Source: a bacterium
GTDB lineage: Bacteria; Patescibacteriota; Microgenomatia; UBA1400; UBA12108
NCBI GenBank assembly: GCA_021788365.1
Contig: JAJYKS010000003.1
Location: forward strand, 73,810 to 137,809
Length of the DNA stretch: 64,000 bases
Direction: 5' to 3'
The notes beneath the pieces are model-generated. The model was not told where the DNA came from and ran no database searches. It worked only from the letters and a program-made list of their open reading frames with translations. Below, piece after piece: positions 1-64,000 of this stretch. How positions within the stretch are numbered: the stretch's first letter is position 1; every line of letters begins with the position of its first letter. The position numbers were made by a program, and so were the translations under genes.

Positions 1-16
1 CAGCGGTAGAGGAAAA

Positions 17-655
17 ATGCAACAACGTGTAGTGACCCCAATTGTGCTAGAACAAGATGCGCGAGTCATCTCTGAATATGCTGCTGTCGCAAAGACATTT
101 GCACATACCTTTCACATAGATATTATCGATGGAATGTATGCCGACAACATAACGGTGGCTCCCGCCGATCTGCAGGAGGTTGATCTGTCACCACTCGCTG
201 TCGACATCCATCTTTTGGTTGATGACCCCGTTGAATGGATCCCTGAGTGTGTGGCATTGTCGCCGACACGAATATTTGCACAGATAGAAAAGATGGGTAG
301 TATCGACCACTACATTGCAACGCTTCGTGAACATCCTGATGTGGAGGTGGGGCTGGGTCTCGGGATACATACGCCACTTTCTGAGCTCACTGACGAGATA
401 TTGAAAAACGTGGATGGGATCATCCTGATGTCTATTGAGGCTGGATTTTCCGGAAATCCGTTTCTTCCTACTGTCTTACCACGTATAACTGAGCTTCGCG
501 CGCGCTACGATGGCGCAATTATTATCGATGGTGGTATCAATGTTGAGCATGCAAGGTCATGTTTTGCCGCGGGAGCGTCCGAGGTGGGTGCAAACAGCTT
601 TATGTGGAAGGGGAATCCGGCAGAGAATTATCAGAACCTATTGGAGGCCGCATGA
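17..655 (+). CDS. rpe: ribulose-phosphate 3-epimerase
   Basis: 212 aa; N-terminal HIDIIDGMYADNITVAP matches the HxDxMDG epimerase motif; ATG at 17; stop overlaps the next start (ATGA). Confidence 0.85.
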   Translation: MQQRVVTPIVLEQDARVISEYAAVAKTFAHTFHIDIIDGMYADNITVAPADLQEVDLSPLAVDIHLLVDDPVEWIPECVALSPTRIFAQIEKMGSIDHYIATLREHPDVEVGLGLGIHTPLSELTDEILKNVDGIILMSIEAGFSGNPFLPTVLPRITELRARYDGAIIIDGGINVEHARSCFAAGASEVGANSFMWKGNPAENYQNLLEAA

Positions 656-1281
656 GTAGCCATTTTATTCACCCGCTGGTAAAAAATATTGCGTTTTTTG
701 GGGATGCAGCAGTATCTGAGCATACGGATCCGTACCGTATGGCGTATCATGCAGCCGAGCTCCTGGCAAAGGAAGGATATGTGATCGTAAACGGAGGCGG
801 TCCTGGTGTCATGGCGGCAGCAACCAAGGGGGCAGAGGTAGCAGGGGGGGAAACCTTATCGGTGACGTTTTATCCAAAGCATGCTACCGGGTTTGAGGGG
901 CGGTATGTGGGAAATGTAACCGATACAGAAATAAAGACGAGTAATTATGTGGAGCGTATGTTTAAGCTCATGGAGCATGCGGACCTGTACCTTATGTTCC
1001 GGGGAGGGACGGGGACAATTTCGGAATTCGGCACTGCGTGGGTCCTGGCTAAGCTCTATTATGGGCACCATAAGCCGTTTATCCTGGTTGGCTCGTTTTG
1101 GCGACCGGTTATTAAGGCCATTGAAGAGAACCTCTTAATAGACAATAAAGAAAAGGCCGTTTTCGAGATCGTGGATACTGTCGAGGATATTCTACCGGCG
1201 ATGAAGCGACTGGAGAAGGACCTCGTGGGAATAGACCACTCGCACTGCAAGGTCTGCAGTGAGGGTGCGTTTATGAGCTAA
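652..1281 (+). CDS. LOG family protein (TIGR00730, cytokinin riboside 5'-monophosphate phosphoribohydrolase-like Rossmann protein)
   Basis: Start trimmed to the ATG at 652 overlapping the rpe stop; VIVNGGGPGVMAAATKGA and MFRGGTGT motifs are typical of the LOG/YvdD family. Confidence 0.75.
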   Translation: MSSHFIHPLVKNIAFFGDAAVSEHTDPYRMAYHAAELLAKEGYVIVNGGGPGVMAAATKGAEVAGGETLSVTFYPKHATGFEGRYVGNVTDTEIKTSNYVERMFKLMEHADLYLMFRGGTGTISEFGTAWVLAKLYYGHHKPFILVGSFWRPVIKAIEENLLIDNKEKAVFEIVDTVEDILPAMKRLEKDLVGIDHSHCKVCSEGAFMS

Positions 1282-1413
1282 TGTTTCGGCAAATCAGCAA
1301 ATCAGCTAGTCGGCAGGCCAGTGCATCGGTTTGTCGGTGTGTCGGCTGATCTGCTGGTCTACTGATAAGCTGACTAGCTGACTAGCTGGTCTACTGGTAC
1401 ACTGAACATTAGT
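1282..1413. repeat. low-complexity intergenic repeats built from AATCAGC / TAGTCGG / CTGACTAG(C) units
   Basis: Direct reading: caaatcagcaaatcagctagtcggc ... ctgactagctgactagctggtctactgg. The same motif family recurs at 18752-18815 and 23961-24010. Confidence 0.5.
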
Positions 1414-2238
1414 ATGCCTGCCCAGGATTTACATACAATAGCCCAGCAGCTTCGACGTGATGTTATTACGATGGATTACCACGCCGGGGGTGGGCACATT
1501 GCGGGACCATTATCTTCCGCCGATTTGTTTGCGCTTCTCTATTTTGGCGGGGTGGCACACCTCAACCCCACTGACCCCTGGTGGGAGGAGAGGGATAGGA
1601 TCGTTCTTTCGGCAGGACATTATTGTCCGCTCCTTTACGCGTCACTTGCCCGTGTGGGTTATTTTCCTGTAGAAGAGCTATCGACCTTTATGCAGATAAA
1701 CTCGCGGCTGCCGGGACACCCGGAGCGGCGGGGAGACGACAGCACGCTCCCCGGGGTGGAAGCAACGACCGGACCTTTAGGACAGGGTGTATCCGTGGCT
1801 GTAGGGATGGCGCTTGCCCTCTTTTTGCGACGAAGCGAATCACGAGTGTATTGTGTTATGTCTGACGGAGAATTACAGGAGGGCCAGGTGTGGGAGGCTA
1901 TAACTTTTGCGGTGCGGCGGCAGCTCTCGAACCTCACTTTTATCGTGGATGCTAACGGTATACAGATAGAACATTATACGGAGGAGATCGTTACGGGAGA
2001 GATTGCGGCGAAGTTAGAGGGGTTTGGACTTCACGTACTTGAGACAGATGGGAACGATATAGACAAACTGCGCGCGACACTTGAGCTTGCAAAGACGGTT
2101 CGAGACGAGCCAGCGGCAATTGTCATGCATACAACGGCGGGGAAGGGTGTGTCGTTTATGGAACGCTCTCCTGTGTGGCATGATGCGGTTATTACCAAAG
2201 AACAGTATGAGCAGGCAATAAAGGAGTTGGAAAAATAA
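1414..2238 (+). CDS. transketolase, N-terminal (TPP-binding) subunit
   Basis: 274 aa; GHIAGPLSSADLF, GHP...GVEATTGPLGQG and DGELQEG motifs; split transketolase architecture. Confidence 0.85.
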   Translation: MPAQDLHTIAQQLRRDVITMDYHAGGGHIAGPLSSADLFALLYFGGVAHLNPTDPWWEERDRIVLSAGHYCPLLYASLARVGYFPVEELSTFMQINSRLPGHPERRGDDSTLPGVEATTGPLGQGVSVAVGMALALFLRRSESRVYCVMSDGELQEGQVWEAITFAVRRQLSNLTFIVDANGIQIEHYTEEIVTGEIAAKLEGFGLHVLETDGNDIDKLRATLELAKTVRDEPAAIVMHTTAGKGVSFMERSPVWHDAVITKEQYEQAIKELEK

Positions 2239-2366
2239 TATGGCCAGTCGAACGAATTTTTTACTTTCACTTCCGCTCCTTCCAGGAAAAATCTGTTTAC
2301 TTGTGCCTCGTTGCACAGATTTTTCTTGGGCGGTGCTCATAAATCGCAAAAAATTGTTCGCCAGGC

Positions 2367-3377
2367 ATGTTGGAGGCGCGAATGTTCAATGATTCGTATT
2401 TGAGACCAGATTGGCGGACACCGGATGAGCGGCCGATACGGGACGGAGTGGGCGAGGGGCTCTTGCGTGTGGGGGACGACGAGCGGGTTATTGTACTAAC
2501 GGCTGATCTCGGCGGGTCTACCCGTGTAAAAGTATTTCAGGACGTGTACCCTGATCGATACTTTGATGTAGGTGTAGCAGAACAAAATATGGCAGGCGTT
2601 GCTGCAGGACTGGCGCTTGAGGGATATAAACCGTATATGTCGTCGTATGCTACATTTTCACCGGGGCGCAATTGGGAACAAATACGGGTGTCGATCGCAC
2701 TCACTGCGGTTAACGTCAATATAATCGGCAGTCATGGTGGCGTTGCAAGTGGTATTTATGGACCAACACATCAGGGAACCGAAGATATAGCGCTCATGCG
2801 GACGTTGCCCAACATGACAGTTTTGGTGCCAGCGGACGCGACACAGCTATCCGCTGCAATTGTCGCGGCACATGAGCATATGGGTCCGGTGTATATTCGG
2901 GCTGCACGACCGCCAATGCCGGATTTTACTCGGGAGATTCCGTTTACGATAGGGAAGGCTTATGTACTGCGAGAGGTAACGACTACATCGAAGAGAATGG
3001 TGACGCTCTTGGCAACGGGAGCAACTGTATATGAAGCTTTGGTTGCGAGTGAGCAGCTTGCCAAAGAAGGGGTGGAGTGTGAGGTTATCAACGTTTCTAC
3101 GATTATGCCGCTCGACGGTGATACCATCCGGCAAAGTGCAAGAAGAACAGGGTATGTGGTTACCATAGAAGATCACCAGGTAGTGGGAGGGTTGGGTGGG
3201 GCGGTGACAGAGGTCCTCTCAGAAACCTGTCCCGTACCGATAAAGCGAATAGGTTTACAAAACCGGTTTGGGGTATCGGGCTCGTGGCGAGATGTTTATC
3301 GCGAGATGGGTATAGATAGACAAGGTATTGTGCGAGCCGTTCGCGATTTTGTCCTAAACAGGCCTGTGGTACAGTAG
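2367..3377 (+). CDS. transketolase, C-terminal (pyrimidine-binding) subunit
   Basis: 336 aa; FDVGVAEQNMAGVAAGLALEGYKPY motif and a C-terminal domain; follows the N-terminal subunit. Confidence 0.85.
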   Translation: MLEARMFNDSYLRPDWRTPDERPIRDGVGEGLLRVGDDERVIVLTADLGGSTRVKVFQDVYPDRYFDVGVAEQNMAGVAAGLALEGYKPYMSSYATFSPGRNWEQIRVSIALTAVNVNIIGSHGGVASGIYGPTHQGTEDIALMRTLPNMTVLVPADATQLSAAIVAAHEHMGPVYIRAARPPMPDFTREIPFTIGKAYVLREVTTTSKRMVTLLATGATVYEALVASEQLAKEGVECEVINVSTIMPLDGDTIRQSARRTGYVVTIEDHQVVGGLGGAVTEVLSETCPVPIKRIGLQNRFGVSGSWRDVYREMGIDRQGIVRAVRDFVLNRPVVQ

Positions 3378-3382
3378 ATGTC

Positions 3383-4336
3383 ATGAGTAATTACGATGTC
3401 GTGACCGTGGGGAGCGCAGTCCTCGACATTTTTATGAAGAGTGACAAATTCCGTCTTATGCACACCGATGCCGTGCCTGGTGGTGTTGCGATGTGTGAGG
3501 TATACGGAGGGAAGATGGAGGTACAGGAGGTGACCATTGCGTCTGGTGGCGGCGGGACGAATACAGCCGTGTCGTTTGCTCGGAAAGAGCTGAAAACCGC
3601 AACGATCGCAGAAATGGGGAATGACCCGGCGGCGCTCGTGGTGTACAAGGATTTGGAAGAGGCGGGCGTGGAGACACGTTATGTGGTACAAGTGGCTGGC
3701 GAGACCACGGCGGTGTCGGCGATCCTCATTGGTACCGATGGTGGGCGGTCTGTCATCACGTATCGCGGTGCCTCGGCAATGCTTACTAAGCACGACATTC
3801 CCTTTGACGATATTGAGGCGCGGTGGGTACATATTAGTAGCTTGGGGGGTAACCTCTCGCTTCTTAAACAGCTCCTCGACTGGGCGAAGCGAAAACATGT
3901 GCGCATATCCTTGAATCCCGGGATGCCAGAAATAGATCGACGAGAGAAGCTCATCCCGCTTCTCTCCGAAGTTGAGGTGCTTTTTCTCAATCGTGAGGAG
4001 GCGGCAGCACTTTTTGATGTAAATCTTGCTGACGAGATGGTGTGGAAAACACACCCCTTTACCGGTGGGGCAAAAGTGGTGGCCATAACCGATGGATCGC
4101 GTGGAGGAAAAGTTTGTATAGACGGGAAGCAAGTATTTTACGAAGCTGACCGCGTGAAGCACGTCGTAAATACGACGGGAGCAGGGGACGCGTTTGCCTC
4201 GGGGTACGTTGCAGCAATATTGTATGGTAAGGATTACGAGAAAGCGATACTGTGGGGGCGGGCGAATTCGACATCGGTGCTGTCGCAGGTTGGTGCAAAA
4301 AAGGGACTCTTAACTTTGGCGGAGATAAATCGCTAG
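3383..4336 (+). CDS. PfkB-family carbohydrate/ribokinase-like kinase
   Basis: 317 aa; C-terminal NTTGAGDAFASGYV is the PfkB signature; adjacent to pentose-phosphate genes. Confidence 0.75.
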   Translation: MSNYDVVTVGSAVLDIFMKSDKFRLMHTDAVPGGVAMCEVYGGKMEVQEVTIASGGGGTNTAVSFARKELKTATIAEMGNDPAALVVYKDLEEAGVETRYVVQVAGETTAVSAILIGTDGGRSVITYRGASAMLTKHDIPFDDIEARWVHISSLGGNLSLLKQLLDWAKRKHVRISLNPGMPEIDRREKLIPLLSEVEVLFLNREEAAALFDVNLADEMVWKTHPFTGGAKVVAITDGSRGGKVCIDGKQVFYEADRVKHVVNTTGAGDAFASGYVAAILYGKDYEKAILWGRANSTSVLSQVGAKKGLLTLAEINR

Positions 4337-4337
4337 T

Positions 4338-4465
4338 ACGCCCTCATAATTTTTTGGTTTCCTGTTATATTTTCCTTCCACGCTCGCCGCGTTCGACCGC
4401 TTTGCTTGCTCACTAACGGCTCACTTGGGTGGAAAATATAGCGTCACAAAAAATTACGAGGGCGT
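4338..4465. repeat. 18-bp inverted repeat (1 mismatch) spanning the convergent pfkB-kinase / ldh stop codons, arms about 92 nt apart
   Basis: acgccctcataatttttt at 4338-4355 pairs with aaaaaattacgagggcgt at 4448-4465; each arm overlaps the stop codon of one convergent gene. Confidence 0.4.
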
Positions 4466-4467
4466 GT

Positions 4468-5400
4468 TTACACCTCGTCGAGGTGGGAGTGAATGACTTC
4501 GGCGGAGGTGCGGAGGGATTCTAATTCGTCAAGGGCAAGGGGCAGATCTATGATTTCGTGAATGCCATTCCTGCCGACGACGGAAGGGAGCGAAAGTGCA
4601 ACGTTTTCCAGGCCATATTGACCAGAGAGAGGTGAGGAGAGCGGCATAATTTTTTGCTCGTCTCGACTCACGGCTTGTACAATACGGGCGACCACGGAGG
4701 CAATACCATAGTACGTGGCGCCCTTTTCGGCGATAACGTTATATGCATCTTTTCGTGCCTGCTCTAATGCCCAGTCAACGTGTTCTTTGGTCATGCTGTC
4801 AAATGACAAGAGTGGCTTGCCACCAATCGTTGCGGTCGAGATTGGGGCAAACGACGAGTCGCCGTGTTCACCGAGTACGTATGCGTGAATGCTGGTGGGG
4901 TTTACGTCTACCGCTTTTCCTAAGTGTGTGCGGAAACGAGCGGTATCTAGGAGTGTCCCGGAACCAAAAACCCGACCGGTGGGGAGCTTGGCAACTACGG
5001 CTGCCCTGTACGTCATGATGTCTAGGGGGTTTGCCACCATGAGAATAAGTGTGTGGGGGGCGTGTTTGACGATTTTGGGGATGACGGCGTCGACAATGGC
5101 ACAGTTGGTTTTTGTAAGGTCTAGTCGTGTCTGACCTGGTTTTTGTGCACAGCCGGCGGTAAAAATCACCAGGTCGGTACCTTCCAAATCCTCGAACCTG
5201 TCTGTTGCAGTCACTGTTGCGTGGGGGAGAAAAGGCATGCCGTGCTCGAAATCGGCTTTTTCGCCCTCTGCTTTTTTTATCTCACGGGAGTAGAGCACGA
5301 GATCGGAAACGAGACCTTTTAAGAGGAGTGCGTAGGCGCACGTGACGCCTACCCGACCAAGACCAACGACGGCGACTTTGAACGTTTCATGTTTGAGCAT
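4468..5400 (-). CDS. ldh: L-lactate dehydrogenase
   Basis: ORF trimmed from the 521-aa track ORF to the Met at 5400 (MLKHETFKVAVVGLGRVG Rossmann motif). The upstream extension overlaps cmk and is spurious. DxxxxFTAG and MVANPLD motifs, about 311 aa. Confidence 0.8.
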   Translation of the reverse strand: MLKHETFKVAVVGLGRVGVTCAYALLLKGLVSDLVLYSREIKKAEGEKADFEHGMPFLPHATVTATDRFEDLEGTDLVIFTAGCAQKPGQTRLDLTKTNCAIVDAVIPKIVKHAPHTLILMVANPLDIMTYRAAVVAKLPTGRVFGSGTLLDTARFRTHLGKAVDVNPTSIHAYVLGEHGDSSFAPISTATIGGKPLLSFDSMTKEHVDWALEQARKDAYNVIAEKGATYYGIASVVARIVQAVSRDEQKIMPLSSPLSGQYGLENVALSLPSVVGRNGIHEIIDLPLALDELESLRTSAEVIHSHLDEV

Positions 5401-5430
5401 TGCCTTTAGTATACATGTATTCCAGAACCC

Positions 5431-6159
5431 TTGTATGATACGATAGTTGGCGTGGTGAAAACATTTCAGATAGCGATAGATGGGCCGGTTGCGGCGGGGA
5501 AGGGAACGACGGCGAAGCTCGTGGCACAGCGCCTTGGATTTCTCTATGTCGATACTGGTGCGATGTACCGATCTCTTACCTTGTACAGCCAGCGAGCGGG
5601 AGTGGTACTTACGGATGAGGCGGCAGTGGTCGGCCTTTTGCAAAAAGACAAACCCCATGTCGATCTGCGCGTACCATCCGAATCTGAGCGCGATGGTAGG
5701 TTGTGTACTGTACTCTTGAATGGCGAGGATGTTTCTTGGAAAGTGCGGACTGAGGAGGTGTCGCGTGGTGTTTCTATTATTACCCAATATGCGGGTGTCC
5801 GCGATATGATCACGCCTCTTGCGAGAAAAATTGCTGAAACTCAAGACGTCGTCATGGAGGGGCGAGATATTACTAGTGTCGTGCTGCCTCGTGCTGACAT
5901 GCTCATATATATGGACGCGCAGCCAATGGAACGGGCGATAAGGCGCCATCGAGAGCTCCTCATGCGTGGGGAGGATGTTACCCTCGATCAGGTACACGCT
6001 GACCTCGTGGAGCGTGACGAGCGAGATAGTCACCGACAGATCGCTCCCTTAAAGAAAGTGCCGGGTGCGTGGATATTGGACACTACGGGGATGACCATCG
6101 ATCAAGTGGCGGACAAAATAGTGGAGCGTGTCAATGAAAAAAGATCTCAAGAAAATTGA
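5431..6159 (+). CDS. cmk: cytidylate kinase
   Basis: IAIDGPVAAGKGTTAK P-loop typical of Cmk; the start may be a downstream GTG (5452/5455). Confidence 0.8.
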   Translation: MYDTIVGVVKTFQIAIDGPVAAGKGTTAKLVAQRLGFLYVDTGAMYRSLTLYSQRAGVVLTDEAAVVGLLQKDKPHVDLRVPSESERDGRLCTVLLNGEDVSWKVRTEEVSRGVSIITQYAGVRDMITPLARKIAETQDVVMEGRDITSVVLPRADMLIYMDAQPMERAIRRHRELLMRGEDVTLDQVHADLVERDERDSHRQIAPLKKVPGAWILDTTGMTIDQVADKIVERVNEKRSQEN

Positions 6160-6439
6160 GCTTGAAAACGAAACTTCAGACGTAGACGAGAAGGAGCTGA
6201 AGAAAGAGCAGCGGCAGGAGAAACTGGCGCGGCGGAAAAAGGCGAAGCAAAAAGATACTGTCGCGCGGTGGAGCGGACTTATTCTCCTTGGCCTTATCCT
6301 TATCCTCAGCTTTATTTTATGGGTGGCAGGTGAAGTAGAGAATGGGTCCCAAAGTGGTGGGTCTCCTGTTCGTGAACAGGCACCATTTGTAGAGTCAATC
6401 TCGTCACCAACTCCCTCTGGTGTAGTGCAATTTCAGTGA
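6128..6439 (+). CDS. hypothetical small membrane protein (lysine-rich N-terminus, one TM helix)
   Basis: 103-aa ORF overlapping the cmk 3' end by 32 nt; TM segment WSGLILLGLILILSFILWVAG; no recognisable family. Confidence 0.3.
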   Translation: MSMKKDLKKIELENETSDVDEKELKKEQRQEKLARRKKAKQKDTVARWSGLILLGLILILSFILWVAGEVENGSQSGGSPVREQAPFVESISSPTPSGVVQFQ

Positions 6440-8700
6440 ACATAGACAATGCTTGCAGCAGAGTCGGTAATGGTGCCACCTTGGTTATTTGCACAGTCGA
6501 TCTTTGGTTCGGTGCCTGGTATGAAGTAATCGTACACTGGTGTTGTACCCTGGCATCTGGCCACGGCTCGCGCCATGGTGGTCGGCGGGGTAAAGGGTGG
6601 TGTATCCACCCCCTGTAGCAGTGCGCTCATCGTGTGACTCCATATGGGACTGGCACCGGTTATGCCGGAAGCAACTGAGCTCATTGGTGAGTTGTCGTTG
6701 TTCCCAACCCAGGTGGCTACAAGTATGTGAGGTGTGTAGCCGAAGGTCCAATTGTCCCGCAAGTCGTTGGTTGTTCCGGTCTTTACCGCAACGATCTTGC
6801 CAGGAATGTTTAGCACAGAATTGGTACCAAAGGCGAGCGCACGAGCGCCGTTATCAGAAAGTATGCTACTTATTTCGTAGGCGACTGCGGCGGGAATAAC
6901 TTGCTGGTATTTCGAGGAGCCTCCCTGAAGTAGTTCTTTCCCCGACGAATCTTTTATTGAGAGGATGGCACGGAGTGGGACTTTTTCACCACCATCTGCG
7001 AGGATGGAGTAGACCTGGGCCATATCGATCATGCGCACCGCACCTCCGCCTAGGGTGAGTGCCAGGCCATACTGGGAAGGGTCGTTCCATGAGGTGATAC
7101 CCATTTGCCTTCCCAGTTTTACCATATTGTCTACACCGAGCGTGTTTAGAAGTTTGGTTGCTGGAATATTGAGCGAAGAGGCGAGCGCTGTGCGCAAGCT
7201 TACCGTACCGTGGAACGTACCATCGTAATCACGAGGGCACCAGTCTGTGCTACCTATCTGCCGGTAGCAAATGGGTGTGTCATCTATAGTTGAGTTTGGT
7301 GTAAAGCCGTTCATGAATGCAAGGGAATAGGTAACGGGTTTAATGCTGCTCCCGGGTTGGCGCAGTTGTAGGGTAACATTAACTTGCCCATCCTCTTTTG
7401 TGTCGAAAAAGTCGTGTGAGCCAACCATTGCTAGGATGTCGCCGGACTTTGGATCTACAACAAGTCCTGCGCCGTTGCCAACATGTAAATTTTTGAGACG
7501 GGAGAGCTCGGTATTTATTTCCTTTTGTAGCAGATTTTGCGTTTTTAAGTCGAGCGATGTAACTACCGAGAGGCCACCGCGATCAACCATGTCCTCACCG
7601 TATTCTTTTACTAGAAGGTCTTTTATATACATTACGAAGTGTGGAGCAAGGATGCCAACCCCTTCGGGGTGGAAGGCGAGCGTTTTGTCTTTTGCCGCGA
7701 CTGCGTCTTTTTGGGAAATGTATCCAGCCGTAGCCATTGCCTGTAATACGTTTTCTTGGCGCACCTTACCAAGATATGGTGTTGTGCCAAAGGGGGATAG
7801 GGTGGTTGGAGCGACGGGTAGTCCAGCCAGAAGTGCTGCTTCGGGGAGCGACAGGTCTTTTGCGTGCTTGCCGAAATAGCTTTCAGCGGCCTCTTCGATA
7901 CCATAGCTCGTCCCGCCATAGGAAATCTGATTGAGATACATTTCTAGAATCTGATCTTTTGTGTAGGTATGTTCAGCTTCGAGTGAGAGCACTAGTTCTT
8001 TTAACTTACGCGTTAGGGATTTTTGAGGGGAAAGCAGTACATTTTTGACCAGTTGTTGGGTAAGTGTAGAACCACCTTCGAGTGAACAGTTTCCTCGCCC
8101 TAGATTGCAATTCTCAAAATCTGTTATAGCAGCGCGGGCGATGCCCGTTACATCTAGTCCTGGGTGTGAGTAGAAGTTTTTGTCTTCGGCAGCGAGTGTC
8201 GCTTTCCACACATATGGTGGCAGATCTGAGAGGTTTACGAGGGTGCGGTTTTGATCTTTGTATATTTGGTAGAGAAGCATGCCATTTCGGTCGTAAATTT
8301 TTGTAGTCAGTGATGGCGCGTGATCAGCTAGGAGCGTTATGGGGGGAAGGTCTCTTAAAATATACCAGTAGAACAGTCCGCCGATTGTGCCAATTATGCT
8401 TAATATGCAAAATATAATTATCGGAATTTTCAAATTCCAATTCTCAATTCTCAAAAGAGAAACAGCGATGGGCTTGGTAGAATGTCGAGTATGCTTTGAT
8501 TTTTGTAGACGTACTTTGGGGAAACGAAGTGGGGGAAGGCGGACTTTGCTACGTAAAAGTTGGTGAGTAGCTTTTGTGAACAATGAAGTGGCTGTGACAA
8601 AAAATAGGGCAAGCAATGTGAACAATAAATAGGCTGGTTTACCAAGTAATTCTAGAAATTGTACGACAACACTTTTCTCTGGTTTTACCTTCTTTCTCAC
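6433..8700 (-). CDS. class A penicillin-binding protein (PBP1A-type bifunctional transglycosylase/transpeptidase)
   Basis: 755 aa; N-terminal TM; GT51 motifs (EDKNFYSHPG, GGSTLTQQL); transpeptidase SxxK (QPGSSIKP), SxN and KTGTT motifs. Confidence 0.85.
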   Translation of the reverse strand: MRKKVKPEKSVVVQFLELLGKPAYLLFTLLALFFVTATSLFTKATHQLLRSKVRLPPLRFPKVRLQKSKHTRHSTKPIAVSLLRIENWNLKIPIIIFCILSIIGTIGGLFYWYILRDLPPITLLADHAPSLTTKIYDRNGMLLYQIYKDQNRTLVNLSDLPPYVWKATLAAEDKNFYSHPGLDVTGIARAAITDFENCNLGRGNCSLEGGSTLTQQLVKNVLLSPQKSLTRKLKELVLSLEAEHTYTKDQILEMYLNQISYGGTSYGIEEAAESYFGKHAKDLSLPEAALLAGLPVAPTTLSPFGTTPYLGKVRQENVLQAMATAGYISQKDAVAAKDKTLAFHPEGVGILAPHFVMYIKDLLVKEYGEDMVDRGGLSVVTSLDLKTQNLLQKEINTELSRLKNLHVGNGAGLVVDPKSGDILAMVGSHDFFDTKEDGQVNVTLQLRQPGSSIKPVTYSLAFMNGFTPNSTIDDTPICYRQIGSTDWCPRDYDGTFHGTVSLRTALASSLNIPATKLLNTLGVDNMVKLGRQMGITSWNDPSQYGLALTLGGGAVRMIDMAQVYSILADGGEKVPLRAILSIKDSSGKELLQGGSSKYQQVIPAAVAYEISSILSDNGARALAFGTNSVLNIPGKIVAVKTGTTNDLRDNWTFGYTPHILVATWVGNNDNSPMSSVASGITGASPIWSHTMSALLQGVDTPPFTPPTTMARAVARCQGTTPVYDYFIPGTEPKIDCANNQGGTITDSAASIVYVH

Positions 8701-8750
8701 TCTGTTATTGTACGTCTCACCTGTTCTGTGTGTCTATGAGCAGTTGCTGC

Positions 8751-9899
8751 TTATCGCAGATTATTTTCTATAGTATTCCAAAGTGGGGAGTTGCTTCCTT
8801 CGTAGCCTAAGGCCCAAATTGCAATGCCGCCGAGACCAGCGGTTTTAACAAGGTCGAGCTTGAGGCCAATACTGGTTGCGTTCTCGTAGTAGTACTGCTT
8901 AATTTTGCCTGCCTCGGTTGTAATAGAGTAGGGAGAAAGTGTGTCACGGTCCCACAGCTCAGCGAGCGAGCCATTTGTTATGCTTGCCTCTACGGTTGAA
9001 AGCTTGGCTATTCCTCCCATTTTTGTCGGCGCGGCATATTTATCTGTGGATGACGTTGTCCATACGTAGCCGTAAAAGGGAATACCCAGGAGTACTTTCC
9101 TCGGTTCTATATATCGCAAGGTCTCCGCCAGATTTTTGGTAACGTCTTCATTAAAGAGTGTGGGGGCACCACGAAGTGGCGCGACGGGGCCCGTTTGGTC
9201 TGAGCTTGCCTGGAAATAATCATATGCCATGAGTACGAGGTAGTCGACATGAGGTGCGAGGCCAGCTATATCCCATAGACGCGCTCTGGTTGCGGAGATG
9301 GAGTAGATGTCCACGGAAAGCGTCATTGGCTTGCTTTGACGTTTTACCTCCTGGTATAACTCCGCGATAAACATGGTAAAGTTTGCTTGTTCGCTTGGGG
9401 CTATGCCCCCAGATGGCTCAAAATCAATATTTATTCCTGAGGCTTGTAGTGCGATCGACGTGCGTATGATGTTTGTGATCGCGTTTTGTCGAGCGGCAAC
9501 ACTCCCTAATAATACCTCAATCTCGTCCGTACCATTTCCTACGAAGGTGAGTGTCAGTGGTTTTTGTATAGAGACTGTGTCGGCGAGAAGACGTTTGTAG
9601 TTTGTGTATCCCGGCTCTTCTTCTCGACGATTGAGGTATTGTACGACAGAGCCGTTTTTATCGAGCCGTAGGGAGAAATAAGCAATGTCTGTTGTTCCTG
9701 CCAGCTCTTCCGCACTTAGTAGTTTGAGATTCCAGTAGGGGAGGAAGCCCAGGATAGTGTAGTTTTTGGTGGGTAGGTTGTAGGTTGGTGTGGATACTGA
9801 AGAAAACGGTGACAGTGGAATGCTTGGAGGTAAAACGAGATACGTACCAAGGGCGCAGAGCGCAACGATGGGAATAATAAGTAACAGCTTTTTTATCAT
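8751..9899 (-). CDS. glycoside hydrolase family 18 (chitinase/YaaH-like) protein with an N-terminal TM anchor
   Basis: Start trimmed to MIKKLLLIIPIVALCAL (ATG at 9897-9899, overlapping the stop of the upstream PBP). GINIDFE (DxDxE-type) and LVLMAYDY GH18 motifs. Confidence 0.7.
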   Translation of the reverse strand: MIKKLLLIIPIVALCALGTYLVLPPSIPLSPFSSVSTPTYNLPTKNYTILGFLPYWNLKLLSAEELAGTTDIAYFSLRLDKNGSVVQYLNRREEEPGYTNYKRLLADTVSIQKPLTLTFVGNGTDEIEVLLGSVAARQNAITNIIRTSIALQASGINIDFEPSGGIAPSEQANFTMFIAELYQEVKRQSKPMTLSVDIYSISATRARLWDIAGLAPHVDYLVLMAYDYFQASSDQTGPVAPLRGAPTLFNEDVTKNLAETLRYIEPRKVLLGIPFYGYVWTTSSTDKYAAPTKMGGIAKLSTVEASITNGSLAELWDRDTLSPYSITTEAGKIKQYYYENATSIGLKLDLVKTAGLGGIAIWALGYEGSNSPLWNTIENNLR

Positions 9900-12181
9900 T
9901 GGCTTGGTAGAGGTAAGGGAGATGTGGGTACGGGGCCTAGGGAAGAATAGGAGACGTCGACAGGCGGCTCGGTAACTCCATCGGGGTAGGGAGAGCAGTC
10001 GAGGCAATAATCCTTCTCAAATGGGTCTGAAGCAACTTTATGATTTTCTGTGGAGACGTTTGCTAGCTGATCTGGGGTTGCGGGAGGGTGGTGTGTATCG
10101 TTGTTTATCACAATGTCTTTTTGCTCAATTGTAGACACGGTGGGGACCGTGCCCTTTAGGAAGTACTCGTAGCGGGTTTGGCAGGTGTTAGTCGCGTCTG
10201 GCATGACCCCGGAATCCACACAAACACTGTCACCCTCTATGCCATCTTTTGGCATTTGTGGTCCCGGTGTGTCGATACCGCGTAGTGCATAGTGCATGAT
10301 GTCGTGCCATATTGGACTGGCACCAGTGATACCAGAGGCGACATAGCTCATCGGTGAGTTGTCGTTGTTACCCACCCAGGTGGCTACTAGTCGTGTTTTT
10401 GTATAGCCGATAGTCCAGTTGTCGCGGAGATTGTTGGTGGTTCCTGTTTTTACTGAGACGACCTTGCTGGGGATATTAAGGACTGAGTTGGTACCAAATG
10501 CCATGCTGCGGGCGTTGTTGTCGGAGAGGATGTGCGAAATTAAAAAGGCAGTTTGGGGGGAAAGAACCTTTTGGACAGGGCCTGTTTCTTCTGGCACGGG
10601 CTCGTTTTCCCGCATGCTGTCGACTGTCTCAGCGGATTTTGTGGGATCGTATGATTCTAGTATCTTTCCACTTGAATCCTTAACTTCAAGTATGGAGTGG
10701 AGTGGCACGCGGGTGCCCGCATTGGCGAAGACACCATATGCCTCTGCCATGTCTGCCATCGTAACTTCGCCGCCTCCCAGGGTTAATGAGAGTCCATACA
10801 ACGACGGGTCTCCCCAAGTGGAAATGCCCATTTTTCGCGCGAAGGAGATGAAATTTTCGACGCCGTTTAGCGCAAGTACTTTTACTGCAGGAACGTTTAG
10901 CGAGTTGCCGAGGGCAAAGCGTATCTGGACGGGACCATGAAATGTCCCGTCGTAGTCGCGCGGACAGTAGTCTGGCTGACCAACTACTTGAAAGCAGGTA
11001 GGCGTGTCTAGAAGCATGGTCGAGGGAGTGATCACTTTGGTTTCTATCCCGAGTGCATAGTTTAATGGTTTAATGCTACTTCCTGGCTGGCGTAGGCTTG
11101 TCGTCACATTTACTTTGCCATCGATATCGCTACTGAAGTAGTTCTTTGAGCCGACCATAGCCAAAATTTCGCCTGTCTCCGGGTTGGTTACGAGTGCTGC
11201 GCCGTTACTTATCTTGTAGCGTCCCAAACCTTTCATCTCGGCTGCAACTGATGCCTCGGCTGCCTCTTGCAAGCCAAGATCAAGCGTTGTCGTTACACGG
11301 AGACCTCCTTGTTCCACCTTTTGGACACCATACTCGTTTTCGAGCATTTGGCGCACATACATAACGAAGTGGGGGGCGAGAATATTGGTGCCGGGGGAAG
11401 CGAAGTGAAGCGTCTCATTTTTGGCTGCGGTCGCAGTCTCTTTGGTTACGAACCCGTCGGCAACCATTTGATCCAATACCTGTGCCTGTCGTGCTTTCGC
11501 GGCGTCCGGGTTGGCGAACGGTGAATAGGTGGTTGGTGCTTGGGGAAGCCCGGCGACGAGCGCGGCCTCCGCGAGATCTAGATCTTTGGCATGTTTATCG
11601 AAGTAGGTTTCTGCAGCAGTTTCGATGCCGTAGCTTGTACCTCCGTAAGGAATATGATTTAGGTACATTTCGAGAATTTGGTTTTTGGAATAGAGAATTT
11701 CGGTGGCGATCGTAAGAAATGCCTCTTTTATCTTGCGAGTCAGGGTGCGTTCCGGCGTGAGCAGTGCGACTTTGACTAGTTGCTGGGTGATGGTGGAGCC
11801 GCCCTGCAAACCCTGACCAGTTAGCGTTTTCCAGGCAGCGCGGAGAATGCCTGTTGGTGAGATGCCAAAGTCGTGGTAGAAGTTTTTGTCTTCTATTGCG
11901 ATCGTTGCCTCCGGAATATATATCGGCAAATCGCTAAGCTTTACCGGCGTGCGATTTTGGTTGGCATAAATTTCGTAGAGCAGCTTGCCGTTCCGGTCAT
12001 AAATCTTTGTTGTTTGTGGATAGATGTTTTTGCCGAGGTTTGTGGGAGAGGGTAGGTCTTTTAGGAACATAAAAAGACCGAGGATAATGGCGGTAAGCGC
12101 TAGACCAATCCCCGCAACCAGTTTCCAGGAAAATGTTACCTTTTGTTGCTTTTTGTGAATGAATGCAAACATTTGTTCCAT
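9896..12181 (-). CDS. class A penicillin-binding protein (second PBP1A paralog)
   Basis: 761 aa; N-terminal TM; EDKNFYHDFG, GGSTITQQL, QPGSSIKP and KTGTT motifs; paralogous to 6433-8700. Confidence 0.85.
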   Translation of the reverse strand: MEQMFAFIHKKQQKVTFSWKLVAGIGLALTAIILGLFMFLKDLPSPTNLGKNIYPQTTKIYDRNGKLLYEIYANQNRTPVKLSDLPIYIPEATIAIEDKNFYHDFGISPTGILRAAWKTLTGQGLQGGSTITQQLVKVALLTPERTLTRKIKEAFLTIATEILYSKNQILEMYLNHIPYGGTSYGIETAAETYFDKHAKDLDLAEAALVAGLPQAPTTYSPFANPDAAKARQAQVLDQMVADGFVTKETATAAKNETLHFASPGTNILAPHFVMYVRQMLENEYGVQKVEQGGLRVTTTLDLGLQEAAEASVAAEMKGLGRYKISNGAALVTNPETGEILAMVGSKNYFSSDIDGKVNVTTSLRQPGSSIKPLNYALGIETKVITPSTMLLDTPTCFQVVGQPDYCPRDYDGTFHGPVQIRFALGNSLNVPAVKVLALNGVENFISFARKMGISTWGDPSLYGLSLTLGGGEVTMADMAEAYGVFANAGTRVPLHSILEVKDSSGKILESYDPTKSAETVDSMRENEPVPEETGPVQKVLSPQTAFLISHILSDNNARSMAFGTNSVLNIPSKVVSVKTGTTNNLRDNWTIGYTKTRLVATWVGNNDNSPMSYVASGITGASPIWHDIMHYALRGIDTPGPQMPKDGIEGDSVCVDSGVMPDATNTCQTRYEYFLKGTVPTVSTIEQKDIVINNDTHHPPATPDQLANVSTENHKVASDPFEKDYCLDCSPYPDGVTEPPVDVSYSSLGPVPTSPLPLPSQ

Positions 12182-12232
12182 TATACCGCAGAGGAACTAT
12201 CGTAATCTGAACGTGGTATACTCGCTGTCACG

Positions 12233-12868
12233 ATGATGCCAGTTGATGACGTAATGGTTGAGCTTGATCGTCAAAGGAAACGCGGGGTGCTTTTGGTGTT
12301 GTCTGGTCCTTCTGGAGTGGGCAAGGACACCGTCATGCTCCGGCTTCTTGAGAAATATCCCAAGATGGAAAAGTTAGTTACTACGAATAGTAGACCAAAG
12401 CGATCAGACGAACGTGATGGGTATGATTATCATTTTGTCACCCGAGAGGAGTTTGAGAAACTTATAGCCGAGGAGGCGTTTTTCGAGTGGGTAGAGTACC
12501 GTGGCCACTACCGTGGCGGGCAGAAAAAGCATGTACAGCAAGCCCTTGACTCTGGGAAAGACGTTATATGGCGGATTGATGTTCGCGGTGTCAAAAATAT
12601 ACGGGAAAAGGTAAAGGAGATGTTTCCCCACTCTGCATTTGTGCTTTTGGCTGTCCGCGATCTTGATACCCTGAAGAAGCGAATGGAAGAGCGAGCATCT
12701 GAATCTCAGGAAGGTCTGGCGTGGAGTATGGATATGGCGCTGTGGGAACAGCGGCAATGGCACGATTTTGACTATGTGGTGGAGAATGAGAACGGTAATC
12801 TGGATTCGACGGTTGATCGTGTCGCAAAAATCGTTGAGGTGACACGTATGAAAGTTGCCGGTAACTAG
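12233..12868 (+). CDS. gmk: guanylate kinase
   Basis: LVLSGPSGVGKDTV P-loop and the overall Gmk layout. Confidence 0.85.
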   Translation: MMPVDDVMVELDRQRKRGVLLVLSGPSGVGKDTVMLRLLEKYPKMEKLVTTNSRPKRSDERDGYDYHFVTREEFEKLIAEEAFFEWVEYRGHYRGGQKKHVQQALDSGKDVIWRIDVRGVKNIREKVKEMFPHSAFVLLAVRDLDTLKKRMEERASESQEGLAWSMDMALWEQRQWHDFDYVVENENGNLDSTVDRVAKIVEVTRMKVAGN

Positions 12869-12925
12869 CGTTTCAGGGCGTAGTGGTTGCTGAAAATAAC
12901 CTGACAAGGTACAATACTATACATT

Positions 12926-14149
12926 GTGTCTGGCAGTTCGGTAGGCAGCACCATTGCCCGGGCAGTCAAAACCCATTTCGATAGTGAGGTGGCGTTTCTT
13001 TCAACTTTGGTTAAATCTAAAAGCCCTAACCCTTACACGCCCCAAGATTCTCCCTTACACGAGGAGGTTGAAGGTGAGGTACCCACACTTATTTTCGAGG
13101 AGTTGAAAACCATCGGCCTCTCTCCGCGCTACCTAGGGGCAAGTCGTGAGCGGCCAAATGTTGTCGTTGAGTGGGGTGAGAAGCGAGCACGAAATATTCT
13201 TATGCTCAATGGTCACATGGATACGATACCACCCGAGGGGAAAGATGTGGTTCTTCCGTATTCTGGAGCAGTAAGAGGTGGCAAGTTGTATGGCTTGGGG
13301 GCACTTGATATGAAGGCGACTCTTGCCGCATACGTATACGCGGTTCGTGCACTCATTACTGCTAAGGTAAAAATTACTGGTAAGCTTCATCTAGCTTTTG
13401 TTGTCGACGAGGAATCGGGGGCGTGCAGCCCATACGGTACTCGTTATCTTCTTGAGCAGGGCTGTGTGCCAAAAGCCTGCATTATCGGCGAGCATGGAAC
13501 TGATTACGTTCGTGTAGGGCAGCGCGGTAGTTATCGGTTCCGCATTGTTGTCCGCGGTGAGGCGGTTCATACCGGTGTCTCAGCGTGGGAGCGAGGTGAG
13601 ATGGGCCACAATGCCATTGTCGATATGGCAAAGGCGATTGAGGTGTTACAGGGACTCGAGGTTCCGTTTAAGGTGTCGCGGATGTTTATTGGACGCAAAC
13701 CCGTCTTTACCTTTCCTACTCGGATCACGGGTGGTTCGGCGATGAATGTGGTCCCGGATATGTGCGAAGCATATGGTGATGTGCGACTTCTTCCTGGGAA
13801 CTCCGATAGCCAAGTAAAAATGCTCATGGTAGAGCGGTTATCCAAGCTAGGTATTACCTACGAGATACAAGACCTTGCGTATGTGCCGGCGGTAGAAATT
13901 GACCCTCACGACCCACTTGTTCTTACGCTACAAAAGGCTGCGAGGGAGGTAACGGGCAAAACTCCTGAGGTACGTGTGTCTGGACCGGCGACTGACGGAT
14001 GGATGCTTGTCAAGCGTGATATTCCCACTATCATGGGTTACGGACCAAATGGTGGGGGGGAGCATGGAAGGGGAGAGTGGGTGGACCTTGAGTCGCTTCG
14101 CCAGGTGACGGAAGTGTATGCTAGGATGATAGCGAGTTATTTAGCCTAG
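12926..14149 (+). CDS. M20-family metallopeptidase (ArgE/DapE-like deacylase)
   Basis: 407 aa; LMLNGHMDTIPP, a dimerisation domain and C-terminal EHG...GEW typical of M20 enzymes. Confidence 0.75.
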   Translation: MSGSSVGSTIARAVKTHFDSEVAFLSTLVKSKSPNPYTPQDSPLHEEVEGEVPTLIFEELKTIGLSPRYLGASRERPNVVVEWGEKRARNILMLNGHMDTIPPEGKDVVLPYSGAVRGGKLYGLGALDMKATLAAYVYAVRALITAKVKITGKLHLAFVVDEESGACSPYGTRYLLEQGCVPKACIIGEHGTDYVRVGQRGSYRFRIVVRGEAVHTGVSAWERGEMGHNAIVDMAKAIEVLQGLEVPFKVSRMFIGRKPVFTFPTRITGGSAMNVVPDMCEAYGDVRLLPGNSDSQVKMLMVERLSKLGITYEIQDLAYVPAVEIDPHDPLVLTLQKAAREVTGKTPEVRVSGPATDGWMLVKRDIPTIMGYGPNGGGEHGRGEWVDLESLRQVTEVYARMIASYLA

Positions 14150-14155
14150 AGGCGT

Positions 14156-14761
14156 ATGCGATATATTAATGGTTTGCTTGTTGGTTTCTTGGTTTTTAGT
14201 GGGTTTCTTGTTGGGTTTGTCTCGCTCTACCTTTCTTCGCTTTCTGGTGTTATGAATAGACTGGGATTTGTGGGTGGAGATTTGACGCGTGAGGTGAGGG
14301 TAAACGATCTTGTACGGGGTCTCCGCGACATACCGGACAAGCCATTGTGCGATTTTTGGGGAGCTATCGCACCCGTCCCGTCGTACCTATTTGCTCGTGG
14401 TGAACAACGTACCGTATTAGGTTTTACCCTGGGTTATGATCGGGTGGTATGTGGAACCCACTATATTATCTCCGGTAACGCGGAGCGCGGTATCTACACT
14501 ATTCTCAAAGGCATTTACTATCTGAGAAGCAGTTATTTAGAGCTTGGGAAATCGATTCCACAGTCGCCCGCCTTGTGTATGCTTCGTGAGGGAGATACGG
14601 TGGACCCGTGGGTAGCCGCTTATTTGTCTGCCTCGCGTGGTACGGCGCATGACGTCATCTACAACGCGTGGCGAGAGGTATTCGAGGATAGGGCGCATGT
14701 GGCCGAACTATGCAATGTGATACGAAAAAATGCAGTTGACGGAGCTTCGCTTACCTTCTAG
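14156..14761 (+). CDS. hypothetical membrane protein
   Basis: 201 aa; N-terminal TM helix; no recognised motifs. Confidence 0.4.
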   Translation: MRYINGLLVGFLVFSGFLVGFVSLYLSSLSGVMNRLGFVGGDLTREVRVNDLVRGLRDIPDKPLCDFWGAIAPVPSYLFARGEQRTVLGFTLGYDRVVCGTHYIISGNAERGIYTILKGIYYLRSSYLELGKSIPQSPALCMLREGDTVDPWVAAYLSASRGTAHDVIYNAWREVFEDRAHVAELCNVIRKNAVDGASLTF

Positions 14762-14869
14762 GATCTAGCTGTTAACAAGTGAACGATGTGAGAGTGCAAG
14801 GAACCCAGTGACCCGCCTCCCGAGGCAGGAATTCTGGGGCTGTGCCGCAACCGTGAATGAGCCGCCTGT

Positions 14870-16177
14870 TTGGCGAGCCAAGCCGGGAACTTCCTTTCAG
14901 ATTGCCTTATTTCGCGTCTCCCGAGCAAGGAGATGGAGGAGTTCTTTGTGACCGTAGAGTCTTTGCACCAAGAGTTGATTGCCAAACCTGATATGGATAG
15001 TTTACAGGCTTGGATGGTTTTGGGATTTCCTGATATTGGTGGTTTTGATCTGGTAAGTGAAAAAGACCTGCAACAACGTTTTTCTTTGGGAGTATATGTT
15101 CGGATGCATGAAGCGGAGGGAATTAGCAGGGACGAATTGGAGAGTCGCTTTGCGGCAGATGCGGTCACGTACGTAGAAGAATATGTTTTGAGGGTAAAGT
15201 TGGGGCAACGCGAACTTGAGCTTAGGGATCACGACTTGTTTTCGTCAAAATTTGGTTCCAAGTCTGTTCTTTCTATGTGCAAGGATGCGGTAGTTGCCCG
15301 CGAGAAAAAGAATATTGATCCAATCCGTGCAAAACACGAAGGATTGGGTATTTCGAATTTGGTGAAACTTTTGGAAGTAACACGGCCGGGAGAGGTAGTG
15401 GTGATCGTGAGTCCTCCTGATCCGGGCGATAAGAATATGGCGGGGTACACGATGGTGTATTTATATGAGAAACAAGACAACGGAAAGATTTGGTTTGGTG
15501 CGGTTCGTGATGAGGGGAGAGGTATTGGTGATTGGCAGAAATTTGCAGCAGAAACTAGCTTATGGCAGGAGGATTGGGGAGACTACGATCATCTAAAATT
15601 TGTGGCTTTACCCTATGTTGCCAAGAATAGCCTCGGGGAAGTTTTGAATAAGTTAGGGGTGACTAGTGACCCTGATGACATCCCTCTTTGGATACGGCGA
15701 GAAGCACAGACTAGTGCAAAACTCATCGCAGCGAATATTGAGGTAGGAAACAAGGTTATGGCGCAGCGTGTGCTTGATGCATTCAAGACGGCGGTGATTG
15801 CCGGAAGAGATAAGACAGAAGTAGGAGAGCATGGGTATTCGGTGGCGAGGATGACAATGGATCCCCGCTACTTGATGATGGTCCAACGCTTTTTCGATAT
15901 TGGTGGTGGGGGGAGGTTTATCGCTGCTGGCGGAATATGTGGTATAGATGAGATTAACTCATTGACTGGAGAACCTATGAACAACAACAATGCACTATCA
16001 GATGTTATGGGGATAGATGAGCGGAAAACCACTAAAACTTCTAGCAGCGAGAGCACCGGGATGCATTGTGGTGCATGTTGCGGATCCCACGTTGCAAAAG
16101 AGGGGGATATGTACGTTTGTAAGGACTGTGGGGCATCGATTGAGTGCGCAAAAGTAGATAAACCAGCGGGGCCGTAG
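14870..16177 (+). CDS. hypothetical protein with a C-terminal CxxC...CxxC zinc ribbon
   Basis: 435 aa; ends HCGACCGSH...CKDCGASIEC; sits immediately upstream of nrdR; true start uncertain (alternative Met at MEEFFVTV). Confidence 0.45.
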   Translation: MASQAGNFLSDCLISRLPSKEMEEFFVTVESLHQELIAKPDMDSLQAWMVLGFPDIGGFDLVSEKDLQQRFSLGVYVRMHEAEGISRDELESRFAADAVTYVEEYVLRVKLGQRELELRDHDLFSSKFGSKSVLSMCKDAVVAREKKNIDPIRAKHEGLGISNLVKLLEVTRPGEVVVIVSPPDPGDKNMAGYTMVYLYEKQDNGKIWFGAVRDEGRGIGDWQKFAAETSLWQEDWGDYDHLKFVALPYVAKNSLGEVLNKLGVTSDPDDIPLWIRREAQTSAKLIAANIEVGNKVMAQRVLDAFKTAVIAGRDKTEVGEHGYSVARMTMDPRYLMMVQRFFDIGGGGRFIAAGGICGIDEINSLTGEPMNNNNALSDVMGIDERKTTKTSSSESTGMHCGACCGSHVAKEGDMYVCKDCGASIECAKVDKPAGP

Positions 16178-16208
16178 TACCTGCTCCTGTTTGATGTAGT
16201 CGTTCCTA

Positions 16209-16262
16209 GTTGACGCCGCTAACCGTAGGGGTTACGTTAGATGAGCCCTACTATATGTAGGG
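16209..16262 (+). promoter_or_regulatory. candidate sigma70-like promoter (TTGACG-N17-TACGTT) followed by an NrdR-box-like palindrome CCCTACTATATGTAGGG upstream of nrdR
   Basis: Direct reading. The palindrome at 16246-16262 resembles the published NrdR box core (CAC-TATATATA-GTG type) and is 28 nt upstream of the nrdR ATG. Confidence 0.4.
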
Positions 16263-16289
16263 TTTTGGTTTCTACGAGGAGATCCAGAT

Positions 16290-16748
16290 ATGCAATGCCC
16301 TTACTGTCACAACGAAGATACTTCTGTACTCGAGAGTCGGATCACGGAAGATGGGGGCGCTATGCGCCGTCGCCGAGAGTGTGTGAAGTGTGGCAAACGT
16401 TTTACCACCTACGAACGCGCGGAGGGAGTAGATATCAAGGTGGTGAAGAAAACGGGGAAGATAGAGGACTTTGACCGGGAGAAGCTAAAGCGGGGCATCA
16501 TGAAGGCTACCTGGAAACGCCCTGTCTCGATGGAGCAGATTGAGGAGATGGTGGACGAAGTAGAGCGCATCTTACGTCGCAAGAGCTCGACCGAAGTTCG
16601 GAGTTGGGAGATAGGAAATCTTGTGATCAATCGCTTGAAAAAGATCGATCCACTAGCTTATTTACTTTTTGCCTCGGTGTATCGTGAGTTCGAGAACCTC
16701 TCGGATTTTGAGGAGGAAATAAAGAAACTTCAGGAGACAACTCCATGA
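16290..16748 (+). CDS. nrdR: transcriptional repressor NrdR (zinc ribbon + ATP-cone)
   Basis: MQCPYCHNEDTSVLESR...CVKCGKRFTTYE zinc ribbon followed by an ATP-cone. Confidence 0.85.
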   Translation: MQCPYCHNEDTSVLESRITEDGGAMRRRRECVKCGKRFTTYERAEGVDIKVVKKTGKIEDFDREKLKRGIMKATWKRPVSMEQIEEMVDEVERILRRKSSTEVRSWEIGNLVINRLKKIDPLAYLLFASVYREFENLSDFEEEIKKLQETTP

Positions 16749-18751
16749 AGGTAACAAAACTTAACGCCAATGCTGCGGCTATCATGGTAAACCGCTATTC
16801 GTTACGAGATGAGGCGGGGCACCCGGTGGAGTCTCCGACTGAGATATTTATGCGTGCAGCACGGGTAGTTGCCGAGGCGGAGAATAACTATCGGAGTAGC
16901 GGTACCACCGCTATGCAGGTGCAAGAGCAGTTTTTCGAGATTATGTATGAGATGCGGTTCGTGCCAAACGGCCGCACCATGGCCAACGCCGGGACGAAGT
17001 ACGGGCAGCTGGCTAACTGCTTTGTACTGCCAATCGACGATGATTTGGGAAAGGGGACAGATTCGATCTTTTCGGTTCTCCGTAAGGCTATTCTCACGCT
17101 ACAGACTGGCGGGGGAGTGGGGTTTTCGTTTGGACGTATCCGACCGAAGGATGCCTCAATTTCCACCTCGAAGGGCAAGGCGACCGGTGCGGTGTCATTT
17201 ATTAAAGTGTACGATACGGCGTTTTGGGTCATTGGCCAAGGTGGGGGGCGTAGGTCTGCAGCTATGGCAGTCCTCCCCGTGTGGCACCCGGATATTTTTG
17301 AGTTTGTAAAATGCAAGGCAACCGAAGGGCAGATAACCAACTTCAATATCTCTGTGGGCCTTACCGATGAATTTATGAAGGCGGTTGCGAAAGACGATGA
17401 TTTTGCTCTCCGCCACCCGGAGAACGGTGAGCTGTACCGTATGGTGCCTGCCCGCGAACTATTTGCCGAGATCGTGAAGTACGCGTACAAGAACGGTGAG
17501 CCGGGAGTCCTTTTCCTCGATGAGGCAAACCGTTTTAACCCCGTGCCGCACCTTTACAAGCTGGAGGCGACCAACCCGTGCGGCGAGCAATTTTTAGGAC
17601 CATATGAGAACTGCTGCCTAGGCAGTGTAAATCTGCGAGAGCACGCGAAGAAGATAAAAGGAGACGGGTATCAACTAGACTGGAACAAGCTTGCCGAGAC
17701 GGTGGAGCTCTCTGTGCGATTCCTCGATAATGTGGTGGACGCCAACAAGTACGTATCGGCGGTACCAGAGCTTGAAGAAGCGGCGCATAAAGTACGCCGT
17801 ATTGGTCTCTCCATCATGGGACTATCTGACCTCATGTATATTCTGGGAGTGCGATATGGCTCGCCGAAAGGACAGGAGCTAGCAAGTCAGATTATGGAGT
17901 TTATTCGCTACCACGCTATGAGCTCGTCTATCGAGCTTGCTCGCGAGCGTGGGCCATTTCCCGGCATTACCGGTAGTATCTATGACCCACAGAACGTGAC
18001 GTGGAAACCGCCCAAGGGGCTTGTTAAACATATGGCGGACTTCGGCAGGCCCGCACTTGAGTGGAAGCATATTCTGGAGGGTCTTAAGCAATATGGCATC
18101 CGCAACGGAGCACAGACGACGATCGCGCCGACGGGTTCTATTGCGACCATTTCTGGGCTTGAAGGCTATGGGTGTGAGCCGGTATTTGCCCTCTCCTATA
18201 CCCGTCACACGCGAGAAGGGGCGGAAAAAGAGGGTAAGGAGTGGCGAGAGATGTACTATACTTCGACGTTGTTTGAGCAGGCGCTGAAGAGCGAAGGAGT
18301 CGCTGCTGCCGAACGGAGGAAAATATTTGAGGCAGTACGTGAGGCCGGTGGGAGTTGCCAGAAAGTTGCTGGTATTCCAAAGCGCATTCTTGATACGTTT
18401 GTCATATCCTCTGACCTGTCAGTGGAAGAACACGTACGAATGCAGGCTGTTATGCAGAGCTGGCTCGATAACAGTATTAGCAAAACGATTAATTTCCCAC
18501 GGGACGCGACGCCGGATGATGTTGCTAAAGCATATCAACTGGGGTGGGAGCTGAAACTCCGTGGCATGACCGTGTATGTCGAGGGCTCGCGGGAGCAGGT
18601 GGTACTGGAGAAAAAATCGGGACCATTTGAGACGAAGGAAAATAAACAGGTAACCAGTGAGGAACTCTGCCCCGAGTGTGGCACGCCACTACGGATTGCC
18701 GAGGGGTGCTCGACGTGCCCGTCGTGTGCGTATTCGAGATGCGATAAATGA
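16745..18751 (+). CDS. nrdJ: class II (adenosylcobalamin-dependent) ribonucleotide reductase, copy 1
   Basis: 668 aa; NPCGEQ...CCLGSVNL active-site motif, [10 protein letters not shown]-terminal CPECG...CSTCPSC zinc ribbon; start overlaps the nrdR stop. Confidence 0.85.
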
Positions 18752-18815
18752 TCGGTAAGTCAGCGAATCGGCTAGTCAGCTAGTCGGTTCGTCAGTTAAT
18801 CGGAGAATCAGAGAT
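18752..18815. repeat. intergenic short-repeat cluster (AGTCAGCGAATCGGCTAG followed by TAGTCAGC tandem units)
   Basis: tcggtaagtcagcgaatcggctagtcagctagtcggttcgtcagttaatcgg. Same motif family as 1282-1413 and 23961-24010. Confidence 0.5.
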
Positions 18816-19223
18816 ATGACAAATAGTCAGTTAATAGACAAACTAGCGTGGTTGCACTTTGAGGATAAGCAGCTTTTGATGACGTTGAGCAAAGGGAAAG
18901 ATACTTACTATATCCCTGGCGGTAAACGGGAGGGGAGCGAGTCTGATGAAGAAGCGCTGGTAAGGGAAGTAAAGGAGGAGCTGACTGTGGATTTGAATAA
19001 AAGTACGATCAAACATTACGGTACGTTTGAGGCTCAGGCTCATGGGAAGCCAATTGGAACAATAGTGAGAATGACGTGTTATTTCGCCGATTACTCAGGG
19101 AAGTTGCAACCAAGTATGGAGATACAAAACATCGATTATTACACCTATGCACAGCGAGATATTGTTGGCCCAGTGGACCAAATAATTTTTGACGACTTAT
19201 ACGAAAAGGGTCTACTGAAATGA
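18816..19223 (+). CDS. NUDIX hydrolase
   Basis: 135 aa; Nudix box GGKREGSESDEEALVREVKEELTV. Confidence 0.7.
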   Translation: MTNSQLIDKLAWLHFEDKQLLMTLSKGKDTYYIPGGKREGSESDEEALVREVKEELTVDLNKSTIKHYGTFEAQAHGKPIGTIVRMTCYFADYSGKLQPSMEIQNIDYYTYAQRDIVGPVDQIIFDDLYEKGLLK

Positions 19224-19642
19224 AAACAAGAATTGGAGCAGTTGGGATCATACAAAATACGGACGGAGAAGTTCTTATTTGTAAGATGCCGGCAAAGCGG
19301 GGAATGTACCCAGAGCAGTGGGGCATACTCGGTGGTGGCATGGAAGATGGTGAAAAAATTGAAGATACCCTAAAACGCGAGGCAAAGGAAGAGTTGGGAA
19401 TTATCCTCAAAAATATACGACCATTTACCTTCCACGATGATACGCGCACAAAGTATTTTGCCGACGGACACACGGAAGAGGTCTATATGGTCTATTGTAT
19501 TTTTGATTGTGAAATAGCGGGTGGAAACGTAGTTCTTAACGACGAATGGGAAGAGTTTGTGTGGGTAAATCCAGAAAGACTCAGTGAGTATGATTTGAAT
19601 GATCCAACGATAAAGACGTTTACGTTGAAGGGTTGGCTATGA
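19220..19642 (+). CDS. NUDIX hydrolase
   Basis: 140 aa; Nudix box GGGMEDGEKIEDTLKREAKEELGI; start overlaps the previous stop. Confidence 0.75.
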   Translation: MKTRIGAVGIIQNTDGEVLICKMPAKRGMYPEQWGILGGGMEDGEKIEDTLKREAKEELGIILKNIRPFTFHDDTRTKYFADGHTEEVYMVYCIFDCEIAGGNVVLNDEWEEFVWVNPERLSEYDLNDPTIKTFTLKGWL

Positions 19643-21549
19643 CAAAGCCGAAAATTATTGAGCCGAAGCTAACGAAGAACGCAGCGGAGGTCGCAAAGAA
19701 ACGATACCTTCGGACAGATCTAAAAGGCAAGACTTTGGAGACGCCAGGGGAGATGTTGTGGCGGGTGGCGTACCACATGGCAACGGCTGAAGTGAAATGG
19801 GCTGGAAATGGAATTGTTATGGAAACGGCGACGAAATTTTACGAACGGATGGTGTCTATGAAGCTCGTGTGCGCCGGCAAGGCAATGTTCGAGGCCGGGA
19901 ACCCGGGCGGCACCGGACAACTTTCTTCCTGTTTCGTGCTCCCTATAGACGACGCTATTGGCAAGATATTTAAGACTTTGGGTGACGCGGCGGTTGTCCA
20001 CAAAAACAATGGCGGCACCGGTTTTAACTTTAGTAAAATCCGTCCGCACGGGGATAAGGTGCGGAATGTGCCGGGCGCTGCAAGCGGTCCTGTCGATTTT
20101 CTAAAAGCATATTCGGCCGCTCTCGCCCAGATATTGCAGGGAGCGAAACGGCAGGGGGCAAATATCGGCATCTTGAACGCCGATCACCCCGATATCGAAG
20201 AATTTATCGATATGAAAGACACGGACGGGACAATAAAGAACTTTAACGTCTCGGTCGGTGTCACCGACGCGTTTATGGAAGCCGTCGAGTCTGATGGGTG
20301 GTGGAACTTGGTAAACCCGCGAAACCACGAGGTGGTGAAGCGTATGAAAGCGCGAACGCTCTTCAATAAAATCGCCGAGCAGGCGTGGAAGACGGGGGAT
20401 CCTGGTCTCGCATTCCTCGACACCGTGGAAGCGGGTAATACCGTACCGGGATTTGGCGTAATTGACGCCTGCAATCCGTGTGGCGAGATATTCCTCTTCC
20501 CGTACGAGTCGTGCAATCTCACTACCATCGATTTAGCGCGGCATTTGAGGAAGGCAAAAAGGGGGTGGGAAATAGACTGGAGGGAACTCGAAGAGACAGT
20601 GAAACTGGGGGTGCGCTTCCTCGACGACATGATCGAGGTAAATAGCTATCCGGTTCCTGAGATAGAGGCGACCGTTAAGAATGGCAACCGGCGGATTGGG
20701 CTCGGGGTCATGGGATTTGCCCATATGCTCTATAAACTCGGCATTCCCTATAACTCGGCGGAGGCGGTAAAAACTGCCAAAGAGCTTTCGAAATTTATCT
20801 ACGAGCACGCGGCAGAGGCTTCGGCGGAGCTTGCGGAATCTCGTGGTAACTTCCCCAACTGGGACTTGTCTATATATCCTGCCAAGGGGCAGCCCATGCG
20901 CAACTGTGCAGTGACCATGGTTGCGCCGACCGGTACCATCTCTATCCTCGCTGATACTAGTAGCGGTATCGAGCCGGTGTTTTCCTTGGTCACCATCCGC
21001 CGCACGTTCTATGAGGACGATCGCTCCAATCACTCGACCAAAGAACTCACGATGGTGGACCCCGTTTTCCAAGATTACTTGGAAAACAAAGCAAAAATGA
21101 ACAAAAGTAAAATTGCACAAATTTTTAAACATGTAGCGGCGGGAGACTATAGCGACCTAACGCCTGAGGAGAAGAAACTGTTTGTCACGACCCACCAAAT
21201 AGCGCCGGAGTGGCACGTGAAGATACAGGCTGCGTGGCAAAAATATTTTGATAACAGTATCAGCAAAACTATCAACTTTTCCCACGAGGCGACGGTAGAG
21301 GATGTGAAGGTGGCGTATATGCAGGCATGGAAAGCAGGGTGCAAGGGAATCACGATATACCGAGATGGGAGTAAGGGAGATCAGGTGCTGGTAGCGCAAA
21401 CCTCAAACGTCAAAGCTCAAAACCAAAACCTAAAACCAGAAGACCAGGGATCAAGCGGGGACGGGATGTGTCCGGAGTGCGGGGGGAGACTGCACAAAGA
21501 GGATGGGTGTGCCAAGTGCGTGGATTGCGGTTATTCGGTGTGTGGATAG
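19633..21549 (+). CDS. nrdJ: class II ribonucleotide reductase, copy 2
   Basis: 638 aa; [26 protein letters not shown]-terminal CPECGGRLHKEDGCAKCVDCG zinc ribbon. Confidence 0.85.
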   Translation: MAMTKPKIIEPKLTKNAAEVAKKRYLRTDLKGKTLETPGEMLWRVAYHMATAEVKWAGNGIVMETATKFYERMVSMKLVCAGKAMFEAGNPGGTGQLSSCFVLPIDDAIGKIFKTLGDAAVVHKNNGGTGFNFSKIRPHGDKVRNVPGAASGPVDFLKAYSAALAQILQGAKRQGANIGILNADHPDIEEFIDMKDTDGTIKNFNVSVGVTDAFMEAVESDGWWNLVNPRNHEVVKRMKARTLFNKIAEQAWKTGDPGLAFLDTVEAGNTVPGFGVIDACNPCGEIFLFPYESCNLTTIDLARHLRKAKRGWEIDWRELEETVKLGVRFLDDMIEVNSYPVPEIEATVKNGNRRIGLGVMGFAHMLYKLGIPYNSAEAVKTAKELSKFIYEHAAEASAELAESRGNFPNWDLSIYPAKGQPMRNCAVTMVAPTGTISILADTSSGIEPVFSLVTIRRTFYEDDRSNHSTKELTMVDPVFQDYLENKAKMNKSKIAQIFKHVAAGDYSDLTPEEKKLFVTTHQIAPEWHVKIQAAWQKYFDNSISKTINFSHEATVEDVKVAYMQAWKAGCKGITIYRDGSKGDQVLVAQTSNVKAQNQNLKPEDQGSSGDGMCPECGGRLHKEDGCAKCVDCGYSVCG

Positions 21550-21556
21550 GAGGGCT

Positions 21557-21877
21557 ATGGATACAAAACAACTACTAAAAAAAACTCTTGAGATAGATAA
21601 GAAAATGAGTGGCTATGACAAGTTCCAGCGTTTGGCTGACGCCATGGAGGAGCTTGGAGAGACAGCAGCGGCTATGGTAGTTGTTGAGGGAGTTAAGAAG
21701 ACGAACGATCCCAAGAAACAATATACCGTTCGTGATGTTGCCGACGGACTCGCTGACACAATGTACACACTCATTCTTTTGGCAGATCAATATGGCGTTG
21801 ATTTATTTCAAGAGTACGGGGAGATGATTGAGCGATTACAGAAGCGAGTAGAGAGTGGGGAATTTAGACATGATTAA
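21557..21877 (+). CDS. MazG-like nucleotide pyrophosphohydrolase (small all-alpha NTP-PPase)
   Basis: Start trimmed to MDTKQLLKK (after the nrdJ2 stop); EELGETAAAM and ADGLADTMYTLILLADQYGVDL resemble MazG/dCTPase-type motifs. Confidence 0.55.
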   Translation: MDTKQLLKKTLEIDKKMSGYDKFQRLADAMEELGETAAAMVVVEGVKKTNDPKKQYTVRDVADGLADTMYTLILLADQYGVDLFQEYGEMIERLQKRVESGEFRHD

Positions 21878-24164
21878 AGAAATTACTAAGCGGGATGGGC
21901 GGGTGGTGCCGTTTTCCGTCGACAAGCTCGCTGGGGCGATATGGAAAGCGGGGAGGGAAACTGTCGAATTTGACGAGGCAGAGTCGAAGCGACTTTCGGG
22001 AATTGTCGTTACGCTCTTAGAAAAAACTCACACACCCGGTGTGAAGGGCGCCCACACACCGGGTGTTGAGGAGATCCAGGACTTTGTCGAGCAGGTTCTT
22101 ATGGCTGCCGGTCACTATCAGACGGCAAAGGCCTACATTTTGTATCGAGCCAAGCGAAGTGAAGAACGCAGAGCCGAACGCCTTATCGGTGTCACCGATG
22201 ACCTTGGCTTCACCCCCAATCAACTTAAGGTGCTGCAGAGTCGGTATTTATTAAAAGACGAAGACGGCAAAGTAGTAGAAACTCCCAGCGAGCTTTTCCG
22301 CAGAGTGGCAAAAAATTTGGCGATAGTGGAGAAGAAGGAGAAGCGTAAGCAGGTAGAAGCAGATTTTTACGAGGTGATGAGCAAACTTGAGTTTCTCCCG
22401 GCAGGTCGAACCCTCAACAACGCCGGTACCCCTCAGTCGCAGCTCGCCAACTGCTTTGTGCTACCGGTTGAAGACAGTATGGAGGGTATATTCGACTCGG
22501 TGAAATACATGGCGCTTGTACACCAGCGGGGCGGGGGAACGGGCTTTAACTTCTCGAAACTGCGGCCAAAGGGGGATGTCGTGACTAAATCATCCGGTGG
22601 ATTTGCGACGGGGCCGGTCTCGTTTATGAAAATTTTTGACATTGCGACCCGACAGGTCATGCAGGGCGGCAAGAAGCGCGGTGCCAATATGGGTATCCTC
22701 AACGTCGACCATCCCGACATCCTCGAGTTTATTACGGCAAAATCAGAGCGAGGAGAGATAGAAAACTTTAATATCTCGGTTGGTGTGACCGATGCTTTTA
22801 TGAAAGCGGTCGATACCGACTCTGAGTGGGCCCTCAAGAATCCGCGAACCGGTGAGGTGGTGCAGACTATGCGGGCTAGAAGCCTCATGGGACAGCTCAC
22901 CGCCATGGCGTGGCGCACGGGGGACCCCGGCCTCATATTCCTCGACCCCATCAACCGCAACAACCCGCTCCTTTCTAGGTACGGACGGATCGATGCCACG
23001 AACCCGTGTGGGGAGCAACCCCTTCACCCCTTTGATGCGTGCAACCTGGGAAGTGTAAACCTAGCAAAATTTGTCGGACCCTTCACACCCGGTGTGAAGG
23101 GTACCCACACACCGGGTGTGTTGTGGAACAGACTTGCCTTTGTGGTGCGGACGGCGGTGCGGATGCTCGACGACGTTATCGACGCATGTAAATATCCTTT
23201 ACCCCAAATTGCCGAGACCGTGCGGGCAAATCGCCGGATAGGGCTCGGTGTCATGGGGTGGGCAGATATGTTGTACCAGCTCCGTGTGCCATATGACTCT
23301 GACGCGGCGGTAAAGCTTGCCGGCAAAGTAGCCAAATTTATTCAGGATACCAGCTGGGATGAGAGTGCGAGATTGGCAAAGGAAAAAGGGGTATTCCCGC
23401 GGTGGAAAGAATCTAGTTTTGCACTTAGGGGACGGACCTCTAAGTATCGTAACGTGGCAATTACCACAATTGCACCAACCGGCAGCATCTCGATGCTCGC
23501 CGATGCATCATCGGGAATAGAACCGGTGTTTGCACTCGCCTATACCAAAAATGTGGTGGAAGACGCGGGCCTTACCTACATCAACAAGTATTTTGAGCGG
23601 GAGCTGCAAGCGGCTCTTTGGGCAGATGGTGACGCCGAACACAAGGTGCGGGATAGGATAGTTCGTGAAGTCTCGGCGGCTGGGTCGGTTGCCCACGTGT
23701 CCGGGGTACCCGCAGAGGTTGCCGGCGTCTATCGAACGGCGCATGACATATCACCCGAGTGGCATGTGAAGATGCAAGCTGCTTGGCAGAAATACACGGA
23801 TAACGCGGTCTCCAAGACCATTAACTTTCCCAACAGTGCGACTATAGATGACGTGGAGCGAGCATACATGCTAGCCTGGAAATCGGGGTGCAAGGGGATC
23901 ACCATTTACCGGGACGGGAGCAAAGACGTACAGATTTTGTCGGTGGGATCAACAAGCCGGCAAGTCAGCGAATCGGCTAGCCAGCAAGCCAGCAAGCCAG
24001 CAAGCCAGCAGATAATACAGAGTAAAATCAAAACAGAAACGTTGAAAGAGCGGGCAGCAAAGGGAAAACATATGACGGTGTGTCCGGAGTGTGGCGGAAA
24101 ACTTGTTGTCGAAGAGGGGTGTGCCAAGTGTTACGGATGTGGGTTTAGTGTATGCAACGGATAG
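21855..24164 (+). CDS. nrdJ: class II ribonucleotide reductase, copy 3, with an N-terminal ATP-cone
   Basis: 769 aa; N-terminal ATP-cone (MIKEITKRDGRVVPFSVDKL); NPCGEQPLHPFDACNLGSVNL, VSKTINFP, C-terminal CPECGGKLVVEEGCAKCYGCG; alternative start at 21870. Confidence 0.85.
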   Translation: MGNLDMIKEITKRDGRVVPFSVDKLAGAIWKAGRETVEFDEAESKRLSGIVVTLLEKTHTPGVKGAHTPGVEEIQDFVEQVLMAAGHYQTAKAYILYRAKRSEERRAERLIGVTDDLGFTPNQLKVLQSRYLLKDEDGKVVETPSELFRRVAKNLAIVEKKEKRKQVEADFYEVMSKLEFLPAGRTLNNAGTPQSQLANCFVLPVEDSMEGIFDSVKYMALVHQRGGGTGFNFSKLRPKGDVVTKSSGGFATGPVSFMKIFDIATRQVMQGGKKRGANMGILNVDHPDILEFITAKSERGEIENFNISVGVTDAFMKAVDTDSEWALKNPRTGEVVQTMRARSLMGQLTAMAWRTGDPGLIFLDPINRNNPLLSRYGRIDATNPCGEQPLHPFDACNLGSVNLAKFVGPFTPGVKGTHTPGVLWNRLAFVVRTAVRMLDDVIDACKYPLPQIAETVRANRRIGLGVMGWADMLYQLRVPYDSDAAVKLAGKVAKFIQDTSWDESARLAKEKGVFPRWKESSFALRGRTSKYRNVAITTIAPTGSISMLADASSGIEPVFALAYTKNVVEDAGLTYINKYFERELQAALWADGDAEHKVRDRIVREVSAAGSVAHVSGVPAEVAGVYRTAHDISPEWHVKMQAAWQKYTDNAVSKTINFPNSATIDDVERAYMLAWKSGCKGITIYRDGSKDVQILSVGSTSRQVSESASQQASKPASQQIIQSKIKTETLKERAAKGKHMTVCPECGGKLVVEEGCAKCYGCGFSVCNG
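22028..22066. repeat. about 39-bp double-palindrome element inserted in-frame in nrdJ3 (copy 1; encodes HTPGVKGAHTPGV)
   Basis: tcacacacccggtgtgaagggcgcccacacaccgggtgt; near-identical to 23078-23125. Confidence 0.6.
23078..23125. repeat. about 45-bp double-palindrome element inserted in-frame in nrdJ3 (copy 2; encodes FTPGVKGTHTPGV)
   Basis: cccttcacacccggtgtgaaggg is a perfect 11-bp-arm palindrome, followed by tacccacacaccgggtgtgttgtgg; the reverse strand encodes a TPGV-like peptide. Confidence 0.6.
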
Positions 24165-24787
24165 TGTTGGCCAGCGGGAGCCCGAGAAGGAAGGAAATAC
24201 TTGAGCTTCTAGGCTTGGAGTTCGAGGTGGCCGAGAGTCTATTTGATGAAGACCTTATCCAAACAGATGATCCGGTGGAACTCGTTGAGGAACTGGCCAT
24301 ACAGAAAGCACAAAAAGTAGCAGAGCGATATCCCGACGCTATCGTTATCGGTGGGGATACGACTGTCACGTTTGGCGTGGGATGGATGGGGAAAGCAAAT
24401 AGTGCGGAAGAAGCAATAAAAATTTTCGGTGAACTTTTGGGAAAGACACACAAAGTGATTACGGGAGTGGCGGTCGTAAACTCCTTAACTGGTGATACTT
24501 ATGTAGGTAGTGAGGAGGGAGTGGTGACGTTTCGCGAGGGATCGCCCCAAGAGCTCGCTAAGTATGCCGAAAACGAAAAAAACTGGCGGGGATTTGCCGG
24601 GGCGTATGCCTTGCAGGGTGGGGCGGCGCCGTTTGCCCTTTCCCAGTCCGGCAAGCTGTCGGCGATTATCGGGCTGCCAGTCGAGCTCACAACCGACCTT
24701 CTGGAGCAGGCGGGGGTGACGGTGGACGCAGATCCACGCGCGGTTGAAGATATGCTCCACGGAATGAAAGTGGGAATTGGGGACTAG
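24152..24787 (+). CDS. maf: Maf-like nucleoside triphosphate pyrophosphatase (septum formation protein Maf)
   Basis: LASGSPRRKEIL N-terminal Maf signature; 211 aa. Confidence 0.8.
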   Translation: MQRIVLASGSPRRKEILELLGLEFEVAESLFDEDLIQTDDPVELVEELAIQKAQKVAERYPDAIVIGGDTTVTFGVGWMGKANSAEEAIKIFGELLGKTHKVITGVAVVNSLTGDTYVGSEEGVVTFREGSPQELAKYAENEKNWRGFAGAYALQGGAAPFALSQSGKLSAIIGLPVELTTDLLEQAGVTVDADPRAVEDMLHGMKVGIGD

Positions 24788-24822
24788 ATAGAGGGGAGTT
24801 TCTGCGTGTATAATCCGGCCTC

Positions 24823-25623
24823 GTGGGATTGGAGCAGGGAGAGAGAAGGGTGTCTATTTCAACGGGGGCTTTGTGGCCAATTGCTGGAGAGTCGATTGGG
24901 GATAGGGTAGCTTCTGGATTTCAAATGGTTGATGGGTTGTTTGATAGCGGGGTTGTTGCTGGGTTGGAAGTGATGTTTAAGGACAACGGGCAGATCAAAG
25001 ATTTTTTGAGAGTACTGGACATGACAATGCTCTCGGAATTTCGACGTGTGGTTGATAGAGGAGCTGTATTGACGTTACATGCGCCTAAACCTCCTGAAGA
25101 CGTGATTTATGGTTCTGGTTCTAAGACGGAGATGGATATGTACGCTGAACTTCGTGAAGTATATGAAGTCATGAGTGGTATAAACATTTTTTACACGGTT
25201 TTTCATGCGGGTTGGTTTAATGAAGTGTTTATTCAAGAAAAGCTATTTCCTCATCAGACTGCTTACGAAAACAGTGACAAGCAACATACTAAGTGGAGGT
25301 CGGCGAAAGAAATGGGCAAACTTGTCCACAAAACTGGCGCATGGGGAGTTATGGATGCTGCGCATCTTAATAGTATTGGAGCTGGTCCACGGGAGGCTCA
25401 AGCAATGATAGATGCTCTTGGAGATGATCTTGCGGCGTTTCACATGAGTGGTATAAAACCGAGAGAAATTGAGCACATGCCAGTTACACGTATGAATGGT
25501 AGTAAGGCGAGAATGGTAAGTCTTTTAGAACCTATAAAGAAACATCCTGCGGCAGTCATCCTAGAATCACCAGTTGAGAGTGTGGTGGTGGCATTGGATG
25601 AATTGTCACTTGTACTCCAGTGA
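24823..25623 (+). CDS. hypothetical protein (possibly xylose-isomerase-like TIM barrel; weak)
   Basis: 266 aa; no firm motif recognised. Confidence 0.4.
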   Translation: MGLEQGERRVSISTGALWPIAGESIGDRVASGFQMVDGLFDSGVVAGLEVMFKDNGQIKDFLRVLDMTMLSEFRRVVDRGAVLTLHAPKPPEDVIYGSGSKTEMDMYAELREVYEVMSGINIFYTVFHAGWFNEVFIQEKLFPHQTAYENSDKQHTKWRSAKEMGKLVHKTGAWGVMDAAHLNSIGAGPREAQAMIDALGDDLAAFHMSGIKPREIEHMPVTRMNGSKARMVSLLEPIKKHPAAVILESPVESVVVALDELSLVLQ

Positions 25624-25635
25624 TAGGATATTCGT

Positions 25636-26232
25636 ATGAGTAAACTGGGACTGGTTTATGTTTTTACCGGGGAGGGGAAGGGGAAGACGAGCGCGGCCTT
25701 GGGTGTCGCGACGCGGGCGCTGCTCCTTGGTAAAAAAGTTTCGTGGGTAGCCTTTTACAAACAAGCCAGTTGGGGAATCGCGGAGGCAAAACTGGCGGAT
25801 ACGTTTCCTCATATGACGATGTATTTCGGTGGACATGGATTTATGATTCACGATTCACGATTTAAGAGGGGAAATGGGAAGGTAGCACCAGTTGGAGGCA
25901 AGGGAAATGTGGTGGTAGATACGGCGAGTGAAGAGGAGCATCTCCAGGCAGCGCAAGCGTGCTTGGTACAGGCAAGAGAACAGCTTGCGAAGAAACCATT
26001 TTTGCTTGTCATGGACGAAGTACTAAACGCGGTGTCGGAGGGACTTATACAAGAGAACGAGGTTTTGGAGCTTTTGGAAGGGCGAGGAGAGACGCATGTC
26101 GTCTTGACCGGTAGATCCGACCCGCATCTTACAAGGATGATCCTTGTAAAGTGTGATCTAGTTACGGAGTGTAAGAAAGTTAAGCATCCTTATGACGAGG
26201 GGAACCTGGCGGTTGCGGGATTGGATTTTTAA
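25636..26232 (+). CDS. cob(I)yrinic acid a,c-diamide / cob(I)alamin adenosyltransferase (CobA/CobO/BtuR family)
   Basis: VYVFTGEGKGKTSAALG P-loop is characteristic of BtuR/CobO; about 198 aa. Confidence 0.75.
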   Translation: MSKLGLVYVFTGEGKGKTSAALGVATRALLLGKKVSWVAFYKQASWGIAEAKLADTFPHMTMYFGGHGFMIHDSRFKRGNGKVAPVGGKGNVVVDTASEEEHLQAAQACLVQAREQLAKKPFLLVMDEVLNAVSEGLIQENEVLELLEGRGETHVVLTGRSDPHLTRMILVKCDLVTECKKVKHPYDEGNLAVAGLDF

Positions 26233-26287
26233 CTTGTTTTTTGCCGTATAATGAAATGAATAGCGTCCTGTATGGGGGTTTGTTTGT

Positions 26288-26704
26288 ATGGTAGATACGA
26301 AGAAAGAAAAAGAATCCATTCGGCAAGCTCAGGACCGTGGGCCAATAGGTGTGGTGGGGCGGGAACGTGCACCGGAGGAATTCCCCACGGTAGAGTCGCC
26401 GCGAAAAGCAGAGGAGCCACTGGAGGTTGAGAGTTGGATTGAGAAGATAGAGAAGCGCTTTGCGCGGGTACCGCAAAACAATAACATCCAGGATGACACT
26501 GTCGTTGTGACCCAGCCACAGTCCAATCAGCCGCCGGTGACTTTGCCGGTTACGCAGCAGCAAATCAACGATAATCACAATGGTAAGCCGGAGTTTTCGC
26601 TAACATGGCTTGTCACCTGGGCGATACGGCAGATAAAGATGCTCACTCTCGTGGGGAGACATATTCGGCTTCAGGATCTACCGGAAGCTGACAAGAAGAA
26701 GTAA
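26288..26704 (+). CDS. hypothetical protein (Pro/Gln-rich, possibly a partner of the downstream ATPase)
   Basis: 138 aa; low-complexity middle region; translationally close to the downstream gene. Confidence 0.35.
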   Translation: MVDTKKEKESIRQAQDRGPIGVVGRERAPEEFPTVESPRKAEEPLEVESWIEKIEKRFARVPQNNNIQDDTVVVTQPQSNQPPVTLPVTQQQINDNHNGKPEFSLTWLVTWAIRQIKMLTLVGRHIRLQDLPEADKKK

Positions 26705-26706
26705 CT

Positions 26707-29034
26707 ATGCAAGGTATGGAGGCATTTTCACAATTTTTAACCAACATGGCATATGGCTTGGTTGTTTTTGCCATAATCCTTGCTGGCCTCTCTGCTCTTG
26801 CCTACGCATTTCTCCTGTGGATCCGCAATCACAAGCGAGAGGAATACTCGCTTTCATTTGTAACGCTTGAAGTAGCCTTGCCACACGAGAACGAGATAAA
26901 GATAGATGCCGCAGAGCAATTGTTTGCCTCTTTGTACTCTATAAAGAATGAGGAGTGGTATTCATTCCTTCAGTCAGAGCATGCCATATCGTTCGAGCTC
27001 GTCGGAAAGAAAGAGGATATTCGCTTCTACGTGTCGGTGCCGCACGAACTCATGGAGCTTGTAGAGAAGCAGATCCACGGTGCGTATCCGGGTGCGGAAA
27101 TAAAAACCGTTGATGAGCCAACGATATTTTCCGATAATGGTAAGGTGGCATACGAGTCTTTTGTCAAAAAGAACGCCGGCTACTATCCTATTCAGTCGTT
27201 CCGTGATCTACCTACTGACCCGCTTTCGTCCATAACCTCATTTCTCGCTAAGATGCGGGAGGGGGAGGGTGCCATGCTCCAGATAGTGGTGTCGCCGGCC
27301 TCGCACGGCTGGGCGAGTTCGGGACACGGCTATATCAGCCGGTCGAAGAAAGACGAGGCAAATCCAGAGCATGCGACCTACTCCGTAGATCCAAAATCGC
27401 TGGAAGCGGTAGAGCGCTCAACCGGTAAGCCAGGCTTTTCTGTATCTATTCGTATGGTTGTCTCTGCGCCCACGAAGCGTGAAGCACATATGCTTTTGTC
27501 ACAATTCTCCGGAACATTTGCGCAGTTCTCCGGGCCATACAACAAGTTTGTGAAACAACATGTATGGCTGAAGCGTCTGTTTATGATCGATTTTATTTAT
27601 CGTTATCAGGCTATGTTTCGTGGCAAGTCAGTTCTTAATTCTGAGGAGCTTGCGACCATCTTTCACTTTCCCAATAAGCAAGTGGAGACGCCGCACATTC
27701 ATTGGCTGACAGCCAAATCAGCTCCGGCACCGGCACAGATACCCCAATCGGGACTCTTTCTTGGCAAGAGCGTATATCGCGGGCTATCTCGCAACATTTA
27801 TATATCCGATAAAGACCGGGCTCGCCATATGTATATCATCGGGAAAACGGGTGTCGGCAAATCGGAGTTTATGATGGACATGATCTTGCAAGATATACGA
27901 GCGGGTAAGGGGGTATGTTTTATCGACCCGCATGACACTGTTGAAAAAATACTTGAGTATATTCCGCCAGAGCGTGCGGAAGATGTCATCTATTTTGATC
28001 CATCCGACACCGACCGGCCCATGGGTCTTAACATGCTAGAAGCGGCTACGGAAGAGGAAAAACAGTTTGTGGCTAGCTCCATCATCAATCTCATGTACAA
28101 GTTGTACGACCCACACAAGACAGGTATCATCGGTCCGCGATTCGAGCACGCCATTCGCAACGCCATGATGACTGTTATGAGTGAGCCAGGGGCGACGTTT
28201 ATCGAAATCGTTCGCGTTCTTACCGACCAGAAATTTCTCCAAGAGCTTTTGCCGAAGGTGCAAGATCCCATCGTGCGGCGCTATTGGACAGACCAGATTG
28301 CGCAAACGTCGGATTTCCACAAGTCGGAAGTCCTAGACTATATTGTCTCTAAGTTTGGTCGGTTTATTACCGATAAAATGATGCGAAATATCATTGGACA
28401 ATCCCAATCTGCGTTTAATTTCCGCAAGGTTATGGACGAGGGGAAAATACTCCTTATTAACCTGGCAAAAGGAAGGATTGGGGAGGAGAACTCAGCGTTC
28501 TTGGGCCTCATACTTGTCCCTAAGCTTTTGGTTGCGGCTATGAGCCGGCAGGATGTGCCGGAGGCGCAAAGACGAGATTTTAACCTCTACGTTGACGAAT
28601 TTCAGAACTTTGCGACACCCGACTTCGCCACCATTCTTTCGGAGGCACGTAAATATCACTTGAATCTGACTGTTGCGAACCAGTTTATCGGACAGATCGA
28701 CGAAGAGGTAAAGAACGCCGTATTTGGTAACGTGGGTACGCTCATCTCTTTCCGTGTGGGTGTGCAGGACGCAAACTTTTTGCAACATGAGTTTACGCCA
28801 ACGTTTTCAGAATCCGATCTTACCAATGTGGAGCGATATCATACGTTCGTGAAGACCATTGTAGACAACGAACCGATGCCGCCTTTTTCGATGGACCTCA
28901 CACGCGATATCGATGCTTTCCGCAAAGCGGCTAACCCGAAACTTGCTGAGATGGTCAAGAAGCTATCGCGCCTCAAGTACGGAAAAGATAAGAATATTCT
29001 CGAAGTGGAGATCGCGAAGCGCGCGAGGTTGTAG
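26707..29034 (+). CDS. VirB4/TraC-like (type IV secretion / conjugation-type) membrane-anchored ATPase
   Basis: 775 aa; N-terminal TM; Walker A IIGKTGVGKSE around residue 375, Walker B LYVDEFQNF; FtsK/HerA-fold layout typical of VirB4-family ATPases. Confidence 0.65.
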   Translation: MQGMEAFSQFLTNMAYGLVVFAIILAGLSALAYAFLLWIRNHKREEYSLSFVTLEVALPHENEIKIDAAEQLFASLYSIKNEEWYSFLQSEHAISFELVGKKEDIRFYVSVPHELMELVEKQIHGAYPGAEIKTVDEPTIFSDNGKVAYESFVKKNAGYYPIQSFRDLPTDPLSSITSFLAKMREGEGAMLQIVVSPASHGWASSGHGYISRSKKDEANPEHATYSVDPKSLEAVERSTGKPGFSVSIRMVVSAPTKREAHMLLSQFSGTFAQFSGPYNKFVKQHVWLKRLFMIDFIYRYQAMFRGKSVLNSEELATIFHFPNKQVETPHIHWLTAKSAPAPAQIPQSGLFLGKSVYRGLSRNIYISDKDRARHMYIIGKTGVGKSEFMMDMILQDIRAGKGVCFIDPHDTVEKILEYIPPERAEDVIYFDPSDTDRPMGLNMLEAATEEEKQFVASSIINLMYKLYDPHKTGIIGPRFEHAIRNAMMTVMSEPGATFIEIVRVLTDQKFLQELLPKVQDPIVRRYWTDQIAQTSDFHKSEVLDYIVSKFGRFITDKMMRNIIGQSQSAFNFRKVMDEGKILLINLAKGRIGEENSAFLGLILVPKLLVAAMSRQDVPEAQRRDFNLYVDEFQNFATPDFATILSEARKYHLNLTVANQFIGQIDEEVKNAVFGNVGTLISFRVGVQDANFLQHEFTPTFSESDLTNVERYHTFVKTIVDNEPMPPFSMDLTRDIDAFRKAANPKLAEMVKKLSRLKYGKDKNILEVEIAKRARL

Positions 29035-29036
29035 AA

Positions 29037-29112
29037 GGTGGGCCAGCCTGGACTCGAACCAGGAACCTTGAAGGTATAAGCTTCCTGCGCTAACCAATTG
29101 CGCCACTGGCCC
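29037..29112 (-). tRNA. tRNA-Ile (anticodon TAT as read)
   Basis: Manual cloverleaf: acceptor GGGCCAG/CTGGCCC, D-arm GCGC/GCGC, anticodon loop CTTATAC, T-arm CCTGG-TTCGAGT-CCAGG; the 3' CC is encoded. Confidence 0.6.
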
Positions 29113-29335
29113 TTCCAGAGGAAATTGTACCACAGGTCACGTGTGCTAGAATGGACCGACATGACGAATACGGTTGACCCAAAGATGATGCAGGCGGGGG
29201 ACAGAGCATTTTGGGATGAGTTTTATCAGCAGAATAATCCAGGTGATCGGTATATTGTGGTGGATACGAAAAAACAGGAAGTGGTGGTACAGAATGCCAA
29301 ACTTGTCCGGGACATGAAGAAGGTGCGGGTTTAGT

Positions 29336-29650
29336 TTATTGACAAGCGAGTAAGTTAAATAATGCGTCCGCGATAATCCATTCTTTCTGAGCTGTGTTCA
29401 TTGAAACTACGAATTCTGCAAACGGCTTTCCAGTTACGCTCTCTAGGTGTTTTTGAGCAGCAATTACTGCTTGCGGCGATGCGGCAAACGTAACTTTTCT
29501 TGGAGGTTTACCATCTTCCCCGTTCATGTGGGCATCGATATAGCTGAAGGTTTGATATCTGTCGGGTACGGATGAGGCACAATATTCTATATAGTTAGAG
29601 AAACATGAGGGAATGGGGGGAGTTTGGATGATTAAAATATCGTGGGTCAC
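29336..29650 (-). CDS. hypothetical protein
   Basis: 104-aa ORF whose start overlaps the stop of the recombinase gene (ATGA); no motif. Confidence 0.35.
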   Translation of the reverse strand: MTHDILIIQTPPIPSCFSNYIEYCASSVPDRYQTFSYIDAHMNGEDGKPPRKVTFAASPQAVIAAQKHLESVTGKPFAEFVVSMNTAQKEWIIADALFNLLACQ

Positions 29651-30525
29651 AGTTCGGCGATCTTGATTTTCTTGGGTTCGGATTTGGCTCCGTTTAAGAA
29701 TTCGAGGTATTTTTCAGTGGTTGAGAGTCGCTTGTGACCTACCATGTGGGAGAGCTCGACAATCGGGACGCCAGCCTTTAGTTGTTCGACGACAAAAGTG
29801 TGGCGGAGATCGTTGACCTTTGCCCCTTCAATCCCTGCGATTCTGAAGTAACGGTTCACGGCGGTACGAATGTTGCGAATTAGGAAGGGATTGCCGGTTT
29901 TGGTGACGAATAGCGTGGTGTTCTTGGTGCGAGGACGGTCTTTGACATACATTTCGATTGCGTCTTTTGCTGTCTTATTGAGGGGGACTTTGCGTGCGTC
30001 GTGACTCTCATAGGCACGGACTTTGAGGAAACTTTTTTCTATGGAAATGTCTTGCAGTTGGATGGCTGCGAGCTCGCCGATGCGAAGTCCAGTCTGGAGC
30101 AAAAGCTCGACAATGGCGTACATGCGGATATCACCTTTAGCTGCGTCGCGGAGGGCGCGATATTCTAGGGGAGAGAGGACGCGGGGTGGGGTAATCTCGT
30201 ATTTGGGGTGGGAGACACTGGAAGCAGGACTTGATGCGACGGCACTAACACTAATCAGGTATTTGAAAAATGACTTAATGGAATTTAGCTTGCGGGAGAT
30301 ACTTTTTAGGGTGTATTTTTCGTCTTTAAGGCTTTGTTTAAAAGATTCGAGGTGGTCGCTCGTCACTGCTGAGGCTTCTATTACCCCTTGTTTTCCCAGG
30401 AATTCGATAAGCTGATCTAGATCTTTGGCATAGGCAAGGATGGTCGCTCCGGCGCGGCCATTCTTCTGGAGATATTTGATAAACTCTGCTTTTTGTGGTT
30501 GCATACTAGGTACTCGGGGCAGCAC
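29647..30525 (-). CDS. tyrosine recombinase (XerC/XerD-like)
   Basis: 292 aa; N-terminal core-binding domain and C-terminal catalytic residues (R...HxxR in LRHTFVV, GHKRLSTTEKY with the catalytic Y). Confidence 0.8.
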   Translation of the reverse strand: MLPRVPSMQPQKAEFIKYLQKNGRAGATILAYAKDLDQLIEFLGKQGVIEASAVTSDHLESFKQSLKDEKYTLKSISRKLNSIKSFFKYLISVSAVASSPASSVSHPKYEITPPRVLSPLEYRALRDAAKGDIRMYAIVELLLQTGLRIGELAAIQLQDISIEKSFLKVRAYESHDARKVPLNKTAKDAIEMYVKDRPRTKNTTLFVTKTGNPFLIRNIRTAVNRYFRIAGIEGAKVNDLRHTFVVEQLKAGVPIVELSHMVGHKRLSTTEKYLEFLNGAKSEPKKIKIAEL

Positions 30526-30569
30526 GAATTTTTCGTAACTCGGCTAATAATACTATATTATGGGTCATA

Positions 30570-30950
30570 ATGCAATCCCCTGGTGTAGAGGAATATATGC
30601 GGAAAGTATTCTTATATCTCATTATCTTCTTTCAGATCTTGCTTATTATCTCTCTTGTGCAGGGGATACGGGCGTCTCTCAAGTCGCAGCAGCGAGTGTC
30701 AACCCTCACTGCCATGAGGCAGTCGCTCGAGGAAACTAGGCAGAAGTTGTTGCAGGAATACCAATATGTGCAGAGTCCGTATTATCTTGAGGAGATGGCA
30801 CGGGATCAACTTCATCTCTCCAAGCCAGGGGAAACGGTTGTGATCGTACCTCAAGGGGCAGTTGCGACAGCGTCAGCTGCGCCTACTAGCACAGAACACT
30901 TATACCAGGCTAATTGGCAGAAGTGGTGGGGTGTAATCACGGGAGAGTAG
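30570..30950 (+). CDS. FtsB/DivIC-like septum formation initiator (TM + coiled coil)
   Basis: 126 aa; single TM followed by a heptad-rich segment (SLKSQQRVSTLTAMRQSLEETRQKLLQEYQYVQ) and DQLHLSKPGE typical of FtsB/DivIC. Confidence 0.55.
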   Translation: MQSPGVEEYMRKVFLYLIIFFQILLIISLVQGIRASLKSQQRVSTLTAMRQSLEETRQKLLQEYQYVQSPYYLEEMARDQLHLSKPGETVVIVPQGAVATASAAPTSTEHLYQANWQKWWGVITGE

Positions 30951-31045
30951 TCGCCTGGAGGACCGTTCGCCCCTACACTGCACAAAAAGTATCTTCCAGA
31001 CGGTTGGTACTCTATTCCAGATTTGTGATGATAAAATAGGAATGT

Positions 31046-31187
31046 GGAGAGTGGGCAGGACGGTAATGCGCGAGTCTTGAAAACTCGTGTCCGTAAGGAC
31101 TAACAGGTTCGACCCCTGTACTCTCCGCCGAGATAACAGGCTACAGTCCTGAGCTTGTCGAAGGATTCGACCCCTGTACTCTCCGCC
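31046..31187. repeat. left arm of a long inverted repeat (IR-L) with 1.4 copies of a 58-bp tandem unit
   Basis: ggagagtgggcaggacggtaatgcgcgagtcttgaaaactcgtgtccgtaaggactaacaggttcgacccctgtactctccgcc gagataacaggctacagtcctgagcttgtcgaaggattcgacccctgtactctccgcc. Its reverse complement is found at 33231-33429. Confidence 0.8.
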
Positions 31188-31205
31188 ATAAAAGGAGGTA
31201 GCGAT

Positions 31206-31808
31206 ATGCAGAAGACCACACTTGAGGAGCATTCGGCCGGGGGAGTGGTTTTTCGCTATACGCGAAAAACAGGAGATAGGAGAGAGATTCTAGATTCTAG
31301 CGAAGTAGAATTTTTGTTGGGGAAACATAGCGGGTATCACAAATGGGTGTTACCCAAGGGGCTGGTGGAGCGGGGTGAGACGCACGAGGAGGCTGCAGCG
31401 CGGGAGGTAGCGGAGGAGGTGGGGGTGCGGGCTAGAATCGTGGATGTAGCGCCTCTCAAGACCATTACGTATTGGTACTACGCCGATTTTGGGGATCCTT
31501 CGACAAGCTCAGGACTAGTAGGAAAATCGGCAACGGGTGAGGCGAGCGCGCGGCGGGTGAAGACCTATCAGGAGTCGCCTGACTTCGCCAAGGCTACGTC
31601 GGGTAAAAGTGGTGGCAAGGTGCGGGCGCACAAAACGGTGACGTTTTACCTCATGGAAGCGGAAAGTGATTTGGGAAAAGAGGGATGGGAGATGGAGGAG
31701 CGAAAGTGGGTCTCGTATGATGAGGGGATGCAGCTTCTGGCGTTTGATACGGAGCGAGAAGTGTTTGAGGTAGCGGGGGAAGCCCTTCGACTGCGTTCAG
31801 GGTTATAA
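31206..31808 (+). CDS. NUDIX hydrolase with a low-complexity internal insertion
   Basis: Start trimmed to MQKTTLEEHSAGG (RBS aaaggagg upstream). The 5' part of the track ORF lies in the repeat and is spurious. Nudix box GLVERGETHEEAAAREVAEEVGV. The insert region DPSTSSGLVGKSATGEAS contains a 22-nt copy of the flanking repeat. Confidence 0.7.
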   Translation: MQKTTLEEHSAGGVVFRYTRKTGDRREILDSSEVEFLLGKHSGYHKWVLPKGLVERGETHEEAAAREVAEEVGVRARIVDVAPLKTITYWYYADFGDPSTSSGLVGKSATGEASARRVKTYQESPDFAKATSGKSGGKVRAHKTVTFYLMEAESDLGKEGWEMEERKWVSYDEGMQLLAFDTEREVFEVAGEALRLRSGL

Positions 31809-31867
31809 ATTCTGTGCCTCTGGTCAGAATTGTCAGCCATAGGCTGATCGGTCTTTGACCGAAACTG

Positions 31868-31939
31868 TGCTCCTGCCGAGACTTGAACTCGGATTTCATC
31901 CTCCGGAGGGACGCGTCCTATCCATTAGACTACAGAAGC
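31868..31939 (-). tRNA. tRNA-Arg (anticodon CCG)
   Basis: Manual cloverleaf: acceptor GCTTCTG/CAGGAGC (one G-U), anticodon stem CGTCC/GGATG, loop CTCCGGA, T-arm CCGAG-TTCAAGT-CTCGG. Confidence 0.75.
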
Positions 31940-31952
31940 AACCGTTGTGATG

Positions 31953-32024
31953 TGCGCCTGACTGGAATCGAACCAGTATTGGCAGTTCCGCAAACTGCTG
32001 TCCTATCCGTTGAACGACAAGCGC
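31953..32024 (-). tRNA. tRNA-Arg (anticodon GCG as read; unusual, the usual bacterial isoacceptor is ACG)
   Basis: Manual cloverleaf: acceptor GCGCTTG/CAGGCGC, anticodon stem GCAGT/ACTGC, loop TTGCGGA, T-arm ACTGG-TTCGATT-CCAGT. Confidence 0.65.
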
Positions 32025-32056
32025 ATTCGTGCGCCTATTATACCTCAAGATTTGAG

Positions 32057-32596
32057 TTAACTGTTTTCGAGAGGAACTTTGTCAGAAAGCCACTTGCTGG
32101 CACGATCTACCCAGCTGTCTGCGGGCTTCTCGAGCGGAATTTTGTCGCCGATGGCTTTTATAATTTCTTCACGCTTTTTGGGGTCTACGATCATGAGGAC
32201 AACCCCCGGGAGTGGCTTCTTTGTTTTGCAGATCACCATTTCGGTATCCCATTGTTTTTTGAGCCAAAAATTGGTGAACTCGTCCCATTCGTATAGCTTG
32301 TCGTCGGTGCGAATACCCTTGGTGGTCACCTGATGTTTGGTGTCCTCAGGTTTATTTGCGGCCAGTACGTAGGAGAGAAAGGCGAAGGCGATGATGACCC
32401 CTATTAAAAGGAATTCTTTGAGGAGCAGAAGAATCACGCCAAGCAGGAATGCAATGCTCGCGATCGTTGTGTAGAACTCGCGGGTGCGGGCTTTGTATGG
32501 ACGGGAAGGAGCTGTCCACTCGAGTATAACTTTTTCGACCTTTACACTCTCGGGTATTTTTTCACCGTCGGTGTAGATGGGAGTAGGTGAGACCAT
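32057..32596 (-). CDS. hypothetical membrane protein (two TM helices)
   Basis: 179 aa; hydrophobic stretches IASIAFLLGVILLLL and LIGVIIAFAFLSYVL; no family recognised. Confidence 0.45.
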   Translation of the reverse strand: MVSPTPIYTDGEKIPESVKVEKVILEWTAPSRPYKARTREFYTTIASIAFLLGVILLLLKEFLLIGVIIAFAFLSYVLAANKPEDTKHQVTTKGIRTDDKLYEWDEFTNFWLKKQWDTEMVICKTKKPLPGVVLMIVDPKKREEIIKAIGDKIPLEKPADSWVDRASKWLSDKVPLENS

Positions 32597-32613
32597 AGTA
32601 GCAGTATAGCAGA

Positions 32614-33225
32614 CTAGGAATGTATATGTTCCTTGACCGTCGAGATTAGCATGTGGAGTGACGGATCGTTGTATCCTTCAGGGATGATTATGTCTGCGAC
32701 TCGTTTACTGGGCTCTACAAATTCGAGGTGCATCGGACGGACGGTGTCCTGATATTGTTTGAGGACGGATTCGATGGTGCGGCCGCGTTCGGCGGTATCG
32801 CGCCGTAGACGTCGAATAAAGCGAACGTCGGCTTCGGTGTCGACAAAGATTTTCATATCGAAAAGTGGCAATAGCTCGGGGTAGGCGAGGGTGAGAATAC
32901 CTTCCACCACTATGACCGGAGTTGGCTCTAAGCGGACGGTTTTCTCTTCCCTTGTATGGGTGGCAAAATTATAGATGGGGCGGTCAATGGCCACTCCTTT
33001 ACGAAGTACGGTGAGATGTTTTATAAGGAGTTCTACTTCGAGCGCCCGGGGATGGTCAAAGTTGTTTTTTGTGCGCTCCTCGATGGATAGGTTGGAGAGG
33101 TCGTGGTAGTAGTTGTCGAAGGCAATGAGCGTCACCTCGTGAGCGCCAAACTTGCCGACCAGATTCTCGGCTATGGTGGTTTTTCCGGAGCCGGTTCCAC
33201 CGGCTATACCTATTGTGTACGTCAT
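32614..33225 (-). CDS. udk: uridine kinase
   Basis: MTYTIGIAGGTGSGKTTIAENL P-loop; about 203 aa; start codon abuts IR-R. Confidence 0.85.
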   Translation of the reverse strand: MTYTIGIAGGTGSGKTTIAENLVGKFGAHEVTLIAFDNYYHDLSNLSIEERTKNNFDHPRALEVELLIKHLTVLRKGVAIDRPIYNFATHTREEKTVRLEPTPVIVVEGILTLAYPELLPLFDMKIFVDTEADVRFIRRLRRDTAERGRTIESVLKQYQDTVRPMHLEFVEPSKRVADIIIPEGYNDPSLHMLISTVKEHIHS

Positions 33226-33230
33226 ATGTA

Positions 33231-33429
33231 GCGGAGAGTACAGGGGTCGAATCCTTCGACAAGCTCAGGACTGTAGCCTGTTATCTCGGCGGAGAGTACA
33301 GGGGTTGAATCCTTCGACAAGCTCAGGACTGTAGCCTGTTATCTCGGCGGAGAGTACAGGGGTCGAACCTGTTAGTCCTTACGGACACGAGTTTTCGAAA
33401 CTCGCGCATTACCGTCCTGCCCACTCTCC
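33231..33429. repeat. right arm of the long inverted repeat (IR-R) with 2.4 copies of the 58-bp tandem unit
   Basis: Units at 33233-33290 and 33291-33348 plus a partial third, then ...cgcgcattaccgtcctgcccactctcc; reverse complement of IR-L with one extra unit and a few substitutions. Confidence 0.8.
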
Positions 33430-33491
33430 TACGCTAAAGCTACGGAGAGCAAGCTCTCCTGACTTTATTGGATAATTTTAGCAGACGAAGG

Positions 33492-33962
33492 CTAATACCC
33501 GGTGGGAGGCTTGGTTTTCTTGCCAAGCTGGGGGAAGGGGTGGGATTGAAGGAAGGCATGTATCACGTCTACTGCTTTGAGCAATTCATTTAGGTTACCG
33601 TCGCGCGAAACCACGAGATCCTGGCAGTACTTTTCGGTTTTCGTCCAGTCGTTCTTAAACGTTTGATTTATATCTTTCCATTCAATATCGGCGAGGAGAG
33701 CCGCCGCCGTCTCGGAAAAAGGGACGACGCCGATTTTCATGAGGTAGGCGATAGCAGGATAGCCGAGGTAGTCCTGCCAGTAGCTCCCATTGTCGTTTGT
33801 CATGATAGCCCCCGTTTTGGGGTCGTATGACACTGTGTAGTATTTATTGCGGGAGGAGCTGTAAACTTTTGCCGTGTTTTCTAAGACCTCGATACGTCCA
33901 TCGGCAAGCGCCCCCAACGCTTCGTAGATTTTAATTCTCGGTGGAAGTTTCCAGGAAGCCAT
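33492..33962 (-). CDS. hypothetical protein
   Basis: Start trimmed to MASWKLPPRIK so it does not overlap tRNA-Ser; no motif. Confidence 0.4.
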   Translation of the reverse strand: MASWKLPPRIKIYEALGALADGRIEVLENTAKVYSSSRNKYYTVSYDPKTGAIMTNDNGSYWQDYLGYPAIAYLMKIGVVPFSETAAALLADIEWKDINQTFKNDWTKTEKYCQDLVVSRDGNLNELLKAVDVIHAFLQSHPFPQLGKKTKPPTGY

Positions 33963-33985
33963 ATACCTGTATAATACATATATCT

Positions 33986-34070
33986 GGAGGAGTCGCCTAG
34001 CGGCTATGGCACAGCATTGGAAATGCTGCGTGCGCAAGCACTCGCGGGTTCGAGTCCCGCCTCCTCCGCC
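33986..34070 (+). tRNA. tRNA-Ser (anticodon GGA), class II with a long variable arm
   Basis: Manual cloverleaf: acceptor GGAGGAG/CTCCTCC, discriminator G, anticodon loop TTGGAAA, 16-nt variable arm, T-arm GCGGG-TTCGAGT-CCCGC. Confidence 0.8.
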
Positions 34071-34120
34071 TTTGTTCTTACTTCGGCGGACAGGTCCGCA
34101 GGAAGGGTATAATTAGCGGT

Positions 34121-34744
34121 ATGCAACTTTTATTCGACGCGACCGATTTTGAGGCGCCATACACAAATCTTGTGTTCCCTGGCAAGGCAGAAGATGAAAA
34201 GCTCCTGTATGTGACCCGCGAAGCACCGCTTGTGCTGTCTGTACGCCTTACAACGTTTTTCTTGATTGTTGCTCTGGGAATGGTGGCAGGTTCTATTATG
34301 CTTTCATATACGGGGAAGCTCATCGGATTTGATACGACTATGATCGTGCTCCTCCTCCTGCTCCTTGGTGCCGTTGTTATTTTTGGCGGATTGTGGTGGA
34401 TATGGCAGGTGTACCGTAAGACCGTGTTTATTATTACCACCCGTCGCCTTACCAAATTTATCCATACGACTCCATGGACACGGTATCAGATGTCACTCGG
34501 CCTTGATAAAGTGGTCGACTCTGCTGCCTATAGCAAGGGCTATGTGCAGGCAATGTTCGGCCTCGGTACGTTTGTCGCGCGTTCCTCGGCCGGAAATATC
34601 AAGAACTTTAAGATTGAGAACATCCACTATGCCGAAGATCTCCACAACTGGATGAACAAACTCATGTTTACCTTTAACAAAGAAATAGAGAAGTTGGACC
34701 AAATGAAGCCATTTGTGGCAAAGCCAATGGGGAAACGGGATTAG
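34121..34744 (+). CDS. hypothetical membrane protein (possibly bacterial PH-like/DUF304-type)
   Basis: 207 aa; two TM helices followed by a soluble domain. Confidence 0.45.
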   Translation: MQLLFDATDFEAPYTNLVFPGKAEDEKLLYVTREAPLVLSVRLTTFFLIVALGMVAGSIMLSYTGKLIGFDTTMIVLLLLLLGAVVIFGGLWWIWQVYRKTVFIITTRRLTKFIHTTPWTRYQMSLGLDKVVDSAAYSKGYVQAMFGLGTFVARSSAGNIKNFKIENIHYAEDLHNWMNKLMFTFNKEIEKLDQMKPFVAKPMGKRD

Positions 34745-34791
34745 GTCGTAGCATAAATCGTAGGCTGTAGAATTGGGAGCAGAGGAGAGAC

Positions 34792-36564
34792 ATGGCAACG
34801 GATCAGGTAGAACTCGTCAAAAGTAAAACAGATATCGTACAAGTCATTGGTGAGCGGGTGACTCTTAAGCGAGCGGGGCGGCATTTCAAGGGACTCTGCC
34901 CCTTCCATTCGGAGAAGTCGCCGTCGTTTATAGTTTCTCCCGAGCGGCAGAGCTTCAAGTGTTTTGGCTGCCAAGAGGGGGGTGATGCGATCGCTTTCTT
35001 ACAAAAATACGACGGCATGAGTTTTTTTGAGGCGCTTGAGTCTTTGGCAAAACGGGCAGGGGTAACGCTCGAGGACTACCGTCCTTCTGCAGCCGATTCT
35101 GAGCGGAAGCGACTCCTTTCCCTTCTATCACTTGCAGCAGAGTATTACCATTATCTGCTCACCAAACATGAGAGCGGGAGAGTGGCGCGTGAGTACCTCA
35201 AAAAGCGTGGGATAACGAATGAAGCGATTTCCCAGTTTTATCTCGGATTTGCTCCAGCACAGTGGCGGAGTGTGTCTGACTTTCTTATCAAGAAAAAGCA
35301 GTACACTCCCCAGGAGCTTGAAAAAACCGGTATGGTCATACGGCAAGAGCGGTCCACTGGGTACTACGACCGGTTCCGTGGGCGGGTTATGTTCCCTCTA
35401 AAAGACCACAAAGGGGTGGTGGTGGGGTTCTCCGGCCGTACGCTCTCTTCGGACACAACGGAAGCCAAGTATATCAATTCACCCGAGACTAGCCTCTATA
35501 GCAAGGGGCGAATGCTTTATGGCCTGTGGGAAAACCGCGAGGCAATACGCAAGGCTGACCAACTCGTACTTGTTGAAGGCGAGCTCGATGTTATCCCATC
35601 GTGGCAGGCTGGGGTAAAACAGGTGGCGGCTATAAAGGGGAGTGCGTTTACCTCCGAGCAGGCGCAGCTCGTGTCTCGCTATACCAAGAACGTCGCGATA
35701 TCACTTGACGCAGATGCTGCGGGACAGGAAGCTATAAAAAGAGCGGTGATAGTTGCAGAACCACTTGACATGAGTATAAGAGTTGTACAAGTGACGGGAG
35801 GGAAGGACCCCGGCGAGGTGGCCAGTGCGAATCCTCGTGCGTGGCGGGAGCAGGTTGCCCGGGCAGCTCTTTACTGGGACTTTCTTTTGGATAGCGCAAT
35901 TGCTCGTCATGATCCGGACAGTGGCGAGGGGACGAGTGCCATCTCGCGTGAGGTAGTGCCAGCTATAGCGGGAATTAGCAATCTGGTCATGCGTGCACAT
36001 TATGTTGGTGAGCTAGCCGCGCGTCTTCATGTTCCGGAGACAAGTATTTATGACGAAATTACGCGTCTAGCCAAACGACGAGAGCTGTCGACGCTCAAAG
36101 AAACGGTAGCAAAGATAGAACGGGGGGCGACAAATCGACGGGAAGAGCTATCTTTATATGTTCTTTCTCTGGCGCTGCAATACTACGACGCCCTCCATGA
36201 ATTTTTTGGAGTGGTACAGAAGACTTGGTTTTCCCATCCTGCCGCCGCCAAGCTCTTTGCCGCTTTGACCGACTGGGATACGAAGCAGCCATTTACCATA
36301 CAGGCTTTTGCCACAAAACTACCTCCAGAGCTCGCACCAACGCTCGACGAATGCTACCTCCGAGACCTCTCTATTCAGGCAGATGAGGCAGTAAAAGAAT
36401 GGCAACACAGCAGTGTGGAGCTTGAGATTTTGGCCATTCGTGATCGACAAAAGGCGCTTGCCTCCGAGATTGCAAAAGCAGAGAGCGGTACGAGTGGGGA
36501 GACTCTCCTGCCACTTCAAGAAGAGTTCTCCCGCCTGTCTCGCCGCTTGTCCGAGATTACGTAA
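34792..36564 (+). CDS. dnaG: DNA primase
   Basis: CHC2 zinc finger ([11 protein letters not shown]...[13 protein letters not shown]), TOPRIM region (LVEGELDV), 590 aa; upstream of rpoD. Confidence 0.85.
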
Positions 36565-36605
36565 TCTCAAGTATCTGGTATACTACGAGACCAGCGTGCG
36601 GTATC

Positions 36606-37925
36606 ATGGAGGAGTACATGGCAACAAAAAATTCTAAGGCTAGATCACAGAAAAAATCACCGACACGTGTGGCGAAGAAGGTCGCGCCTTTGCGGGCAAA
36701 AAAAGCGATTCCTAAAAGCGTGGCAAAGAAGCCTGCTAAGAAAGCAGCAAAGACTTCAAAGATTTTGTCCTCTAAAACACCCAAAATACTTCCTGCGGTG
36801 CGGCACGCTGCCACCCCAGAAATCCCTGGTCAGGCAATGTCGGACGCACGCCGAAAAAAAGTGCGGGAACTCGTTCTTCATGGTATGAGTCAGGGATATG
36901 TTACCCAAGATGATATCTTTATCCTGTTCCCCGATGCTGAAGATCACATACCCGAACTTGACGATCTTTACGACGAACTTTTGCAAAAGGACATTGACGT
37001 ATTCGAGAGTACCGCCGAGACGCCAGAGGAAGTGGAGGCACGGGCGACCAGTGACCTCGAGAAAGAGCTCGAAGTGTTGTCTACCCTCGATTCGCGCTCT
37101 ATTTCTGACCCTGTCCGTATGTATCTTCGCGAGATTGGACGTATCCCGCTCCTGACGCGCGACCAAGAGATCGAGCTTGCGCAAAAGACGGAAGCAGGAG
37201 ACCAGCGGGCGAAAGACAAACTTACTTCGTCTAATCTGCGACTTGTCGTCTCTATTGCGAAGAAATACATTGGTCGTGGCATGAGCTTCCTGGATCTTAT
37301 ACAGGAGGGGAATAAGGGACTCATACGGGCAGTTGAGAAATACCAGTGGAAGAAGGGATTCAAGTTCTCGACGTACGCGACGTGGTGGATACGCCAGGCT
37401 ATTACCCGTGCCATTGCCGACCAGGCACGTACCATCCGCATACCCGTGCACATGGTGGAGACTATAAACAAGCTGATCCGGGTATCACGCAAGCTCATGC
37501 AGACTCTCGGTCGGGAGCCGACACCCGAAGAGATAGCAGAGAAGATGGAGATCTCTACAGACAAAGTACGAGAGATATTGAAGATTTCGCAAAAGACTAC
37601 TAGTTTGGAGACCCCCATTGGTGACGACGAGGATAGCTATCTCGGCGACTTTATCGAAGACACAAAACAGGCCTCGCCGTATGAGCTTACCTCGCAGCGG
37701 CTACTTCGCGAGAATATTGAAGAAGTTCTATCCGGCCTCTCCGATCGCGAATCAAAAGTGCTCGAGATGCGGTTTGGACTGCGGGGAGCTAAGCCGATGA
37801 CCCTCGAAGAAGTGGGGCGGGAGTTTGGCGTCACCCGCGAGCGTATCCGACAGATTGAAGCCAAGGCTCTACGCAAACTCAAGCATCCCAGCAAGCGACG
37901 CATGCTGCAGGACTACCTCGACTAA
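36606..37925 (+). CDS. rpoD: RNA polymerase sigma-70 factor (primary sigma)
   Basis: Lys/Ala-rich N-terminus; regions 1.2-4 ([16 protein letters not shown]...[41 protein letters not shown]); alternative start at 36618. Confidence 0.85.
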
Positions 37926-37963
37926 GTCGAGAGATTCACGATTTAAGATTCAAGATTCACGAA

Positions 37964-38254
37964 TCATTTTCGGCGGGAGCGGCTGCTGCTCTTTTTTGGT
38001 GGTTCGGCGATGAGTGACAGCTTCTCTTTGGCAAATACGAAGAGGTACAGGATCTCGAGTATGCCGAGTGTGTTTATGACCAGAAGGGCGACGAACCAAT
38101 AGCGCTGATCATTTCTCGCGCTTTTCCACAGTGCTAGACCTTTCCACACAAACGTCCAGAGCAGGATGAGGATGAGCCAGCCGCCACCCATGAAAGGTGA
38201 GCCGAGACCCCAGCCGCTGTGCATCATGTCCCAATTGTTCCAGTAGTTCATCAT
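37964..38254 (-). CDS. hypothetical small membrane protein
   Basis: 96 aa; two hydrophobic helices; basic C-terminus. Confidence 0.4.
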   Translation of the reverse strand: MMNYWNNWDMMHSGWGLGSPFMGGGWLILILLWTFVWKGLALWKSARNDQRYWFVALLVINTLGILEILYLFVFAKEKLSLIAEPPKKSSSRSRRK

Positions 38255-38344
38255 AGCGTCTCCTTTTGCCTCGAGGGCAGTTCGTTTAGCGTGTTATAAT
38301 TTCCAGTGTAGCACAACCGTGCTGGTTGACAATTGAATAACCGA

Positions 38345-38420
38345 TCCCCTGTAGCTCAGTCGGTAGAGCGCCTCGCTGTTAACGAGGATGTCGCAGGTTC
38401 GAGCCCTGCCGGGGGAGCCA
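38345..38420 (+). tRNA. tRNA-Asn (anticodon GTT)
   Basis: Manual cloverleaf: acceptor TCCCCTG/CGGGGGA, D-arm GCTC/GAGC, anticodon loop CTGTTAA, T-arm GCAGG-TTCGAGC-CCTGC, encoded CCA. Confidence 0.85.
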
Positions 38421-39995
38421 AATTGGATTGGCTGGTCGCAAAGATGGGTTTTTGATCAATAGTTCCGTGTATTTTTGAGGTTCGAGCCGCTTCTTGTACT
38501 TTTCTTCCCATTTTTCGGGATTTTGTATAGCCAGAAAATGGTTTAACAGGTGTATCCGTATATTCTTATTGAAGTAGGTGAGGTTCGAACTGAGATCGAG
38601 TAGCAGCTTATGCTTTTCTTCTCTGGTTCCCGTCTTGAATTTGTGCTCTGCAGCGTAGGCTAGGTCAAGTGCATTTTCTATTCGCCTGCGATTATCGTCG
38701 AGATCCTGACTTGTGTTGGTTAGCTGCTGCTCCAGGGTATGTTTTTCACTCTCTAGCTTGCGTTTCTTCTCGTTGTATACAGCTTCGTCGATGTTATTTT
38801 CAAGACGCATATCCAAAAGGGTATTTAATTTGTTCTCTACGATTTGGAGAGCGCTTTGGCGTGAAGCCATGACGTTTTCTTGGAACAGGTGCTCGTCTTT
38901 ATGAGCGTATCTAAGCCATTTTTTGGCCCATTCGACAAACTCTTGGGGTGGGCGAATGGAAAGTAATACTTCTTTGATTTGGTCATTGAGCTCAGATTCC
39001 GTTATCGGTTTTTGATTACAGCGAGGGAACCGTCTTTTCTTCGAGCAATGATAGTAAGTGTATATGGCGGTACGATTGGTTTTTTTGTAATGCTTGGGTT
39101 TACGGCTAGCGGTAATAGAGCACCCACATTCTTCACAACGCATGAGTCCGGTTAAGTTAAACAAATGTGATCTCCTAATCGGCTTGCCGAGTTTGCCGAG
39201 CATGCGTTGAATGATGTCGAATTCGACTCTGGTAATCATTGCTTCATGTTTACCTTGAATCCAATGTCCTGATTGCGCTGGCCACTCGTATTCTCCGTAG
39301 TAGAAGGGGTTATTGAGTATATTGTAAAAAGTAGAGCCGGAGAGTTTACCTCCTTGTTGTCCGGTGAGTTTCCATTCGTTGCGTGCCATTAGCCATACGT
39401 CGCAAGCTTGTGAACCTGCGAGAATTTCGTGGAAGCATCGTTTTACGAGCGCGAACTTGAGCGGGTCATTTTTTATGGTTTTATATCCTTTGGCAAGTTC
39501 GGGTGTGTTGATGTAGCCTAATGGAGCTACGGTAGGGTACCAGCCCATTTCGGCTTTTTGTTTCATGCCTCTTACAACATCAACTCCTTTTTTATCGTTC
39601 TCATACTTGGCTTGGATCATACAGAATGCCAGCCACATTTTGTCATTGGGGTTGTTGAGGAAAGTTTGGGAGGGGGTGATAATGCGGATCAGCAGTTTTC
39701 TATCCATGAGGTCGATAATTCGAGCGGAGTCTACCGGGTTACGGGAGAGACGATCAGCGTGCCATACCATTATGGTGTCGACCTCCCCGTTTTCTATTAG
39801 CTCCATGAGCCTGTTAAACTGCTCTCGTCGCCCGGAGATTTTGGCGGATTTAGATTCGTAGAGCTCAATTCTTTCTTTGGGGAGATCAGGTGTTCTTTCG
39901 GCTAGTTTGTTCATTTCTTCCATTTGTGCCGGAATGGAAAGCATTTGCCGATCTTCTGTTTCACTGGATTTACGTGCGTAAATTGCATATTTCAT
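38379..39995 (-). CDS. large serine recombinase (resolvase/invertase catalytic domain + recombinase domain + zinc ribbon)
   Basis: 538 aa; N-terminal YARKSSETEDRQMLSIPAQ with the catalytic Ser; recombinase domain; CEECGC...CSKK zinc ribbon; C-terminal coiled coil; the last about 14 codons read into the tRNA-Asn 3' half. Confidence 0.8.
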   Translation of the reverse strand: MKYAIYARKSSETEDRQMLSIPAQMEEMNKLAERTPDLPKERIELYESKSAKISGRREQFNRLMELIENGEVDTIMVWHADRLSRNPVDSARIIDLMDRKLLIRIITPSQTFLNNPNDKMWLAFCMIQAKYENDKKGVDVVRGMKQKAEMGWYPTVAPLGYINTPELAKGYKTIKNDPLKFALVKRCFHEILAGSQACDVWLMARNEWKLTGQQGGKLSGSTFYNILNNPFYYGEYEWPAQSGHWIQGKHEAMITRVEFDIIQRMLGKLGKPIRRSHLFNLTGLMRCEECGCSITASRKPKHYKKTNRTAIYTYYHCSKKRRFPRCNQKPITESELNDQIKEVLLSIRPPQEFVEWAKKWLRYAHKDEHLFQENVMASRQSALQIVENKLNTLLDMRLENNIDEAVYNEKKRKLESEKHTLEQQLTNTSQDLDDNRRRIENALDLAYAAEHKFKTGTREEKHKLLLDLSSNLTYFNKNIRIHLLNHFLAIQNPEKWEEKYKKRLEPQKYTELLIKNPSLRPANPIWLPRQGSNLRHPR

Positions 39996-40060
39996 GTTTT
40001 CCTTTCAAGGTAAATAAAAGCATTTAATGAGTTATATAGCTACCATAAAGGGAAGTAGGA

Positions 40061-40104
40061 GTTACTTTATAGTTACTTTTCCTATAGTTACTATAGTTAC
40101 TATA
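40061..40104. repeat. four tandem copies of a TAGTTACT-type unit (iteron/arm-site-like) upstream of the integrase gene
   Basis: gttactttatagttacttttcctatagttactatagttactata; a related pair gtagttatttgtagttata occurs at 43374-43395. Confidence 0.5.
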
Positions 40105-40432
40105 TTGGTATTTCCTCCGGATTAACTGACATGAGTGGCTCGTAGGGGAGGTCTAGCCTGCGAAACTCGTCATAGATTTTTTCTTCAATAGCTTGCCACA
40201 GTTCCTTATCTTCGAAATAAACAACTTTCATCCAATATGGACCTGTGGGAATAGACGGTGGTTCTATCTGGATTTTCTCTTGAAAACGAGGATGTGTGAA
40301 TTGAGACTTCTGTATCCGTATTCCGTGTATCCTTAATCCTCCGATAAGGATGTCGGCACGTGCTATTACGCTAGTTTTTTTGGTTACCGGTCTGACCGAT
40401 ATGTCTTGCAGGTCGTAAATGTTGAGTGTCAT
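40100..40432 (-). CDS. hypothetical protein (weak SpoVG-like resemblance)
   Basis: 110 aa; pattern IxVRPV...IARADILIGGLRIHGIRI loosely recalls SpoVG; not secure. Confidence 0.35.
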   Translation of the reverse strand: MTLNIYDLQDISVRPVTKKTSVIARADILIGGLRIHGIRIQKSQFTHPRFQEKIQIEPPSIPTGPYWMKVVYFEDKELWQAIEEKIYDEFRRLDLPYEPLMSVNPEEIPI

Positions 40433-40453
40433 CTTTCATCTCCTTTCGTACTT

Positions 40454-40681
40454 TTAATCTTTTTCCATGAACGCGTGCAGTGCATGAGTAAGCTGTTCGG
40501 TTGTTTTGTACACACCCTCGTTTGTAAGACCGTGTTGGTAGGCAACACGCAGCTTAAATATGATTTCTGAGCTTTTTGCCGTCTGGATGAAATGGTAAAT
40601 GCGTTTGATTTTGCGGGATCTGATAGATTGGATCGTGCCGGTAGGATCAATGGCTTGAATGGCGATTTGAGGAGGTTTCAT
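40454..40681 (-). CDS. hypothetical small protein
   Basis: 75 aa; start ATG overlaps the stop of the upstream 49-aa ORF (ATGA). Confidence 0.35.
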   Translation of the reverse strand: MKPPQIAIQAIDPTGTIQSIRSRKIKRIYHFIQTAKSSEIIFKLRVAYQHGLTNEGVYKTTEQLTHALHAFMEKD

Positions 40682-40827
40682 TGTTTCAACTCCGATGGTT
40701 TGGTGACTAGCTCTACAAAGTTGAATAACTTGTTTGCGTATTCGGAAGCTTCCTCAAAGGACAATATAACCCCGTATAGTTTTTTGTAGATGTCCTGGTA
40801 TTCGATCACAGCTTCTCTAGGTAGCAT
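40679..40827 (-). CDS. hypothetical small protein (49 aa, not in the ORF track)
   Basis: Reverse strand ATGCTACCTAGAGAAGCTGTGATCGAATACCAG... gives MLPREAVIEYQDIYKKLYGVILSFEEASEYANKLFNFVELVTKPSELKQ; stop overlaps the downstream start; begins 1 nt after the upstream stop. Confidence 0.3.
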
Positions 40828-40828
40828 G

Positions 40829-41074
40829 TCATAATCCTTGGTGAAGCCTCGTTTTTAATTCGTTTATGGCGTCAATGACTGCTTTGGTGGGAAGTACAAG
40901 TTTGCCATTCCAATGCTGCTCTATAAGGTTGTTGGCTTGTAAAGGAGAGATGTCGAAGTGGAACAGGTATGTTTTGCTGTCTATTGGTTCCAGGTGGGTA
41001 AGTGTGGCGCCGGCTGCACGAAGACATGCGCTTAGGTAGAAATCGCGTGATTGAAAAGTTATTCCATTGTTCAT
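40829..41074 (-). CDS. hypothetical small protein (possibly DUF5659-like)
   Basis: 81 aa; DFYLSACLRAAG...YLFHF...LKTRL pattern. Confidence 0.35.
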   Translation of the reverse strand: MNNGITFQSRDFYLSACLRAAGATLTHLEPIDSKTYLFHFDISPLQANNLIEQHWNGKLVLPTKAVIDAINELKTRLHQGL

Positions 41075-41149
41075 TATGCTCTCGACTTTATGTCAAAAGC
41101 ATAGGACTAAATACCACAGTAAAAGTTTAGAAAAAGTGTTGGAAACTGT

Positions 41150-41887
41150 CTATTTTAGGAGTTTTTCGATGGGCTCGTTTGACATAACGTAGGTTAGTAG
41201 GTCTTTGTGAGTGAAGAGGCTTGAAAGATAGTCATTTAGCCTTGTTACGCGGGTGTCCATGTCTTTATATGTCATTTCTTGGAACATGATGTCTTCTGGA
41301 TCAAATTTGCTTCTAATCCTCTCCAAGAGCTTAATGTTTTTCCTTGCTTTGCCGGATTTTGAGTATGTTGTGACTAGATTGTAGATTTGGCGAATAGACA
41401 AATCCACCGAAAGTGTTTTCTTGTTGATTTGGATTTTGTTGACGGGAAGAGTATCGAGTTGATCTTTTAAAGCCTTGTTTTTTCTGATCAATTCTGCCAG
41501 TTCTGTTCGTGACATTTGTTCGTTTACCGTAATGGTCACTTTTCCGTTTCCTTTCGTACTTGAGATTGGAGGTATGCATACCCGATGTTTCACGAGCGGC
41601 AGTCCTATGAGTAGAGCAGTGATTGTTGTTGTCCAATTCCACGCGAGATTTAGTCGGCTGGTTAGTAAGATGGCGATATTGATAAGTCGCTTGTGGTCGA
41701 TATTGCGAAATGCGTCGGAATCAGTTGCTATTCCATCCACGGGTATGCCGCATGCTTTTCTGGTTTTGGATATAACTATTTGGAAAGTTGGGATTTCCAT
41801 GAGTAGAAAAAAATACTTTTTTTCGCCCGGTGTGAATTCAATCTCATTGGGATCTGTTGGTTTAGCAAACTTGATATTCATTTTCAT
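41150..41887 (-). CDS. hypothetical protein
   Basis: Trimmed to MKMNIKFAKP (ATG at 41885-41887); 245 aa; no motif recognised; could be a replication/regulatory protein of the element. Confidence 0.45.
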   Translation of the reverse strand: MKMNIKFAKPTDPNEIEFTPGEKKYFFLLMEIPTFQIVISKTRKACGIPVDGIATDSDAFRNIDHKRLINIAILLTSRLNLAWNWTTTITALLIGLPLVKHRVCIPPISSTKGNGKVTITVNEQMSRTELAELIRKNKALKDQLDTLPVNKIQINKKTLSVDLSIRQIYNLVTTYSKSGKARKNIKLLERIRSKFDPEDIMFQEMTYKDMDTRVTRLNDYLSSLFTHKDLLTYVMSNEPIEKLLK

Positions 41888-41895
41888 GTACGTAC

Positions 41896-42108
41896 ATTTT
41901 ACTCTGGTTGAAGACCCATAGGCTATGCTACAATCGTTTTGTTCGCCTAAACCTCGAGTAATCGAGGCATGGTGAGAAATACCGCTACAGAACGAGGGAG
42001 CTCCTCGTTTAGGTGCTGTAGCGGTCGCATCTCGAAAGGGGTGTGGGTGGCGCAAGCCACTGCCTAGCGGGGAGCTTTTTGTAGCTCCTAGCCTAGGGTT
42101 AGGAGATC
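41896..42108 (+). promoter_or_regulatory. extended -10 promoter (TTGAAG ... TGcTACAAT) plus an about 185-nt structured leader with three hairpins and alternative pairings, ending in an AGGAGA RBS
   Basis: Hairpins CCTCGAGTAATCGAGG, GCTACAG-aaCGAGGgagctCCTCG-tttaggtg-CTGTAGC and GGAGCTttttgtAGCTCC; CCTAAAC can alternatively pair with GTTTAGG. Confidence 0.4.
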
Positions 42109-42891
42109 ATGCTACTAGACCGTAAGAAGATAGGACATTATTTCGCAGAAGCAGTAAAGATACTGGTGGCTTCTGTCATTGTTATCTATTTGGTCTTTAC
42201 AGCCCTCCATTCCAGTGACAAAGTTGCTGATGTCCCATCACCAGCCCCAGCTAGTAATACATGTATCCGACAATCCCCATACCCATTAAAGCCGGAGTTT
42301 GACCGTGTGCTGAGCCTACTGCTGCAGCGATATCAACAAGCTAACTCTCCCCAATATGCCACTTTCTCTATAATGCGAAATTGTCTTGACGTGCAGTTTG
42401 CTGACCTTGGTAATCAAGGAGCCGAGGGAGTATTCTATTTTGATCAAAAACTGTCTAATCCTCAACGTCTATTGATTGAGGTTGATTCCAAATACTCGTC
42501 CACCGATGATCTTACGACGGCTTTTCTATTGTCACACGAGATGGCTCATGCCAGGCAATATGTCGAAAGTACAAGTAGTAATAAGCAGTGGGGCTGTGTT
42601 GATGCTGAGGTGGATGCGTTCTATTCCCAACTTCTGTTTGGTGCCATGCTTAACAAAGAGGAAAGTAGTTCAATTGTTTCGAGGCTAGAGCGAGGATCCA
42701 ACAACAGCCAACTGAAAGAATATGAGCATCTATTGGACGTCAGCTACACGGCGATCGGTGAGTGTCGAAGTGGCAATAGCGCTCAAGGCAAGGTTGATAC
42801 AGTTTGTTACAAAGACAAATTGTACAAAGCAATGCGTGCCGAAATTGTCTCAAATCCGTTTTACCAAGAAGAATGCAAAGGGGACCTGTGA
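42109..42891 (+). CDS. membrane-anchored HExxH zinc metallopeptidase-like protein
   Basis: 260 aa; N-terminal TM; HEMAH motif (LSHEMAHARQY); no further family assignment. Confidence 0.55.
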   Translation: MLLDRKKIGHYFAEAVKILVASVIVIYLVFTALHSSDKVADVPSPAPASNTCIRQSPYPLKPEFDRVLSLLLQRYQQANSPQYATFSIMRNCLDVQFADLGNQGAEGVFYFDQKLSNPQRLLIEVDSKYSSTDDLTTAFLLSHEMAHARQYVESTSSNKQWGCVDAEVDAFYSQLLFGAMLNKEESSSIVSRLERGSNNSQLKEYEHLLDVSYTAIGECRSGNSAQGKVDTVCYKDKLYKAMRAEIVSNPFYQEECKGDL

Positions 42892-42915
42892 TCTACTACA
42901 TAATCTTCATACCCA

Positions 42916-43067
42916 TGGTACTTGGGATCGCTTATTATCTTTGGTCGGCTAAATATCCGGAACTTGGAGAGAAACTCGAAGAGAGACTTGAACCAGTGGT
43001 ACAGTTCTGCGGATACTGTCTGGGGATCGGAATTATCCTTGTTCTTTTATGGGGAATGTTTTCGTAA
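42916..43067 (+). CDS. hypothetical small hydrophobic peptide
   Basis: MVLGIAYYLWSAKYPELGEKLEERLEPVVQFCGYCLGIGIILVLLWGMFS; start ambiguous (the track ORF starts earlier in an overlapping frame). Confidence 0.3.
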
Positions 43068-43450
43068 GGAGATTGGCATCAGTCTTCATATACTAGGGAT
43101 ATAGGAGGCATGGTTTAGTGCATTTTGTTGCTCACGGGGCCACCTGAGGGTGTAACGCCTCGTAAGGATTTTTTGGTGCGGACATTGTCTTATCGACAAA
43201 ACATTGCCCCAAGAGCCTTTAAGCGGCCAAACACATAAATTTGCCTTTTATGTGTGTGTTTCCTCTGAAAACCTTTAGTATCCTTAAGTTTGTCCAGAAA
43301 ACATGGAATACTTTTGAATCGTTGATCTTGGCAGAACGTATATTTTTAGTTAGCGACTTGAGTAATAGTTGTAGTTATTTGTAGTTATATTTCTGGTTAC
43401 CTTGAGCATCCTTGAGTTATTTAGTCTATGATACCCTCAATAGTTGATGG

Positions 43451-45244
43451 TTAAAGTTGATTTTTATCTCTAAGTCTCCGATATAGTTCTGCAACCCATG
43501 GCGAATAGTGTTTTGTCTGAAATACTAAATGTAGCTCATATTTTGCCCTGGTTACCCCCACATAAAACAATCTTCTCGCTTCATACATGTCTTCGGAATT
43601 ATCCGGTTCGTATTGATTCGGGAAATGGCCTTGGTTCATATTGAACAGAATCACAATATCAAATTCTCTGCCTTTTGAACTGTGAAGCGTACTTAGATTG
43701 AGTCTTCCCTCATTAGTCATGTGACCCGAAAATTGCAGTAGAGATAGGTCCGAGTTATTCATGGAGCCATCAGTCCTTTGTATCATCGTATCAATTGTTG
43801 ACCAATCATCGATTTTTGTTTTAGCTAATGCAAGCCATGGTGTAATTAACTCTTCTTTAAATTTTAATAGCCAATCATGAGTTGAGCCTGTTGAGTTTAT
43901 AGTCTTGTGTAGAAATCCCAAAAGGGTGGTTTCTATGTATCTTTGTTCTTCTCTAGAGATTGTATGTCCGTATACTAGTCTGATTGCCTCGGTGGTGAGA
44001 TGCTGGAATGATGGACTTGCGTTTTTCCATCCGCCCGTAATCCATGATGAGCATGCTTCAATGAACCGAGATAATCGATTGTTTCTTAGGATTAGTGCAT
44101 TTCTGTCTGCACGAATAACAGGAATATTCTGGGATGCTGCAATTGAGGATAGTAAGTCTCCATCTTTAGAGTCACGATAAAGTACGGCGATTTTTTCAAG
44201 CGGTACTCCATTTTCACTTAGCTTAGGTATTAACTCTTTGATTACATAATTTGCTTGTTCTGTGAGATTTCCATCAACTTTGTCAAAGGATATCAATCCT
44301 TTGCTCGTTCCTGAAGGAGCTTTGTGGTTTCGATCTTGACCAAGTGCAGAGTTGGACGCTTCAATAATGCTTGTTCCACATCTGTAATTAAAAGGAAGTT
44401 GTATAGTTTTAACTTGTGGGTAAGTGGTTAGGCTCTTTAATAGTTCAGGATTTGCGCCAGTAAACCGATAGATTGATTGATCTGGATCCCCGACCGCGAA
44501 AAGTCGAATATTCGATTTGAAGCAGAGTTGTAATACTAATTCATGTAGAGCGGTGCCAAGATCCTGATATTCGTCAATAAAGAGTACTGGGTATTTTGCA
44601 TGCATTGCCTCCCTTATCCACTCGTTTTCGATTACTAATCTAGCTGCTAACAATGGCATGTCTTCAAAATCAATTAGACCATTTTTGCGAAGATCATTTT
44701 CATACGAGTTGATAATCGCAATAATGCCCTTATCCTGATTATTCCAATTTTCGCTATTTCTATTGACTACTGTTCGCCTTATTAATTCAGCAGTTTTCCA
44801 TGTGTTGTTTTGTATTATCGGTTTTCCAGTAACGACTTGAAAAGAATTTAGCTTAGACTGTTTTGTTTGCTGAAGCGTAGCTATTTGAGGTTCTATTGGA
44901 AAATCCTTGTAAACACATCTTGCATAGGGCAATATGATCTGCGAATATGCAAAGCTATGTACTGTTCCAATAAAAATTCTATCACTTGGCTCTATTCCTA
45001 TTTTCAGTAGTTTTCCTTCTAACTCTAGTGCACACTCGTTGTTATATGTTACACAAGCAATTCCCCGCGGCTCTACAACATCGTCTAATAATGCGCGCGC
45101 AATTGCTGTTGTAAGCGTTCTTGTTTTTCCACTGCCTGGACCGGCTAAAACTACACAGTGTCCTTTTTCCTGAACTGCCTCAATTTGCTGAGGGTTGCCA
45201 TCCATTTCTTCGAGCGTTTGTTGAAAAAGACTACGACTGGACAT
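43451..45244 (-). CDS. gajB: UvrD/PcrA-like superfamily 1 helicase, Gabija GajB-like
   Basis: 597 aa; Q-motif/Walker A VVLAGPGSGKTRTL, Walker B FIDEYQD, motifs III-VI; start overlaps the upstream OLD-family gene by 14 nt. Confidence 0.7.
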   Translation of the reverse strand: MSSRSLFQQTLEEMDGNPQQIEAVQEKGHCVVLAGPGSGKTRTLTTAIARALLDDVVEPRGIACVTYNNECALELEGKLLKIGIEPSDRIFIGTVHSFAYSQIILPYARCVYKDFPIEPQIATLQQTKQSKLNSFQVVTGKPIIQNNTWKTAELIRRTVVNRNSENWNNQDKGIIAIINSYENDLRKNGLIDFEDMPLLAARLVIENEWIREAMHAKYPVLFIDEYQDLGTALHELVLQLCFKSNIRLFAVGDPDQSIYRFTGANPELLKSLTTYPQVKTIQLPFNYRCGTSIIEASNSALGQDRNHKAPSGTSKGLISFDKVDGNLTEQANYVIKELIPKLSENGVPLEKIAVLYRDSKDGDLLSSIAASQNIPVIRADRNALILRNNRLSRFIEACSSWITGGWKNASPSFQHLTTEAIRLVYGHTISREEQRYIETTLLGFLHKTINSTGSTHDWLLKFKEELITPWLALAKTKIDDWSTIDTMIQRTDGSMNNSDLSLLQFSGHMTNEGRLNLSTLHSSKGREFDIVILFNMNQGHFPNQYEPDNSEDMYEARRLFYVGVTRAKYELHLVFQTKHYSPWVAELYRRLRDKNQL

Positions 45245-47018
45245 TGTTTGAAATATACTCCAGAGCTACTTTTATGTATTCTGGCGGATTCAGGCCGATA
45301 CTTGCTTCGGAGAGTTTCCCAGCGAGCCTACCTTTTCCTATGTCAGAAATCATGGATAGTAACTGCTCTCCATTTATTGGACTCTCTCCATTTTTCCATG
45401 ATTCAATTCTTTGCTGTCTGACTGATCCAAAATTCTGTGCTTGAATGACCTCGAGAAGGGCGGTTCCTAATTCAGGAGTTTCTGCGACTTCGATTTCTAA
45501 AGTTGAGTTATTGCAAAATATACCATTTTCCATCCCTAAGCTTTTTAGTTTCTCTTCATCATTTGATAATTCTTGTTTTTCTGTTTCTGACATTTGCTCT
45601 TCATTTTTGAGTTCATTATTTAACTGGATTAACGAGAGTAGCCTATTAATACCTAGTGGTTGTTTGCCAGTAAGAGGATCCCAGTCTGTGATGATGCAAA
45701 AAGGAAGAGATAGCGATCTGGCGAGACGAACATAAGGGTCAAAGTTGACCCCGCCAACATTACATACGCTAATACCTAGGTCATCGAGATTTATGTTTAG
45801 GGTTTTGGAGAAAACAGGCATAAGAGCTTCTTCAGCGTCTCCTTCAACAAAAATAACACCTTTGGCAAACAAAATCTCTGCTCGAGTAGTATCCAAGTAT
45901 CTTTGTAAATCTTCCATCAACTCTGGCTGTAGAGCTAAACTTGCCAAGGAATGTCCTACGGTACCAAGCCCGTTTTCTTGTTTTAACACTACGATGGAGT
46001 TGAGTTGAGCAACACTCGCAATATTGGGTGAATGGGTGGTCATCAACAGACATAACGGTTCGTCTTTACTACTTTCAAAGAGCTTCTTAAAAACAGTTCG
46101 CTGAAGGTGTGGATGCAGATGTGCTTCTGGTTCCTCTATACACATTATCGTAAAATTTTGATCATTTTTTGTTCTAAGCCATTCGTATTCTGCTAACTTA
46201 AGGGTAAGGAGAACAAGATTTGCCGAGCCGAGGCTGGCATCGGATATTCCTCGTTTTCCATTGTCAATTAGCATGCGTACTGATCTGAATAATCGTTGCG
46301 GATTTGTTGGTGCAATGCCAAATTTAGCGTTTACATCGTTCATGGGGCCAGTAAGCGTCGAAATTTTGGAAGTGAGAGATGATTCCAAATCTTTAATGGA
46401 AGTGATGTTCGTTACTTGGGCAGTTGCATCTTCAACATTTTTTGCTACTTCTATAATTGTTTCTTTGGGAACTTTGCTAATGGCATCATCTAATAGTGGT
46501 CGAAGTGGAGAAGTTTGCCAGTTTCCGAGTTCTGTTTCAGCATCTCTGAGTGCATGTAAAATTTCAATGCATATTTTGTTTCTAACACTATTGGAAATAC
46601 CACCTCTGGATTCGTCACCCGCACCATAAACTTTAAATTCATAATCTGTTTCGGACTGCGCTTCCCCTGATACTTCTGGTTTTTTCCGATATACATAGCT
46701 TAATCTAGAAATTGTGTGGTCTTCAGCAAGTCTGTAGTCGGTTAGGAGGGCTAGTATTGCTTCATCACTATCAAAATCTGAAAAATCGAGATGTATTTCC
46801 ACTGTTGGGTTAGGATCGGTACATTCATCCCAAATATCCGTTTGCTTAAGTTGTCTAGCTGAGTCAGGTAGTGAAGCGTCTAAAACTAGCCTTAGCGCAA
46901 ATAGAAAATTGCTTTTACCGACTCTATTTTCGCCAACTATTACGGTATTTCCGCTTAGAGGAATGTCAAGCGATTTGAAGTTTCTAAAGTTTTTTATTTG
47001 AACTCTGGATAGTCTCAT
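45231..47018 (-). CDS. gajA: OLD-family ATPase-TOPRIM nuclease, Gabija GajA-like
   Basis: 595 aa; RecF/ABC-like N-terminus (MRLSRVQIKNFRNFKSL, Walker A GENRVGKSN, IEEPEAHLHP Walker B/H-loop) and C-terminal TOPRIM (FVEGDAEE, ITDWD). Confidence 0.75.
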   Translation of the reverse strand: MRLSRVQIKNFRNFKSLDIPLSGNTVIVGENRVGKSNFLFALRLVLDASLPDSARQLKQTDIWDECTDPNPTVEIHLDFSDFDSDEAILALLTDYRLAEDHTISRLSYVYRKKPEVSGEAQSETDYEFKVYGAGDESRGGISNSVRNKICIEILHALRDAETELGNWQTSPLRPLLDDAISKVPKETIIEVAKNVEDATAQVTNITSIKDLESSLTSKISTLTGPMNDVNAKFGIAPTNPQRLFRSVRMLIDNGKRGISDASLGSANLVLLTLKLAEYEWLRTKNDQNFTIMCIEEPEAHLHPHLQRTVFKKLFESSKDEPLCLLMTTHSPNIASVAQLNSIVVLKQENGLGTVGHSLASLALQPELMEDLQRYLDTTRAEILFAKGVIFVEGDAEEALMPVFSKTLNINLDDLGISVCNVGGVNFDPYVRLARSLSLPFCIITDWDPLTGKQPLGINRLLSLIQLNNELKNEEQMSETEKQELSNDEEKLKSLGMENGIFCNNSTLEIEVAETPELGTALLEVIQAQNFGSVRQQRIESWKNGESPINGEQLLSMISDIGKGRLAGKLSEASIGLNPPEYIKVALEYISNNVQS

Positions 47019-47078
47019 AGTTGTATTTTACTCTTCTGGAGATAGACTTACATAAATTGGTCATAATTAGGCTAAAAT

Positions 47079-47558
47079 ATGGTTATGGATTCACAGACGG
47101 TAATAAGCTATGTGCTTGGGGCTATTTCTGGCTTGGCACTGGCTGTTCTCAAAACCGTTCCAAAGATTGTCGAGGATATTTGGACTGATCATCGCGAGGC
47201 TCGAAAAGCGATAAAACTAGATAAAAACAATCTTGTTAGCCAGTTGCTATACGACCTGCCAAAAGGAAAGGCTCAAGATTTTTACTATACTACCGTTAAG
47301 AAAAGTGATGGGGAACACATCGTTGCTCGAATGTCGAAGTATGACAAGAAAATGGCACAACAGATTGACGCGTACCTTGATCTCTGGAGGCACTATGCCA
47401 CCTCAAAACGTTTAATTGACGATAACCATGAAATTGTCCTGATGGATGAGTACGATGAACCGGTTTCTAAAGGGCCGTTATACGTTGAAGGGTTGCTAGA
47501 CAGACTTTGCAAGGAGTATGGTTCGATAATTGACCTCTTGAACAAATGGAAGGTTTAA
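47079..47558 (+). CDS. hypothetical protein with an N-terminal TM helix
   Basis: 159 aa; TM VISYVLGAISGLALAVL; no family recognised. Confidence 0.45.
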   Translation: MVMDSQTVISYVLGAISGLALAVLKTVPKIVEDIWTDHREARKAIKLDKNNLVSQLLYDLPKGKAQDFYYTTVKKSDGEHIVARMSKYDKKMAQQIDAYLDLWRHYATSKRLIDDNHEIVLMDEYDEPVSKGPLYVEGLLDRLCKEYGSIIDLLNKWKV

Positions 47559-47617
47559 GGGGCCTCTGTAATTCATAGTCGTAAGGATGGGGTAGAGTAG
47601 AGGAGAACGGCGTCCGA

Positions 47618-47642
47618 AATTGACTCTAGTACGGGGAGCAAG
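47618..47642. repeat. 25-bp direct repeat, copy A (AATTGACTCTAGTACGGGGAGCAAG)
   Basis: Identical 25-mer at 48541-48565; lies 65 nt upstream of the NTase-fold gene start. Confidence 0.6.
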
Positions 47643-47707
47643 CATTTTTACCTCTGGAAGTTGAAATGACCCGCATTGGAATAGAGAACTTCTGATAACA
47701 TGTATTC

Positions 47708-48502
47708 ATGTCTGAAACAAACTTAGTTGACGAGAAGCTGATACAAAATCCTGCTAAGAGCAAATTTGACAGTGTTTTGAGAAATATACAGGAACACCTT
47801 TTTGTTACTCCAGATAGTGTTGTATATCGGAACGTTATGAAGAATTGGCTTCAATCTACCAAAAATAAAGTTGGAGTTGATGATCTGGTATTTTTTCCTA
47901 CTGGGTCAGTGGCAGTGGGAATGGTTAGTATAGAAGCTGGAAGTGATATTGATGGAGTGGTTGTATACAGTTGTACTTCGGATAAAACTGACTCGGTTAG
48001 CACAGCTCTTGTAAACGTAGATTTACCAGAAGAATTTAATCCATTTTTGGTAATGTCTCGAGTAGAAAACAGGATTGAAGGTTTTTTTGAGCGAGTTGAT
48101 GATGTTCTTATGATGAATAGACCTAGCATGACAGATGAGATAGCGCTGCTGTTTGCTCCAAGCCTATCTGAGTTGAGTGATGAGGCAGAAAAGTCACTTG
48201 TTGATGGATGGAGAAAACAGGTTATCGCTAAACTTGCTTTGTTACCGGAAGGAAAAGGTGAGTTGGTGTGGGGCTTGATGTGTGGATGGCTTGAGAAGCA
48301 GTTTGTCCACTATGAGGAGAGTGATGGGGGCGACCAAGAGAAAAGAAAAATCCGAGTAGAGTCTGTGATTGACAAAAAGATTTCTGAAAGAATCTCAGAT
48401 GATGGTGAGCGAAGGGAGAGGGCAAAGACTTTTATTGATAGTCTTAGGAGTACTTTTCACTACCCGAGTTTTGATGAAATGGTACTAGCTTATTTCAACT
48501 AG
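47708..48502 (+). CDS. nucleotidyltransferase-fold protein (Pol-beta superfamily; minimal NTase/CD-NTase-like)
   Basis: 264 aa; TGSVAVGMVSIEAGSDIDGVVV matches hG[GS]-x(9-13)-DhDh including the GS-x3-G-x7-SDID spacing; acidic residues downstream; acidic C-terminal tail. Confidence 0.5.
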   Translation: MSETNLVDEKLIQNPAKSKFDSVLRNIQEHLFVTPDSVVYRNVMKNWLQSTKNKVGVDDLVFFPTGSVAVGMVSIEAGSDIDGVVVYSCTSDKTDSVSTALVNVDLPEEFNPFLVMSRVENRIEGFFERVDDVLMMNRPSMTDEIALLFAPSLSELSDEAEKSLVDGWRKQVIAKLALLPEGKGELVWGLMCGWLEKQFVHYEESDGGDQEKRKIRVESVIDKKISERISDDGERRERAKTFIDSLRSTFHYPSFDEMVLAYFN

Positions 48503-48540
48503 CTACATCAGACTGGTTTTGATGCCACGATTGCGTTCTG

Positions 48541-48565
48541 AATTGACTCTAGTACGGGGAGCAAG
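48541..48565. repeat. 25-bp direct repeat, copy B
   Basis: Same 25-mer as 47618-47642; lies 100 nt upstream of the next gene start. Confidence 0.6.
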
Positions 48566-48664
48566 GCGTCTGAGAACTTATAATCTCAAGGCGTAATTTG
48601 GTAAAAATGACCTAGGTAGGTCAGTCTTCAGAGGTCACTCGGATAAGCCCTATAGTTTGTTTAT

Positions 48665-48943
48665 GTGATATACTGCTCGGTTATGCCAGAGACATTTAAG
48701 TGTTTTACGCTGTGTCCATATTTTGAGTGGGTGAGTGAAGATGGGCGTTCTGCATTTGTCCGATGCAAGGCACTCCCAGGTGGAACCGAATTTGAGGTGA
48801 TACCGGCAGGCGACTCTGCACCGGAGTTTTTTGAGGGTGTTAGAGAAGGGAAAGATATGAAACTCCCATATCCCTGCCAGGTGGTGGAGCCAACATTGAT
48901 TACCACAATTGCTTTATATATTTCTAATAAGAACAAAGATTGA
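48665..48943 (+). CDS. hypothetical small protein (Cys-rich N-terminus)
   Basis: 92 aa; stop overlaps the start of the HTH gene (ATGA). Confidence 0.35.
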   Translation: MIYCSVMPETFKCFTLCPYFEWVSEDGRSAFVRCKALPGGTEFEVIPAGDSAPEFFEGVREGKDMKLPYPCQVVEPTLITTIALYISNKNKD

Positions 48944-49221
48944 TAGGCAGCAATATGACCTATTCACCTGAAGATGTTGCCGCGATGTATGAGACGATGA
49001 CCGGCGAGGAAATCGCTGCGCTTACTGGACTTGCTTTGCTGAAGGTGTATGAGTTGGCGCGTGAGGGTGGAGCTGATATTCGTCCCCGTGGTCACAGACC
49101 TGTTTTAGAGAGCCCGGGACTTGATGTGCTTCAAGAAATGCTTGCCAATGCTTCACAACGTGAAGTTGCAGAGCAGCTGGGTGTTAGCAAACGGACAGTC
49201 CAGAGGTGGCTGGGTAAGTAG
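48940..49221 (+). CDS. small helix-turn-helix DNA-binding protein
   Basis: 93 aa; C-terminal SQREVAEQLGVSKRTVQRWL HTH (resolvase/sigma-70 region 4-like). Confidence 0.5.
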   Translation: MIGSNMTYSPEDVAAMYETMTGEEIAALTGLALLKVYELAREGGADIRPRGHRPVLESPGLDVLQEMLANASQREVAEQLGVSKRTVQRWLGK

Positions 49222-49334
49222 GTTGTCGAGCGTCCGAGTAAGCTCGTGAACTGAGTGCAGCGTTTGATTTTGACATAACTAGGGAAGTTAATATTAGATA
49301 TGGTTAAGTAGAAGGTATCGAGGTGTGGAAACTT

Positions 49335-49366
49335 CAGTTGACATCCTAGTCTTATAGTATAATACA
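49335..49366 (+). promoter_or_regulatory. sigma70-like promoter TTGACA-N14/16-TATAAT upstream of 49368
   Basis: ttgacatcctagtcttatagtataatac read directly; spacing is slightly short. Confidence 0.4.
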
Positions 49367-49367
49367 C

Positions 49368-49736
49368 TTGATGAGTGAACATCTGAGTCAATTTGTCGAA
49401 ATTGTACATATTGATCGAGCAAGTGTTGCGACTGGAGAAGGCCTTGTAGAGCAGAACATTAGGCGACTGATAAGTGCTGGGATAGAAGTACACTTTGTGT
49501 CTCCTGACGTAGATCTAGCAGTTCCTGTTTATACGGCGATGCCAGACAAAGATGTGAGTATAGTTTTGGGAGGAAAATATTTTAGCAATGGTCCAACAAT
49601 GCATGGACATGATTGTGTCGACAGAAGGGCAGCAGCTTGGAAAACTTTGGGATACTGCGTAATAATAAATCCGGAGATTACAATGACGGATGCAGAGGCT
49701 CAGTGGACGAGGTCGGATCAGGAATTCTCTGACTAG
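49368..49736 (+). CDS. hypothetical protein
   Basis: 122 aa; no motif. Confidence 0.4.
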   Translation: MMSEHLSQFVEIVHIDRASVATGEGLVEQNIRRLISAGIEVHFVSPDVDLAVPVYTAMPDKDVSIVLGGKYFSNGPTMHGHDCVDRRAAAWKTLGYCVIINPEITMTDAEAQWTRSDQEFSD

Positions 49737-49902
49737 CGTGAGATGGTGATCGACGACTCTTGTGAGTGGGGGATTTGGAAATGATAATGTAGTCGGAACA
49801 AGCTAACTACTTTCCGAGTAGTTTGAACGTTCTCCACGATGGGGAACACTACCTTAGGTTTTCTTAGAGTTTCTACAGAATTAGGTAGTCAGTGAATGAT
49901 AA

Positions 49903-50115
49903 GAAGAATCAACAAATTTTACAATAGAAAAGGCGAGGGCACGGTGGGTGCTCTATTATGTGGACACGCCAATGGACAAGATGCGGGTCCGCACGGCACA
50001 GCGGACGATACACCCAGGTACTGACTCGTTCGAGATTAGTGAGGAACTGTTTGAGAGCTACGTGAAATATTGGGAGCCGCCCGCGGCGGACGAGCAGTAT
50101 ACGCTCGCCGCATAA
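49903..50115 (+). pseudogene. possible 3' fragment of a truncated P-loop kinase/ATPase-like gene (no start codon)
   Basis: In-frame reading ...IEKARARWVLYYVDTPMDKMRVRTAQRTIHPGTDSFEISEELFESYVKYWEPPAADEQYTLAA* with no Met and an in-frame stop at 49900; lies at the presumed right edge of the island. Confidence 0.25.
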
Positions 50116-50119
50116 ACGC

Positions 50120-51172
50120 TTACTTTTGCGGGAATGATTTCTTCATGTCGATTACATATCTTTTCGACATTTTTTTGCCAATGAGTGCGTCCCAGGCCTT
50201 ATTAATATCTTGGATTTGTATAACCTCAATTTCGGGGAGGATATTGTACTTGGCGCTGTAGTCTAGCATCTCCTGGGTTTCTTTGATGCCGCCTATGCCT
50301 GAGCCCGCGATGGATTTTTGGCCATTTATAACCATGCCCGAATGAAAGCCCGGCATTGGTTCTATGGGTCCTACCAGACAAAGCGTGCCGTGGACATTCA
50401 GGAGACTGAGATATGGTGTGACGTCGTGTCCTGACGGGATTGTGTCGAGAAGAAAGTCGAATGTATGCGCCGCGCGTGCTAAATCTTCCTTGGAGGTTGA
50501 GACGATGATCCCTTTTGCCCCGTACGCCTTTGCGGCCTTTTCTTTGGCCTTTGAGGAGGTTATGACCCAGACCTCGGCACCCATTTTCTTGGCGTATTTG
50601 ACTCCCATGTGTCCGAGTCCGCCAAGGCCGATAATGCCGACTTTCATGTTTTTCCCGATTTTCCAGTGCCGCAGAGGGGAGTAGGTCGTGATACCTGCGC
50701 AAAGTAGCGGTGCAGCTTGTGCCATATCCAGCGATTTGGGTAGATGTAGCACGAAATGCTCGGGTACCACTATCAGTGTCGAGTAGCCGCCTTTTGTATC
50801 CGTCCCATCGACGGGGTCTTTTGAGCTATATGTCCAGACAGTTTCATTGAAACAGCTGTTTTCGTACCCCTTTTTACAGGCTTCGCACGTTCCACAGCTC
50901 CCCACCATGCAGCCCACACCAACCCTATCACCGGGCTTGAAGTGCTTTACGGATTTGCCAACGCGCGTGACGATACCTACGATTTCGTGACCTGGCACAC
51001 ACGGGTACGCTACCTCTCCCCATTCACCTTTTGCCGTGTGGATGTCACTATGGCAGACGCCACAGTAGTGAATGTCGATTTCTACATCGGTGCTTTTGGG
51101 CTCGCGCCGCTCGAATTCGTAGTATTCGAGTGGCTTTTTTGACGAGGGAGCGGCGAACGACTTTGCTTTCAT
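50120..51172 (-). CDS. zinc-dependent alcohol dehydrogenase (cinnamyl-alcohol/YahK-like, NADP-dependent)
   Basis: 350 aa; GHEIVGIVTRVG, structural-zinc CxxCxxC...C cluster (CGTCEACKKGYENSC), GIIGLGGLGHMG Rossmann. Confidence 0.8.
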   Translation of the reverse strand: MKAKSFAAPSSKKPLEYYEFERREPKSTDVEIDIHYCGVCHSDIHTAKGEWGEVAYPCVPGHEIVGIVTRVGKSVKHFKPGDRVGVGCMVGSCGTCEACKKGYENSCFNETVWTYSSKDPVDGTDTKGGYSTLIVVPEHFVLHLPKSLDMAQAAPLLCAGITTYSPLRHWKIGKNMKVGIIGLGGLGHMGVKYAKKMGAEVWVITSSKAKEKAAKAYGAKGIIVSTSKEDLARAAHTFDFLLDTIPSGHDVTPYLSLLNVHGTLCLVGPIEPMPGFHSGMVINGQKSIAGSGIGGIKETQEMLDYSAKYNILPEIEVIQIQDINKAWDALIGKKMSKRYVIDMKKSFPQK

Positions 51173-51191
51173 AGGCTATATTGTACAGTAT

Positions 51192-51884
51192 ATGGCTATG
51201 GTGATACATAAATATTTTGGTATCGACGGCGCGGCAGAATCCACGGGAGTAACCGTTGTCATCGATATTTTTCGTGCCGCAACGACGGCAGCATATTTAC
51301 TCGGTAGAGGGGTGGATAAAGTATTGCCGGTTGCGACAAAAGAGGAAGCCTTCCTGTATAAGAAGCAGAATCCCGATTGTTTACTTGTGGGGGAGGAGCA
51401 CGGTATAAAAATTGAAGGATTTAATCTTGGGAATTCTCCGTACGAAGTTAGTAGCGCAAGCGGCTTGAAAGGGAAAATTGCAGTCCATAGGAGCTCGGCG
51501 GGGACACAGGGGGTGGTAAACGCTACAGGGGCGTCTGAAATTATATTTGGTAGCTTTGCCACCTGCAGTGCGGTTGCCGGCTATATAGAGGCAAGAAATC
51601 CGATGACTGTTTCGATTGTAGCGATGGATGGGGCGGGGAGCGAGGACGATCTGTACGCTGATTACTTGATCGCGAAGCTCACTAAAAAAGAGCCAAAACC
51701 CATTGAAGAGATTGTTGAGTTTATGCGGCATCACCCTGGGGGTTGGCGGTTCTTGGATCCCAATAATAGAGAATTTCCTGAGCAGGATTTTTACCTTTGC
51801 CTGTCACTGGACGCCTTCCATTTTGTACCTTTGTTGCGAGGGGGCTATCTTGAAAAGGTAGTACGCGTTGCGGATGACGGATAA
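51192..51884 (+). CDS. 2-phosphosulfolactate phosphatase (ComB) family protein
   Basis: VVIDIFRAATTAAY motif typical of the ComB family; 230 aa. Confidence 0.6.
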   Translation: MAMVIHKYFGIDGAAESTGVTVVIDIFRAATTAAYLLGRGVDKVLPVATKEEAFLYKKQNPDCLLVGEEHGIKIEGFNLGNSPYEVSSASGLKGKIAVHRSSAGTQGVVNATGASEIIFGSFATCSAVAGYIEARNPMTVSIVAMDGAGSEDDLYADYLIAKLTKKEPKPIEEIVEFMRHHPGGWRFLDPNNREFPEQDFYLCLSLDAFHFVPLLRGGYLEKVVRVADDG

Positions 51885-51909
51885 TACTTTTTATTGATAA
51901 AATTACGTT

Positions 51910-52212
51910 ATGGTTCGACAGATTTCGGGTGGTGTTGTGCATGAGTTGCCAGATGATTTGCGGGTGGCGCTTGCTGCCGACCCAGCGTCGCATGCTTTGT
52001 GGGAATCTCTGACTCCCTTGGCTCGCAATGAGTGGATCTGCTGGACAATGTTCCCCAAACGCGAAGCAACGAGGTCTCAGCATGTGGCGCGTGTCGTTAG
52101 CGAGCTTAAAGAGGGGATGCGGCGGCCCTGCTGCTGGATTGGGTGTATCCACCGAAAGGATAAAGAGATTAGTCCATCGGTGAAAGGAATTCTGGCTAGG
52201 CGAGCGAAGTAG
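51910..52212 (+). CDS. YdeI/OmpD-associated (OmdA) family protein
   Basis: 100 aa; LTPLARNEWICWT...KREATR pattern. Confidence 0.45.
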   Translation: MVRQISGGVVHELPDDLRVALAADPASHALWESLTPLARNEWICWTMFPKREATRSQHVARVVSELKEGMRRPCCWIGCIHRKDKEISPSVKGILARRAK

Positions 52213-52220
52213 TTGTGGTT

Positions 52221-53066
52221 TTAGTGCATGTTGCCGCGAGTCCCTTGGTTGACGTTCTCTTGGTTCATGAGACCGGCGTAGGGATTCTCGCGGAGCTGTA
52301 CGTAGCCCTCGAGCGGATTGCCATAGGGATAGCCGGGGGCGGGAGTGTGGACGAACTGTCCGTTATCGCACTGGTATCCGGCATTATCTGCCTGTTGTTT
52401 TGTCAGGATAAAGTCGCTCGGCTTGTAACCCATGGCAGCGTAGGGGGCAAAGGCTTCCGGTGTCATGTACTGGAAGATGGAAAGATAGACCATTCTACCC
52501 GTCACGAGTGGCGCTTCGTAGGCGATGTCCATACCGTCCATGGGGCCGATCGTGCCCACGAGCTCTCCCGACTTGACCTTGCTCCCCACGTGGAGCGAGG
52601 GGAGAAGATCGATGTGGAAGAGACGTACGTAAAAAGCGGGATTTTTGGCGGCGGCGATGTGGACCTGCGTCCCAATCGGCGTTTGCTCGGCAACATTTGC
52701 TGTAATCGTGCCGTCGAACGGCGCATACACATTTATGTTCGGGTGGCCGGGGGTGGGATGGGAGCGTACCGGCATGTTGTTTGCCGAGTTTTGACTCCAG
52801 TTAAAGTAGTTTTTCATGCTGCGGCACGTCTCGCCGTCCCAAGAGTTCATGGAATAGTCGTGGCCAGCGTCGGAGCGGAAGCGGGAGACGGCAAAGATCT
52901 GATCCAGCTGCACGGGGTTGGCGGTTATCGGGGGCACGTCCGTTGGGTTGAACGATAGGAGGGGGTGAAACGTGAAGTAGCCATATGTCCCCATGCCAAG
53001 CACACTGAGTACTATGGCACCGAGTATATACCTCCAGACATTTTTCTTTGCTACTGGTTTACTCAT
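52221..53066 (-). CDS. M23/LytM-domain peptidase-like protein with an N-terminal TM
   Basis: 281 aa; VYAPFDGTI...GTQVHI...YVRLFHIDL...VGSKVKSGELVGTIG follows the LytM topology, though the second His of HxH is replaced (HID), so it is possibly degenerate. Confidence 0.45.
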   Translation of the reverse strand: MSKPVAKKNVWRYILGAIVLSVLGMGTYGYFTFHPLLSFNPTDVPPITANPVQLDQIFAVSRFRSDAGHDYSMNSWDGETCRSMKNYFNWSQNSANNMPVRSHPTPGHPNINVYAPFDGTITANVAEQTPIGTQVHIAAAKNPAFYVRLFHIDLLPSLHVGSKVKSGELVGTIGPMDGMDIAYEAPLVTGRMVYLSIFQYMTPEAFAPYAAMGYKPSDFILTKQQADNAGYQCDNGQFVHTPAPGYPYGNPLEGYVQLRENPYAGLMNQENVNQGTRGNMH

Positions 53067-53096
53067 ACTACAACGGTACTGCTTTTATGGAAGAAG

Positions 53097-53690
53097 TCAA
53101 CGAGTCTGTTTGGTTTTGTGGGGTGGGGGGAATTTGAGGAGTGCGGGCCAATTGATTTTGCCGACTACAACGACAGCGGCAATCGTGAAGAGCGAGGCGA
53201 ATAGGCTCTTGCCGGCAAGACCGTGGGCCTTGAAAATAATGTCGAGGCTACTGACAAAGTGATACGTGGCTGTGGTCCAGAATGAGTAGCTTACTGTTTT
53301 GCCTATGATAAAGGCAAGTATGAGTACATCGAGACGTACATTTGATAGTCCAGCCATAATGAAAAGTGCATTGCTCGAAATGGGGGCGAAGGCGTATCCC
53401 AAGACGAGGGGTATGGTTATTTTTTGATTGTGCTCCAGGTAATGACCGAGATAGGCGTAGTTGGCGTAGAATTTCTTTGGGAGGAATGGACCTAACCAGT
53501 ACCGAGAAATAAGGGCGAGCGCGATGCGTCCAAACGTTGACCCTGCAACGCCAACCGCGACGGTTATGGGAAGGGGGAGGTGATAGGTTAGGTAGAAAAA
53601 AGAGACAACGGTCCAAGTGGGCGGCATAAATGCAGGGAAGGCGTTTATCGCAAATACGACGATGAAGAAAATGAGCAGTGTTGTGGGCAT
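53097..53690 (-). CDS. polytopic membrane protein (DedA/VTT-like, tentative)
   Basis: 197 aa; five to six hydrophobic helices; assignment weak. Confidence 0.35.
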   Translation of the reverse strand: MPTTLLIFFIVVFAINAFPAFMPPTWTVVSFFYLTYHLPLPITVAVGVAGSTFGRIALALISRYWLGPFLPKKFYANYAYLGHYLEHNQKITIPLVLGYAFAPISSNALFIMAGLSNVRLDVLILAFIIGKTVSYSFWTTATYHFVSSLDIIFKAHGLAGKSLFASLFTIAAVVVVGKINWPALLKFPPPHKTKQTR

Positions 53691-53698
53691 GGGATCGA

Positions 53699-54787
53699 TT
53701 ATACCGATAGGTGATGTTTAGTAGGCGTGAGTTTTAGGCGTTTGGCTGCTGCATCTAAGACTTGGCCAATCAGCATAGTAAAGTCCCACCCCGCCGCGCG
53801 AGCGGCTATCGTAAAGAATGACGATTCGGCTGGATCTGACATGAGGCCAGGGGGATGGTTGATTTCTAATACAAATGGCTTTCCGGCGGAGTCGAGACGA
53901 ATATCAAGTCTGCCGAAATCACGACAGCCAATCGCGTGGTAGGCACGGAGACTTATGTCTATTAACTCCTCTTCGAGTTTTTTCTCAATCTTTGCGGGGC
54001 AGAACTCGGTTTCTTCTGCCACGCCGGTTACCCCATACACAAACTTGGCTTCGTACGTATCGATTGCGGCGCTACCTTTGGGGAAAGCAGCGAAGTTAAT
54101 CTCGATAATCGGCAGGGTACGTGCTTCTCTTCCATTTCCGACGATACCGATCGTAAACTCTCGGCCAGGAAGAAATTGCTCCACAAGCGCGTCTTCGTGA
54201 TAGGTATCTAGAATGGTTGCGACGGCGTGATCCAACTCTTTTTGGTTGTGTACGATCGAGGTGTTGTGAATACCTACGCCGGATCCGTCGGCGTTTGGTT
54301 TTACGAGGAGTGGATAGGTGAGTCCGGGATCTAGCGTCACTTTTTTATGACTTATTAATTGGGAAGGGGTGACGGGGACACCTGCATATTTCCAGATTTG
54401 CTTGGTACGGAATTTGTTGAGAATGAGCGCTGAGGCAAGTGGACCGGGCCCGGTGTAGGGGATGCCGAGAATTTCGCAGAGCATGGGAACCTGTGCTTCC
54501 CTGTCTGCTCCCTGCATGTTTACGCCTTCAGTGTAGTTGAAGAGTAGATCGGTCGTCGCTTTTACTTCCTGGAGCTTTGTGTAGAAGTCAGCTTCTATCG
54601 GGAGGTAGTGTACGCTGTTCCCATTTGCCTCTATGGCATCTCCGATTGCCTTGATCGTTTTCCATTCGTCACCTTCGATATATCGCTCAAGCGACGGATC
54701 GTTCCGATCGATATTTGTTGGGCGGAGATTGTAGGCAAGTGTTATCTGCATGTAGGTAATAATAGGGTATGGTAGCGCATGCTGCAA
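53699..54787 (-). CDS. ddl: D-alanine--D-alanine ligase family (ATP-grasp)
   Basis: MLCEILGIPYTGPGPLASALILNK and LVKPNADGSGVGI ATP-grasp motifs; 362 aa. Confidence 0.7.
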   Translation of the reverse strand: MQHALPYPIITYMQITLAYNLRPTNIDRNDPSLERYIEGDEWKTIKAIGDAIEANGNSVHYLPIEADFYTKLQEVKATTDLLFNYTEGVNMQGADREAQVPMLCEILGIPYTGPGPLASALILNKFRTKQIWKYAGVPVTPSQLISHKKVTLDPGLTYPLLVKPNADGSGVGIHNTSIVHNQKELDHAVATILDTYHEDALVEQFLPGREFTIGIVGNGREARTLPIIEINFAAFPKGSAAIDTYEAKFVYGVTGVAEETEFCPAKIEKKLEEELIDISLRAYHAIGCRDFGRLDIRLDSAGKPFVLEINHPPGLMSDPAESSFFTIAARAAGWDFTMLIGQVLDAAAKRLKLTPTKHHLSV

Positions 54788-54949
54788 TTCATTTTGTCCT
54801 ATAACTTGTATTTAATCTTTGTGTGTGATAGACTTTGCTTCTTAGATAACACCGAATTTTTAGGTGCGAGATTTTGAACTAGAAGAGATCTGCTTAATTG
54901 CAGACAGGTTTGGGGTCTTTCCTAAAGGTTATTTGGTAGAAAGATAGAT

Positions 54950-56116
54950 ATGACGTATCCACGTCGACATTTTGGTCGCGGCCGCTCTGGTGGCCAACGC
55001 GCAAATAAAATTCGCTACATGCAGGTAGATCCGCGTATGCTGATCAAAAAGGCTGAGCCGCGTGAGGCACATGCCTACCTGCCGCAGCATACCTTTGCCG
55101 AGCTTGGTCTTGCCGAGATTCTTGCGGGGAATGTGGCGGCAAAAGGGTATACCACCCCCACCGCAATCCAGGACCAGATTATTCCCGCAATACTTACGGG
55201 TCGCGACGCCATGGGGCTTGCTGCAACGGGCACGGGTAAAACGGCGGCATTCTTGCTGCCAATTCTGACGAAACTACTTCGTGATCCTGGGCAAAAGGCA
55301 CTCATTATCACTCCGACTCGCGAGCTTGCTGCGCAGATTGTCGAGGAGGGTCGCGCGCTTTCCCGTACAGCTCGCCTGTATTTTGCAATCGTCATCGGTG
55401 GAATGAATATCAACCGGCAAATATCTGACTTGCGGCGACACCCGCAGATAGTCGTTGGTACACCAGGTCGCATCAAGGACTTGACGGAGCGCGGTGAACT
55501 GCGGCTTTCGGAATACGCGACGGTAGTTCTCGACGAAGTAGATCGTATGCTCGACATGGGTTTTGTTCATGATATAACCGAAATTGTGTCGCGTTTGCCC
55601 TCTGTGCGTCAGTCGCTTTTCTTTTCTGCCACTATGGGTGATAAAGCGCGCGCGGTTGCAGCAACCTTCTTACACGACCCAGTCGTCGTGCAAACAGAGT
55701 CGCAGCGGGCGAGTGACAATGTAGATCAGGATATTGTGAAACTAGAGGGACGGAACAAGATCGATGTTTTGCATGACCTGCTCATACAGCCTGGTTTTGA
55801 TAGAGTCCTTGTTTTTGGGCGTACGAAGCACGGCATGGAACGATTGTCTCGAACGCTCACCGAGCGGGGGTTTCGGACTGCGGCAATACACGGAAACAAA
55901 ACTCAGAGCCAAAGACAGCGGGCACTTTCCGCATTTAAAAATAGCGAAGTAAAAGTACTTCTCGCAACAGACGTGGCGGCGCGAGGAATAGATATCGACA
56001 GCGTGACGCACGTCATCAACTACGAGCTGCCAGAGACGTACGACGACTATATCCACCGCATCGGCCGCACCGGCCGGGCAGACAAAACGGGGGTAGCCCT
56101 CACGTTTATCGACTAA
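54950..56116 (+). CDS. DEAD-box ATP-dependent RNA helicase
   Basis: Motifs Q, I (AATGTGKT), Ia (PTRELAAQI), II (DEVDRM, a DEAD variant), III (SAT), VI (HRIGRTGRA). Confidence 0.85.
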   Translation: MTYPRRHFGRGRSGGQRANKIRYMQVDPRMLIKKAEPREAHAYLPQHTFAELGLAEILAGNVAAKGYTTPTAIQDQIIPAILTGRDAMGLAATGTGKTAAFLLPILTKLLRDPGQKALIITPTRELAAQIVEEGRALSRTARLYFAIVIGGMNINRQISDLRRHPQIVVGTPGRIKDLTERGELRLSEYATVVLDEVDRMLDMGFVHDITEIVSRLPSVRQSLFFSATMGDKARAVAATFLHDPVVVQTESQRASDNVDQDIVKLEGRNKIDVLHDLLIQPGFDRVLVFGRTKHGMERLSRTLTERGFRTAAIHGNKTQSQRQRALSAFKNSEVKVLLATDVAARGIDIDSVTHVINYELPETYDDYIHRIGRTGRADKTGVALTFID

Positions 56117-56427
56117 GACTCTTTTAATTCGAGTTTTTGGAACCAGCCGCGACGATACATCTCGAGGATAACGGCGTAGACGGCAATGTCTTTGACGTTG
56201 TCTTCGATGCTCTCATTTTCCGGTTTTTTGCTGGGGTCCATGAGCAAGTTTTTCAGCCGCTCGATTTTTTCTGCGAGGCGAAAGGTGATACCCAGCTCTT
56301 TAATGGAGAGGATATTGCCCTTGCCGTAGTCGTGATGTTTTTTGACGAATGTTTTGCCCATTTCGTCGCAAATCTGCATGAACGCTTCGTCCAAATATTG
56401 TGGGTCTTGCATACTGACTCCTTTCAA
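56113..56427 (-). CDS. hypothetical protein (small all-alpha; possibly DUF1599-like)
   Basis: 104 aa; KKHHDYGKGNI motif; weak. Confidence 0.35.
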   Translation of the reverse strand: MKGVSMQDPQYLDEAFMQICDEMGKTFVKKHHDYGKGNILSIKELGITFRLAEKIERLKNLLMDPSKKPENESIEDNVKDIAVYAVILEMYRRGWFQKLELKES

Positions 56428-56441
56428 TTCCTCCGTGCCAA

Positions 56442-56942
56442 TTATCTAGTGACGAGTTTTTGAGTAGCGGTGTTGTAGCACTCGGGGATAAGGGAAGTGG
56501 GGAAGGTGGGATAGGGGACAAGTGCGGTACAGTCAATTATCCCGTTGCCATCCCAGACGAGGTGCCAGGACCCCCCAGTTTTGGCGGCGAACCAGATGCC
56601 GCCGCCCGCGCCGGCGCTCGCCATACCCTTGGCGTAGTCGCTTGATAGGGTAGAGACGGTGATAGCCATACTGGCTGCGTCCGCGCCGTGCTCGGCTACG
56701 AGACCGGCTTTCACGGCGGCAACTAGCGTTCCCGTTTCGTCTACCGATGCGGCGGGCTTTGGTGAGGGAGTGGTAGCGGCAGCGCTATCTGCGGGCGCGG
56801 CGCTACGCACCGGATTTGTAGAGGGAATCGGCGCTGTACCGTGAGACGCGCCGAACGTGTAGGCCGCGTAGGCGACGGCGCCCATTACCATGAGAACAAG
56901 GGTAATTTTTCCGAAAACAGCAAAGAAGGTGTTACCGTTCAT
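56442..56942 (-). CDS. hypothetical secreted/anchored protein (N-terminal TM, Ala/Ser-rich linker)
   Basis: 166 aa. Confidence 0.4.
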   Translation of the reverse strand: MNGNTFFAVFGKITLVLMVMGAVAYAAYTFGASHGTAPIPSTNPVRSAAPADSAAATTPSPKPAASVDETGTLVAAVKAGLVAEHGADAASMAITVSTLSSDYAKGMASAGAGGGIWFAAKTGGSWHLVWDGNGIIDCTALVPYPTFPTSLIPECYNTATQKLVTR

Positions 56943-56975
56943 ACTACTAGCATAGCAAAGTGTGCAATGGGGGTG

Positions 56976-57380
56976 TTAGCCCTTTCTGGTGAGACCCCAG
57001 CAGTAGGCGAAGACGGCGAGAAGGAACCCTAGTGACATGAGGTAGGAGAAGATGTCTATTTGGGTGGAGACAAAGCGTTCCCCGCCTACCCACGAAAGGA
57101 GAATGCCGACAAGGCCGAGATAGGCGGGGATTTTCCAGGCAGCCGCCCGTAATTTCGCAGCGCGAACCACGAGGGCAACGGCGCCGAGGAGGAGGCCGGT
57201 GCCAATAACTACGTGGAGGGCAACGAACGGGTTGCCCATGGCGTAGATCCAGCGAGTGTGAATGTCGGCGGATTTGGAAAATTCGACAAAAAGATTAGCA
57301 TACATGCCGAGCGCGTACTGGATGGCTAGGAAAGAAAGAAGGCCATAGGTATGGTAGTGAAGTTTTTTGTTTGTGTCCAT
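56976..57380 (-). CDS. hypothetical membrane protein (four TM helices)
   Basis: 134 aa. Confidence 0.4.
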   Translation of the reverse strand: MDTNKKLHYHTYGLLSFLAIQYALGMYANLFVEFSKSADIHTRWIYAMGNPFVALHVVIGTGLLLGAVALVVRAAKLRAAAWKIPAYLGLVGILLSWVGGERFVSTQIDIFSYLMSLGFLLAVFAYCWGLTRKG

Positions 57381-57458
57381 AACTATAGACTATGATAGCA
57401 CTAGTTTATGATTTGTGCTTAAGTAGTGCTAGTAATGTTTAGCTAGAAAGGAGCCTTT

Positions 57459-57593
57459 ATGGCAGGATACGGAAACCGATCAGTGTGGCAGTGGATAGTG
57501 TTGTATCTGATAATCGGCGGCGCCATCTACTACGCCGTGTATTATTTCTTTTTTCGGCATACTGGATATAGCTACCCACGTTATTCATACTAA
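57459..57593 (+). CDS. hypothetical 44-aa membrane peptide (not in the ORF track)
   Basis: RBS aaaggag 5 nt upstream of the ATG; MAGYGNRSVWQWIVLYLIIGGAIYYAVYYFFFRHTGYSYPRYSY. Confidence 0.3.
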   Translation: MAGYGNRSVWQWIVLYLIIGGAIYYAVYYFFFRHTGYSYPRYSY

Positions 57594-57601
57594 GAAAATT
57601 T

Positions 57602-57979
57602 ATGCGTAGAGCGGCAAGTGTAGAGCAGTATATTGCTGAGTCGTCGGGAGAAGTGCGAGGGAGGCTCAGAGAGCTGCGCGCTCTTATACTGAAAACGGCT
57701 CCTGAGGCCGTGGAGTCGATTTCCTATGGTATGCCGTTTTATGCGTACCACGGGCGACTCGTGTACTTTGCCGCGCAGCACGGATATATTGGCCTCTATG
57801 TTCCACCTCCCATTATCGCCAATCACGCAAAAGAACTAGCAGGCTATACGACGACCAAGTCGGCAATCCATTTTCCTAAAGACGAAAAACTACCAACGAC
57901 TTTGATTACTCAACTTATCAAGGCGCGGATGCGACACAACGTGGCGGAAGAGCGATTGTGTGCAAAACATGTGAGGTAG
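57602..57979 (+). CDS. DUF1801 (YdhG-like) domain protein
   Basis: 125 aa; ISYGMPFYAYHGRLVYFAAQHGYIGLY pattern. Confidence 0.5.
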   Translation: MRRAASVEQYIAESSGEVRGRLRELRALILKTAPEAVESISYGMPFYAYHGRLVYFAAQHGYIGLYVPPPIIANHAKELAGYTTTKSAIHFPKDEKLPTTLITQLIKARMRHNVAEERLCAKHVR

Positions 57980-58008
57980 CTGCATGCGAGGCGTAAAATA
58001 ATCTGGCT

Positions 58009-59250
58009 ATGAACGAATTGACGCGGAGAGATTTTCTGAAGTTTGGTACGTTAATCGCTGGAAGTTTTTTGCTTGACGCGTGTGTTCCCAATATGCAGCC
58101 CTCTGAGGGGCAGCGGGAAGTGACGAAGAGCTACGAGGTGCATGATACGCGACTTGGGGCGGAGAATGTGCAATTTGCTCGTGATGGGAGGATGTTTGTG
58201 CGGGAGGCTGATAACCAATATCGTGCCTTTTTTACTCGTATGGTTCATGGAAGCGTAGGTACAGATCAGAACAACCCCGTAGGCTGGGAAAATGCAAAGG
58301 CCATGGGTGCGAATACGGTAACAATGTGTTTTGTAGACCGAGATGTGGTTATGCAGGGTATTAGAGATGCTGGTCTTAAAGTTGTCGTTCAATTTGAGTA
58401 CCTTTTCCCCAATATGCAGTACGACAAACAAACACTCGTCAATTTTATGGAGAAGTATGGCGATATGGTCGTTGGTTTTAGCTTGGATGAGCCTTTAACT
58501 GATCGGCCTCAGCCTGGTTGGGATCCGGCGAATGTAAAATCTCTGATTTCGCAGTTTACGACTGACTGCGCACTTCCAATCAATATTTTTACTATAGGCG
58601 TGACTGGATCTGACTCGCATGCACGAGCACAACGCCGTTATCTATTAGACATCATCGCTCTTGCAGAACGGAATGATAGCAAGTGTGTGTTGCTGCCAGA
58701 CAACTATGTGGACGTGTCAGAAAAGACGCGTGTCACTGACGATGTTCTAAATATCGGCATCCCTGGAGTGACCGACCCGTTAGAGGGGATCATAATTCCG
58801 GCTTTTTCTGACAAGCCGGATATACCTGGCGACCAAATACAGATTCTCCGCCAAACATTTGCCTATGCACTAGCGAACGATCACATCTTTTCTCTTGATT
58901 TCTATGATACGCCTTGGGATGTGAGTGAATATAATTTCACGGGAGCACGGGTGAATGGGGTTACAAACGCGTATGGGAGTACGCGTGAGGTACTAACGGG
59001 CTTACTTACGGCTATTGCTAAATACGAGGATATAAACATGGCACCGATGGATATATCCCAGGGAGGGCTTAAAGGCTGCAGGCGGGGAGATATCATTTCA
59101 TTGTTTAATGAATCTGATCAGAGTCGGCGGGGCAGCGTACAGCTGGATTCTGCTAAGACGTATACGGACTTATTAACGGGTACGACTTATCATGATGTGG
59201 CCGAGTTCGAGCTGACTCCATATACTGGTGTGGTGCTGTTACCGGGCTGA
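58009..59250 (+). CDS. hypothetical exported protein with a twin-arginine signal peptide
   Basis: N-terminal MNELTRRDFLKFGTLIAGSFLLDAC (Tat motif RRDFLK, possible lipobox LDAC); 413 aa; TIM-barrel-like glycosidase only speculative. Confidence 0.5.
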   Translation: MNELTRRDFLKFGTLIAGSFLLDACVPNMQPSEGQREVTKSYEVHDTRLGAENVQFARDGRMFVREADNQYRAFFTRMVHGSVGTDQNNPVGWENAKAMGANTVTMCFVDRDVVMQGIRDAGLKVVVQFEYLFPNMQYDKQTLVNFMEKYGDMVVGFSLDEPLTDRPQPGWDPANVKSLISQFTTDCALPINIFTIGVTGSDSHARAQRRYLLDIIALAERNDSKCVLLPDNYVDVSEKTRVTDDVLNIGIPGVTDPLEGIIIPAFSDKPDIPGDQIQILRQTFAYALANDHIFSLDFYDTPWDVSEYNFTGARVNGVTNAYGSTREVLTGLLTAIAKYEDINMAPMDISQGGLKGCRRGDIISLFNESDQSRRGSVQLDSAKTYTDLLTGTTYHDVAEFELTPYTGVVLLPG

Positions 59251-59259
59251 TGTAAAGCC

Positions 59260-59442
59260 TTAACCGTTCACGAATTTCCAGACGATGATAATGCCAATAA
59301 TGCCACCTACTGCGTTGCCGGTAACTGATGCATATGAAAGCCAACTGGCGCCCCACATGGTGGGTACCCAGCCACCGAGGTAGCCGCCGACAAATGCGGC
59401 AAGGTAGTACCAAAATTTATCGCTCACACACCAATGGTACAC
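59260..59442 (-). CDS. GlsB/YeaQ/YmgE-family small membrane protein (tentative)
   Basis: 60 aa; Gly-zipper pattern AAFVGGYLGGW...GNAVGGIIGIIIV. Confidence 0.45.
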   Translation of the reverse strand: MYHWCVSDKFWYYLAAFVGGYLGGWVPTMWGASWLSYASVTGNAVGGIIGIIIVWKFVNG

Positions 59443-59443
59443 C

Positions 59444-60220
59444 TCACGCTAGTTTGTTGGCGACGTGATCCCAGAGGAAGTTAAAAATCTGTTTGTAGGA
59501 GTTTATGAGGAGTTCATCGCGAATTTCGATACCATATTGGTCGCTGTCCGTTTTTAGGCTGCAGACAGTGAGAACATCGTTGTAAATCAAGGTTAAGCGG
59601 TCAAATTTAATCTTTTCTTCGTCCAAAGTTTTGGCTTCAACATTTTCCTCAAGGAAACCCGGGACATCTGACCATTTTAGAGGTTTGGGACGGTTGAAGA
59701 TAATTTTATTATGCATCCCACGACGCATAAACTCGGCTCGCCATTTCTCGGCGAAGCTGCGATCGGTGACGTGCTCTAGCTGTCCGGGACTGAAGCCGAT
59801 GACGAGAGGGGAACGGGAAAGAATAATGTTCCATAAAATTTGTTTTACCCCCTCTGACCCTTTGTACAAGTTAACTGTTTTGGGCGGCTCTTCGGTTATC
59901 TGTGAATTGCGAATTTTTTTGCTAAAATCGGGGAGATTTTTACGGAGATATTGGAGTTTTGCCGCCTCGTCTTCGAGGGTAAGCTCGAGAATTTTGGGGT
60001 CAGTGATTTTGTAAAGTGTGCTTTTACCAATTTTTTTAGAGATTACGAATCCTTTACCCATGAGGCGTTCGAGTTCGAGATAGATGGAGCTACGAGGCTC
60101 ATGAATGTGTTTGCTAATCTCTACCACCGTTGAGTCAGGGTGGGCGGCGAGATTCAAGTAAATTTCTCGTTGCTTTTCCGAGAGACCAAATTTTTCCAGA
60201 TATTCTGCTTCTGTCACCAT
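59444..60220 (-). CDS. TrmB-family transcriptional regulator
   Basis: N-terminal winged HTH (FGLSEKQREIYLNLAAHPDSTVVEISKHIHEPRSSIYLELERLMGKGFV); 258 aa. Confidence 0.7.
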   Translation of the reverse strand: MVTEAEYLEKFGLSEKQREIYLNLAAHPDSTVVEISKHIHEPRSSIYLELERLMGKGFVISKKIGKSTLYKITDPKILELTLEDEAAKLQYLRKNLPDFSKKIRNSQITEEPPKTVNLYKGSEGVKQILWNIILSRSPLVIGFSPGQLEHVTDRSFAEKWRAEFMRRGMHNKIIFNRPKPLKWSDVPGFLEENVEAKTLDEEKIKFDRLTLIYNDVLTVCSLKTDSDQYGIEIRDELLINSYKQIFNFLWDHVANKLA

Positions 60221-60295
60221 CTGTCAACAATTATGACATCACGTTGTAAGATGTCAAATACGATATATAGTAGGCGCTATCAGGGAGGCATTTTT

Positions 60296-61207
60296 ATGAA
60301 AAATAAAATAGTAGTTACGTGTCCGATGGGTCTTTCTCCGGAGCAAAAGGCTAGATTAGAGAAGCTGGGAGAAGTCACCTATTACGATACTCACCCTAGT
60401 GTCGAAGAATGGCTCGAACGTGCGAAAGGCCATGATATTGTTTGCTCGTGGATTGGTGGACTGCGAGAAAAATACGGCGAACTTCGAGATACATTCATTA
60501 GTGTGCCATTTGTGGGGGTGAGTAGCTTTGCCGACCCTGCGATTGTGAAGGCAAATAACCTAACAATTAGCAACAGCCCGGGGTGTAATCGACATGCCGT
60601 GTCTGAGTGGATAATCTACATGATGCTTTCGGCGACGAGGCATATAAGCGATTATGTTAATGTGCAAGATCCTGTGGCCGTCCCATTAGAAAACCCTTCT
60701 ATTGGGCTTGCGGGAAAGCACATAACAATCCTTGGGAAGGGTAGTGTGGGGTCAAGGGTGGGGGCGATCTGTGAGGCGTTGGAAATGAAAGTAGCATACT
60801 TTACCCGCGATGGTGATCTCCGAGCGAGCGTGAAGGATGCCGATATTGTGGTGGATGCCCTCAGCGCAAATCCGATCTCAAGGGGACTTTTGGGAAAAGA
60901 TTTTTTTGCAGCTATCAAGGACGGGGCAATATTTATCTCGGTGACAGTTGATTCAATTGTTGATATAGATGCAATGCTTGCTGCACTTGAAACGGGGAAG
61001 TTGTCCCGTGTTGCCCACGACGTCATGAATGCAAAGCTGGGAGATGCCCACGACCCTCTCTATGACAGGCTGCGACGTCATCCGAGAGTGCTTGCAACAC
61101 CACATATTGCTGCCTTTACCGACGTGACTACTACAATCGGCAACGACATGATGATAGACAACATCGAGGCGTGGCTCAAGGGTAAACCCATACATGTATT
61201 TGGTTAA
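60296..61207 (+). CDS. D-isomer-specific 2-hydroxyacid dehydrogenase family protein
   Basis: Start trimmed to MKNKIVVT; NAD-binding ILGKGSVGSRVGA; C-terminal catalytic region (ATPHIA). Confidence 0.7.
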   Translation: MKNKIVVTCPMGLSPEQKARLEKLGEVTYYDTHPSVEEWLERAKGHDIVCSWIGGLREKYGELRDTFISVPFVGVSSFADPAIVKANNLTISNSPGCNRHAVSEWIIYMMLSATRHISDYVNVQDPVAVPLENPSIGLAGKHITILGKGSVGSRVGAICEALEMKVAYFTRDGDLRASVKDADIVVDALSANPISRGLLGKDFFAAIKDGAIFISVTVDSIVDIDAMLAALETGKLSRVAHDVMNAKLGDAHDPLYDRLRRHPRVLATPHIAAFTDVTTTIGNDMMIDNIEAWLKGKPIHVFG

Positions 61208-61236
61208 CATATACTACTTTGTGAGAAAATAACCTC

Positions 61237-61821
61237 ATGCAGCAGTATTCGTATGACCCCATCGCAACGGCGTATTTGGCGGAGCGGGAGCGGCTCAAAA
61301 GCGGCAAGTATGTGCAGAAACTATTAAAGCTCCTGCCAAAACACGCGACCATACTCGACGTAGGGTGCGGGGCAGGGGTGCCGGTGGACGACCTACTCCT
61401 AAAAGCGGGCCACACCGTTCTTGGCATAGACAACTCTTCTGAGCAGATACGACTGGCACGTGGACGCTGCCCCGGCGGGGAATACGCCGTGCGCGATATG
61501 CGCGAACTGCGGGTGGGCGAGTACAGAGATGACGCCGTTGTCAGCTTTTACGCGCTCTTCCACGTACCGCGGGGCGAACACGCCAGGATTTTGTCGGTTT
61601 GGCGAAGTTACCTGCCAAAGGGCGGATATCTTTTGGCGACGTTTGGGGATCGGGAGTGGGAAGGGGAACACGAGCTGTATGGGACCACCGTGTGGAGCTC
61701 GCAGTGGGGGCGCCCCAAAAACAGAGTGCTTGTCGAGCGGGCCGGATTTGAGGTGATTGTGGACGAGGTGGACCGCTCCGGCGGCGAAAGCCACCAAGTT
61801 ATTTTGGCGAAAGCACGCTAA
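61237..61821 (+). CDS. class I SAM-dependent methyltransferase
   Basis: ILDVGCGAGVP motif I; 194 aa. Confidence 0.75.
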   Translation: MQQYSYDPIATAYLAERERLKSGKYVQKLLKLLPKHATILDVGCGAGVPVDDLLLKAGHTVLGIDNSSEQIRLARGRCPGGEYAVRDMRELRVGEYRDDAVVSFYALFHVPRGEHARILSVWRSYLPKGGYLLATFGDREWEGEHELYGTTVWSSQWGRPKNRVLVERAGFEVIVDEVDRSGGESHQVILAKAR

Positions 61822-61838
61822 CGTGATAGGGTAGACCT

Positions 61839-64000
61839 ATGCCCACCGGACTATCCAACCAACAAGCCGAGGCGCTCCGCGCGAAGTATGGCTACAACGA
61901 AATTCCCGAAAAGAAAGTGAGCCTGCTCGCCAAAATTTTTAAGAATATCTTTTCTCCCATTGGTCTCATGCTTATCTTTGCCGCAGCGTTGTCGTTTTTC
62001 CTCGGTAAAGATTTTGATGGGAACTTTATCCTAGTACTCCTCATTCTCAATGTGGTAATCACTCTTTGGCAGGAGGGGAAGGCCGACCAGGCTATACAGA
62101 AGCTAAACGAACATTTGGAGCAGAAAATCCGCGTCATGCGGGACGGGACGTGGGATTACCTCCCGTCGCGGCTCCTAGTCCCCGGCGACCTCGTACAATT
62201 GGCGTCTGGCGAAGTGGTACCCGCGGACGGGAGAGTCGAGGAGTCGCAGCACGGCTCCCTCAACGAATCGGCGATAACCGGTGAGTCGCTCCCCAAAGAC
62301 AAGGAGGCGGGCGACAGCGTGTATTCCGGCTCGTTTGTTGCCTCCGGTATTATCACCGTTTCTATTACTCATACCGGGGCGGGGACGAGCTTTGGTAAAA
62401 CATTGTTCTCCGTCGAACGCGTGCGCAAGCGCAGCGAACTGGAGCGCGATATCGTCTCCATCTCCCGCTTCCTCACCATTTTGGCGCTTGTCGCTGTGCT
62501 CATCCTCACCGTGGTTTTTATATTGAAGCGTGCCCCGTTCCTCGAACTTCTGACCCTTGACCTTTCGCTCATTATCGCTGGTATTCCCGTATCGCTCCCG
62601 ACAGTCATGACTCTTATCATCGAATTCGGGGTGCTGGCGCTGGCGAAAAAAGAGGTTATCATCCGGCGACTCTCGGCCCTGGAAGACCTGGCAAACGTCA
62701 CTTATTTATTAACCGATAAAACCGGTACACTAACGAAAAACCATATTACCGTACAAGATCTTTACTCATATGGAACATTCAGCCACGACGATATTTTGAC
62801 GTATGCCGCGACCCTTGCGCAGTACGAGAGCGATAATCCTATAGACGGTGCAATCTCCGCGCGAGCGCGTGAAGGTAATATCCCACTCCAAACTATTATC
62901 AAAAAAGATTTCACCCCGGCCGATTCCGAGCGAAAGCGTAGTACGCTGGTTGCCACGCGCGAGGGGAAGCCGCTTACCATTACGGTGGGGGCGCCGCAGA
63001 TCGTGGCAACGCTTGCCACCATGCCGAAGGACGAGGCGGCCAAGTATGCGCTCGACGTGCAAACCTTGGCTTCGAGCGGGTATCGCACGCTCGCTGTCGC
63101 CTATGCAGAGGGGGAGCGGGAAGAACGTATGCGGGTGGTGGGGCTCATCGCGCTCTCCGACACGCTGCGTGACGACGCCCCCGAGACCTTGCAGTTTTTG
63201 GAGGAAAACGGCGTGGACGTCACGATGGTGACCGGAGACAACCGCGCCATTGCCGGACAGATCGCGAACAAACTGCACCTCAAAGACGGGAAGGTGATAA
63301 CGAAAGACGAGCTCGACCGGGTGGGTCTCCAGGCCTTAACCGCCCAGTTCTTTGCCGAGACGGGGGCGTTTGCGGAAGTACTCCCGGCGGACAAATTCCA
63401 TCTGGTGGAGGCCGCTAAGCGCTATTTTGTCGTGGCAGCCAACGGCGACGGGATCAACGATTTACCCGCTGTCAAATCGGCGACTGTCGGGATGGCGGTG
63501 TCAAACGCGGTCACCGCGCTCAAGGCAACAGCCGACATAGTGCTGTTATCACCCGGCATTGCCGTCATAAAAGACGCGATTATCGAGAGTAGAAAAATAT
63601 TTGAGCGGGTCTATACCTATAGCTTGTACCGCATCTCCGAGAGTTTGCGCCTCATCGTGACCATCGCGATCCTCGGTATCCTCTACGGCGTGTACCCCAT
63701 GACGGCGCTCCAGATTATCCTCATTGCGTTCCTCAACGATATCCCCATCATTAGTTTGGCGTTTGACCGAATTCGTGTCACCAAGCGGCCGGCAAAGATC
63801 AACGCTAAAGTTCGTTTTACCTTGAGTAGCTTGTACGGACTCACGGGTGTTGCCAACAGCCTTCTTTTGTTTTATATAATGAGCGTCTTATTCCATCTTT
63901 CGTGGCCTGTCATCCAGACTATGTATTTCCTCAAGATGACCGTGTCGGGGCACATGCTCATTTATGTGGCGCATACCAAAGAACGATGGTGGAAATTCCT
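61839..64000 (+). CDS. P-type cation-transporting ATPase (partial, runs off the window end)
   Basis: ATG at 61839; TGES, DKTGTLT phosphorylation site, GDGINDLPA and further TM segments; no stop within the window. Confidence 0.85.
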   Translation, partial: MPTGLSNQQAEALRAKYGYNEIPEKKVSLLAKIFKNIFSPIGLMLIFAAALSFFLGKDFDGNFILVLLILNVVITLWQEGKADQAIQKLNEHLEQKIRVMRDGTWDYLPSRLLVPGDLVQLASGEVVPADGRVEESQHGSLNESAITGESLPKDKEAGDSVYSGSFVASGIITVSITHTGAGTSFGKTLFSVERVRKRSELERDIVSISRFLTILALVAVLILTVVFILKRAPFLELLTLDLSLIIAGIPVSLPTVMTLIIEFGVLALAKKEVIIRRLSALEDLANVTYLLTDKTGTLTKNHITVQDLYSYGTFSHDDILTYAATLAQYESDNPIDGAISARAREGNIPLQTIIKKDFTPADSERKRSTLVATREGKPLTITVGAPQIVATLATMPKDEAAKYALDVQTLASSGYRTLAVAYAEGEREERMRVVGLIALSDTLRDDAPETLQFLEENGVDVTMVTGDNRAIAGQIANKLHLKDGKVITKDELDRVGLQALTAQFFAETGAFAEVLPADKFHLVEAAKRYFVVAANGDGINDLPAVKSATVGMAVSNAVTALKATADIVLLSPGIAVIKDAIIESRKIFERVYTYSLYRISESLRLIVTIAILGILYGVYPMTALQIILIAFLNDIPIISLAFDRIRVTKRPAKINAKVRFTLSSLYGLTGVANSLLLFYIMSVLFHLSWPVIQTMYFLKMTVSGHMLIYVAHTKERWWKF

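Follow-up and report, generated by a model that had tools for sequence, protein, structure and literature searches.

The locus considered here raises the question of how a block of foreign DNA came to begin within the 3' end of a tRNA-Asn gene, beside a serine recombinase gene that reads into that tRNA, and whether the block is one element or several. In the window (the whole 64,000-nt stretch analysed), the tRNA-Asn(GTT) gene occupies 38345-38420 on the plus strand (ARAGORN; Rfam 69.6 bits), and the 538-aa recombinase, or integrase, is encoded on the minus strand at 38379-39995. The two genes overlap by 42 nt, and the last 14 integrase codons (WLPRQGSNLRHPR and the stop codon) are the reverse complement of the final 42 nt of the tRNA, as the first-pass annotation had recognized. 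The integrase contains the Pfam domains Resolvase (PF00239), Recombinase (PF07508) and Zn_ribbon_recom (PF13408), and its catalytic residues R8 and S10 are invariant in the family (alignment A1). The AF2 model (pLDDT 84.9) contains a helical hairpin at 351-455 and is matched over its full length in Foldseek by the SPbeta-type, PhiC31, Bxb1 and LI integrases, at only 13-19% identity to the solved structures. As modelled, the architecture is that of a full large serine recombinase, with the catalytic domain, alphaE helix, recombinase domain and zinc ribbon with an inserted coiled coil that are shared by the A118/LI, SPbeta, PhiC31, Bxb1 and TP901-1 integrases.

The tRNA gene belongs to the host, because the same gene is present in L085, a 98% identical strain, and in L086 (87% identical), both of which lack this integrase. 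The boundary between host and element lies at the pentanucleotide GGAGC (38414..38418, tRNA positions 70-74), where homology of both genomes to the window stops at 38418 and the sequences diverge beyond; the body of the tRNA is still host DNA and is intact. Insertion at the tRNA is thus upheld, whereas the initial assignment of the tRNA 3' half to the element is not, the crossover falling within positions 70-74. GGAGC is the sole sequence common to all four junctions of the window and L085, and the junctions have only 5-8 bp in common, the block shared by attL and the 48886 junction running on to 38421 (GGAGCCAA). By analogy with other serine integrases, we infer a crossover dinucleotide in or adjoining GGAGC, although a scan for dyad symmetry singled out no single central dinucleotide. 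The tRNA would provide the B arm of the attachment site, namely the T-loop GGTTCGAG and the 3' strand of the acceptor stem.

The P' arm of the element (38419..38460) lies inside the 3' coding region of the integrase (codons ...SLRPANPIW), so that the open reading frame traverses the attachment site and its stop codon is found inside the tRNA. On the element side of the crossover, the integrase frame meets no stop codon, and its last ~12 codons and the TAA stop are therefore host DNA contributed by the tRNA. Further inside the gene, about 64 nt from the core, is a T-loop-like motif, GAGGTTCGAGC (38477..38487), which nearly every one of the 46 distinct family members has at a distance of 64 +/- 1 nt; translation passes through it in three different frames (RLEP, ARTS and KVRT), and therefore the constraint acts on the nucleic acid. 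On the tRNA-sense strand, the P' arm forms a weak hairpin followed by TTTTT that is not called as a terminator in the window. A strong hairpin with a T-run is present at this position in 21 of 45 members, compared to 0.7 in shuffled sequences, and in many relatives the arm may double as a terminator-like structure for the tRNA.

The block that follows, 38419-49923 (11.5 kb), is compositionally foreign, with a GC content of 0.40-0.47 against 0.50-0.51 in the flanks and a tetranucleotide distance of 0.34 compared to 0.10 (maximum 0.116) for chunks of the host, so that both the GC and the k-mer comparison proposed at first reading separate it from its surroundings. Its outer edge is marked by a truncated host gene (49903-50115, plus strand), next to adh as initially described, of which only the C-terminal ~60 residues persist, with in-frame stops upstream and a host-like GC content of 0.566.

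One could argue that the overlap with the tRNA is incidental, the recombinase being a chromosomal invertase or resolvase or belonging to another element, and the island having been made by, for example, a since lost tyrosine integrase that crossed over in the anticodon loop. Tyrosine integrases are the classic makers of tRNA islands (PMC7192596), and several relatives in which only the 3' half of a tRNA adjoins the integrase gave a first hint of such a crossover. In these cases, however, a group I intron splits the tRNA-Asn gene and places its 5' half at a distance of 220-500 nt, and the window contains neither a displaced tRNA fragment nor, in 38419-49923, a tyrosine integrase. Among 80 homolog loci, a convergent tRNA, mostly Asn but also Gln, overlaps the integrase stop in 42, by 11-97 nt, with adjacency, orientation and reading register conserved; because it recurs in this way, the overlap appears to exceed chance. 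Moreover, the complete elements of the family carry serine-type attachment sites. The incidental-overlap reading is thus largely refuted, and we consider it extremely improbable. Most probably, the region is instead an integrative element of Patescibacteria whose large serine integrase inserted it at the very 3' terminus of tRNA-Asn.

The family, which comprises at least 585 loci in species-representative genomes, makes the structure of the attachment sites interpretable. In 31 of 32 real tRNAs, the core and the T-loop motif are 18 nt apart, whereas a second conserved class, GCTCC-N8-GAACGAGGTTAGAACCTAC, has a spacing of 23 nt. The latter class is the far arm of the neighbouring element in the tandem arrays L011, L045 and L054, and in four complete elements (8.7-11.3 kb) it forms the attR arm. 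The far arm, then, carries its imitation of the tRNA T-loop at a distance from the core that is greater by exactly 5 bp, and structural work on serine integrases describes a 5-bp shift of the zinc-ribbon motif in attP relative to attB (Rutherford et al. 2013, PMC3783163). In the four complete elements, attL and attR are identical over only 6-10 bp, in blocks that all cover the GGAGC position, and the B' arm on the host side is not conserved. Together with the 5-8 bp in the present locus, such short identity is typical of serine integrases, as had been expected. The initial observation that no long repeat of the tRNA end lies at the far side of the island also held: an exact-repeat search of that side found no copy of at least 10 nt, and a local-alignment scan there scored 24, no better than the null of 23 +/- 2. 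Yet a mimic of the tRNA end is present there, which escapes exact-repeat searches because it is degenerate and shifted in spacing.

Two far arms and a third junction divide the block internally. Further GGAGC-containing junctions, with cores at 47635-47639, 48558-48562 and 48886-48890, lie downstream of attL, and the foreign block is therefore a stack of at least four segments. The serine-integrase insertion that the first-pass annotation had placed at 38345-50115 is borne out, but not as a single unit of ~11.7 kb. The innermost segment, most likely 38419-47639 (9,221 bp), contains the integrase and ends at a far (P) arm, GCGTCCGAAATTGACTCTAGTACGG-GGAGC-AAG (47610..47642, plus strand), which, judging from its sequence, is most likely attR of this unit. 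This arm is one copy of a 33-nt direct repeat, D1, that is, two near-identical far arms ending at 47639 and 48562. The second copy (48533-48557) terminates module B (47640..48562, plus strand; 923 bp, GC 0.402), which encodes one 264-aa protein (47708-48502) with no family matches. Segment C (48563..48890, plus strand; 328 bp) ends with CCCTGCCAGGTGGT-GGAGC, a non-canonical arm (48869-48890) that looks like the tRNA end interrupted by three insertions of 1 nt each and that lacks the T-loop mimic. Segment D (48891..49923, plus strand; ~1 kb, GC 0.439), probably an older remnant, carries an HTH_17-type gene (48955-49221; Pfam 2.7e-8) and a 121-aa gene (49371-49736), and its left end (reverse complement ...GNQCWL), read from the sequence, is similar to an integrase-tail P' arm.

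Could the block nevertheless be a single element of 10.5-11.5 kb, with its right end at 48890 or about 49923 and the 33-nt repeats serving as regulatory or terminator sequences rather than attachment arms? Strain comparison shows 38419-48885 missing from L085 as one block, and no second context was found for the 264-aa gene, both as expected of one element. Over 64 kb, encountering the far-arm pattern once is also not very improbable in itself, with ~0.3 matches expected by our estimate; what gives the match weight is its position, strand, duplication and identity of the inner arm. The D1 copies fit the far-arm pattern on the correct strand, and their inner arm (in reverse complement, GCTCCCCGTA) is also that of the far arm (attR) of the relative L069, the first nine of its ten bases being shared with E' as well. 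The arm at 48869-48890, in contrast, is without the T-loop mimic that is present in every validated far arm. Joining attL to the arm at 47639 yields a 547-aa integrase ending in WLPVLESISD..., which resembles the non-tRNA tails typical of the family, whereas an end at 48890 would give an atypical integrase of 605 aa in the excised form. Stacking is, furthermore, seen directly in relatives. A single element is accordingly an improbable description, and under the stack reading the predicted attP is GACTCTAGTACGGGGAGC followed by CAAATTGGATTGGCTGG.

The cargo of the integrase unit begins with small hypothetical ORFs (40100..42891; 110, 75, 49 and 81 aa on the minus strand, a 129/245-aa ORF, and a 260-aa ORF on the plus strand) that have no Pfam or PADLOC matches; a recombination directionality factor, none of which was identified, could be among them. 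Two minus-strand genes follow, for a UvrD-type helicase, GajB (43451-45244; PADLOC PDLC00117, E = 5.2e-220, full length; Pfam UvrD-helicase and UvrD_C), and for an OLD-type ATPase with a TOPRIM nuclease, GajA (45231-47018; PADLOC PDLC00070, E = 6e-225, full length; Pfam AAA_15 and OLD-like_TOPRIM). By these profile matches, the unit bears a Gabija anti-phage system, which gives substance to the initial impression of defence-like cargo. The last gene of the unit (47079..47558, plus strand) encodes a 159-aa hypothetical protein with no family matches, and no phage structural genes were found among the cargo tested. Defence cargo recurs across elements of the family, including Gabija, R-M, OLD and Mokosh-like systems.

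Comparison with related genomes, originally posed as a refuting test, favours mobility, given that a near-identical strain lacks both the recombinase and Gabija at this site. L085 carries at the same tRNA a different, integrase-less insert of 1,955 bp, after which its homology to the window resumes at 48886, and segment D is 98.8% identical to L085, whose contig ends at 49402. Two independent Logan contigs (L093 and L094) both begin exactly at 48886 and end at 49923, and an assembly-graph branch point lies at 49923. It is nonetheless conceivable, if rather unlikely, that the island is a fossil, inserted by the integrase but now immobile and retained solely because of Gabija, with old events and homologous exchange via the shared tRNA and segment D accounting for its differences from L085. 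The window's own far arms have a spacing of 24 nt instead of 23, their T-loop mimics (GTCCGAAAT and GTTCTGAAT) each with one extra base, one of the junction arms is degenerate, the hairpin that resembles a terminator is weak here, and secondary rearrangement is evident from the truncated host gene at the outer edge. In this analysis, which was computational throughout, neither a circular junction nor a truly empty site was found, and the degenerate att pattern had zero matches in viral and JGI metagenome contigs. Against immobility, the integrase has an uninterrupted reading frame, its catalytic residues are invariant and its fold is confidently predicted, the island is polymorphic for presence between 98%-identical strains, and the assembly graphs of two further samples branch exactly at the junctions. 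The fossil scenario concerns present activity rather than origin, and is compatible with insertion by the serine integrase.

We propose that the zinc-ribbon domain would read the T-loop and T-stem of the tRNA as an attB-type half-site and, at the far end of the element, the T-loop mimic 5 bp further out as an attP-type half-site, as family comparison and published structures suggest, with a 2-bp exchange within GGAGC. New elements would enter beside the tRNA and displace older ones outward, building up a stack of defence genes. Canonical serine-integrase theory forbids recombination between attP and attL, which counts against this route of stack formation.

To our knowledge, tRNA 3' ends have not been recognized as targets of serine integrases, and the large clade considered here seems undescribed. 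Cases of serine integrases at tRNAs had already been glimpsed in the TIGER survey of Mageeney et al. 2020 (PMC7192596), where 14 of the 297 computationally predicted serine-integrase islands lay at t(m)RNA genes. As far as that survey's account of these cases goes, it describes no clade, att logic or mechanism, whereas here a whole clade has an interpretable half-site structure. Large serine integrases of phages and integrative elements likewise use short att sites with few common bases, and their element arm carries the distal motif 5 bp farther out than does the host arm (PMC3783163), but here insertion is at a tRNA 3' end rather than in a protein-coding gene, the P' arm is embedded in the integrase coding sequence with a stop borrowed from the host, the B' arm is unconserved, and elements are stacked in tandem. 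Islander/TIGER-type tyrosine islands (P4-like, ICE, AICE) share the tRNA landing site, the tRNA-proximal integrase, the preserved tRNA, tandem accretion and adaptive cargo. They differ in the enzyme family and in a crossover in the anticodon or T-loop, with a tRNA fragment carried along; in the present locus there is no displaced fragment or long direct repeat, and the far arm is a spacing-shifted mimic, not a copy. Small integrative elements on which defence systems are the main cargo at a hotspot are also known (PMC10201445, PMC10121019; pipolins, PMC11551731), in contrast to which the present ones combine a Patescibacteria host, a serine integrase, a tRNA 3'-end hotspot and small integrase-less modules with their own far arm.

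The overlap of the attachment site with the coding region implies that the C-terminus differs between the free and integrated states, with a predicted tail of WLPVLESISD... upon excision in place of WLPRQGSNLRHPR. In SSV-type archaeal integrases and in mycobacteriophage integration-dependent immunity, attP similarly lies within a gene and integration alters the product; those systems use tyrosine integrases, and integration splits the gene or removes a degradation tag, with a demonstrated regulatory effect. For the serine integrase described here, in contrast, only ~12 disordered terminal residues are predicted to change (pLDDT <50 for the last nine).

A minor feature is the array of four direct repeats, (G/T)AGTTACT, in the region upstream of the integrase (40060..40101, plus strand). 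It consists of three exact copies of TAGTTACT within 32 nt (40070, 40085 and 40094; 5 copies in the window against 1.14 expected) and, as read from the sequence, a GAGTTACT variant at about 40060. The repeats, earlier taken for iterons flanking the integrase start, do not flank it, because all lie on one side, 75-106 nt upstream, and in this promoter region they resemble putative operator sites.

The tRNA-Asn(GTT) gene occupies 38345-38420 on the + strand (ARAGORN; 69.6 bits with Rfam) and meets a 538-aa integrase ORF, 38379-39995, encoded on the opposite strand. The first-pass annotation had this ORF reading into the 3' half of the tRNA, and the overlap is exact: the last 42 nt of the tRNA gene, when reverse-complemented, give the final 14 integrase codons, WLPRQGSNLRHPR-stop. 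The repeats that it placed on both sides of the integrase start are real, with three exact TAGTTACT repeats and one variant at 40060-40101 and 5 copies in the window compared with 1.14 expected, but they do not flank the start. All copies lie upstream of it, and for this reason the array looks like an operator array.

Pfam assigns to the integrase the domain set of a large serine recombinase (Resolvase, Recombinase and Zn_ribbon_recom), with the catalytic domain (PF00239) at E = 2.7e-20 and PF07508 and PF13408 above the cut-offs. In an alignment of 36 homologs, Y6, R8, S10, R82 and R85 are invariant, and four cysteines (C287, C290, C317 and C326) are conserved. A PDB sequence search matched catalytic domains only, so that a fold search was needed. 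The AlphaFold (AF2) model made from the 36 homologs (mean pLDDT 84.9) comprises the catalytic domain, a long alphaE helix, the recombinase domain and zinc-ribbon hairpins, and its full-length Foldseek matches are the SPbeta-type, PhiC31, Bxb1 and LI integrases (E down to 5e-19, 13-19% identity). Between the zinc-ribbon strands, helices 351-398 and 404-455 form a long helical hairpin (351-455), the predicted counterpart of the coiled-coil motif inserted in the zinc-ribbon domain, whereas the last nine, tRNA-encoded residues are disordered in the model. To the extent that sequence can tell, the window element is mechanistically a serine-integrase element.

Homologs of this integrase number in the thousands at 35-60% identity, almost all of them from Patescibacteria metagenomes, with at least 585 loci in species-representative genomes; some taxonomic labels in the record titles of metagenome-assembled genomes are unreliable, and gene context was used instead. 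Only distant relatives are found on IMG/VR contigs. At 42 of the 80 fetched loci, the integrase stop lies inside a convergent tRNA gene, with an overlap of 11-97 nt, and at several others the contig edge falls inside the tRNA. The overlapping gene is tRNA-Asn(GTT) at 25 loci, tRNA-Gln at 9 and tRNA-His at 3, with single cases of Lys, Glu, Trp, Leu and Ser. The overlap accounts for a C-terminal sequence conserved across the aligned proteins, ...NPxWLPR(V/Q)DSN..., in which W corresponds to the CCA end and DSN to the T-loop, read backwards.

In several Patescibacteria (L142, L029, L143 and L032), the anticodon loop of the integrase-adjacent tRNA-Asn(GTT) gene contains an interruption, located between ...CTGT and TAACGAGG. 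Such "half-tRNA" loci could be taken for the products of a crossover in the anticodon loop with an element-borne tRNA 3' half, or for displacement by tyrosine-integrase elements. Both explanations were dropped because these tRNAs hold group I introns (L142:11624-11846 and L029:11717-11896; Rfam RF00028, 71.9 and 59 bits), with the 5' halves 220-500 nt away; the intron also accounts for the lack of an ARAGORN tRNA call there.

The DNA to the right of tRNA-Asn is compositionally foreign. Its GC content is 0.40-0.47, compared with 0.50-0.51 in both flanks, and in tetranucleotide composition it lies at a distance of 0.34 from the host, compared with 0.10 (maximum 0.116) for equal-sized host pieces. 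Host-like composition resumes at a gene fragment at 49924-50119. The first-pass annotation had described defence-like genes ending at a truncated gene next to adh, with no long direct repeat of the tRNA end at the far side, and had proposed composition as a check; each point is borne out. Both compositional measures set the block apart. The frame at 49903-50115 retains no more than ~60 C-terminal residues of a protein, has stop codons just upstream, and is adjoined by adh and a ComB-type phosphatase gene. A search of the far side for the tRNA end found no exact match of 10 nt or longer and local alignments at chance level. The defence genes form a complete Gabija system, with GajB at 43451-45244 (E = 5e-220) and GajA at 45231-47018 (E = 6e-225), both full length (PADLOC), encoded on the same strand and overlapping by 14 nt.

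The junction was recovered by strain comparison, after the exact and local repeat searches had given nothing above chance. Two related sequences, L085 (ENA ERZ27237554) and L086 (GCA_021842825.1), 98% and 87% identical to the host flank, respectively, carry the same tRNA-Asn, and their homology to the window ends at 38418. In L085, the tRNA is followed by 1,955 bp of unrelated DNA, denoted E', with three ORFs and without an integrase, after which the sequence rejoins the window at 48886 with 98.8% identity. At the left junction, ...CCGGGGGAGC is followed by CAAATTGG in the window and by TGGGTTAA in L085; at the right junction, CAACATTG is preceded by ...GGTGGTGGAGC in the window and by ...GAACGGGGAGC in L085. 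All four contain GGAGC, which in the tRNA spans positions 70-74, from the end of the acceptor stem through the discriminator base to C74. By this comparison, the tRNA body is host DNA, with the crossover at the extreme 3' end of the tRNA, and the host supplies about 12 integrase codons and the stop codon after integration. Two independent Logan contigs (SRR13240876 and SRR17201078), 1,038 nt each, start exactly at 48886 and end at 49923, which implies that the assembly graphs branch at the junction and at the edge of the truncated gene. The end at 49923 also indicates that strains in those samples differ to the right of the HTH gene segment. Searches of IMG/VR and the JGI metagenomes with a degenerate att pattern, GSYGGKGGAGCCAAMWTKGATTRSCWS, which covers attB, attP, attL and attR, gave 0 matches in each, so neither an empty site nor an excised circle was recovered from these collections.

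The E' insert (L085:518-2467; L086:1-43) has ORFs of 111, 89 and 380 aa with no family matches and a far arm of the canonical +5 spacing described below. Its first 43 nt are identical in L086, although the host is only 87% identical, which suggests that E' itself is mobile. A separate difference among these strains lies in the anticodon stem of tRNA-Asn, where positions 38374 and 38382 form a G-C pair in the window and a C-G pair in L085 and L086, a compensated change between flanks that are 98% identical.

The attachment arms fall into two classes. On the integrase coding strand, the distance from the core GCTCC to the T-loop GAACC is 18 nt in 31 of 32 real tRNAs; in the second class it is 23 nt, with a conserved GCTCC-N8-GAACGAGGTTAGAACCTAC. 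This +5 arm is the far end of the neighbouring element in three tandem arrays (L011, L045 and L054), in which a second integrase 8-9 kb away overlaps the real tRNA-Asn. It is also the attR arm of four complete elements, L019 (at tRNA-Gln; 11,349 bp), L021 (8,715 bp), L026 (11,281 bp) and L069 (11,086 bp), and E' in L085 has the T-loop motif at exactly +5. The attL and attR of the complete elements are identical over 6-10 bp, the shared block being TCCCCCAGCA in L019, CGGAGC in L021 and L026, and GGAGCCATT in L069. For the LI integrase, a 9-bp zinc-ribbon motif occupies positions 16-24 in attP half-sites and lies 5 bp nearer the centre in attB (Rutherford et al. 2013, PMC3783163). The simplest reading of the spacing is that, in this clade, the tRNA T-loop and T-stem serve as the attB-type motif and the far arm holds a T-loop mimic at attP spacing. 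The host-side arm is not conserved among the complete elements, which suggests that the tRNA arm carries most of the target specificity; such tolerance of the partner arm would permit stacking. In a dyad-symmetry scan, individual sites give GA, AG or GC as the centre, and the peak of the pooled sites, at -3.5, cannot be reconciled with attB/attP identity.

On the strain comparison alone, 38419-48885 differs from L085 as one block, and a single element spanning 38419-48890 was the corresponding reading. It was replaced after two canonical far arms were found inside, when the window was scanned with the far-arm pattern learned from related elements. The two sites, GCGTCCGAAATTGACTCTAGTACGG-GGAGC-AAG at 47610-47642 and GCGTTCTGAATTGACTCTAGTACGG-GGAGC-AAG at 48533-48565, constitute a 33-nt direct repeat, 91% identical, with the copies 923 bp apart on either side of a single gene for a 264-aa protein. 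Their T-loop motif lies 24 nt from the core, a single base more than the 23 nt typical of the family. The complete element L069 has the same inner arm (reverse complement GCTCCCCGTA) in its attR, and E' matches the first nine of the ten bases of this arm. When attL is joined to either internal site, the excised-form integrase is 547 or 543 aa long, ending WLPVLESISD... or WLPVLESIQN..., and these predicted tails resemble those of family members with no tRNA next to them (WLPALEQIRTSIF, WLPLVDMFIDREI...); joining attL to the junction at 48890 yields an atypical 605-aa product. No far arm was found within the 8-10 kb examined in L142 and L143, members of the same integrase clade.

Pattern matches and these arguments of consistency, from far arms and integrase tail lengths, lead us to view the island as a probable stack of four parts, a subdivision less certain than the outer boundaries. 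Unit A (38419-47639, 9,221 bp) would hold the integrase, small ORFs, Gabija and a gene for a 159-aa protein, and module B (47640-48562) the single 264-aa gene, found in the window context only, with its own far arm. Segment C (48563-48890) has an arm like the tRNA end with three 1-nt insertions and no T-loop mimic, and segment D (48891-49923), common to L085, carries an HTH_17-type gene and a gene for a 121-aa protein.

Defence genes are present in every element examined. Besides Gabija in the window, L021 has the methylase and specificity subunit of a type I restriction-modification system, L019 and L026 encode methyltransferases accompanied by a nuclease-like partner, L069 has a Mokosh-like helicase, and the P0005 element, which occupies the same host locus, beside DUF5652 and rpoD, has an OLD-family nuclease. 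At L144:11847-21626, the integrase P0011 (52% identical) abuts an island with SocA_Panacea, a ResIII helicase, an N6_N4 methyltransferase and a 1,414-aa helicase, a further defence-rich neighbour at a junction of this kind. Among the tested ORFs of 38419-49923, none was recognisable as a phage structural, conjugation or replication gene, and Pfam gave no match to capsid, portal, terminase or tail proteins, although small hypothetical ORFs might be divergent phage genes. None of the small ORFs was recognisable as a directionality factor with Pfam or PADLOC.

Alternative classifications of the island fit less well. In a tyrosine-type tRNA island, a tyrosine recombinase would adjoin the tRNA, and a displaced tRNA fragment or direct repeat, typically of at least 15 nt and up to ~45 nt, would mark the far end; here, the tRNA-adjacent recombinase is of the serine type, Phage_integrase has no match in 38419-49923, and no such repeat is found. 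A prophage is disfavoured by the absence of virion and packaging gene matches among the tested island ORFs. An integron combines the tyrosine recombinase IntI with attI and attC cassettes, whereas this island has a serine integrase and module ends that mimic the tRNA end rather than attC hairpins, so that the likeness of the stacked one-gene modules to an integron would be one of function only.

In this wholly computational analysis, the compared sequences directly display a junction in GGAGC, an intact host tRNA, an ORF running through its own attachment arm and short end identity, along with the +5 far arm, tandem stacks and defence cargo. From these we infer a mechanism in which the crossover would be a 2-bp exchange within GGAGC and the zinc-ribbon domain would read the tRNA T-loop. 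New arrivals would insert beside the tRNA, pushing older elements outward, and each internal junction would then consist of the younger far arm, the core and the older integrase-side arm. The predicted junction of the excised circle is GACTCTAGTACGGGGAGC joined to CAAATTGGATTGGCTGG, and the predicted scar junctions are CCCTGCCGGGGGAGC joined to AAGCATTTTTACC, and ...GGGGGAGC joined to AAGGCGTCTGAG or to CAACATTGATTACC.

More tentatively, and as a possibility that we consider rather improbable, this could be a Patescibacteria serine-integrase system acting at tRNA 3' ends in the manner of an integron, with modules stacking in trans. The integrase would recognise the tRNA T-loop and acceptor as a nearly self-sufficient attB half-site and accept practically any arm opposite it. 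Both full elements and integrase-less modules of one to three genes, each with just a T-loop-mimic far arm, could then be inserted successively beside the tRNA in trans, candidate modules being 47640-48562 of the window and the 1,955-bp E' of L085 and L086. The outcome would be an exchangeable stack of defence genes, with a T-loop-like palindrome 64 nt inside the integrase gene as a putative further control site.

Taken singly, the window island has an ordinary function, that of a defence island carried by an integrative element; the targeting logic of the clade would be the surprising part for specialists. The features that set it apart from described serine-integrase systems are a tRNA 3'-end target, an attachment arm inside the integrase gene, a T-loop mimic and stacking. 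Mageeney et al. (PMC7192596) place 14 of 297 serine-integrase islands at t(m)RNA genes and call for experimental proof; the systematic tRNA targeting of this clade is a counter-example to a general claim of that paper. Literature searches of incomplete coverage turned up no account of serine integrases that target tRNAs as a clade, or of elements of this kind in Patescibacteria. The half-site logic can be read from sequence alone, with the T-loop as the distal motif and its mimic 5 bp further out at the far end, and the structural attB/attP model thus becomes directly testable on a natural, universally conserved target. A serine integrase with a tRNA 3' end as its main recognition arm would have a landing site in many genomes with no prior engineering. 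Patescibacteria, with their small genomes, appear to gain and swap Gabija, restriction-modification, OLD and Mokosh-like systems via small stacked elements at tRNA-Asn and tRNA-Gln. Island finders that rely on repeats will overlook such elements, given that no more than 5-10 bp are common to attL and attR.

The integrase 3' end has further conserved features. In all 46 distinct family members, the frame is open through the last 25 codons to the core. The palindrome (A/G)GTT(C/A)GAACCT, 64 +/- 1 nt inside the gene from the core, is present in essentially all 46 (window 38477-38487) and is translated in three frames across subfamilies, as RLEP, ARTS and KVRT, which implies a constraint on the nucleic acid (DNA or RNA). 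On the tRNA-sense strand of the integrase-side (P') arm, a strong hairpin and T-run start 6-12 nt after the tRNA (e.g., L010, L037, L058 and L066). By a strict criterion, they are found in 21 of 45 members, compared with 0.7 (maximum 2) in shuffles; the stems covary, and the mean folding energy of the arm is -13.3 kcal/mol, compared with -7.8 in shuffles. The hairpin looks like an element-supplied terminator for the tRNA, with support from about half of the family. The window copy (38424-38456) has a weak hairpin and no terminator call, and a terminator in this arm is unsupported. An Rfam scan of the junction reported the tRNA only, with no family over the P' arm or the inner motif.

In the reconstructed empty sites of L021, L026 and L069, the CCA end is encoded (GGAGCCA...). 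Integration leaves GGAGCATT... in L021 and GGAGCAAGG... in L026, with the encoded CCA lost; it is kept in the window and in L069.

To the left of tRNA-Asn, the tRNA-Ser(TGA) and tRNA-Ser(CGA) genes, at 31046-31129 and 33321-33429, are in inverted orientation and 98% identical over 109 nt, including flanking bases, with further partial copies nearby. A tRNA-Ile at 29037-29112 (ARAGORN) has the anticodon TAT, which is uncommon for bacterial tRNA-Ile.

What the first reader, a model, noticed from the sequence alone, without database searches (positions are those of the whole stretch)
43451..47018. Gabija-like two-gene defence module (OLD ATPase-TOPRIM + UvrD helicase) on an integrated element
An OLD-family protein (ABC-like ATPase with Walker A GENRVGKSN and EEPEAHLHP, plus a C-terminal TOPRIM with FVEGDAEE and ITDWD) is followed, with a 14-nt overlap, by a UvrD/PcrA-like SF1 helicase. 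This class 2 OLD plus UvrD-partner arrangement is the GajA/GajB architecture of Gabija. It sits inside a tRNA-inserted island with other defence-like cargo. If the genome really is a small-genome symbiont-type lineage, such an abortive-infection/nuclease system would be notable there.
Basis: partly seen in the sequence, partly recalled or inferred. Interest (0 to 1): 0.65.

Follow-up and report, generated by a model that had tools for sequence, protein, structure and literature searches.

The report
Gabija defence genes in a CPR bacterium
Two overlapping genes encode a standard Gabija anti-phage system (an OLD-type nuclease and its helicase partner), carried on a small mobile island next to a tRNA gene in an ultra-small Microgenomates (CPR) bacterium; it is a real but ordinary member of a very common defence family.

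Summary
ORF 45231-47018 (-) is a 595-aa OLD-family ATPase-TOPRIM protein. ORF 43451-45244 (-) is a 597-aa UvrD/PcrA/Rep-like SF1 helicase. They overlap by 14 nt. Both match PADLOC Gabija profiles end to end (GajA 6e-225, GajB 5e-220). Housekeeping UvrD/PcrA/Rep/RecF models score far below their cut-offs. All seven nuclease residues defined in the Burkholderia class 2 OLD structure are present and invariant among homologues, as are the ATPase and helicase motifs.

The host is a Microgenomates/Collierbacteria-like CPR bacterium; its RpoD is 88-89% identical to named members. The genes lie on a low-GC island (41.5% against 50%) next to tRNA-Asn, beside a large serine recombinase. Strains with 96-98% identical RpoD lose homology exactly at the tRNA 3' end and carry other cargo there. 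That cargo includes CBASS, RhuM/PDC-S05 and another OLD protein, so the site is a defence hot-spot.

No other gene on the island matches a defence profile. A published survey already records Gabija in about 2% of Microgenomatia genomes. Verdict: a new member of a known kind, of modest interest. Anti-phage activity and mechanism are inferred from homologues, not shown.

The parts
45231..47018 (-). gajA: class 2 OLD-family nuclease, 595 aa, with an N-terminal ABC-type ATPase and a C-terminal TOPRIM plus helical domain
   Evidence: PADLOC GajA PDLC00070 at 6e-225, covering residues 1-593 of 595. Pfam AAA_15 plus OLD-like_TOPRIM. The C-terminal region matches BpOLD 6nk8 at 1e-45 and B. cereus GajA at 3e-24. 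K35, E295/E296, H329, E392, E396, D445, D447, T506, E508 and K562 are invariant in 14 homologues. In a Foldseek search of the AF2 model, the top hits are GajA structures; the C-terminal region superposes on 6nk8 with TM 0.88 and rmsd 2.6 A.
43451..45244 (-). gajB: UvrD/PcrA/Rep-like SF1A helicase-fold protein, 597 aa, overlapping gajA by 14 nt
   Evidence: PADLOC GajB PDLC00117 at 5.2e-220, covering residues 1-594. Pfam UvrD-helicase plus UvrD_C. Housekeeping equivalogs score far below their cut-offs. Motifs I, II, III, V and VI are intact. The partner helicases of the two closest GajA relatives are 73% and 58% identical, tracking the GajA identities of 80% and 62%.
38345..38420 (+). tRNA-Asn(GTT), the integration target; the left island border is at its 3' core GGGGGAGC (38411-38418)
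   Evidence: ARAGORN and Rfam both call the tRNA. Homology to sister-strain contigs L085, L087, L091, L090 and L092 stops at 38418-38425.
38379..39995 (-). Large serine recombinase (538 aa), the likely integrase of the island; its last 14 codons are read from the complement of the tRNA
   Evidence: Pfam Resolvase, Recombinase and Zn_ribbon_recom; PHROG 95 integrase at 1.4e-67. A 56%-identical homologue sits in the same position next to tRNA-Asn in L005.
38419..48885 (.). Low-GC variable island, about 10.5 kb, absent from the 98%-identical strain L091; the Gabija genes lie inside it
   Evidence: GC is 0.415 against 0.503 and 0.509 in the flanks. In L091 backbone homology ends at 38418 and resumes at 48886; in L085 it resumes at 48530.
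48866..48900 (.). Right-end attachment-site remnant: a degenerate copy of the tRNA-Asn 3' end (CCCTGCCAGGTGGTGGAGCCAACATTGATT)
   Evidence: Compared by eye with tRNA 38397-38425, and with the L091 right junction ACGGGGAGC|CAACATTG.
47610..47642 (.). First copy of a 33-bp direct repeat ending in the att core GGGGAGC; possible right end of the Gabija-bearing module (38419-47639)
   Evidence: the repeat finder family D2, 91% identical copies 923 bp apart. The core context is shown, and the same 33-mer is at the homology boundary in L085.
48533..48565 (.). Second copy of the 33-bp repeat, closing a 0.9-kb single-gene module (the 264-aa ORF 47708-48502)

Best explanation
This is an intact two-gene Gabija anti-phage system, made of a class 2 OLD nuclease (GajA) and its UvrD-like partner (GajB). 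It is carried as cargo on a roughly 10-kb integrative element. A large serine recombinase probably inserted that element at the 3' end of tRNA-Asn in a Microgenomates (Collierbacteria-like) CPR bacterium.

Shown here:
- family membership of both proteins;
- intact ATPase, two-metal TOPRIM nuclease and helicase motifs;
- an operon-like 14-nt overlap;
- location on a strain-variable, low-GC island.

Inferred from studied homologues (PMC10781630, PMC10568477, PMC6755086):
- GajA tetramerises and binds two GajB dimers into a 4:4 complex.
- On phage infection the TOPRIM site nicks or degrades DNA by two-metal catalysis.
- DNA ends activate NTP hydrolysis by GajB.
- Together these stop phage replication, possibly at the cost of the infected cell.

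The protein is much closer to the Burkholderia and Xanthomonas class 2 OLD enzymes than to Bacillus cereus GajA. The Burkholderia and Xanthomonas enzymes are ATPase-active, non-specific nucleases that are little affected by nucleotides. B. cereus GajA is a site-specific nickase inhibited by ATP. The nucleotide-depletion trigger described for the Bacillus system may therefore not apply here.
For: - PADLOC gives full-length GajA at 6e-225 and GajB at 5.2e-220.
- Pfam gives the matching architecture.
- PDB sequence hits are class 2 OLD C-terminal regions (6nk8 1e-45, 6njv 1e-37) and GajA (3e-24).
- The BpOLD catalytic residues E400/E404/D455/D457/T506/E508/K562 (PMC6755086) correspond to E392/E396/D445/D447/T506/E508/K562, all invariant in alignment A1.
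- The best Foldseek matches to the AF2 model are GajA structures.
- The adjacent overlapping helicase is the defining class 2 arrangement (PMC6755086; PMC10568477).
- The gene pair is conserved in the nearest relatives, and GajA and GajB identities fall in parallel.
- For the island: GC 0.415 against 0.50, a serine recombinase, and sister strains with CBASS, PDC-S05 or other cargo at the same site.
Against: - There is no functional evidence: no phage challenge, no expression data, and no promoter or terminator signal above background.
- Complex formation and trigger are extrapolated from B. cereus proteins that share only about 17-19% identity over structural alignments.
- The AF2 model is of middling confidence in the ATPase insert (pLDDT below 50 at residues 84-101 and 144-173).
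- No truly empty tRNA-Asn site was recovered, so integration is inferred from replacement polymorphism rather than from a clean insertion.
Confidence: 0.87

Rival explanations
1. The pair is a housekeeping DNA-repair module: a RecF/SMC-like ATPase with the cell's own UvrD/PcrA helicase, not a defence system.
For: The helicase's best solved-structure sequence hits are Rep, PcrA and UvrD (1e-43 to 1e-36). The ATPase N-terminus weakly matches RecF and Rad50.
Against: All housekeeping equivalogs score 4- to 6-fold below their cut-offs, while the GajA and GajB profiles match end to end at about 1e-220. The genes lie on a low-GC island missing from strains with 98% identical backbone, which is not expected for essential repair genes.
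Confidence: 0.02
2. It is a different OLD-type system rather than Gabija: a class 1 stand-alone OLD, PARIS AriA/AriB, retron Eco8-type or Septu PtuA.
For: PADLOC also lists Old (1e-39) and AriA (9e-37). NCBIfam lists the retron Eco8 effector and PtuA at 1e-15 and 1e-13. Foldseek also finds T. scotoductus OLD and retron Eco8.
Against: Those scores are 180 or more orders of magnitude weaker than the GajA score and cover only parts of the protein. The class 2-specific helical-domain residues T506, E508 and K562 are present. An overlapping UvrD-like gene follows. There is no reverse transcriptase, ncRNA, AriB or HNH gene nearby.
Confidence: 0.02
3. The system is a true Gabija but chiefly serves the mobile element, through stabilisation or exclusion of competing elements and phages at the same tRNA-Asn site. 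Any host protection would be a side effect.
For: It travels with a serine recombinase on the tRNA-proximal, presumably youngest, module. The same site holds alternative single defence cargos in sister strains. Related GajA genes occur on IMG/VR viral contigs.
Against: This is not distinguishable from host defence with sequence data alone. No replication or transfer genes of the element were recognised.
Confidence: 0.08
4. The genes are an inactive remnant, acquired by horizontal transfer and not expressed or not functional in a CPR cell.
For: GC (0.39-0.40) is far from the host's 0.50. No promoter-like site lies upstream of gajA.
Against: Both reading frames are full length against profiles of 596 and 604 positions. 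Every catalytic and nucleotide-binding residue tested is intact. The consensus promoter scan is not calibrated for CPR.
Confidence: 0.04

Closest known systems
Class 2 OLD nuclease plus UvrD-like helicase of Burkholderia pseudomallei and Xanthomonas campestris (PDB 6NK8, 6NJV; Schiltz et al. 2019, PMC6755086)
   Same: The C-terminal region matches at 1e-45 and 1e-37. The model superposes with TM 0.85-0.89 and rmsd 2.2-2.6 A at 34-40% identity. All seven metal-binding or catalytic residues are identical. The length (595 aa) and the overlapping downstream helicase gene are the same.
   Different: The host is a CPR bacterium rather than a proteobacterium. Full-length identity to proteobacterial homologues is only 52-58%. 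The biochemistry of this protein is untested.
Bacillus cereus VD045 Gabija GajA-GajB (PDB 8SM3, 8J4T, 8U7I and others; PMC10781630)
   Same: It has the same two-gene architecture and domain order. These are the top fold matches for the full-length model (E about 1e-23). The Walker A, Walker B, TOPRIM Glu and DxD motifs align.
   Different: Sequence similarity is weak (E 3e-24; about 17-19% identity over the structural alignment). The helicase here is about 100 aa longer than the 494-aa BcGajB, and its sequence scores higher against Rep, PcrA and UvrD than against BcGajB. BcGajA is ATP-inhibited, lacks ATPase activity and is site-specific, whereas the closer BpOLD is not (PMC10568477).
Defence hot-spots and tRNA-linked genomic islands, including the defence islands reported in CPR genomes from aquifers (PMC12259885)
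   Same: A fixed chromosomal site (the tRNA-Asn 3' end) holds different defence systems in close relatives: Gabija, type I-like CBASS, RhuM/PDC-S05 and another OLD protein.
   Different: A large serine recombinase accompanies the island here. The site also shows short repeats ending in the tRNA core GGGGAGC that bound single-gene modules. This arrangement has not been tied to a described element family.

Membership tests
Gabija (GajA/GajB) | [quoted passage not shown] | tested here: met
   Pfam AAA_15 (residues 1-334) and OLD-like_TOPRIM (383-447). PADLOC GajA PDLC00070 at 6e-225, full length.
Gabija (GajA/GajB) | A UvrD/PcrA/Rep-like SF1 helicase gene lies immediately downstream on the same strand, often overlapping | tested here: met
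   gajB 43451-45244 (-) overlaps gajA by 14 nt. PADLOC GajB PDLC00117 at 5.2e-220. Pfam UvrD-helicase plus UvrD_C.
Gabija (GajA/GajB) | Both proteins match Gabija profiles better than housekeeping or other defence profiles | tested here: met
   The next non-Gabija PADLOC hits are Old at 1e-39 and RTasHel at 8e-53. NCBIfam PcrA, Rep, UvrD and RecF all score far below their cut-offs.
Class 2 OLD nucleases | Two-metal active site: TOPRIM Glu, a second Glu, and DxD, plus Thr, Glu and Lys from the class 2 helical domain (BpOLD E400, E404, D455, D457, T506, E508, K562) | tested here: met
   E392, E396, D445, D447, T506, E508 and K562 align with the 6nk8 residues (numbering). They are invariant in 14 homologues.
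Class 2 OLD nucleases | Fold of the TOPRIM plus helical C-terminal region | tested here: met
   In the AF2 model, pLDDT is mostly 82-95 for residues 340-590. Foldseek against 6nk8 gives TM 0.88-0.89 and rmsd 2.6 A.
Gabija (GajA/GajB) | Intact nucleotide-binding motifs in both proteins (GajA Walker A, Walker B and H-loop; GajB helicase motifs I-VI) | tested here: met
   GajA has K35, E295/E296 and H329. GajB has GSGKT at 37-41, DEYQD at 224-228, GDPDQSIY, LHSSKGREF and YVGVTRAK, aligned with Rep and PcrA.
Gabija (GajA/GajB) | Assembly into a GajA4:GajB4 complex | not testable with these tools
   Known for B. cereus (PMC10781630). No multimer prediction or experiment is available here.
Gabija (GajA/GajB) | Protection against phage that depends on both genes | not testable with these tools
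   This needs an experiment, and the host is uncultivated.
Integrative element using a large serine recombinase | A recombinase with Resolvase, Recombinase and zinc-ribbon domains at one end of a strain-variable segment bounded by att-like sequences | tested here: inconclusive
   The recombinase domains are present. The segment is variable among strains. A degenerate tRNA 3'-end copy lies at 48866-48900, and repeats contain the GGGGAGC core. However, no empty site was found, and sister elements L085 and L091 lack a recombinase.

The most novel reading that the evidence does not exclude
The 3' end of tRNA-Asn in this Collierbacteria-like population may be a modular, cassette-like defence hot-spot. 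Short elements sharing arms that end in the tRNA core GGGGAGC would pile up in tandem and swap single defence cargos between near-identical ultra-small cells. The cargos seen are Gabija, CBASS, RhuM/PDC-S05 and OLD, and a large serine recombinase would do the swapping. This would be a compact 'pan-immunity' device in a genome of about 0.6 Mb or more. It would also put a BpOLD-type Gabija into a host that depends on a partner cell.
Probability: 0.3. Interest if true: 0.5.

Novelty: new member of a known kind. Interest (0 to 1): 0.3.

Why it matters
[quoted passage not shown] Its value is as a clean, fully intact, well-bounded case in a near-complete small genome. It shows that an ultra-small episymbiont-type bacterium spends about 3.6 kb on a nuclease-helicase defence system. 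It also shows that close strains keep different systems at the same tRNA-Asn site. That makes the locus a convenient place to study defence turnover in CPR populations, and a source of a BpOLD-type Gabija for biochemical comparison with the Bacillus model.

Tried and rejected
1. I first thought the element had inserted into the anticodon loop of tRNA-Asn, because homology to L005 breaks at window 38379/38380. This is rejected: the break in L005 is a 223-nt group I intron in that tRNA, not an element junction.
2. I looked for a long direct repeat of the tRNA 3' half at the right end. A 24-mer search allowing 3 mismatches found only the tRNA itself. Only a degenerate copy with a 3-nt indel exists, at 48866-48900.
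3. I searched JGI metagenome contigs for the predicted empty site (tRNA 3' end joined to CAACATTGATTACC) with two patterns. Neither gave a hit.
4. I looked for the recombinase, GajA and the 33-bp repeat in IMG/VR viral contigs. There are no close relatives. Only 52-53% identical GajA homologues turned up, on four viral contigs, plus one weaker partial match on a fifth.
5. I tested the other island ORFs (110, 75, 81, 129, 260, 159, 264, 86 and 121 aa) against Pfam, PADLOC and PHROGs. Nothing came up beyond a sub-threshold Peptidase_M91 hint for the 260-aa protein.
6. The 264-aa ORF here and the 263-aa ORF at the same position in L085 are not homologous.
7. The promoter and terminator scan around gajAB gave nothing above shuffled background.
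8. A literature search on the LOOT RNA found no usable text.
Full report
**Observation**

One runs 45231..47018 (595 aa) and the other 43451..45244 (597 aa). They share 14 nt, at 45231-45244.
- The quoted motifs are all present in the first protein: GENRVGKS at residues 29-36, IEEPEAHLHP at 294-303, FVEGDAEE at 390-397 and ITDWD at 443-447.
- The second protein has the SF1 helicase motifs AGPGSGKT, DEYQD, GDPDQSIY, LHSSKGREF and YVGVTRAK.
- Exactly the same two proteins, on the same flanking genes, occur in NCBI assembly GCA_027372535.1 (contig DAHXIW010000001.1, 579,774 bp). They also occur in a Logan assembly of run SRR13170411.

**What the two proteins are**

PADLOC profiles give end-to-end matches to GajA (PDLC00070, E 6e-225, residues 1-593) and GajB (PDLC00117, E 5.2e-220, residues 1-594). 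The next non-Gabija families are about 180 orders of magnitude weaker.

Pfam gives AAA_15 plus OLD-like_TOPRIM for the first protein, and UvrD-helicase plus UvrD_C for the second.

NCBIfam PcrA, Rep and UvrD score 180-200 bits against cut-offs of 911-1168. RecF scores 41 bits against 172.

Among solved structures, the C-terminal 225 residues of the OLD protein match two class 2 OLD nucleases:
- Burkholderia pseudomallei (6nk8, E 1e-45);
- Xanthomonas campestris (6njv, E 1e-37).

The whole protein matches B. cereus GajA at about 3e-24.

Schiltz et al. (PMC6755086) defined the class 2 active site as E400, E404, D455, D457, T506, E508 and K562. In the HMMER alignment these correspond to E392, E396, D445, D447, T506, E508 and K562 of the window protein. 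All of them are invariant in an alignment of 14 homologues at 52-80% identity, as are Walker A K35, Walker B E295/E296 and H329.

An AlphaFold2 model (mean pLDDT 74.8, high in the C-terminal half) finds B. cereus GajA structures as its best PDB matches (E about 1e-23). Its C-terminal region superposes on 6nk8 at TM 0.88 and rmsd 2.6 A.

A published review states that class 2 OLD proteins and GajA are the same thing (PMC10568477).

The helicase partner evolves in step with the nuclease. In the two nearest relatives whose context I fetched, the same overlapping or abutting pair is present. GajA identities are 80% and 62%, and GajB identities are 73% and 58%.

**Host**

The primary sigma factor next to the island (36618-37925) is 88-89% identical to two named proteins. 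One is from 'Microgenomates group bacterium GW2011_GWE1_47_12' and the other from 'Candidatus Collierbacteria bacterium RIFOXYA2_FULL_46_10'. Both belong to the Patescibacteria group, also called CPR.

The labels 'uncultured Pseudomonadales' on the nearest species representatives in the genome collection are not consistent with this, and I treat them as mislabels.

**Island**

GC is 0.503 upstream, 0.415 between 38421 and 48885, 0.46 up to 50119, and 0.509 beyond. gajA and gajB are at 0.40 and 0.39.

The left border is tRNA-Asn(GTT) at 38345-38420. Directly against it lies a 538-aa large serine recombinase with Resolvase, Recombinase and zinc-ribbon domains. It matches PHROG 95 integrase at 1.4e-67.

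Contigs from strains with 96-98% identical RpoD were fetched. L091 is 98.1% identical to the window over 34066-38418. It then carries 1.95 kb of unrelated DNA and rejoins the window at 48886 with 98.8% identity. L085 leaves at 38425 and rejoins at 48530 with 99.2% identity.

All sister contigs diverge right after the tRNA core GGGGGAGC. At the right end, the window has a degenerate copy of the tRNA 3' end (CCCTGCCAGGTGGTGGAGCCAA, then CATTGATT). L091 has ACGGGGAGC|CAACATTG at the same place.

Two 33-bp direct repeats (47610-47642 and 48533-48565) also end in GGGGAGC and enclose a single 264-aa gene. In L085 the same 33-mer and a similar left arm enclose an unrelated 263-aa gene.

I read this as tandem accretion of modules at tRNA-Asn, with Gabija in the tRNA-proximal module (38419-47639) alongside the recombinase. 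This step is inference, for two reasons:
- No clean empty site was found.
- The L085 and L091 inserts lack a recombinase.

**The site is a defence hot-spot**

Different relatives hold different cargo at the same position:
- L085 has a CBASS cyclase (PDLC00785, 1.6e-68) with a membrane effector (PDLC01057, 1.8e-21).
- L090 has RhuM/PDC-S05 (2e-143).
- L005 has a 56%-identical serine recombinase next to tRNA-Asn and a different OLD-family protein (Old PDLC02358, 1.8e-46).

By contrast, none of the other ORFs on the window's island matches PADLOC, PHROGs or an informative Pfam family.

**Mechanism**

Shown here: both proteins are intact members of the family, with every tested catalytic residue in place.

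Inferred from studied homologues:
- GajA forms a tetramer that binds two GajB dimers (PMC10781630).
- The TOPRIM site cleaves DNA by two-metal catalysis (PMC6755086).
- GajB is activated by DNA ends to hydrolyse (d)ATP and (d)GTP, and the outcome is abortive infection (PMC10568477).

There is one caveat. The review's Table 1 contrasts BcGajA with BpOLD. BcGajA does site-specific nicking, is strongly inhibited by ATP and has no ATPase activity. BpOLD has non-specific exo/endonuclease activity, negligible nucleotide effect and an active ATPase. The window protein is far closer to BpOLD. The nucleotide-depletion switch should therefore not be assumed.

**Novelty**

Gabija occurs in more than 15% of sequenced genomes (PMC10781630). 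More than 5,000 proteins match this GajA at E below 1e-20, and named matches at 52-65% identity include Bacteroidota, Myxococcota, Desulfobacterota-type and Proteobacteria proteins.

A groundwater survey reports that CPR genomes have few defence systems per genome but a high density of them. Its Fig. 3D source data list Gabija in 2.05% of Microgenomatia MAGs (PMC12259885).

The locus is therefore a new member of a known kind. The tRNA-Asn hot-spot with repeat-bounded modules is the only part that goes beyond routine annotation, and it is only partly established.

**Verdict**

Two claims need trimming: the extra defence cargo, and how notable the occurrence is. Interest is modest, at about 0.3.

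Noticed in passing
window 41944-42061 (+): Full-length match to the Rfam LOOT RNA family (RF03000, 80.1 bits against a gathering score of 46.4). It lies inside the island, 47 nt upstream of a 260-aa ORF (42109-42891) with a weak HExxH/Peptidase_M91-like hint. It was absent from the six related loci scanned.
   Followed up: partly
L005 3903-4125 (relative with 88% identical RpoD): The tRNA-Asn gene of this relative is interrupted in its anticodon loop by a group I intron (Rfam RF00028, 71.9 bits, full model). ARAGORN therefore missed the tRNA. The window's tRNA-Asn has no intron.
   Followed up: yes
window 47610-47642 and 48533-48565; L085 10445-10477: These 33-bp direct repeats end in the tRNA-Asn core GGGGAGC and bracket a single 264-aa gene. 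In L085 the same repeat and a similar left arm bracket an unrelated 263-aa gene. This looks like cassette exchange at an attachment site.
   Followed up: partly
L085 6687-8643; L090 11735-12757; L005 10131-12104: Sister strains carry other defence systems at the same tRNA-Asn site: a CBASS cyclase plus TM effector, RhuM/PDC-S05, and a second type of OLD-family protein next to a homologous serine recombinase.
   Followed up: yes
window 16745-18751, 19633-21549, 21855-24164 (+): Three paralogous ribonucleotide reductase large-subunit genes lie in tandem within 7.5 kb; only the third has an ATP-cone. This is unusual redundancy for a genome that appears very small.
   Followed up: no
window 29037-29112 (-); L009 2753-2829: A tRNA-Ile with anticodon TAT, uncommon in bacteria (which usually use a lysidine-modified CAT), is conserved in a related genome.
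   Followed up: no
window 47708-48502 (+): This 264-aa ORF has a GS...DxD pattern (PTGSVAVG...GSDIDGVVV) reminiscent of a minimal nucleotidyltransferase. It has no hit in Pfam, PADLOC or PHROGs.
   Followed up: partly
window 38379-38420: The serine recombinase gene ends inside the tRNA-Asn gene on the opposite strand. Its last 14 codons are the complement of the tRNA 3' half, and the L005 homologue also ends within the tRNA 3' half. This suggests that the attachment site lies within the 3' end of the recombinase gene.
   Followed up: partly
L095 (GCA_044228545.1, closest GajA at 80% identity): The nearest Gabija relative sits between a McrBC plus DNA methylase block and a type IV secretion / conjugation-like gene set (T4SS_pilin, TrbC, TraC-like, TraG). 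That is a different kind of mobile context from the window's.
   Followed up: no
Genome-contig loci L005, L006, L008: The nearest species-representative MAGs (RpoD 87-91% identical) are titled 'uncultured Pseudomonadales bacterium'. This conflicts with the Microgenomates/Collierbacteria affiliation of the same protein family, so the labels are probably wrong.
   Followed up: partly

Follow-up and report, generated by a model that had tools for sequence, protein, structure and literature searches.

Tandem accretion at tRNA genes, in which decayed, integrase-less elements that keep their attachment (att) sites (CIMEs) lie stacked next to one another, is an established pattern (PMC5704250), exemplified by the ICESt1/ICESt3 type. 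Serine-recombinase elements normally leave very short direct repeats (PMC5704250). In the model for the A118/LI integrase, the zinc-ribbon-domain (ZD) motif of attP is shifted outward by 5 bp relative to attB (PMC3783163). An island beside tRNA-Asn in a 64-kb stretch of DNA (the window), whose host would be a small-genome, probably Patescibacteria (CPR), bacterium, resembles CIME accretion in that the integrase gene is tRNA proximal, the content at one tRNA is replaced from strain to strain, att-type sequences are repeated between segments, and short segments without recombination genes have kept their ends. It differs in that it uses a large serine recombinase (LSR) in place of the tyrosine integrase of the CIME type (no tyrosine integrase was found in the island), in its CPR-type host, in that one segment has just 923 bp and one gene, and in its 33-nt repeat, which would be the element-borne arm of the right junction and not an identical attL/attR core. 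Because serine-recombinase elements leave such short repeats, the 33-nt repeat must be read as two related right ends and not as the attL and attR of one element.

The account that we favor, and that we hold to be reasonably probable, is that the region consists of stacked pieces of several mobile elements beside tRNA-Asn, with the repeat as their conserved right end and a nucleotidyltransferase (NTase) gene in between. A hypervariable, defense-rich island would have grown by one site-specific insertion after another at the tRNA-Asn 3' end, and the region with the repeat would be its distal end. The insertions may have occurred in the order E3, then E2, then E1 (Table 1), with the LSR using repeat-containing sequences as att sites. 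Two right ends in tandem would enclose E2, which holds the NTase gene alone and may have arisen by decay of an element or be a non-autonomous, CIME-like mini-element. Past E2 would come the remnant E3, a decayed tRNA-Asn 3' end, and then DNA present in all alleles, with the genes for an HTH protein and a 122-aa protein.

Table 1. Features of the tRNA-Asn island and the adjoining DNA, with positions in the window
Feature	Position	Strand	Remarks
tRNA-Asn(GTT)	38345-38420	+	ARAGORN and Rfam; left junction (attL) of island
Large serine recombinase (LSR) of E1, 538 aa	38379-39995	-	Resolvase + Recombinase + Zn_ribbon_recom
Element E1, about 9.2 kb	38421-47639		GC 0.41; ends in repeat copy 1
Gabija operon	43451-47018	-	GajB 43451-45244, GajA 45231-47018; PADLOC
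159-aa ORF	47079-47558	+	Single-pass membrane protein; E1 backbone gene
Repeat copy 1	47607-47644	+	Putative right-end attachment sequence of E1; P-type half-site and GAGC core 47636-47639
Segment E2, 923 bp	47640-48562		One gene (NTase)
Left end of E2	47640-47695	+	Leader up to 47691; mini-ORF 47666-47695
264-aa ORF	47708-48502	+	Divergent pol-beta-fold nucleotidyltransferase with C-terminal helical domain; sole gene of E2
Repeat copy 2	48530-48566	+	Putative right-end attachment sequence of E2; GAGC core 48559-48562
Segment E3, 323 bp	48563-48885		Most of 86/92-aa ORF; alleles A and B only
92-aa ORF from GTG	48665-48943	+	Gene callers: ATG 48683, giving 86 aa
Decayed copy of tRNA-Asn 3' end, CCCTGCCAGGTGGTGGAGCCA	48872-48892	+	Outermost right junction of island
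93-aa HTH ORF from TTG	48940-49221	+	Gene callers: ATG 48955, giving 88 aa
121/122-aa protein, function unknown	49368-49736	+	In alleles A, B, and C

Element E1 is an LSR integrative element with a conserved backbone and swappable defense cargo. Its LSR gene abuts and overlaps tRNA-Asn, at the tRNA-proximal end of the island, and the last 13 codons run through the antisense strand of the tRNA gene. The element further contains small conserved genes, a LOOT RNA, a 260-aa HExxH-like protein, Gabija, and the 159-aa transmembrane (TM) protein. The Gabija system that a previous sequence-only reading of this DNA had noted is genuine (GajA, E = 6e-225; GajB, E = 5.2e-220; PADLOC), with the Pfam domains AAA_15 and OLD-like_TOPRIM in GajA and UvrD-helicase and UvrD_C in GajB; the ORFs, the GS…SDID motif, and the exact 25-bp repeat of that reading were likewise all found in place. 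The backbone of E1 is syntenic with that of a relative, L015, which has a retron-type RT in place of Gabija. The recombinases of the two elements fall into one 90% cluster, and the small genes and LOOT RNA recur in L015, together with a 262-aa protein with 57% identity. The left ends of the two elements have GAGCCA+ATTGGATTGGC.. in common; the left ends of E1, E2, E3, and the inserts of alleles B and C (see below) show no mutual similarity. The L015 element sits amid different flanking genes, and a repeat copy past its last gene is followed by Na/Ca-exchanger and cation-ATPase genes. These latter genes are unrelated and putatively belong to the host. A family of small serine-recombinase elements in CPR-type bacteria is thus defined, whose members swap whole defense systems (Gabija here, a retron-type RT in the relative) and also carry the orphan LOOT RNA; in a sister allele, the tRNA-Asn island has type I CBASS.

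Replacement polymorphism at this one tRNA site was apparent in close relatives, which together with the window represent three alleles, apparently of one species: A (the window), B (L013 and L014), and C (L022 to L024). The left flank is 96 to 99% identical to the window in L014, L022, and L024; in L023, where 118 nt of it are available, the figure is 92%, and in L013 it is about 85%. The right flank is identical at 99% or more in all of them. In allele B, an LSR C-terminal remnant (at the same place beside the tRNA as the E1 LSR) is accompanied by type I CBASS, an HNH-WYL protein, and a 263-aa protein; after these come one repeat copy and then the 86-aa ORF. Allele C carries three other genes and no repeat. 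On the left, alleles B and C part from the window at 38425 and 38418, respectively. On the right, identity with allele B starts exactly at 48530, the first base of repeat copy 2 (18/60 upstream of it), and is 99.4% from there on, with 8 mismatches over 1,364 nt, 2 of them inside the repeat. Identity with allele C starts at 48886, a junction at which the window has sequence like the tRNA-Asn 3' end and allele C has a GGTTCGAG..ACGGGGAGCCA block. The alignment score of the tRNA-like remnant at 48872-48892 is reached by 0.6% of background windows and is not significant on a genome-wide scan; the position of the remnant was set independently by the allele comparison. The genes for the HTH and 122-aa proteins are found in all three alleles, the NTase gene is missing from two of the three, and the 86/92-aa ORF spans the junction between E3 and the flank, its last 18 codons lying in the DNA common to A, B, and C.

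The left end of E2 contains a 9-codon mini-ORF (MTRIGIENF*), and its leader recurs elsewhere. Leader plus repeat make up 82 nt at 91% identity common to the window and a cupin cassette in L012 (blastn), and in L012 and L017 to L020 two repeat copies flank one unrelated gene (cupin), with the leader as in the window. Neither a tRNA nor a recombinase is visible in the L012 and L017 contigs, which are 3.6 kb or shorter. Each of the two known leader-gene-repeat units comes directly after another repeat copy, which the accretion model must call a coincidence. No excision product, circular junction, or empty site with E2 alone was observed.

The repeat, AATTGACTCTAGTACGGGGAGCAAG, occurs exactly twice in the window (47618-47642 and 48541-48565), and 0 of 100 shuffles contained even one match at up to 3 mismatches. 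Similarity reaches 33 nt (30/33 identical) and, by profile search, 35 to 38 nt. A block that resembles a recombinase half-site comes first, and after it a short core, (G)GGGAGC(A/C)A, which copies the 3' end of the tRNA-Asn target: every copy ends in a sequence similar to ..ACGGGGAGCAA, and the last bases of the tRNA gene, ..CCGGGGGAGCCA, hold the core common to the repeats. Every segment boundary has this core, as GAGC or GGGGAGC(A/C)A: the two L015 junctions, the tRNA end, both repeats, 48886-48892, and the right end of allele C. The distance between a TTCGA-like box and GAGC is 18 nt in the repeat, 17 nt at the right end of allele C, and 12 nt in the tRNA. This spacing would fit the outward ZD-motif shift of an LSR attP, and we treat it only as a lead. 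As at A118/LI integrase att sites, a predicted half-site of about 25 bp lies beside a short crossover core, and the box is further from the core in the element-type arm (17 to 18 nt) than in the target-type arm (12 nt) (PMC3783163). Unlike in that model, the shift amounts to 6 nt instead of 5, dyad symmetry of the reconstructed attP is weak (little beyond a TTGCG/CGCAA pair), and a tRNA gene, overlapped in antisense by the recombinase ORF, supplies its 3' end as the target. The repeat is thus most likely a right-end attachment-site sequence of tandemly accreted elements, presumably used by the recombinase. An earlier suggestion had been that it represents a shared operator or cassette boundaries; of the two, the boundary part is borne out by the allele comparison, which sets a recombination junction exactly at the repeat. 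The 35-nt end motif can delimit such elements in fragmentary metagenomic assemblies.

The same repeat might instead be the site of a single-gene cassette system, in which circular units of leader, gene, and 35-nt site insert beside an existing copy of the site. We regard this as unlikely, and equally so its fuller form, in which the system is integron-like with another recombinase, possibly a serine recombinase, and the NTase and cupin genes are two cassettes. The window and L012/L017-L020, two independent cases, agree in that a single gene is enclosed by two copies and that the unit opens with the same ~50-nt leader and closes with the site, directly after another copy; however, just these two cassette-like units are known, and accretion plus decay can yield the same arrangement. 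As in integron cassettes, single promoterless-looking genes have a conserved site close past the stop codon, with variable flanks on both sides, and the flanks of the repeat vary combinatorially among six contexts. Unlike integron attC sites (57 to 141 nt), the repeat has 35 nt, no imperfect inverted-repeat structure, and no GTTRRRY core. Neither dyad symmetry nor attC-like folding was detected in it (single-strand folds of either strand, z of -1.26 to +1.13 versus shuffles), and the island has no IntI/attI/Pc platform. Allele C and E3 are likewise short, integrase-less inserts with tRNA-like right ends, but no dedicated integrase adjoins an array, NTase homologues elsewhere have no flanking repeats, and the repeat as an exact 20-mer is absent from 185,579 species genomes and IMG/VR. 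Mobile single-gene cassettes that insert at the ends of LSR elements would amount to an LSR-run integron-like platform in CPR bacteria with the NTase as cargo, possibly with a function in defense or resistance. It would be the first platform for cassette capture to rest on a serine recombinase, and we give it little credence.

We also find it quite unlikely that the repeat is a regulatory element of DNA or RNA, such as an operator, promoter part, or terminator, reused before several element genes. All repeat copies are intergenic and in the orientation of the flanking genes, 4 to 49 nt past a stop codon and 22 to 118 nt before the next start, and the repeat contains TTGACT; but neither window copy has a -10 element suitably spaced from TTGACT, the promoter scan lists no promoter there, and no stable or conserved hairpin is present. 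The window has a gene for an HTH protein close by, but this gene is also in allele C, where the repeat is missing, and no HTH homologue is found near the L015, L012/L017, and L021 copies within the DNA available. Such an element would also leave the mosaic junctions at the repeat to homologous recombination permitted by 33 to 35 nt of identity, which we find similarly doubtful, and it predicts neither that the 3' end of the repeat is the tRNA target core nor that a copy lies where the L015 element genes yield to unrelated genes. The sequence-only reading had itself centered on a functional module of TM effector, NTase, small protein, and HTH regulator, a new NTase-based defense or toxin-antitoxin system. 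We consider this very improbable, and the distribution data largely refute it already. The genes do share one orientation and adjoin Gabija in a defense-rich island, and allele B has a genuine CD-NTase and 1-TM effector pair in the corresponding island, so the spot accepts such systems. However, recombination junctions part the genes and the five show four different phyletic distributions, and therefore they are not one system. None of the other four genes occurs at any of 7 distinct NTase-homologue loci, and PADLOC gave no significant match for the NTase, TM, 92-aa, and 122-aa proteins (best E, about 0.02).

NTase homologues occur as solo genes, in unrelated neighborhoods; the absence of a conserved neighborhood had been named beforehand as a point against the module, as had occurrence of the repeat at unrelated loci, and the repeat is indeed found beside cupin, Na/Ca-exchanger, and RadC genes. 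The 159-aa protein, the supposed effector, is a backbone gene of the LSR element and not an NTase partner: its homologues (63% identity in L015/L016, the L015 copy having 157 aa, and 81% in L021) are each followed by a repeat copy and none by an NTase gene. The HTH gene, the supposed regulator, and the 122-aa gene also occur in sister alleles without the NTase, TM protein, or Gabija. The descriptions of the smaller proteins held: the 159-aa protein has a single hydrophobic stretch near its N terminus (residues 6 to 24; Kyte-Doolittle mean, 1.8), the 92-aa ORF is Cys rich (5 Cys), and the 93-aa protein has an HTH of the excisionase/HTH_17 type (HTH_17, 2.7e-8; TIGR01764 "excise," 38.3 bits with a cut-off of 28.8). 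Translational coupling of the 92-aa/93-aa pair hinges on a TTG start that gene callers do not choose. The promoter described as strong for the 122-aa gene does have perfect hexamers (TTGACA, 49338-43; TATAAT, 49358-63), but with a spacer of only 14 nt, and it was not recovered by a scan requiring a 16- to 18-nt spacer.

Described NTase-based systems were compared as well. The locus is like CBASS in that an NTase-fold gene adjoins a gene for a small 1-TM protein in a defense island. Unlike in CBASS, the NTase matches neither SMODS nor cyclase profiles, whereas the true cyclase of allele B reaches 1.5e-68, and the TM protein is no effector homologue and is inherited independently. A CD-NTase/CBASS identity was rejected on these profiles and on a fold that was not found to be cGAS/DncV-like; a CBASS-type adjacent effector was rejected with the 159-aa protein missing from all NTase-homologue loci and present without NTase in L015/L016 and L021. 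MNT-HEPN was rejected since a 264-aa protein with a helical C-terminal domain is not a small MNT (about 100 to 150 aa) and the neighbors have no HEPN match. The resemblance to MNT proteins is confined to the NTase core. An AbiEii/DUF1814 type IV toxin-antitoxin system found no match in Pfam, NCBIfam, or PADLOC at E ≤ 1. A false lead is thus removed, in which a Gabija neighbor, an NTase motif, and a small TM protein only mimic a new CBASS-like system.

The nucleotidyltransferase fold proposed for the 264-aa protein was confirmed. The motif TGSVAVGMVSIEAGSDIDGVV begins at residue 65, and the signature G66-S67..S79-D80-I-D82 fits the hG[GS]-x(9-13)-D-x-[DE] pattern of the pol-beta superfamily. 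A search of 1.84 billion representatives found 48 relatives. Across 31 relatives, no variation is seen at G66, S67, G71, or S79, and conservation at D80 and D82 is 90% or more; 13/31 match NTP_transf_2 and 10/31 match Polbeta. The 264-aa protein itself has no direct match in Pfam, NCBIfam, PADLOC, or PHROG. In the AF2 model (pLDDT, 94.1; pTM, 0.90), strands and helix lie where the pol-beta signature expects them. Similarity to known NTases was found, and the best fold neighbors are DrrA, GlnE, and minimal NTases, with CD-NTases not among the best. Foldseek gave no PDB match at E ≤ 0.001; its top matches are to AadA (E, 0.02 to 0.13; TM, 0.23 to 0.30), and a profile search gave ANT 4ebj (E = 0.031) and Lnu 3jyy (E = 0.45). 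The two-domain plan is similar to that of ANT enzymes, in a match that is not significant. Like the DrrA/SidM, GlnE, and AadA/ANT adenylyltransferases, the protein has a pol-beta core, G-x(n)-D-x-D, followed by a helical domain, at 8 to 14% identity over 138 to 152 aligned residues (Foldseek TM, 0.23 to 0.30; E of at least 0.02). Unlike in these enzymes, the family invariants F149, P151, R169, W188, and P253 have no described counterpart. The NTase belongs to a small, rare, uncharacterized family outside any described one.

The NTase, with its pol-beta core (G66-S67, D80-x-D82) and helical C-terminal domain, is probably a stand-alone accessory enzyme. In the beta-3 column block of the family alignment, where the third catalytic carboxylate would be expected, acidic residues are not conserved, and for this reason activity is not assured; the conserved E155 in an FxPSLxE motif might stand in for it. 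With about 50 known relatives, a confident model, and no direct profile match, the family is a clean, small biochemical target. Its probable reaction is the transfer of a nucleotidyl group, most likely AMP, from an NTP onto a hydroxyl of a protein or small molecule.

The 25-bp direct repeat on either side of the gene for the 264-aa nucleotidyltransferase-fold protein (NTase) lies at a junction between versions of the tRNA-Asn island. Two further versions, allele B (L013/L014) and allele C (L022 to L024), are very probably from the species of the window, which carries allele A. Right-flank identity to the window is at least 99% in all of these contigs; left-flank identity is 96 to 99% in L014, L022, and L024, 92% over 118 nt in L023, and approximately 85% in L013. 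Identity between the window and allele B restarts with the opening base of repeat copy 2 (48530), which bears out the guess of the sequence-only reading that the repeats are cassette boundaries. In the 60 nt upstream of this point, 18 positions are identical, and from 48530 to 49893 there are eight mismatches, two of them within the repeat. Identity to allele C, which contains three other genes, no repeat, and a tRNA-Asn lacking an encoded CCA, restarts at 48886, inside the 86/92-aa ORF. The NTase gene is present in allele A only, the 86-aa ORF in alleles A and B, and the HTH and 122-aa genes in all three.

From tRNA-Asn to its single repeat copy, allele B encodes a C-terminal remnant of a large serine recombinase (LSR), an S24/LexA-like protein, a type I CBASS (cyclase PDLC00785, 1.5e-68; 1-TM effector PDLC01057, 1.8e-21), an HNH-WYL protein, and a 263-aa protein. 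A sister strain thus has CBASS and the HNH-WYL protein in the place taken in the window by the Gabija-bearing LSR element, which makes the tRNA-Asn site a hotspot for the exchange of defense systems. Coordinates are collected in the table.

Features of the tRNA-Asn island and of the loci compared with it
Feature	Location	Remark
tRNA-Asn	window 38345-38420	
E1, proposed last insertion	window 38421-47639	LSR element with Gabija
LSR terminal codons	window 38379-38420; L014 222-263	intact LSR; allele B remnant
LOOT RNA (RF03000)	window 41944-42061 (+); L015 5367-5485	80 and 82 bits
260-aa protein gene	window 42109-42891 (+)	N-terminal TM segment, HEMAH motif
25-mer, copy 1	window 47618-47642	
E2, proposed second insertion	window 47640-48562	leader, NTase, repeat
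Leader mini-ORF	window 47666-47695	9 codons
NTase gene	window 47708-48502	
25-mer, copy 2	window 48541-48565	
E3, proposed first insertion	window 48563-48885	common to alleles A and B
DNA common to three alleles	window 48886-49947	HTH and 122-aa genes
Putative promoter of 122-aa gene	window 49338-49373	stretch includes ATG at 49371
55-aa ORF	window 49948-50115 (+)	at GC transition
Type I CBASS and HNH-WYL	L013 6093-8049; L014 2292-4248	allele B
Retron-type RT and HTH_31 protein	L015 7730-9331	in Gabija slot
Cupin-like ORF, 143 aa	L012 287-718	in repeat-flanked unit
Other cupin-domain genes	L003 1099-1506; L004 2-214; L021 176-574	
NTase homologue	L003	Xer-type integrase C-terminus and cupin
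NTase homologue	L004/L005	cupin
NTase homologue	L006	HAD-like protein
NTase homologue	L007/L008	Woesebacteria glycosyltransferase cluster
NTase homologue	L009	Mg-chelatase and RNase H-like exonuclease
NTase homologue	L010/L011	other genes

The window is contained in contig DAHXIW010000001.1 (580 kb) of NCBI assembly GCA_027372535.1. Its island is a low-GC stretch from tRNA-Asn to approximately 49.9 kb (GC 0.40 to 0.46 versus 0.51 on both sides). The LSR (domains Resolvase, Recombinase, and Zn_ribbon_recom) lies directly at tRNA-Asn, and its ORF extends 13 codons into the tRNA gene in antisense. Both the intact LSR and the allele B remnant terminate in ..WLPRQGSNLRHPR followed by a stop codon. 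The codons for these residues lie in the 3' half of tRNA-Asn, read in antisense, so that the target tRNA gene supplies the end of the recombinase reading frame. Small genes follow the LSR, and after them a LOOT RNA, the gene for a 260-aa HExxH-like protein, Gabija, and then the genes flagged by the sequence-only reading. The Gabija neighbor is real and canonical, a minus-strand pair matching GajA (6e-225) and GajB (5.2e-220).

A related element in L015, a 20.9-kb JGI contig, contains an LSR in one 90% cluster with that of the window, a matching run of small genes, LOOT RNA, and a 262-aa protein 57% identical to the 260-aa protein, which is therefore a backbone gene. In L015, a retron-type RT (RT_VI, 1.3e-61) and an HTH_31 protein occupy the Gabija slot, followed by a 157-aa protein, an extra 144-aa gene, a repeat copy, and Na/Ca-exchanger genes that are probably host genes. 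The two elements have a common backbone with swapped defense cargo, and recognition of this LSR element family, in which defense cargo is exchangeable and LOOT RNA is carried, is a further useful outcome of the analysis. The host lineage is probably CPR/Patescibacteria, as judged from the 580-kb contig, DUF5652, LOOT RNA, and a Woesebacteria relative of the NTase. The LOOT RNAs (gathering score 46.4) lie in the same syntenic position in both elements, just upstream of the 260/262-aa gene; the orphan RNA could belong to the mobile element as such or could form the 5' leader of the gene behind it. The 260-aa protein itself gave weak matches to Peptidase_M91 (E = 0.007) and phage metallopeptidase families (E = 0.06).

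The 159-aa protein, in which a single N-terminal hydrophobic segment agrees with the predicted TM helix, belongs to the LSR element. Homologues are present in L015 (63%) and in L021 (81%), the latter followed by a degenerate repeat copy and lying beside RadC and cupin genes, and the NTase is absent from both loci. Its proposed role as the effector of an NTase module was thus not borne out. No match to the 159-, 92-, or 122-aa protein turned up when IMG/VR was scanned.

The module as a whole fared similarly. Among seven distinct loci with NTase homologues, none contained relatives of the 159-, 92-, 93-, or 122-aa proteins, and flanking repeats were looked for around these homologues and not found; with the genes also distributed differently among the alleles, a functional module is not supported. 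The underlying observations were confirmed: the ORFs are present as described, and the 93-aa protein matches HTH_17/excisionase-type HTH families, with the refinement that the 92- and 93-aa ORFs shorten to 86 and 88 aa when begun, as gene callers have it, at ATGs further downstream. Support for the interpretation is partial, and the region belongs to classes already known, the NTase superfamily and tRNA-linked integrative-element arrays. Cupin-domain genes recur beside NTase homologues, beside the 157-aa TM homologue, and within a repeat-flanked unit; this may be coincidence, or cupins may be common cargo of these variable regions.

With the 264-aa protein as query, direct searches gave no significant match in Pfam, NCBIfam, PHROGs, PADLOC, or PDB sequences, and a word-indexed search returned only three other proteins. 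A profile search of 1.84 billion representatives yielded 48 relatives, 32 at E ≤ 1e-10; scans of GTDB species genomes and IMG/VR found none. The GS-x3-G-x7-SDID motif recognized earlier (TGSVAVGMVSIEAGSDIDGVV) begins at residue 65. In an alignment of 31 relatives, G66, S67, G71, S79, F149, R169, W188, and P253 are invariant, and conservation of D80, D82, and P151 is 90% or higher. Pfam NTP_transf_2 was matched by 13 of the 31 (best, 1.1e-6) and Polbeta by 10, and the family profile matched minimal NTases (E = 0.0018) and CdnC (E = 0.0037) in the PDB. An AF2 model from the 31-sequence alignment (pLDDT 94.1, pTM 0.90) superseded an earlier four-sequence run (pLDDT 60). Foldseek matches of the model were weak, with AadA first and none at E ≤ 0.001 in PDB or BFVD. 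Together, these results show that the protein is a divergent pol-beta NTase core with a helical C-terminal domain, in keeping with the fold first proposed.

In plan, the protein is closest to protein and antibiotic adenylyltransferases, and a CD-NTase identity was rejected. Because no third carboxylate on beta-3 is conserved in the 31-relative alignment, catalytic competence is likely, not assured. From its fold neighbors and the invariant GS and DxD residues, we assign the NTase a predicted role as a stand-alone nucleotidyl transferase, carried as accessory cargo, that would modify a protein or small molecule, probably by adenylyl transfer. Its position in a defense-rich hotspot is suggestive of a defense role, which is unproven given the homologues in nondefense contexts.

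The window has exactly two copies of the 25-mer AATTGACTCTAGTACGGGGAGCAAG, and shuffled sequences gave zero matches even at ≤3 mismatches. Similarity between the copies reaches 33 nt (30 of 33 identical), and the remainder of the two intergenic regions is unrelated. An nhmmer profile search of the window and loci for diverged copies returned boundary copies only: two in the window, one in allele B, one in L015/L016 after the last element gene, a weak one in L021, and two in L012/L017 to L020, where they enclose a single cupin-like gene with no relation to the NTase. Flanking sequence on either side differs between contexts with two exceptions, the downstream DNA common to repeat copy 2 and allele B and a leader of approximately 50 nt common to copy 1 and L012 (91% over 82 nt, repeat included). 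Ahead of the NTase gene, this leader contains a mini-ORF, MTRIGIENF and a stop, homologous to the first codons of the L012 cupin-like ORF; the NTase segment may stand where the body of a cupin gene once was, or it may be the leader peptide that is conserved. The repeat folds no better than shuffles, with no hairpin beyond chance, which argues against a structured RNA or terminator; as a sigma-70 promoter it has TTGACT without a −10 partner, and a promoter scan was empty there. An IMG/VR match to a degenerate 19-mer, inside a phage coding region with the rest of the motif missing, was taken as chance.

All repeat copies finish in ..ACGGGGAGCAA-like sequence resembling the tRNA-Asn 3' end, ..CCGGGGGAGCCA. 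At their left ends, the elements of the window and of L015 have GAGCCA.ATTGGATTGGC in common, the allele C right end reads GGTTCGAG..GAACGGGGAGCCA and then ACATTG, and the window at that junction reads CCCTGCCAGGTGGTGGAGCCA and then ACATTG, a decayed tRNA-Asn 3' end. Thus, a GAGC-containing core is present at every boundary, each falling at an allele or island junction that was mapped independently. A long tRNA copy at the island right end was not found (no match of at least a 12-mer), the short core and decayed copy being all that was seen. From a TTCGA-like box to GAGC there are 18 nt in the repeat, 17 nt in the allele C right end, and 12 nt in the tRNA. The model for A118-type LSRs places an outer DNA motif 5 bp further out in attP than in attB (PMC3783163); by analogy, the box geometry fits an element-type half-site, a match that serves as a lead only.

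Read most simply, the island would have grown by tandem accretion at tRNA-Asn: E3 would have been inserted first, E2 second, and E1 last, every insertion next to the tRNA. The 33-nt repeat would then represent two related right ends, not the operator once suggested. The proposed attP is the repeat followed by GAGC and CAAATTGGATTGG.., and the proposed attB the tRNA-Asn 3' end followed by AAGCATTT.. or CAACATTG... For other integrative elements, there is good documentation of accretion in which decayed elements have no integrase but keep their att sites (PMC5704250). Three features fit poorly: the segments lack similarity at their left ends, the leader-gene-repeat unit directly follows another repeat copy in both known cases, and the leader mini-ORF corresponds to the start of the L012 cupin ORF. 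These keep alive an alternative, which we consider improbable, that the units are genuine single-gene cassettes able to insert at the site. The two readings predict different junctions. Under the att-site reading, a circular E1 would join ..CTCTAGTACGGGGAGC to CAAATTGGATTGGCTGG.., and excision of E1 with E2 left would join tRNA-Asn ..CCGGGGGAGC to AAGCATTTTTACCTCTGG... Under true cassette mobility, an E2 circle (approximately 0.9 kb) would join ..ACGGGGAGC to AAGCATTTTTACC..; an E2-less site would read from the 159-aa gene through a single repeat into GGCGTCTGAG...

To the right, the 55-aa ORF is a putative gene that is 100% conserved in allele C (L023) and gave no family match. The DNA common to the three alleles has a GC of 0.44 versus 0.51 in the surrounding genome and may be an older island remnant, not core genome; its HTH is of the excisionase type (TIGR01764). 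The promoter proposed for the 122-aa gene stands in its perfect hexamers (TTGACA and TATAAT) and is weakened by a spacer of just 14 nt. Its −10 element ends 7 nt 5' of the ATG, so that the mRNA would be leaderless if this promoter is used.
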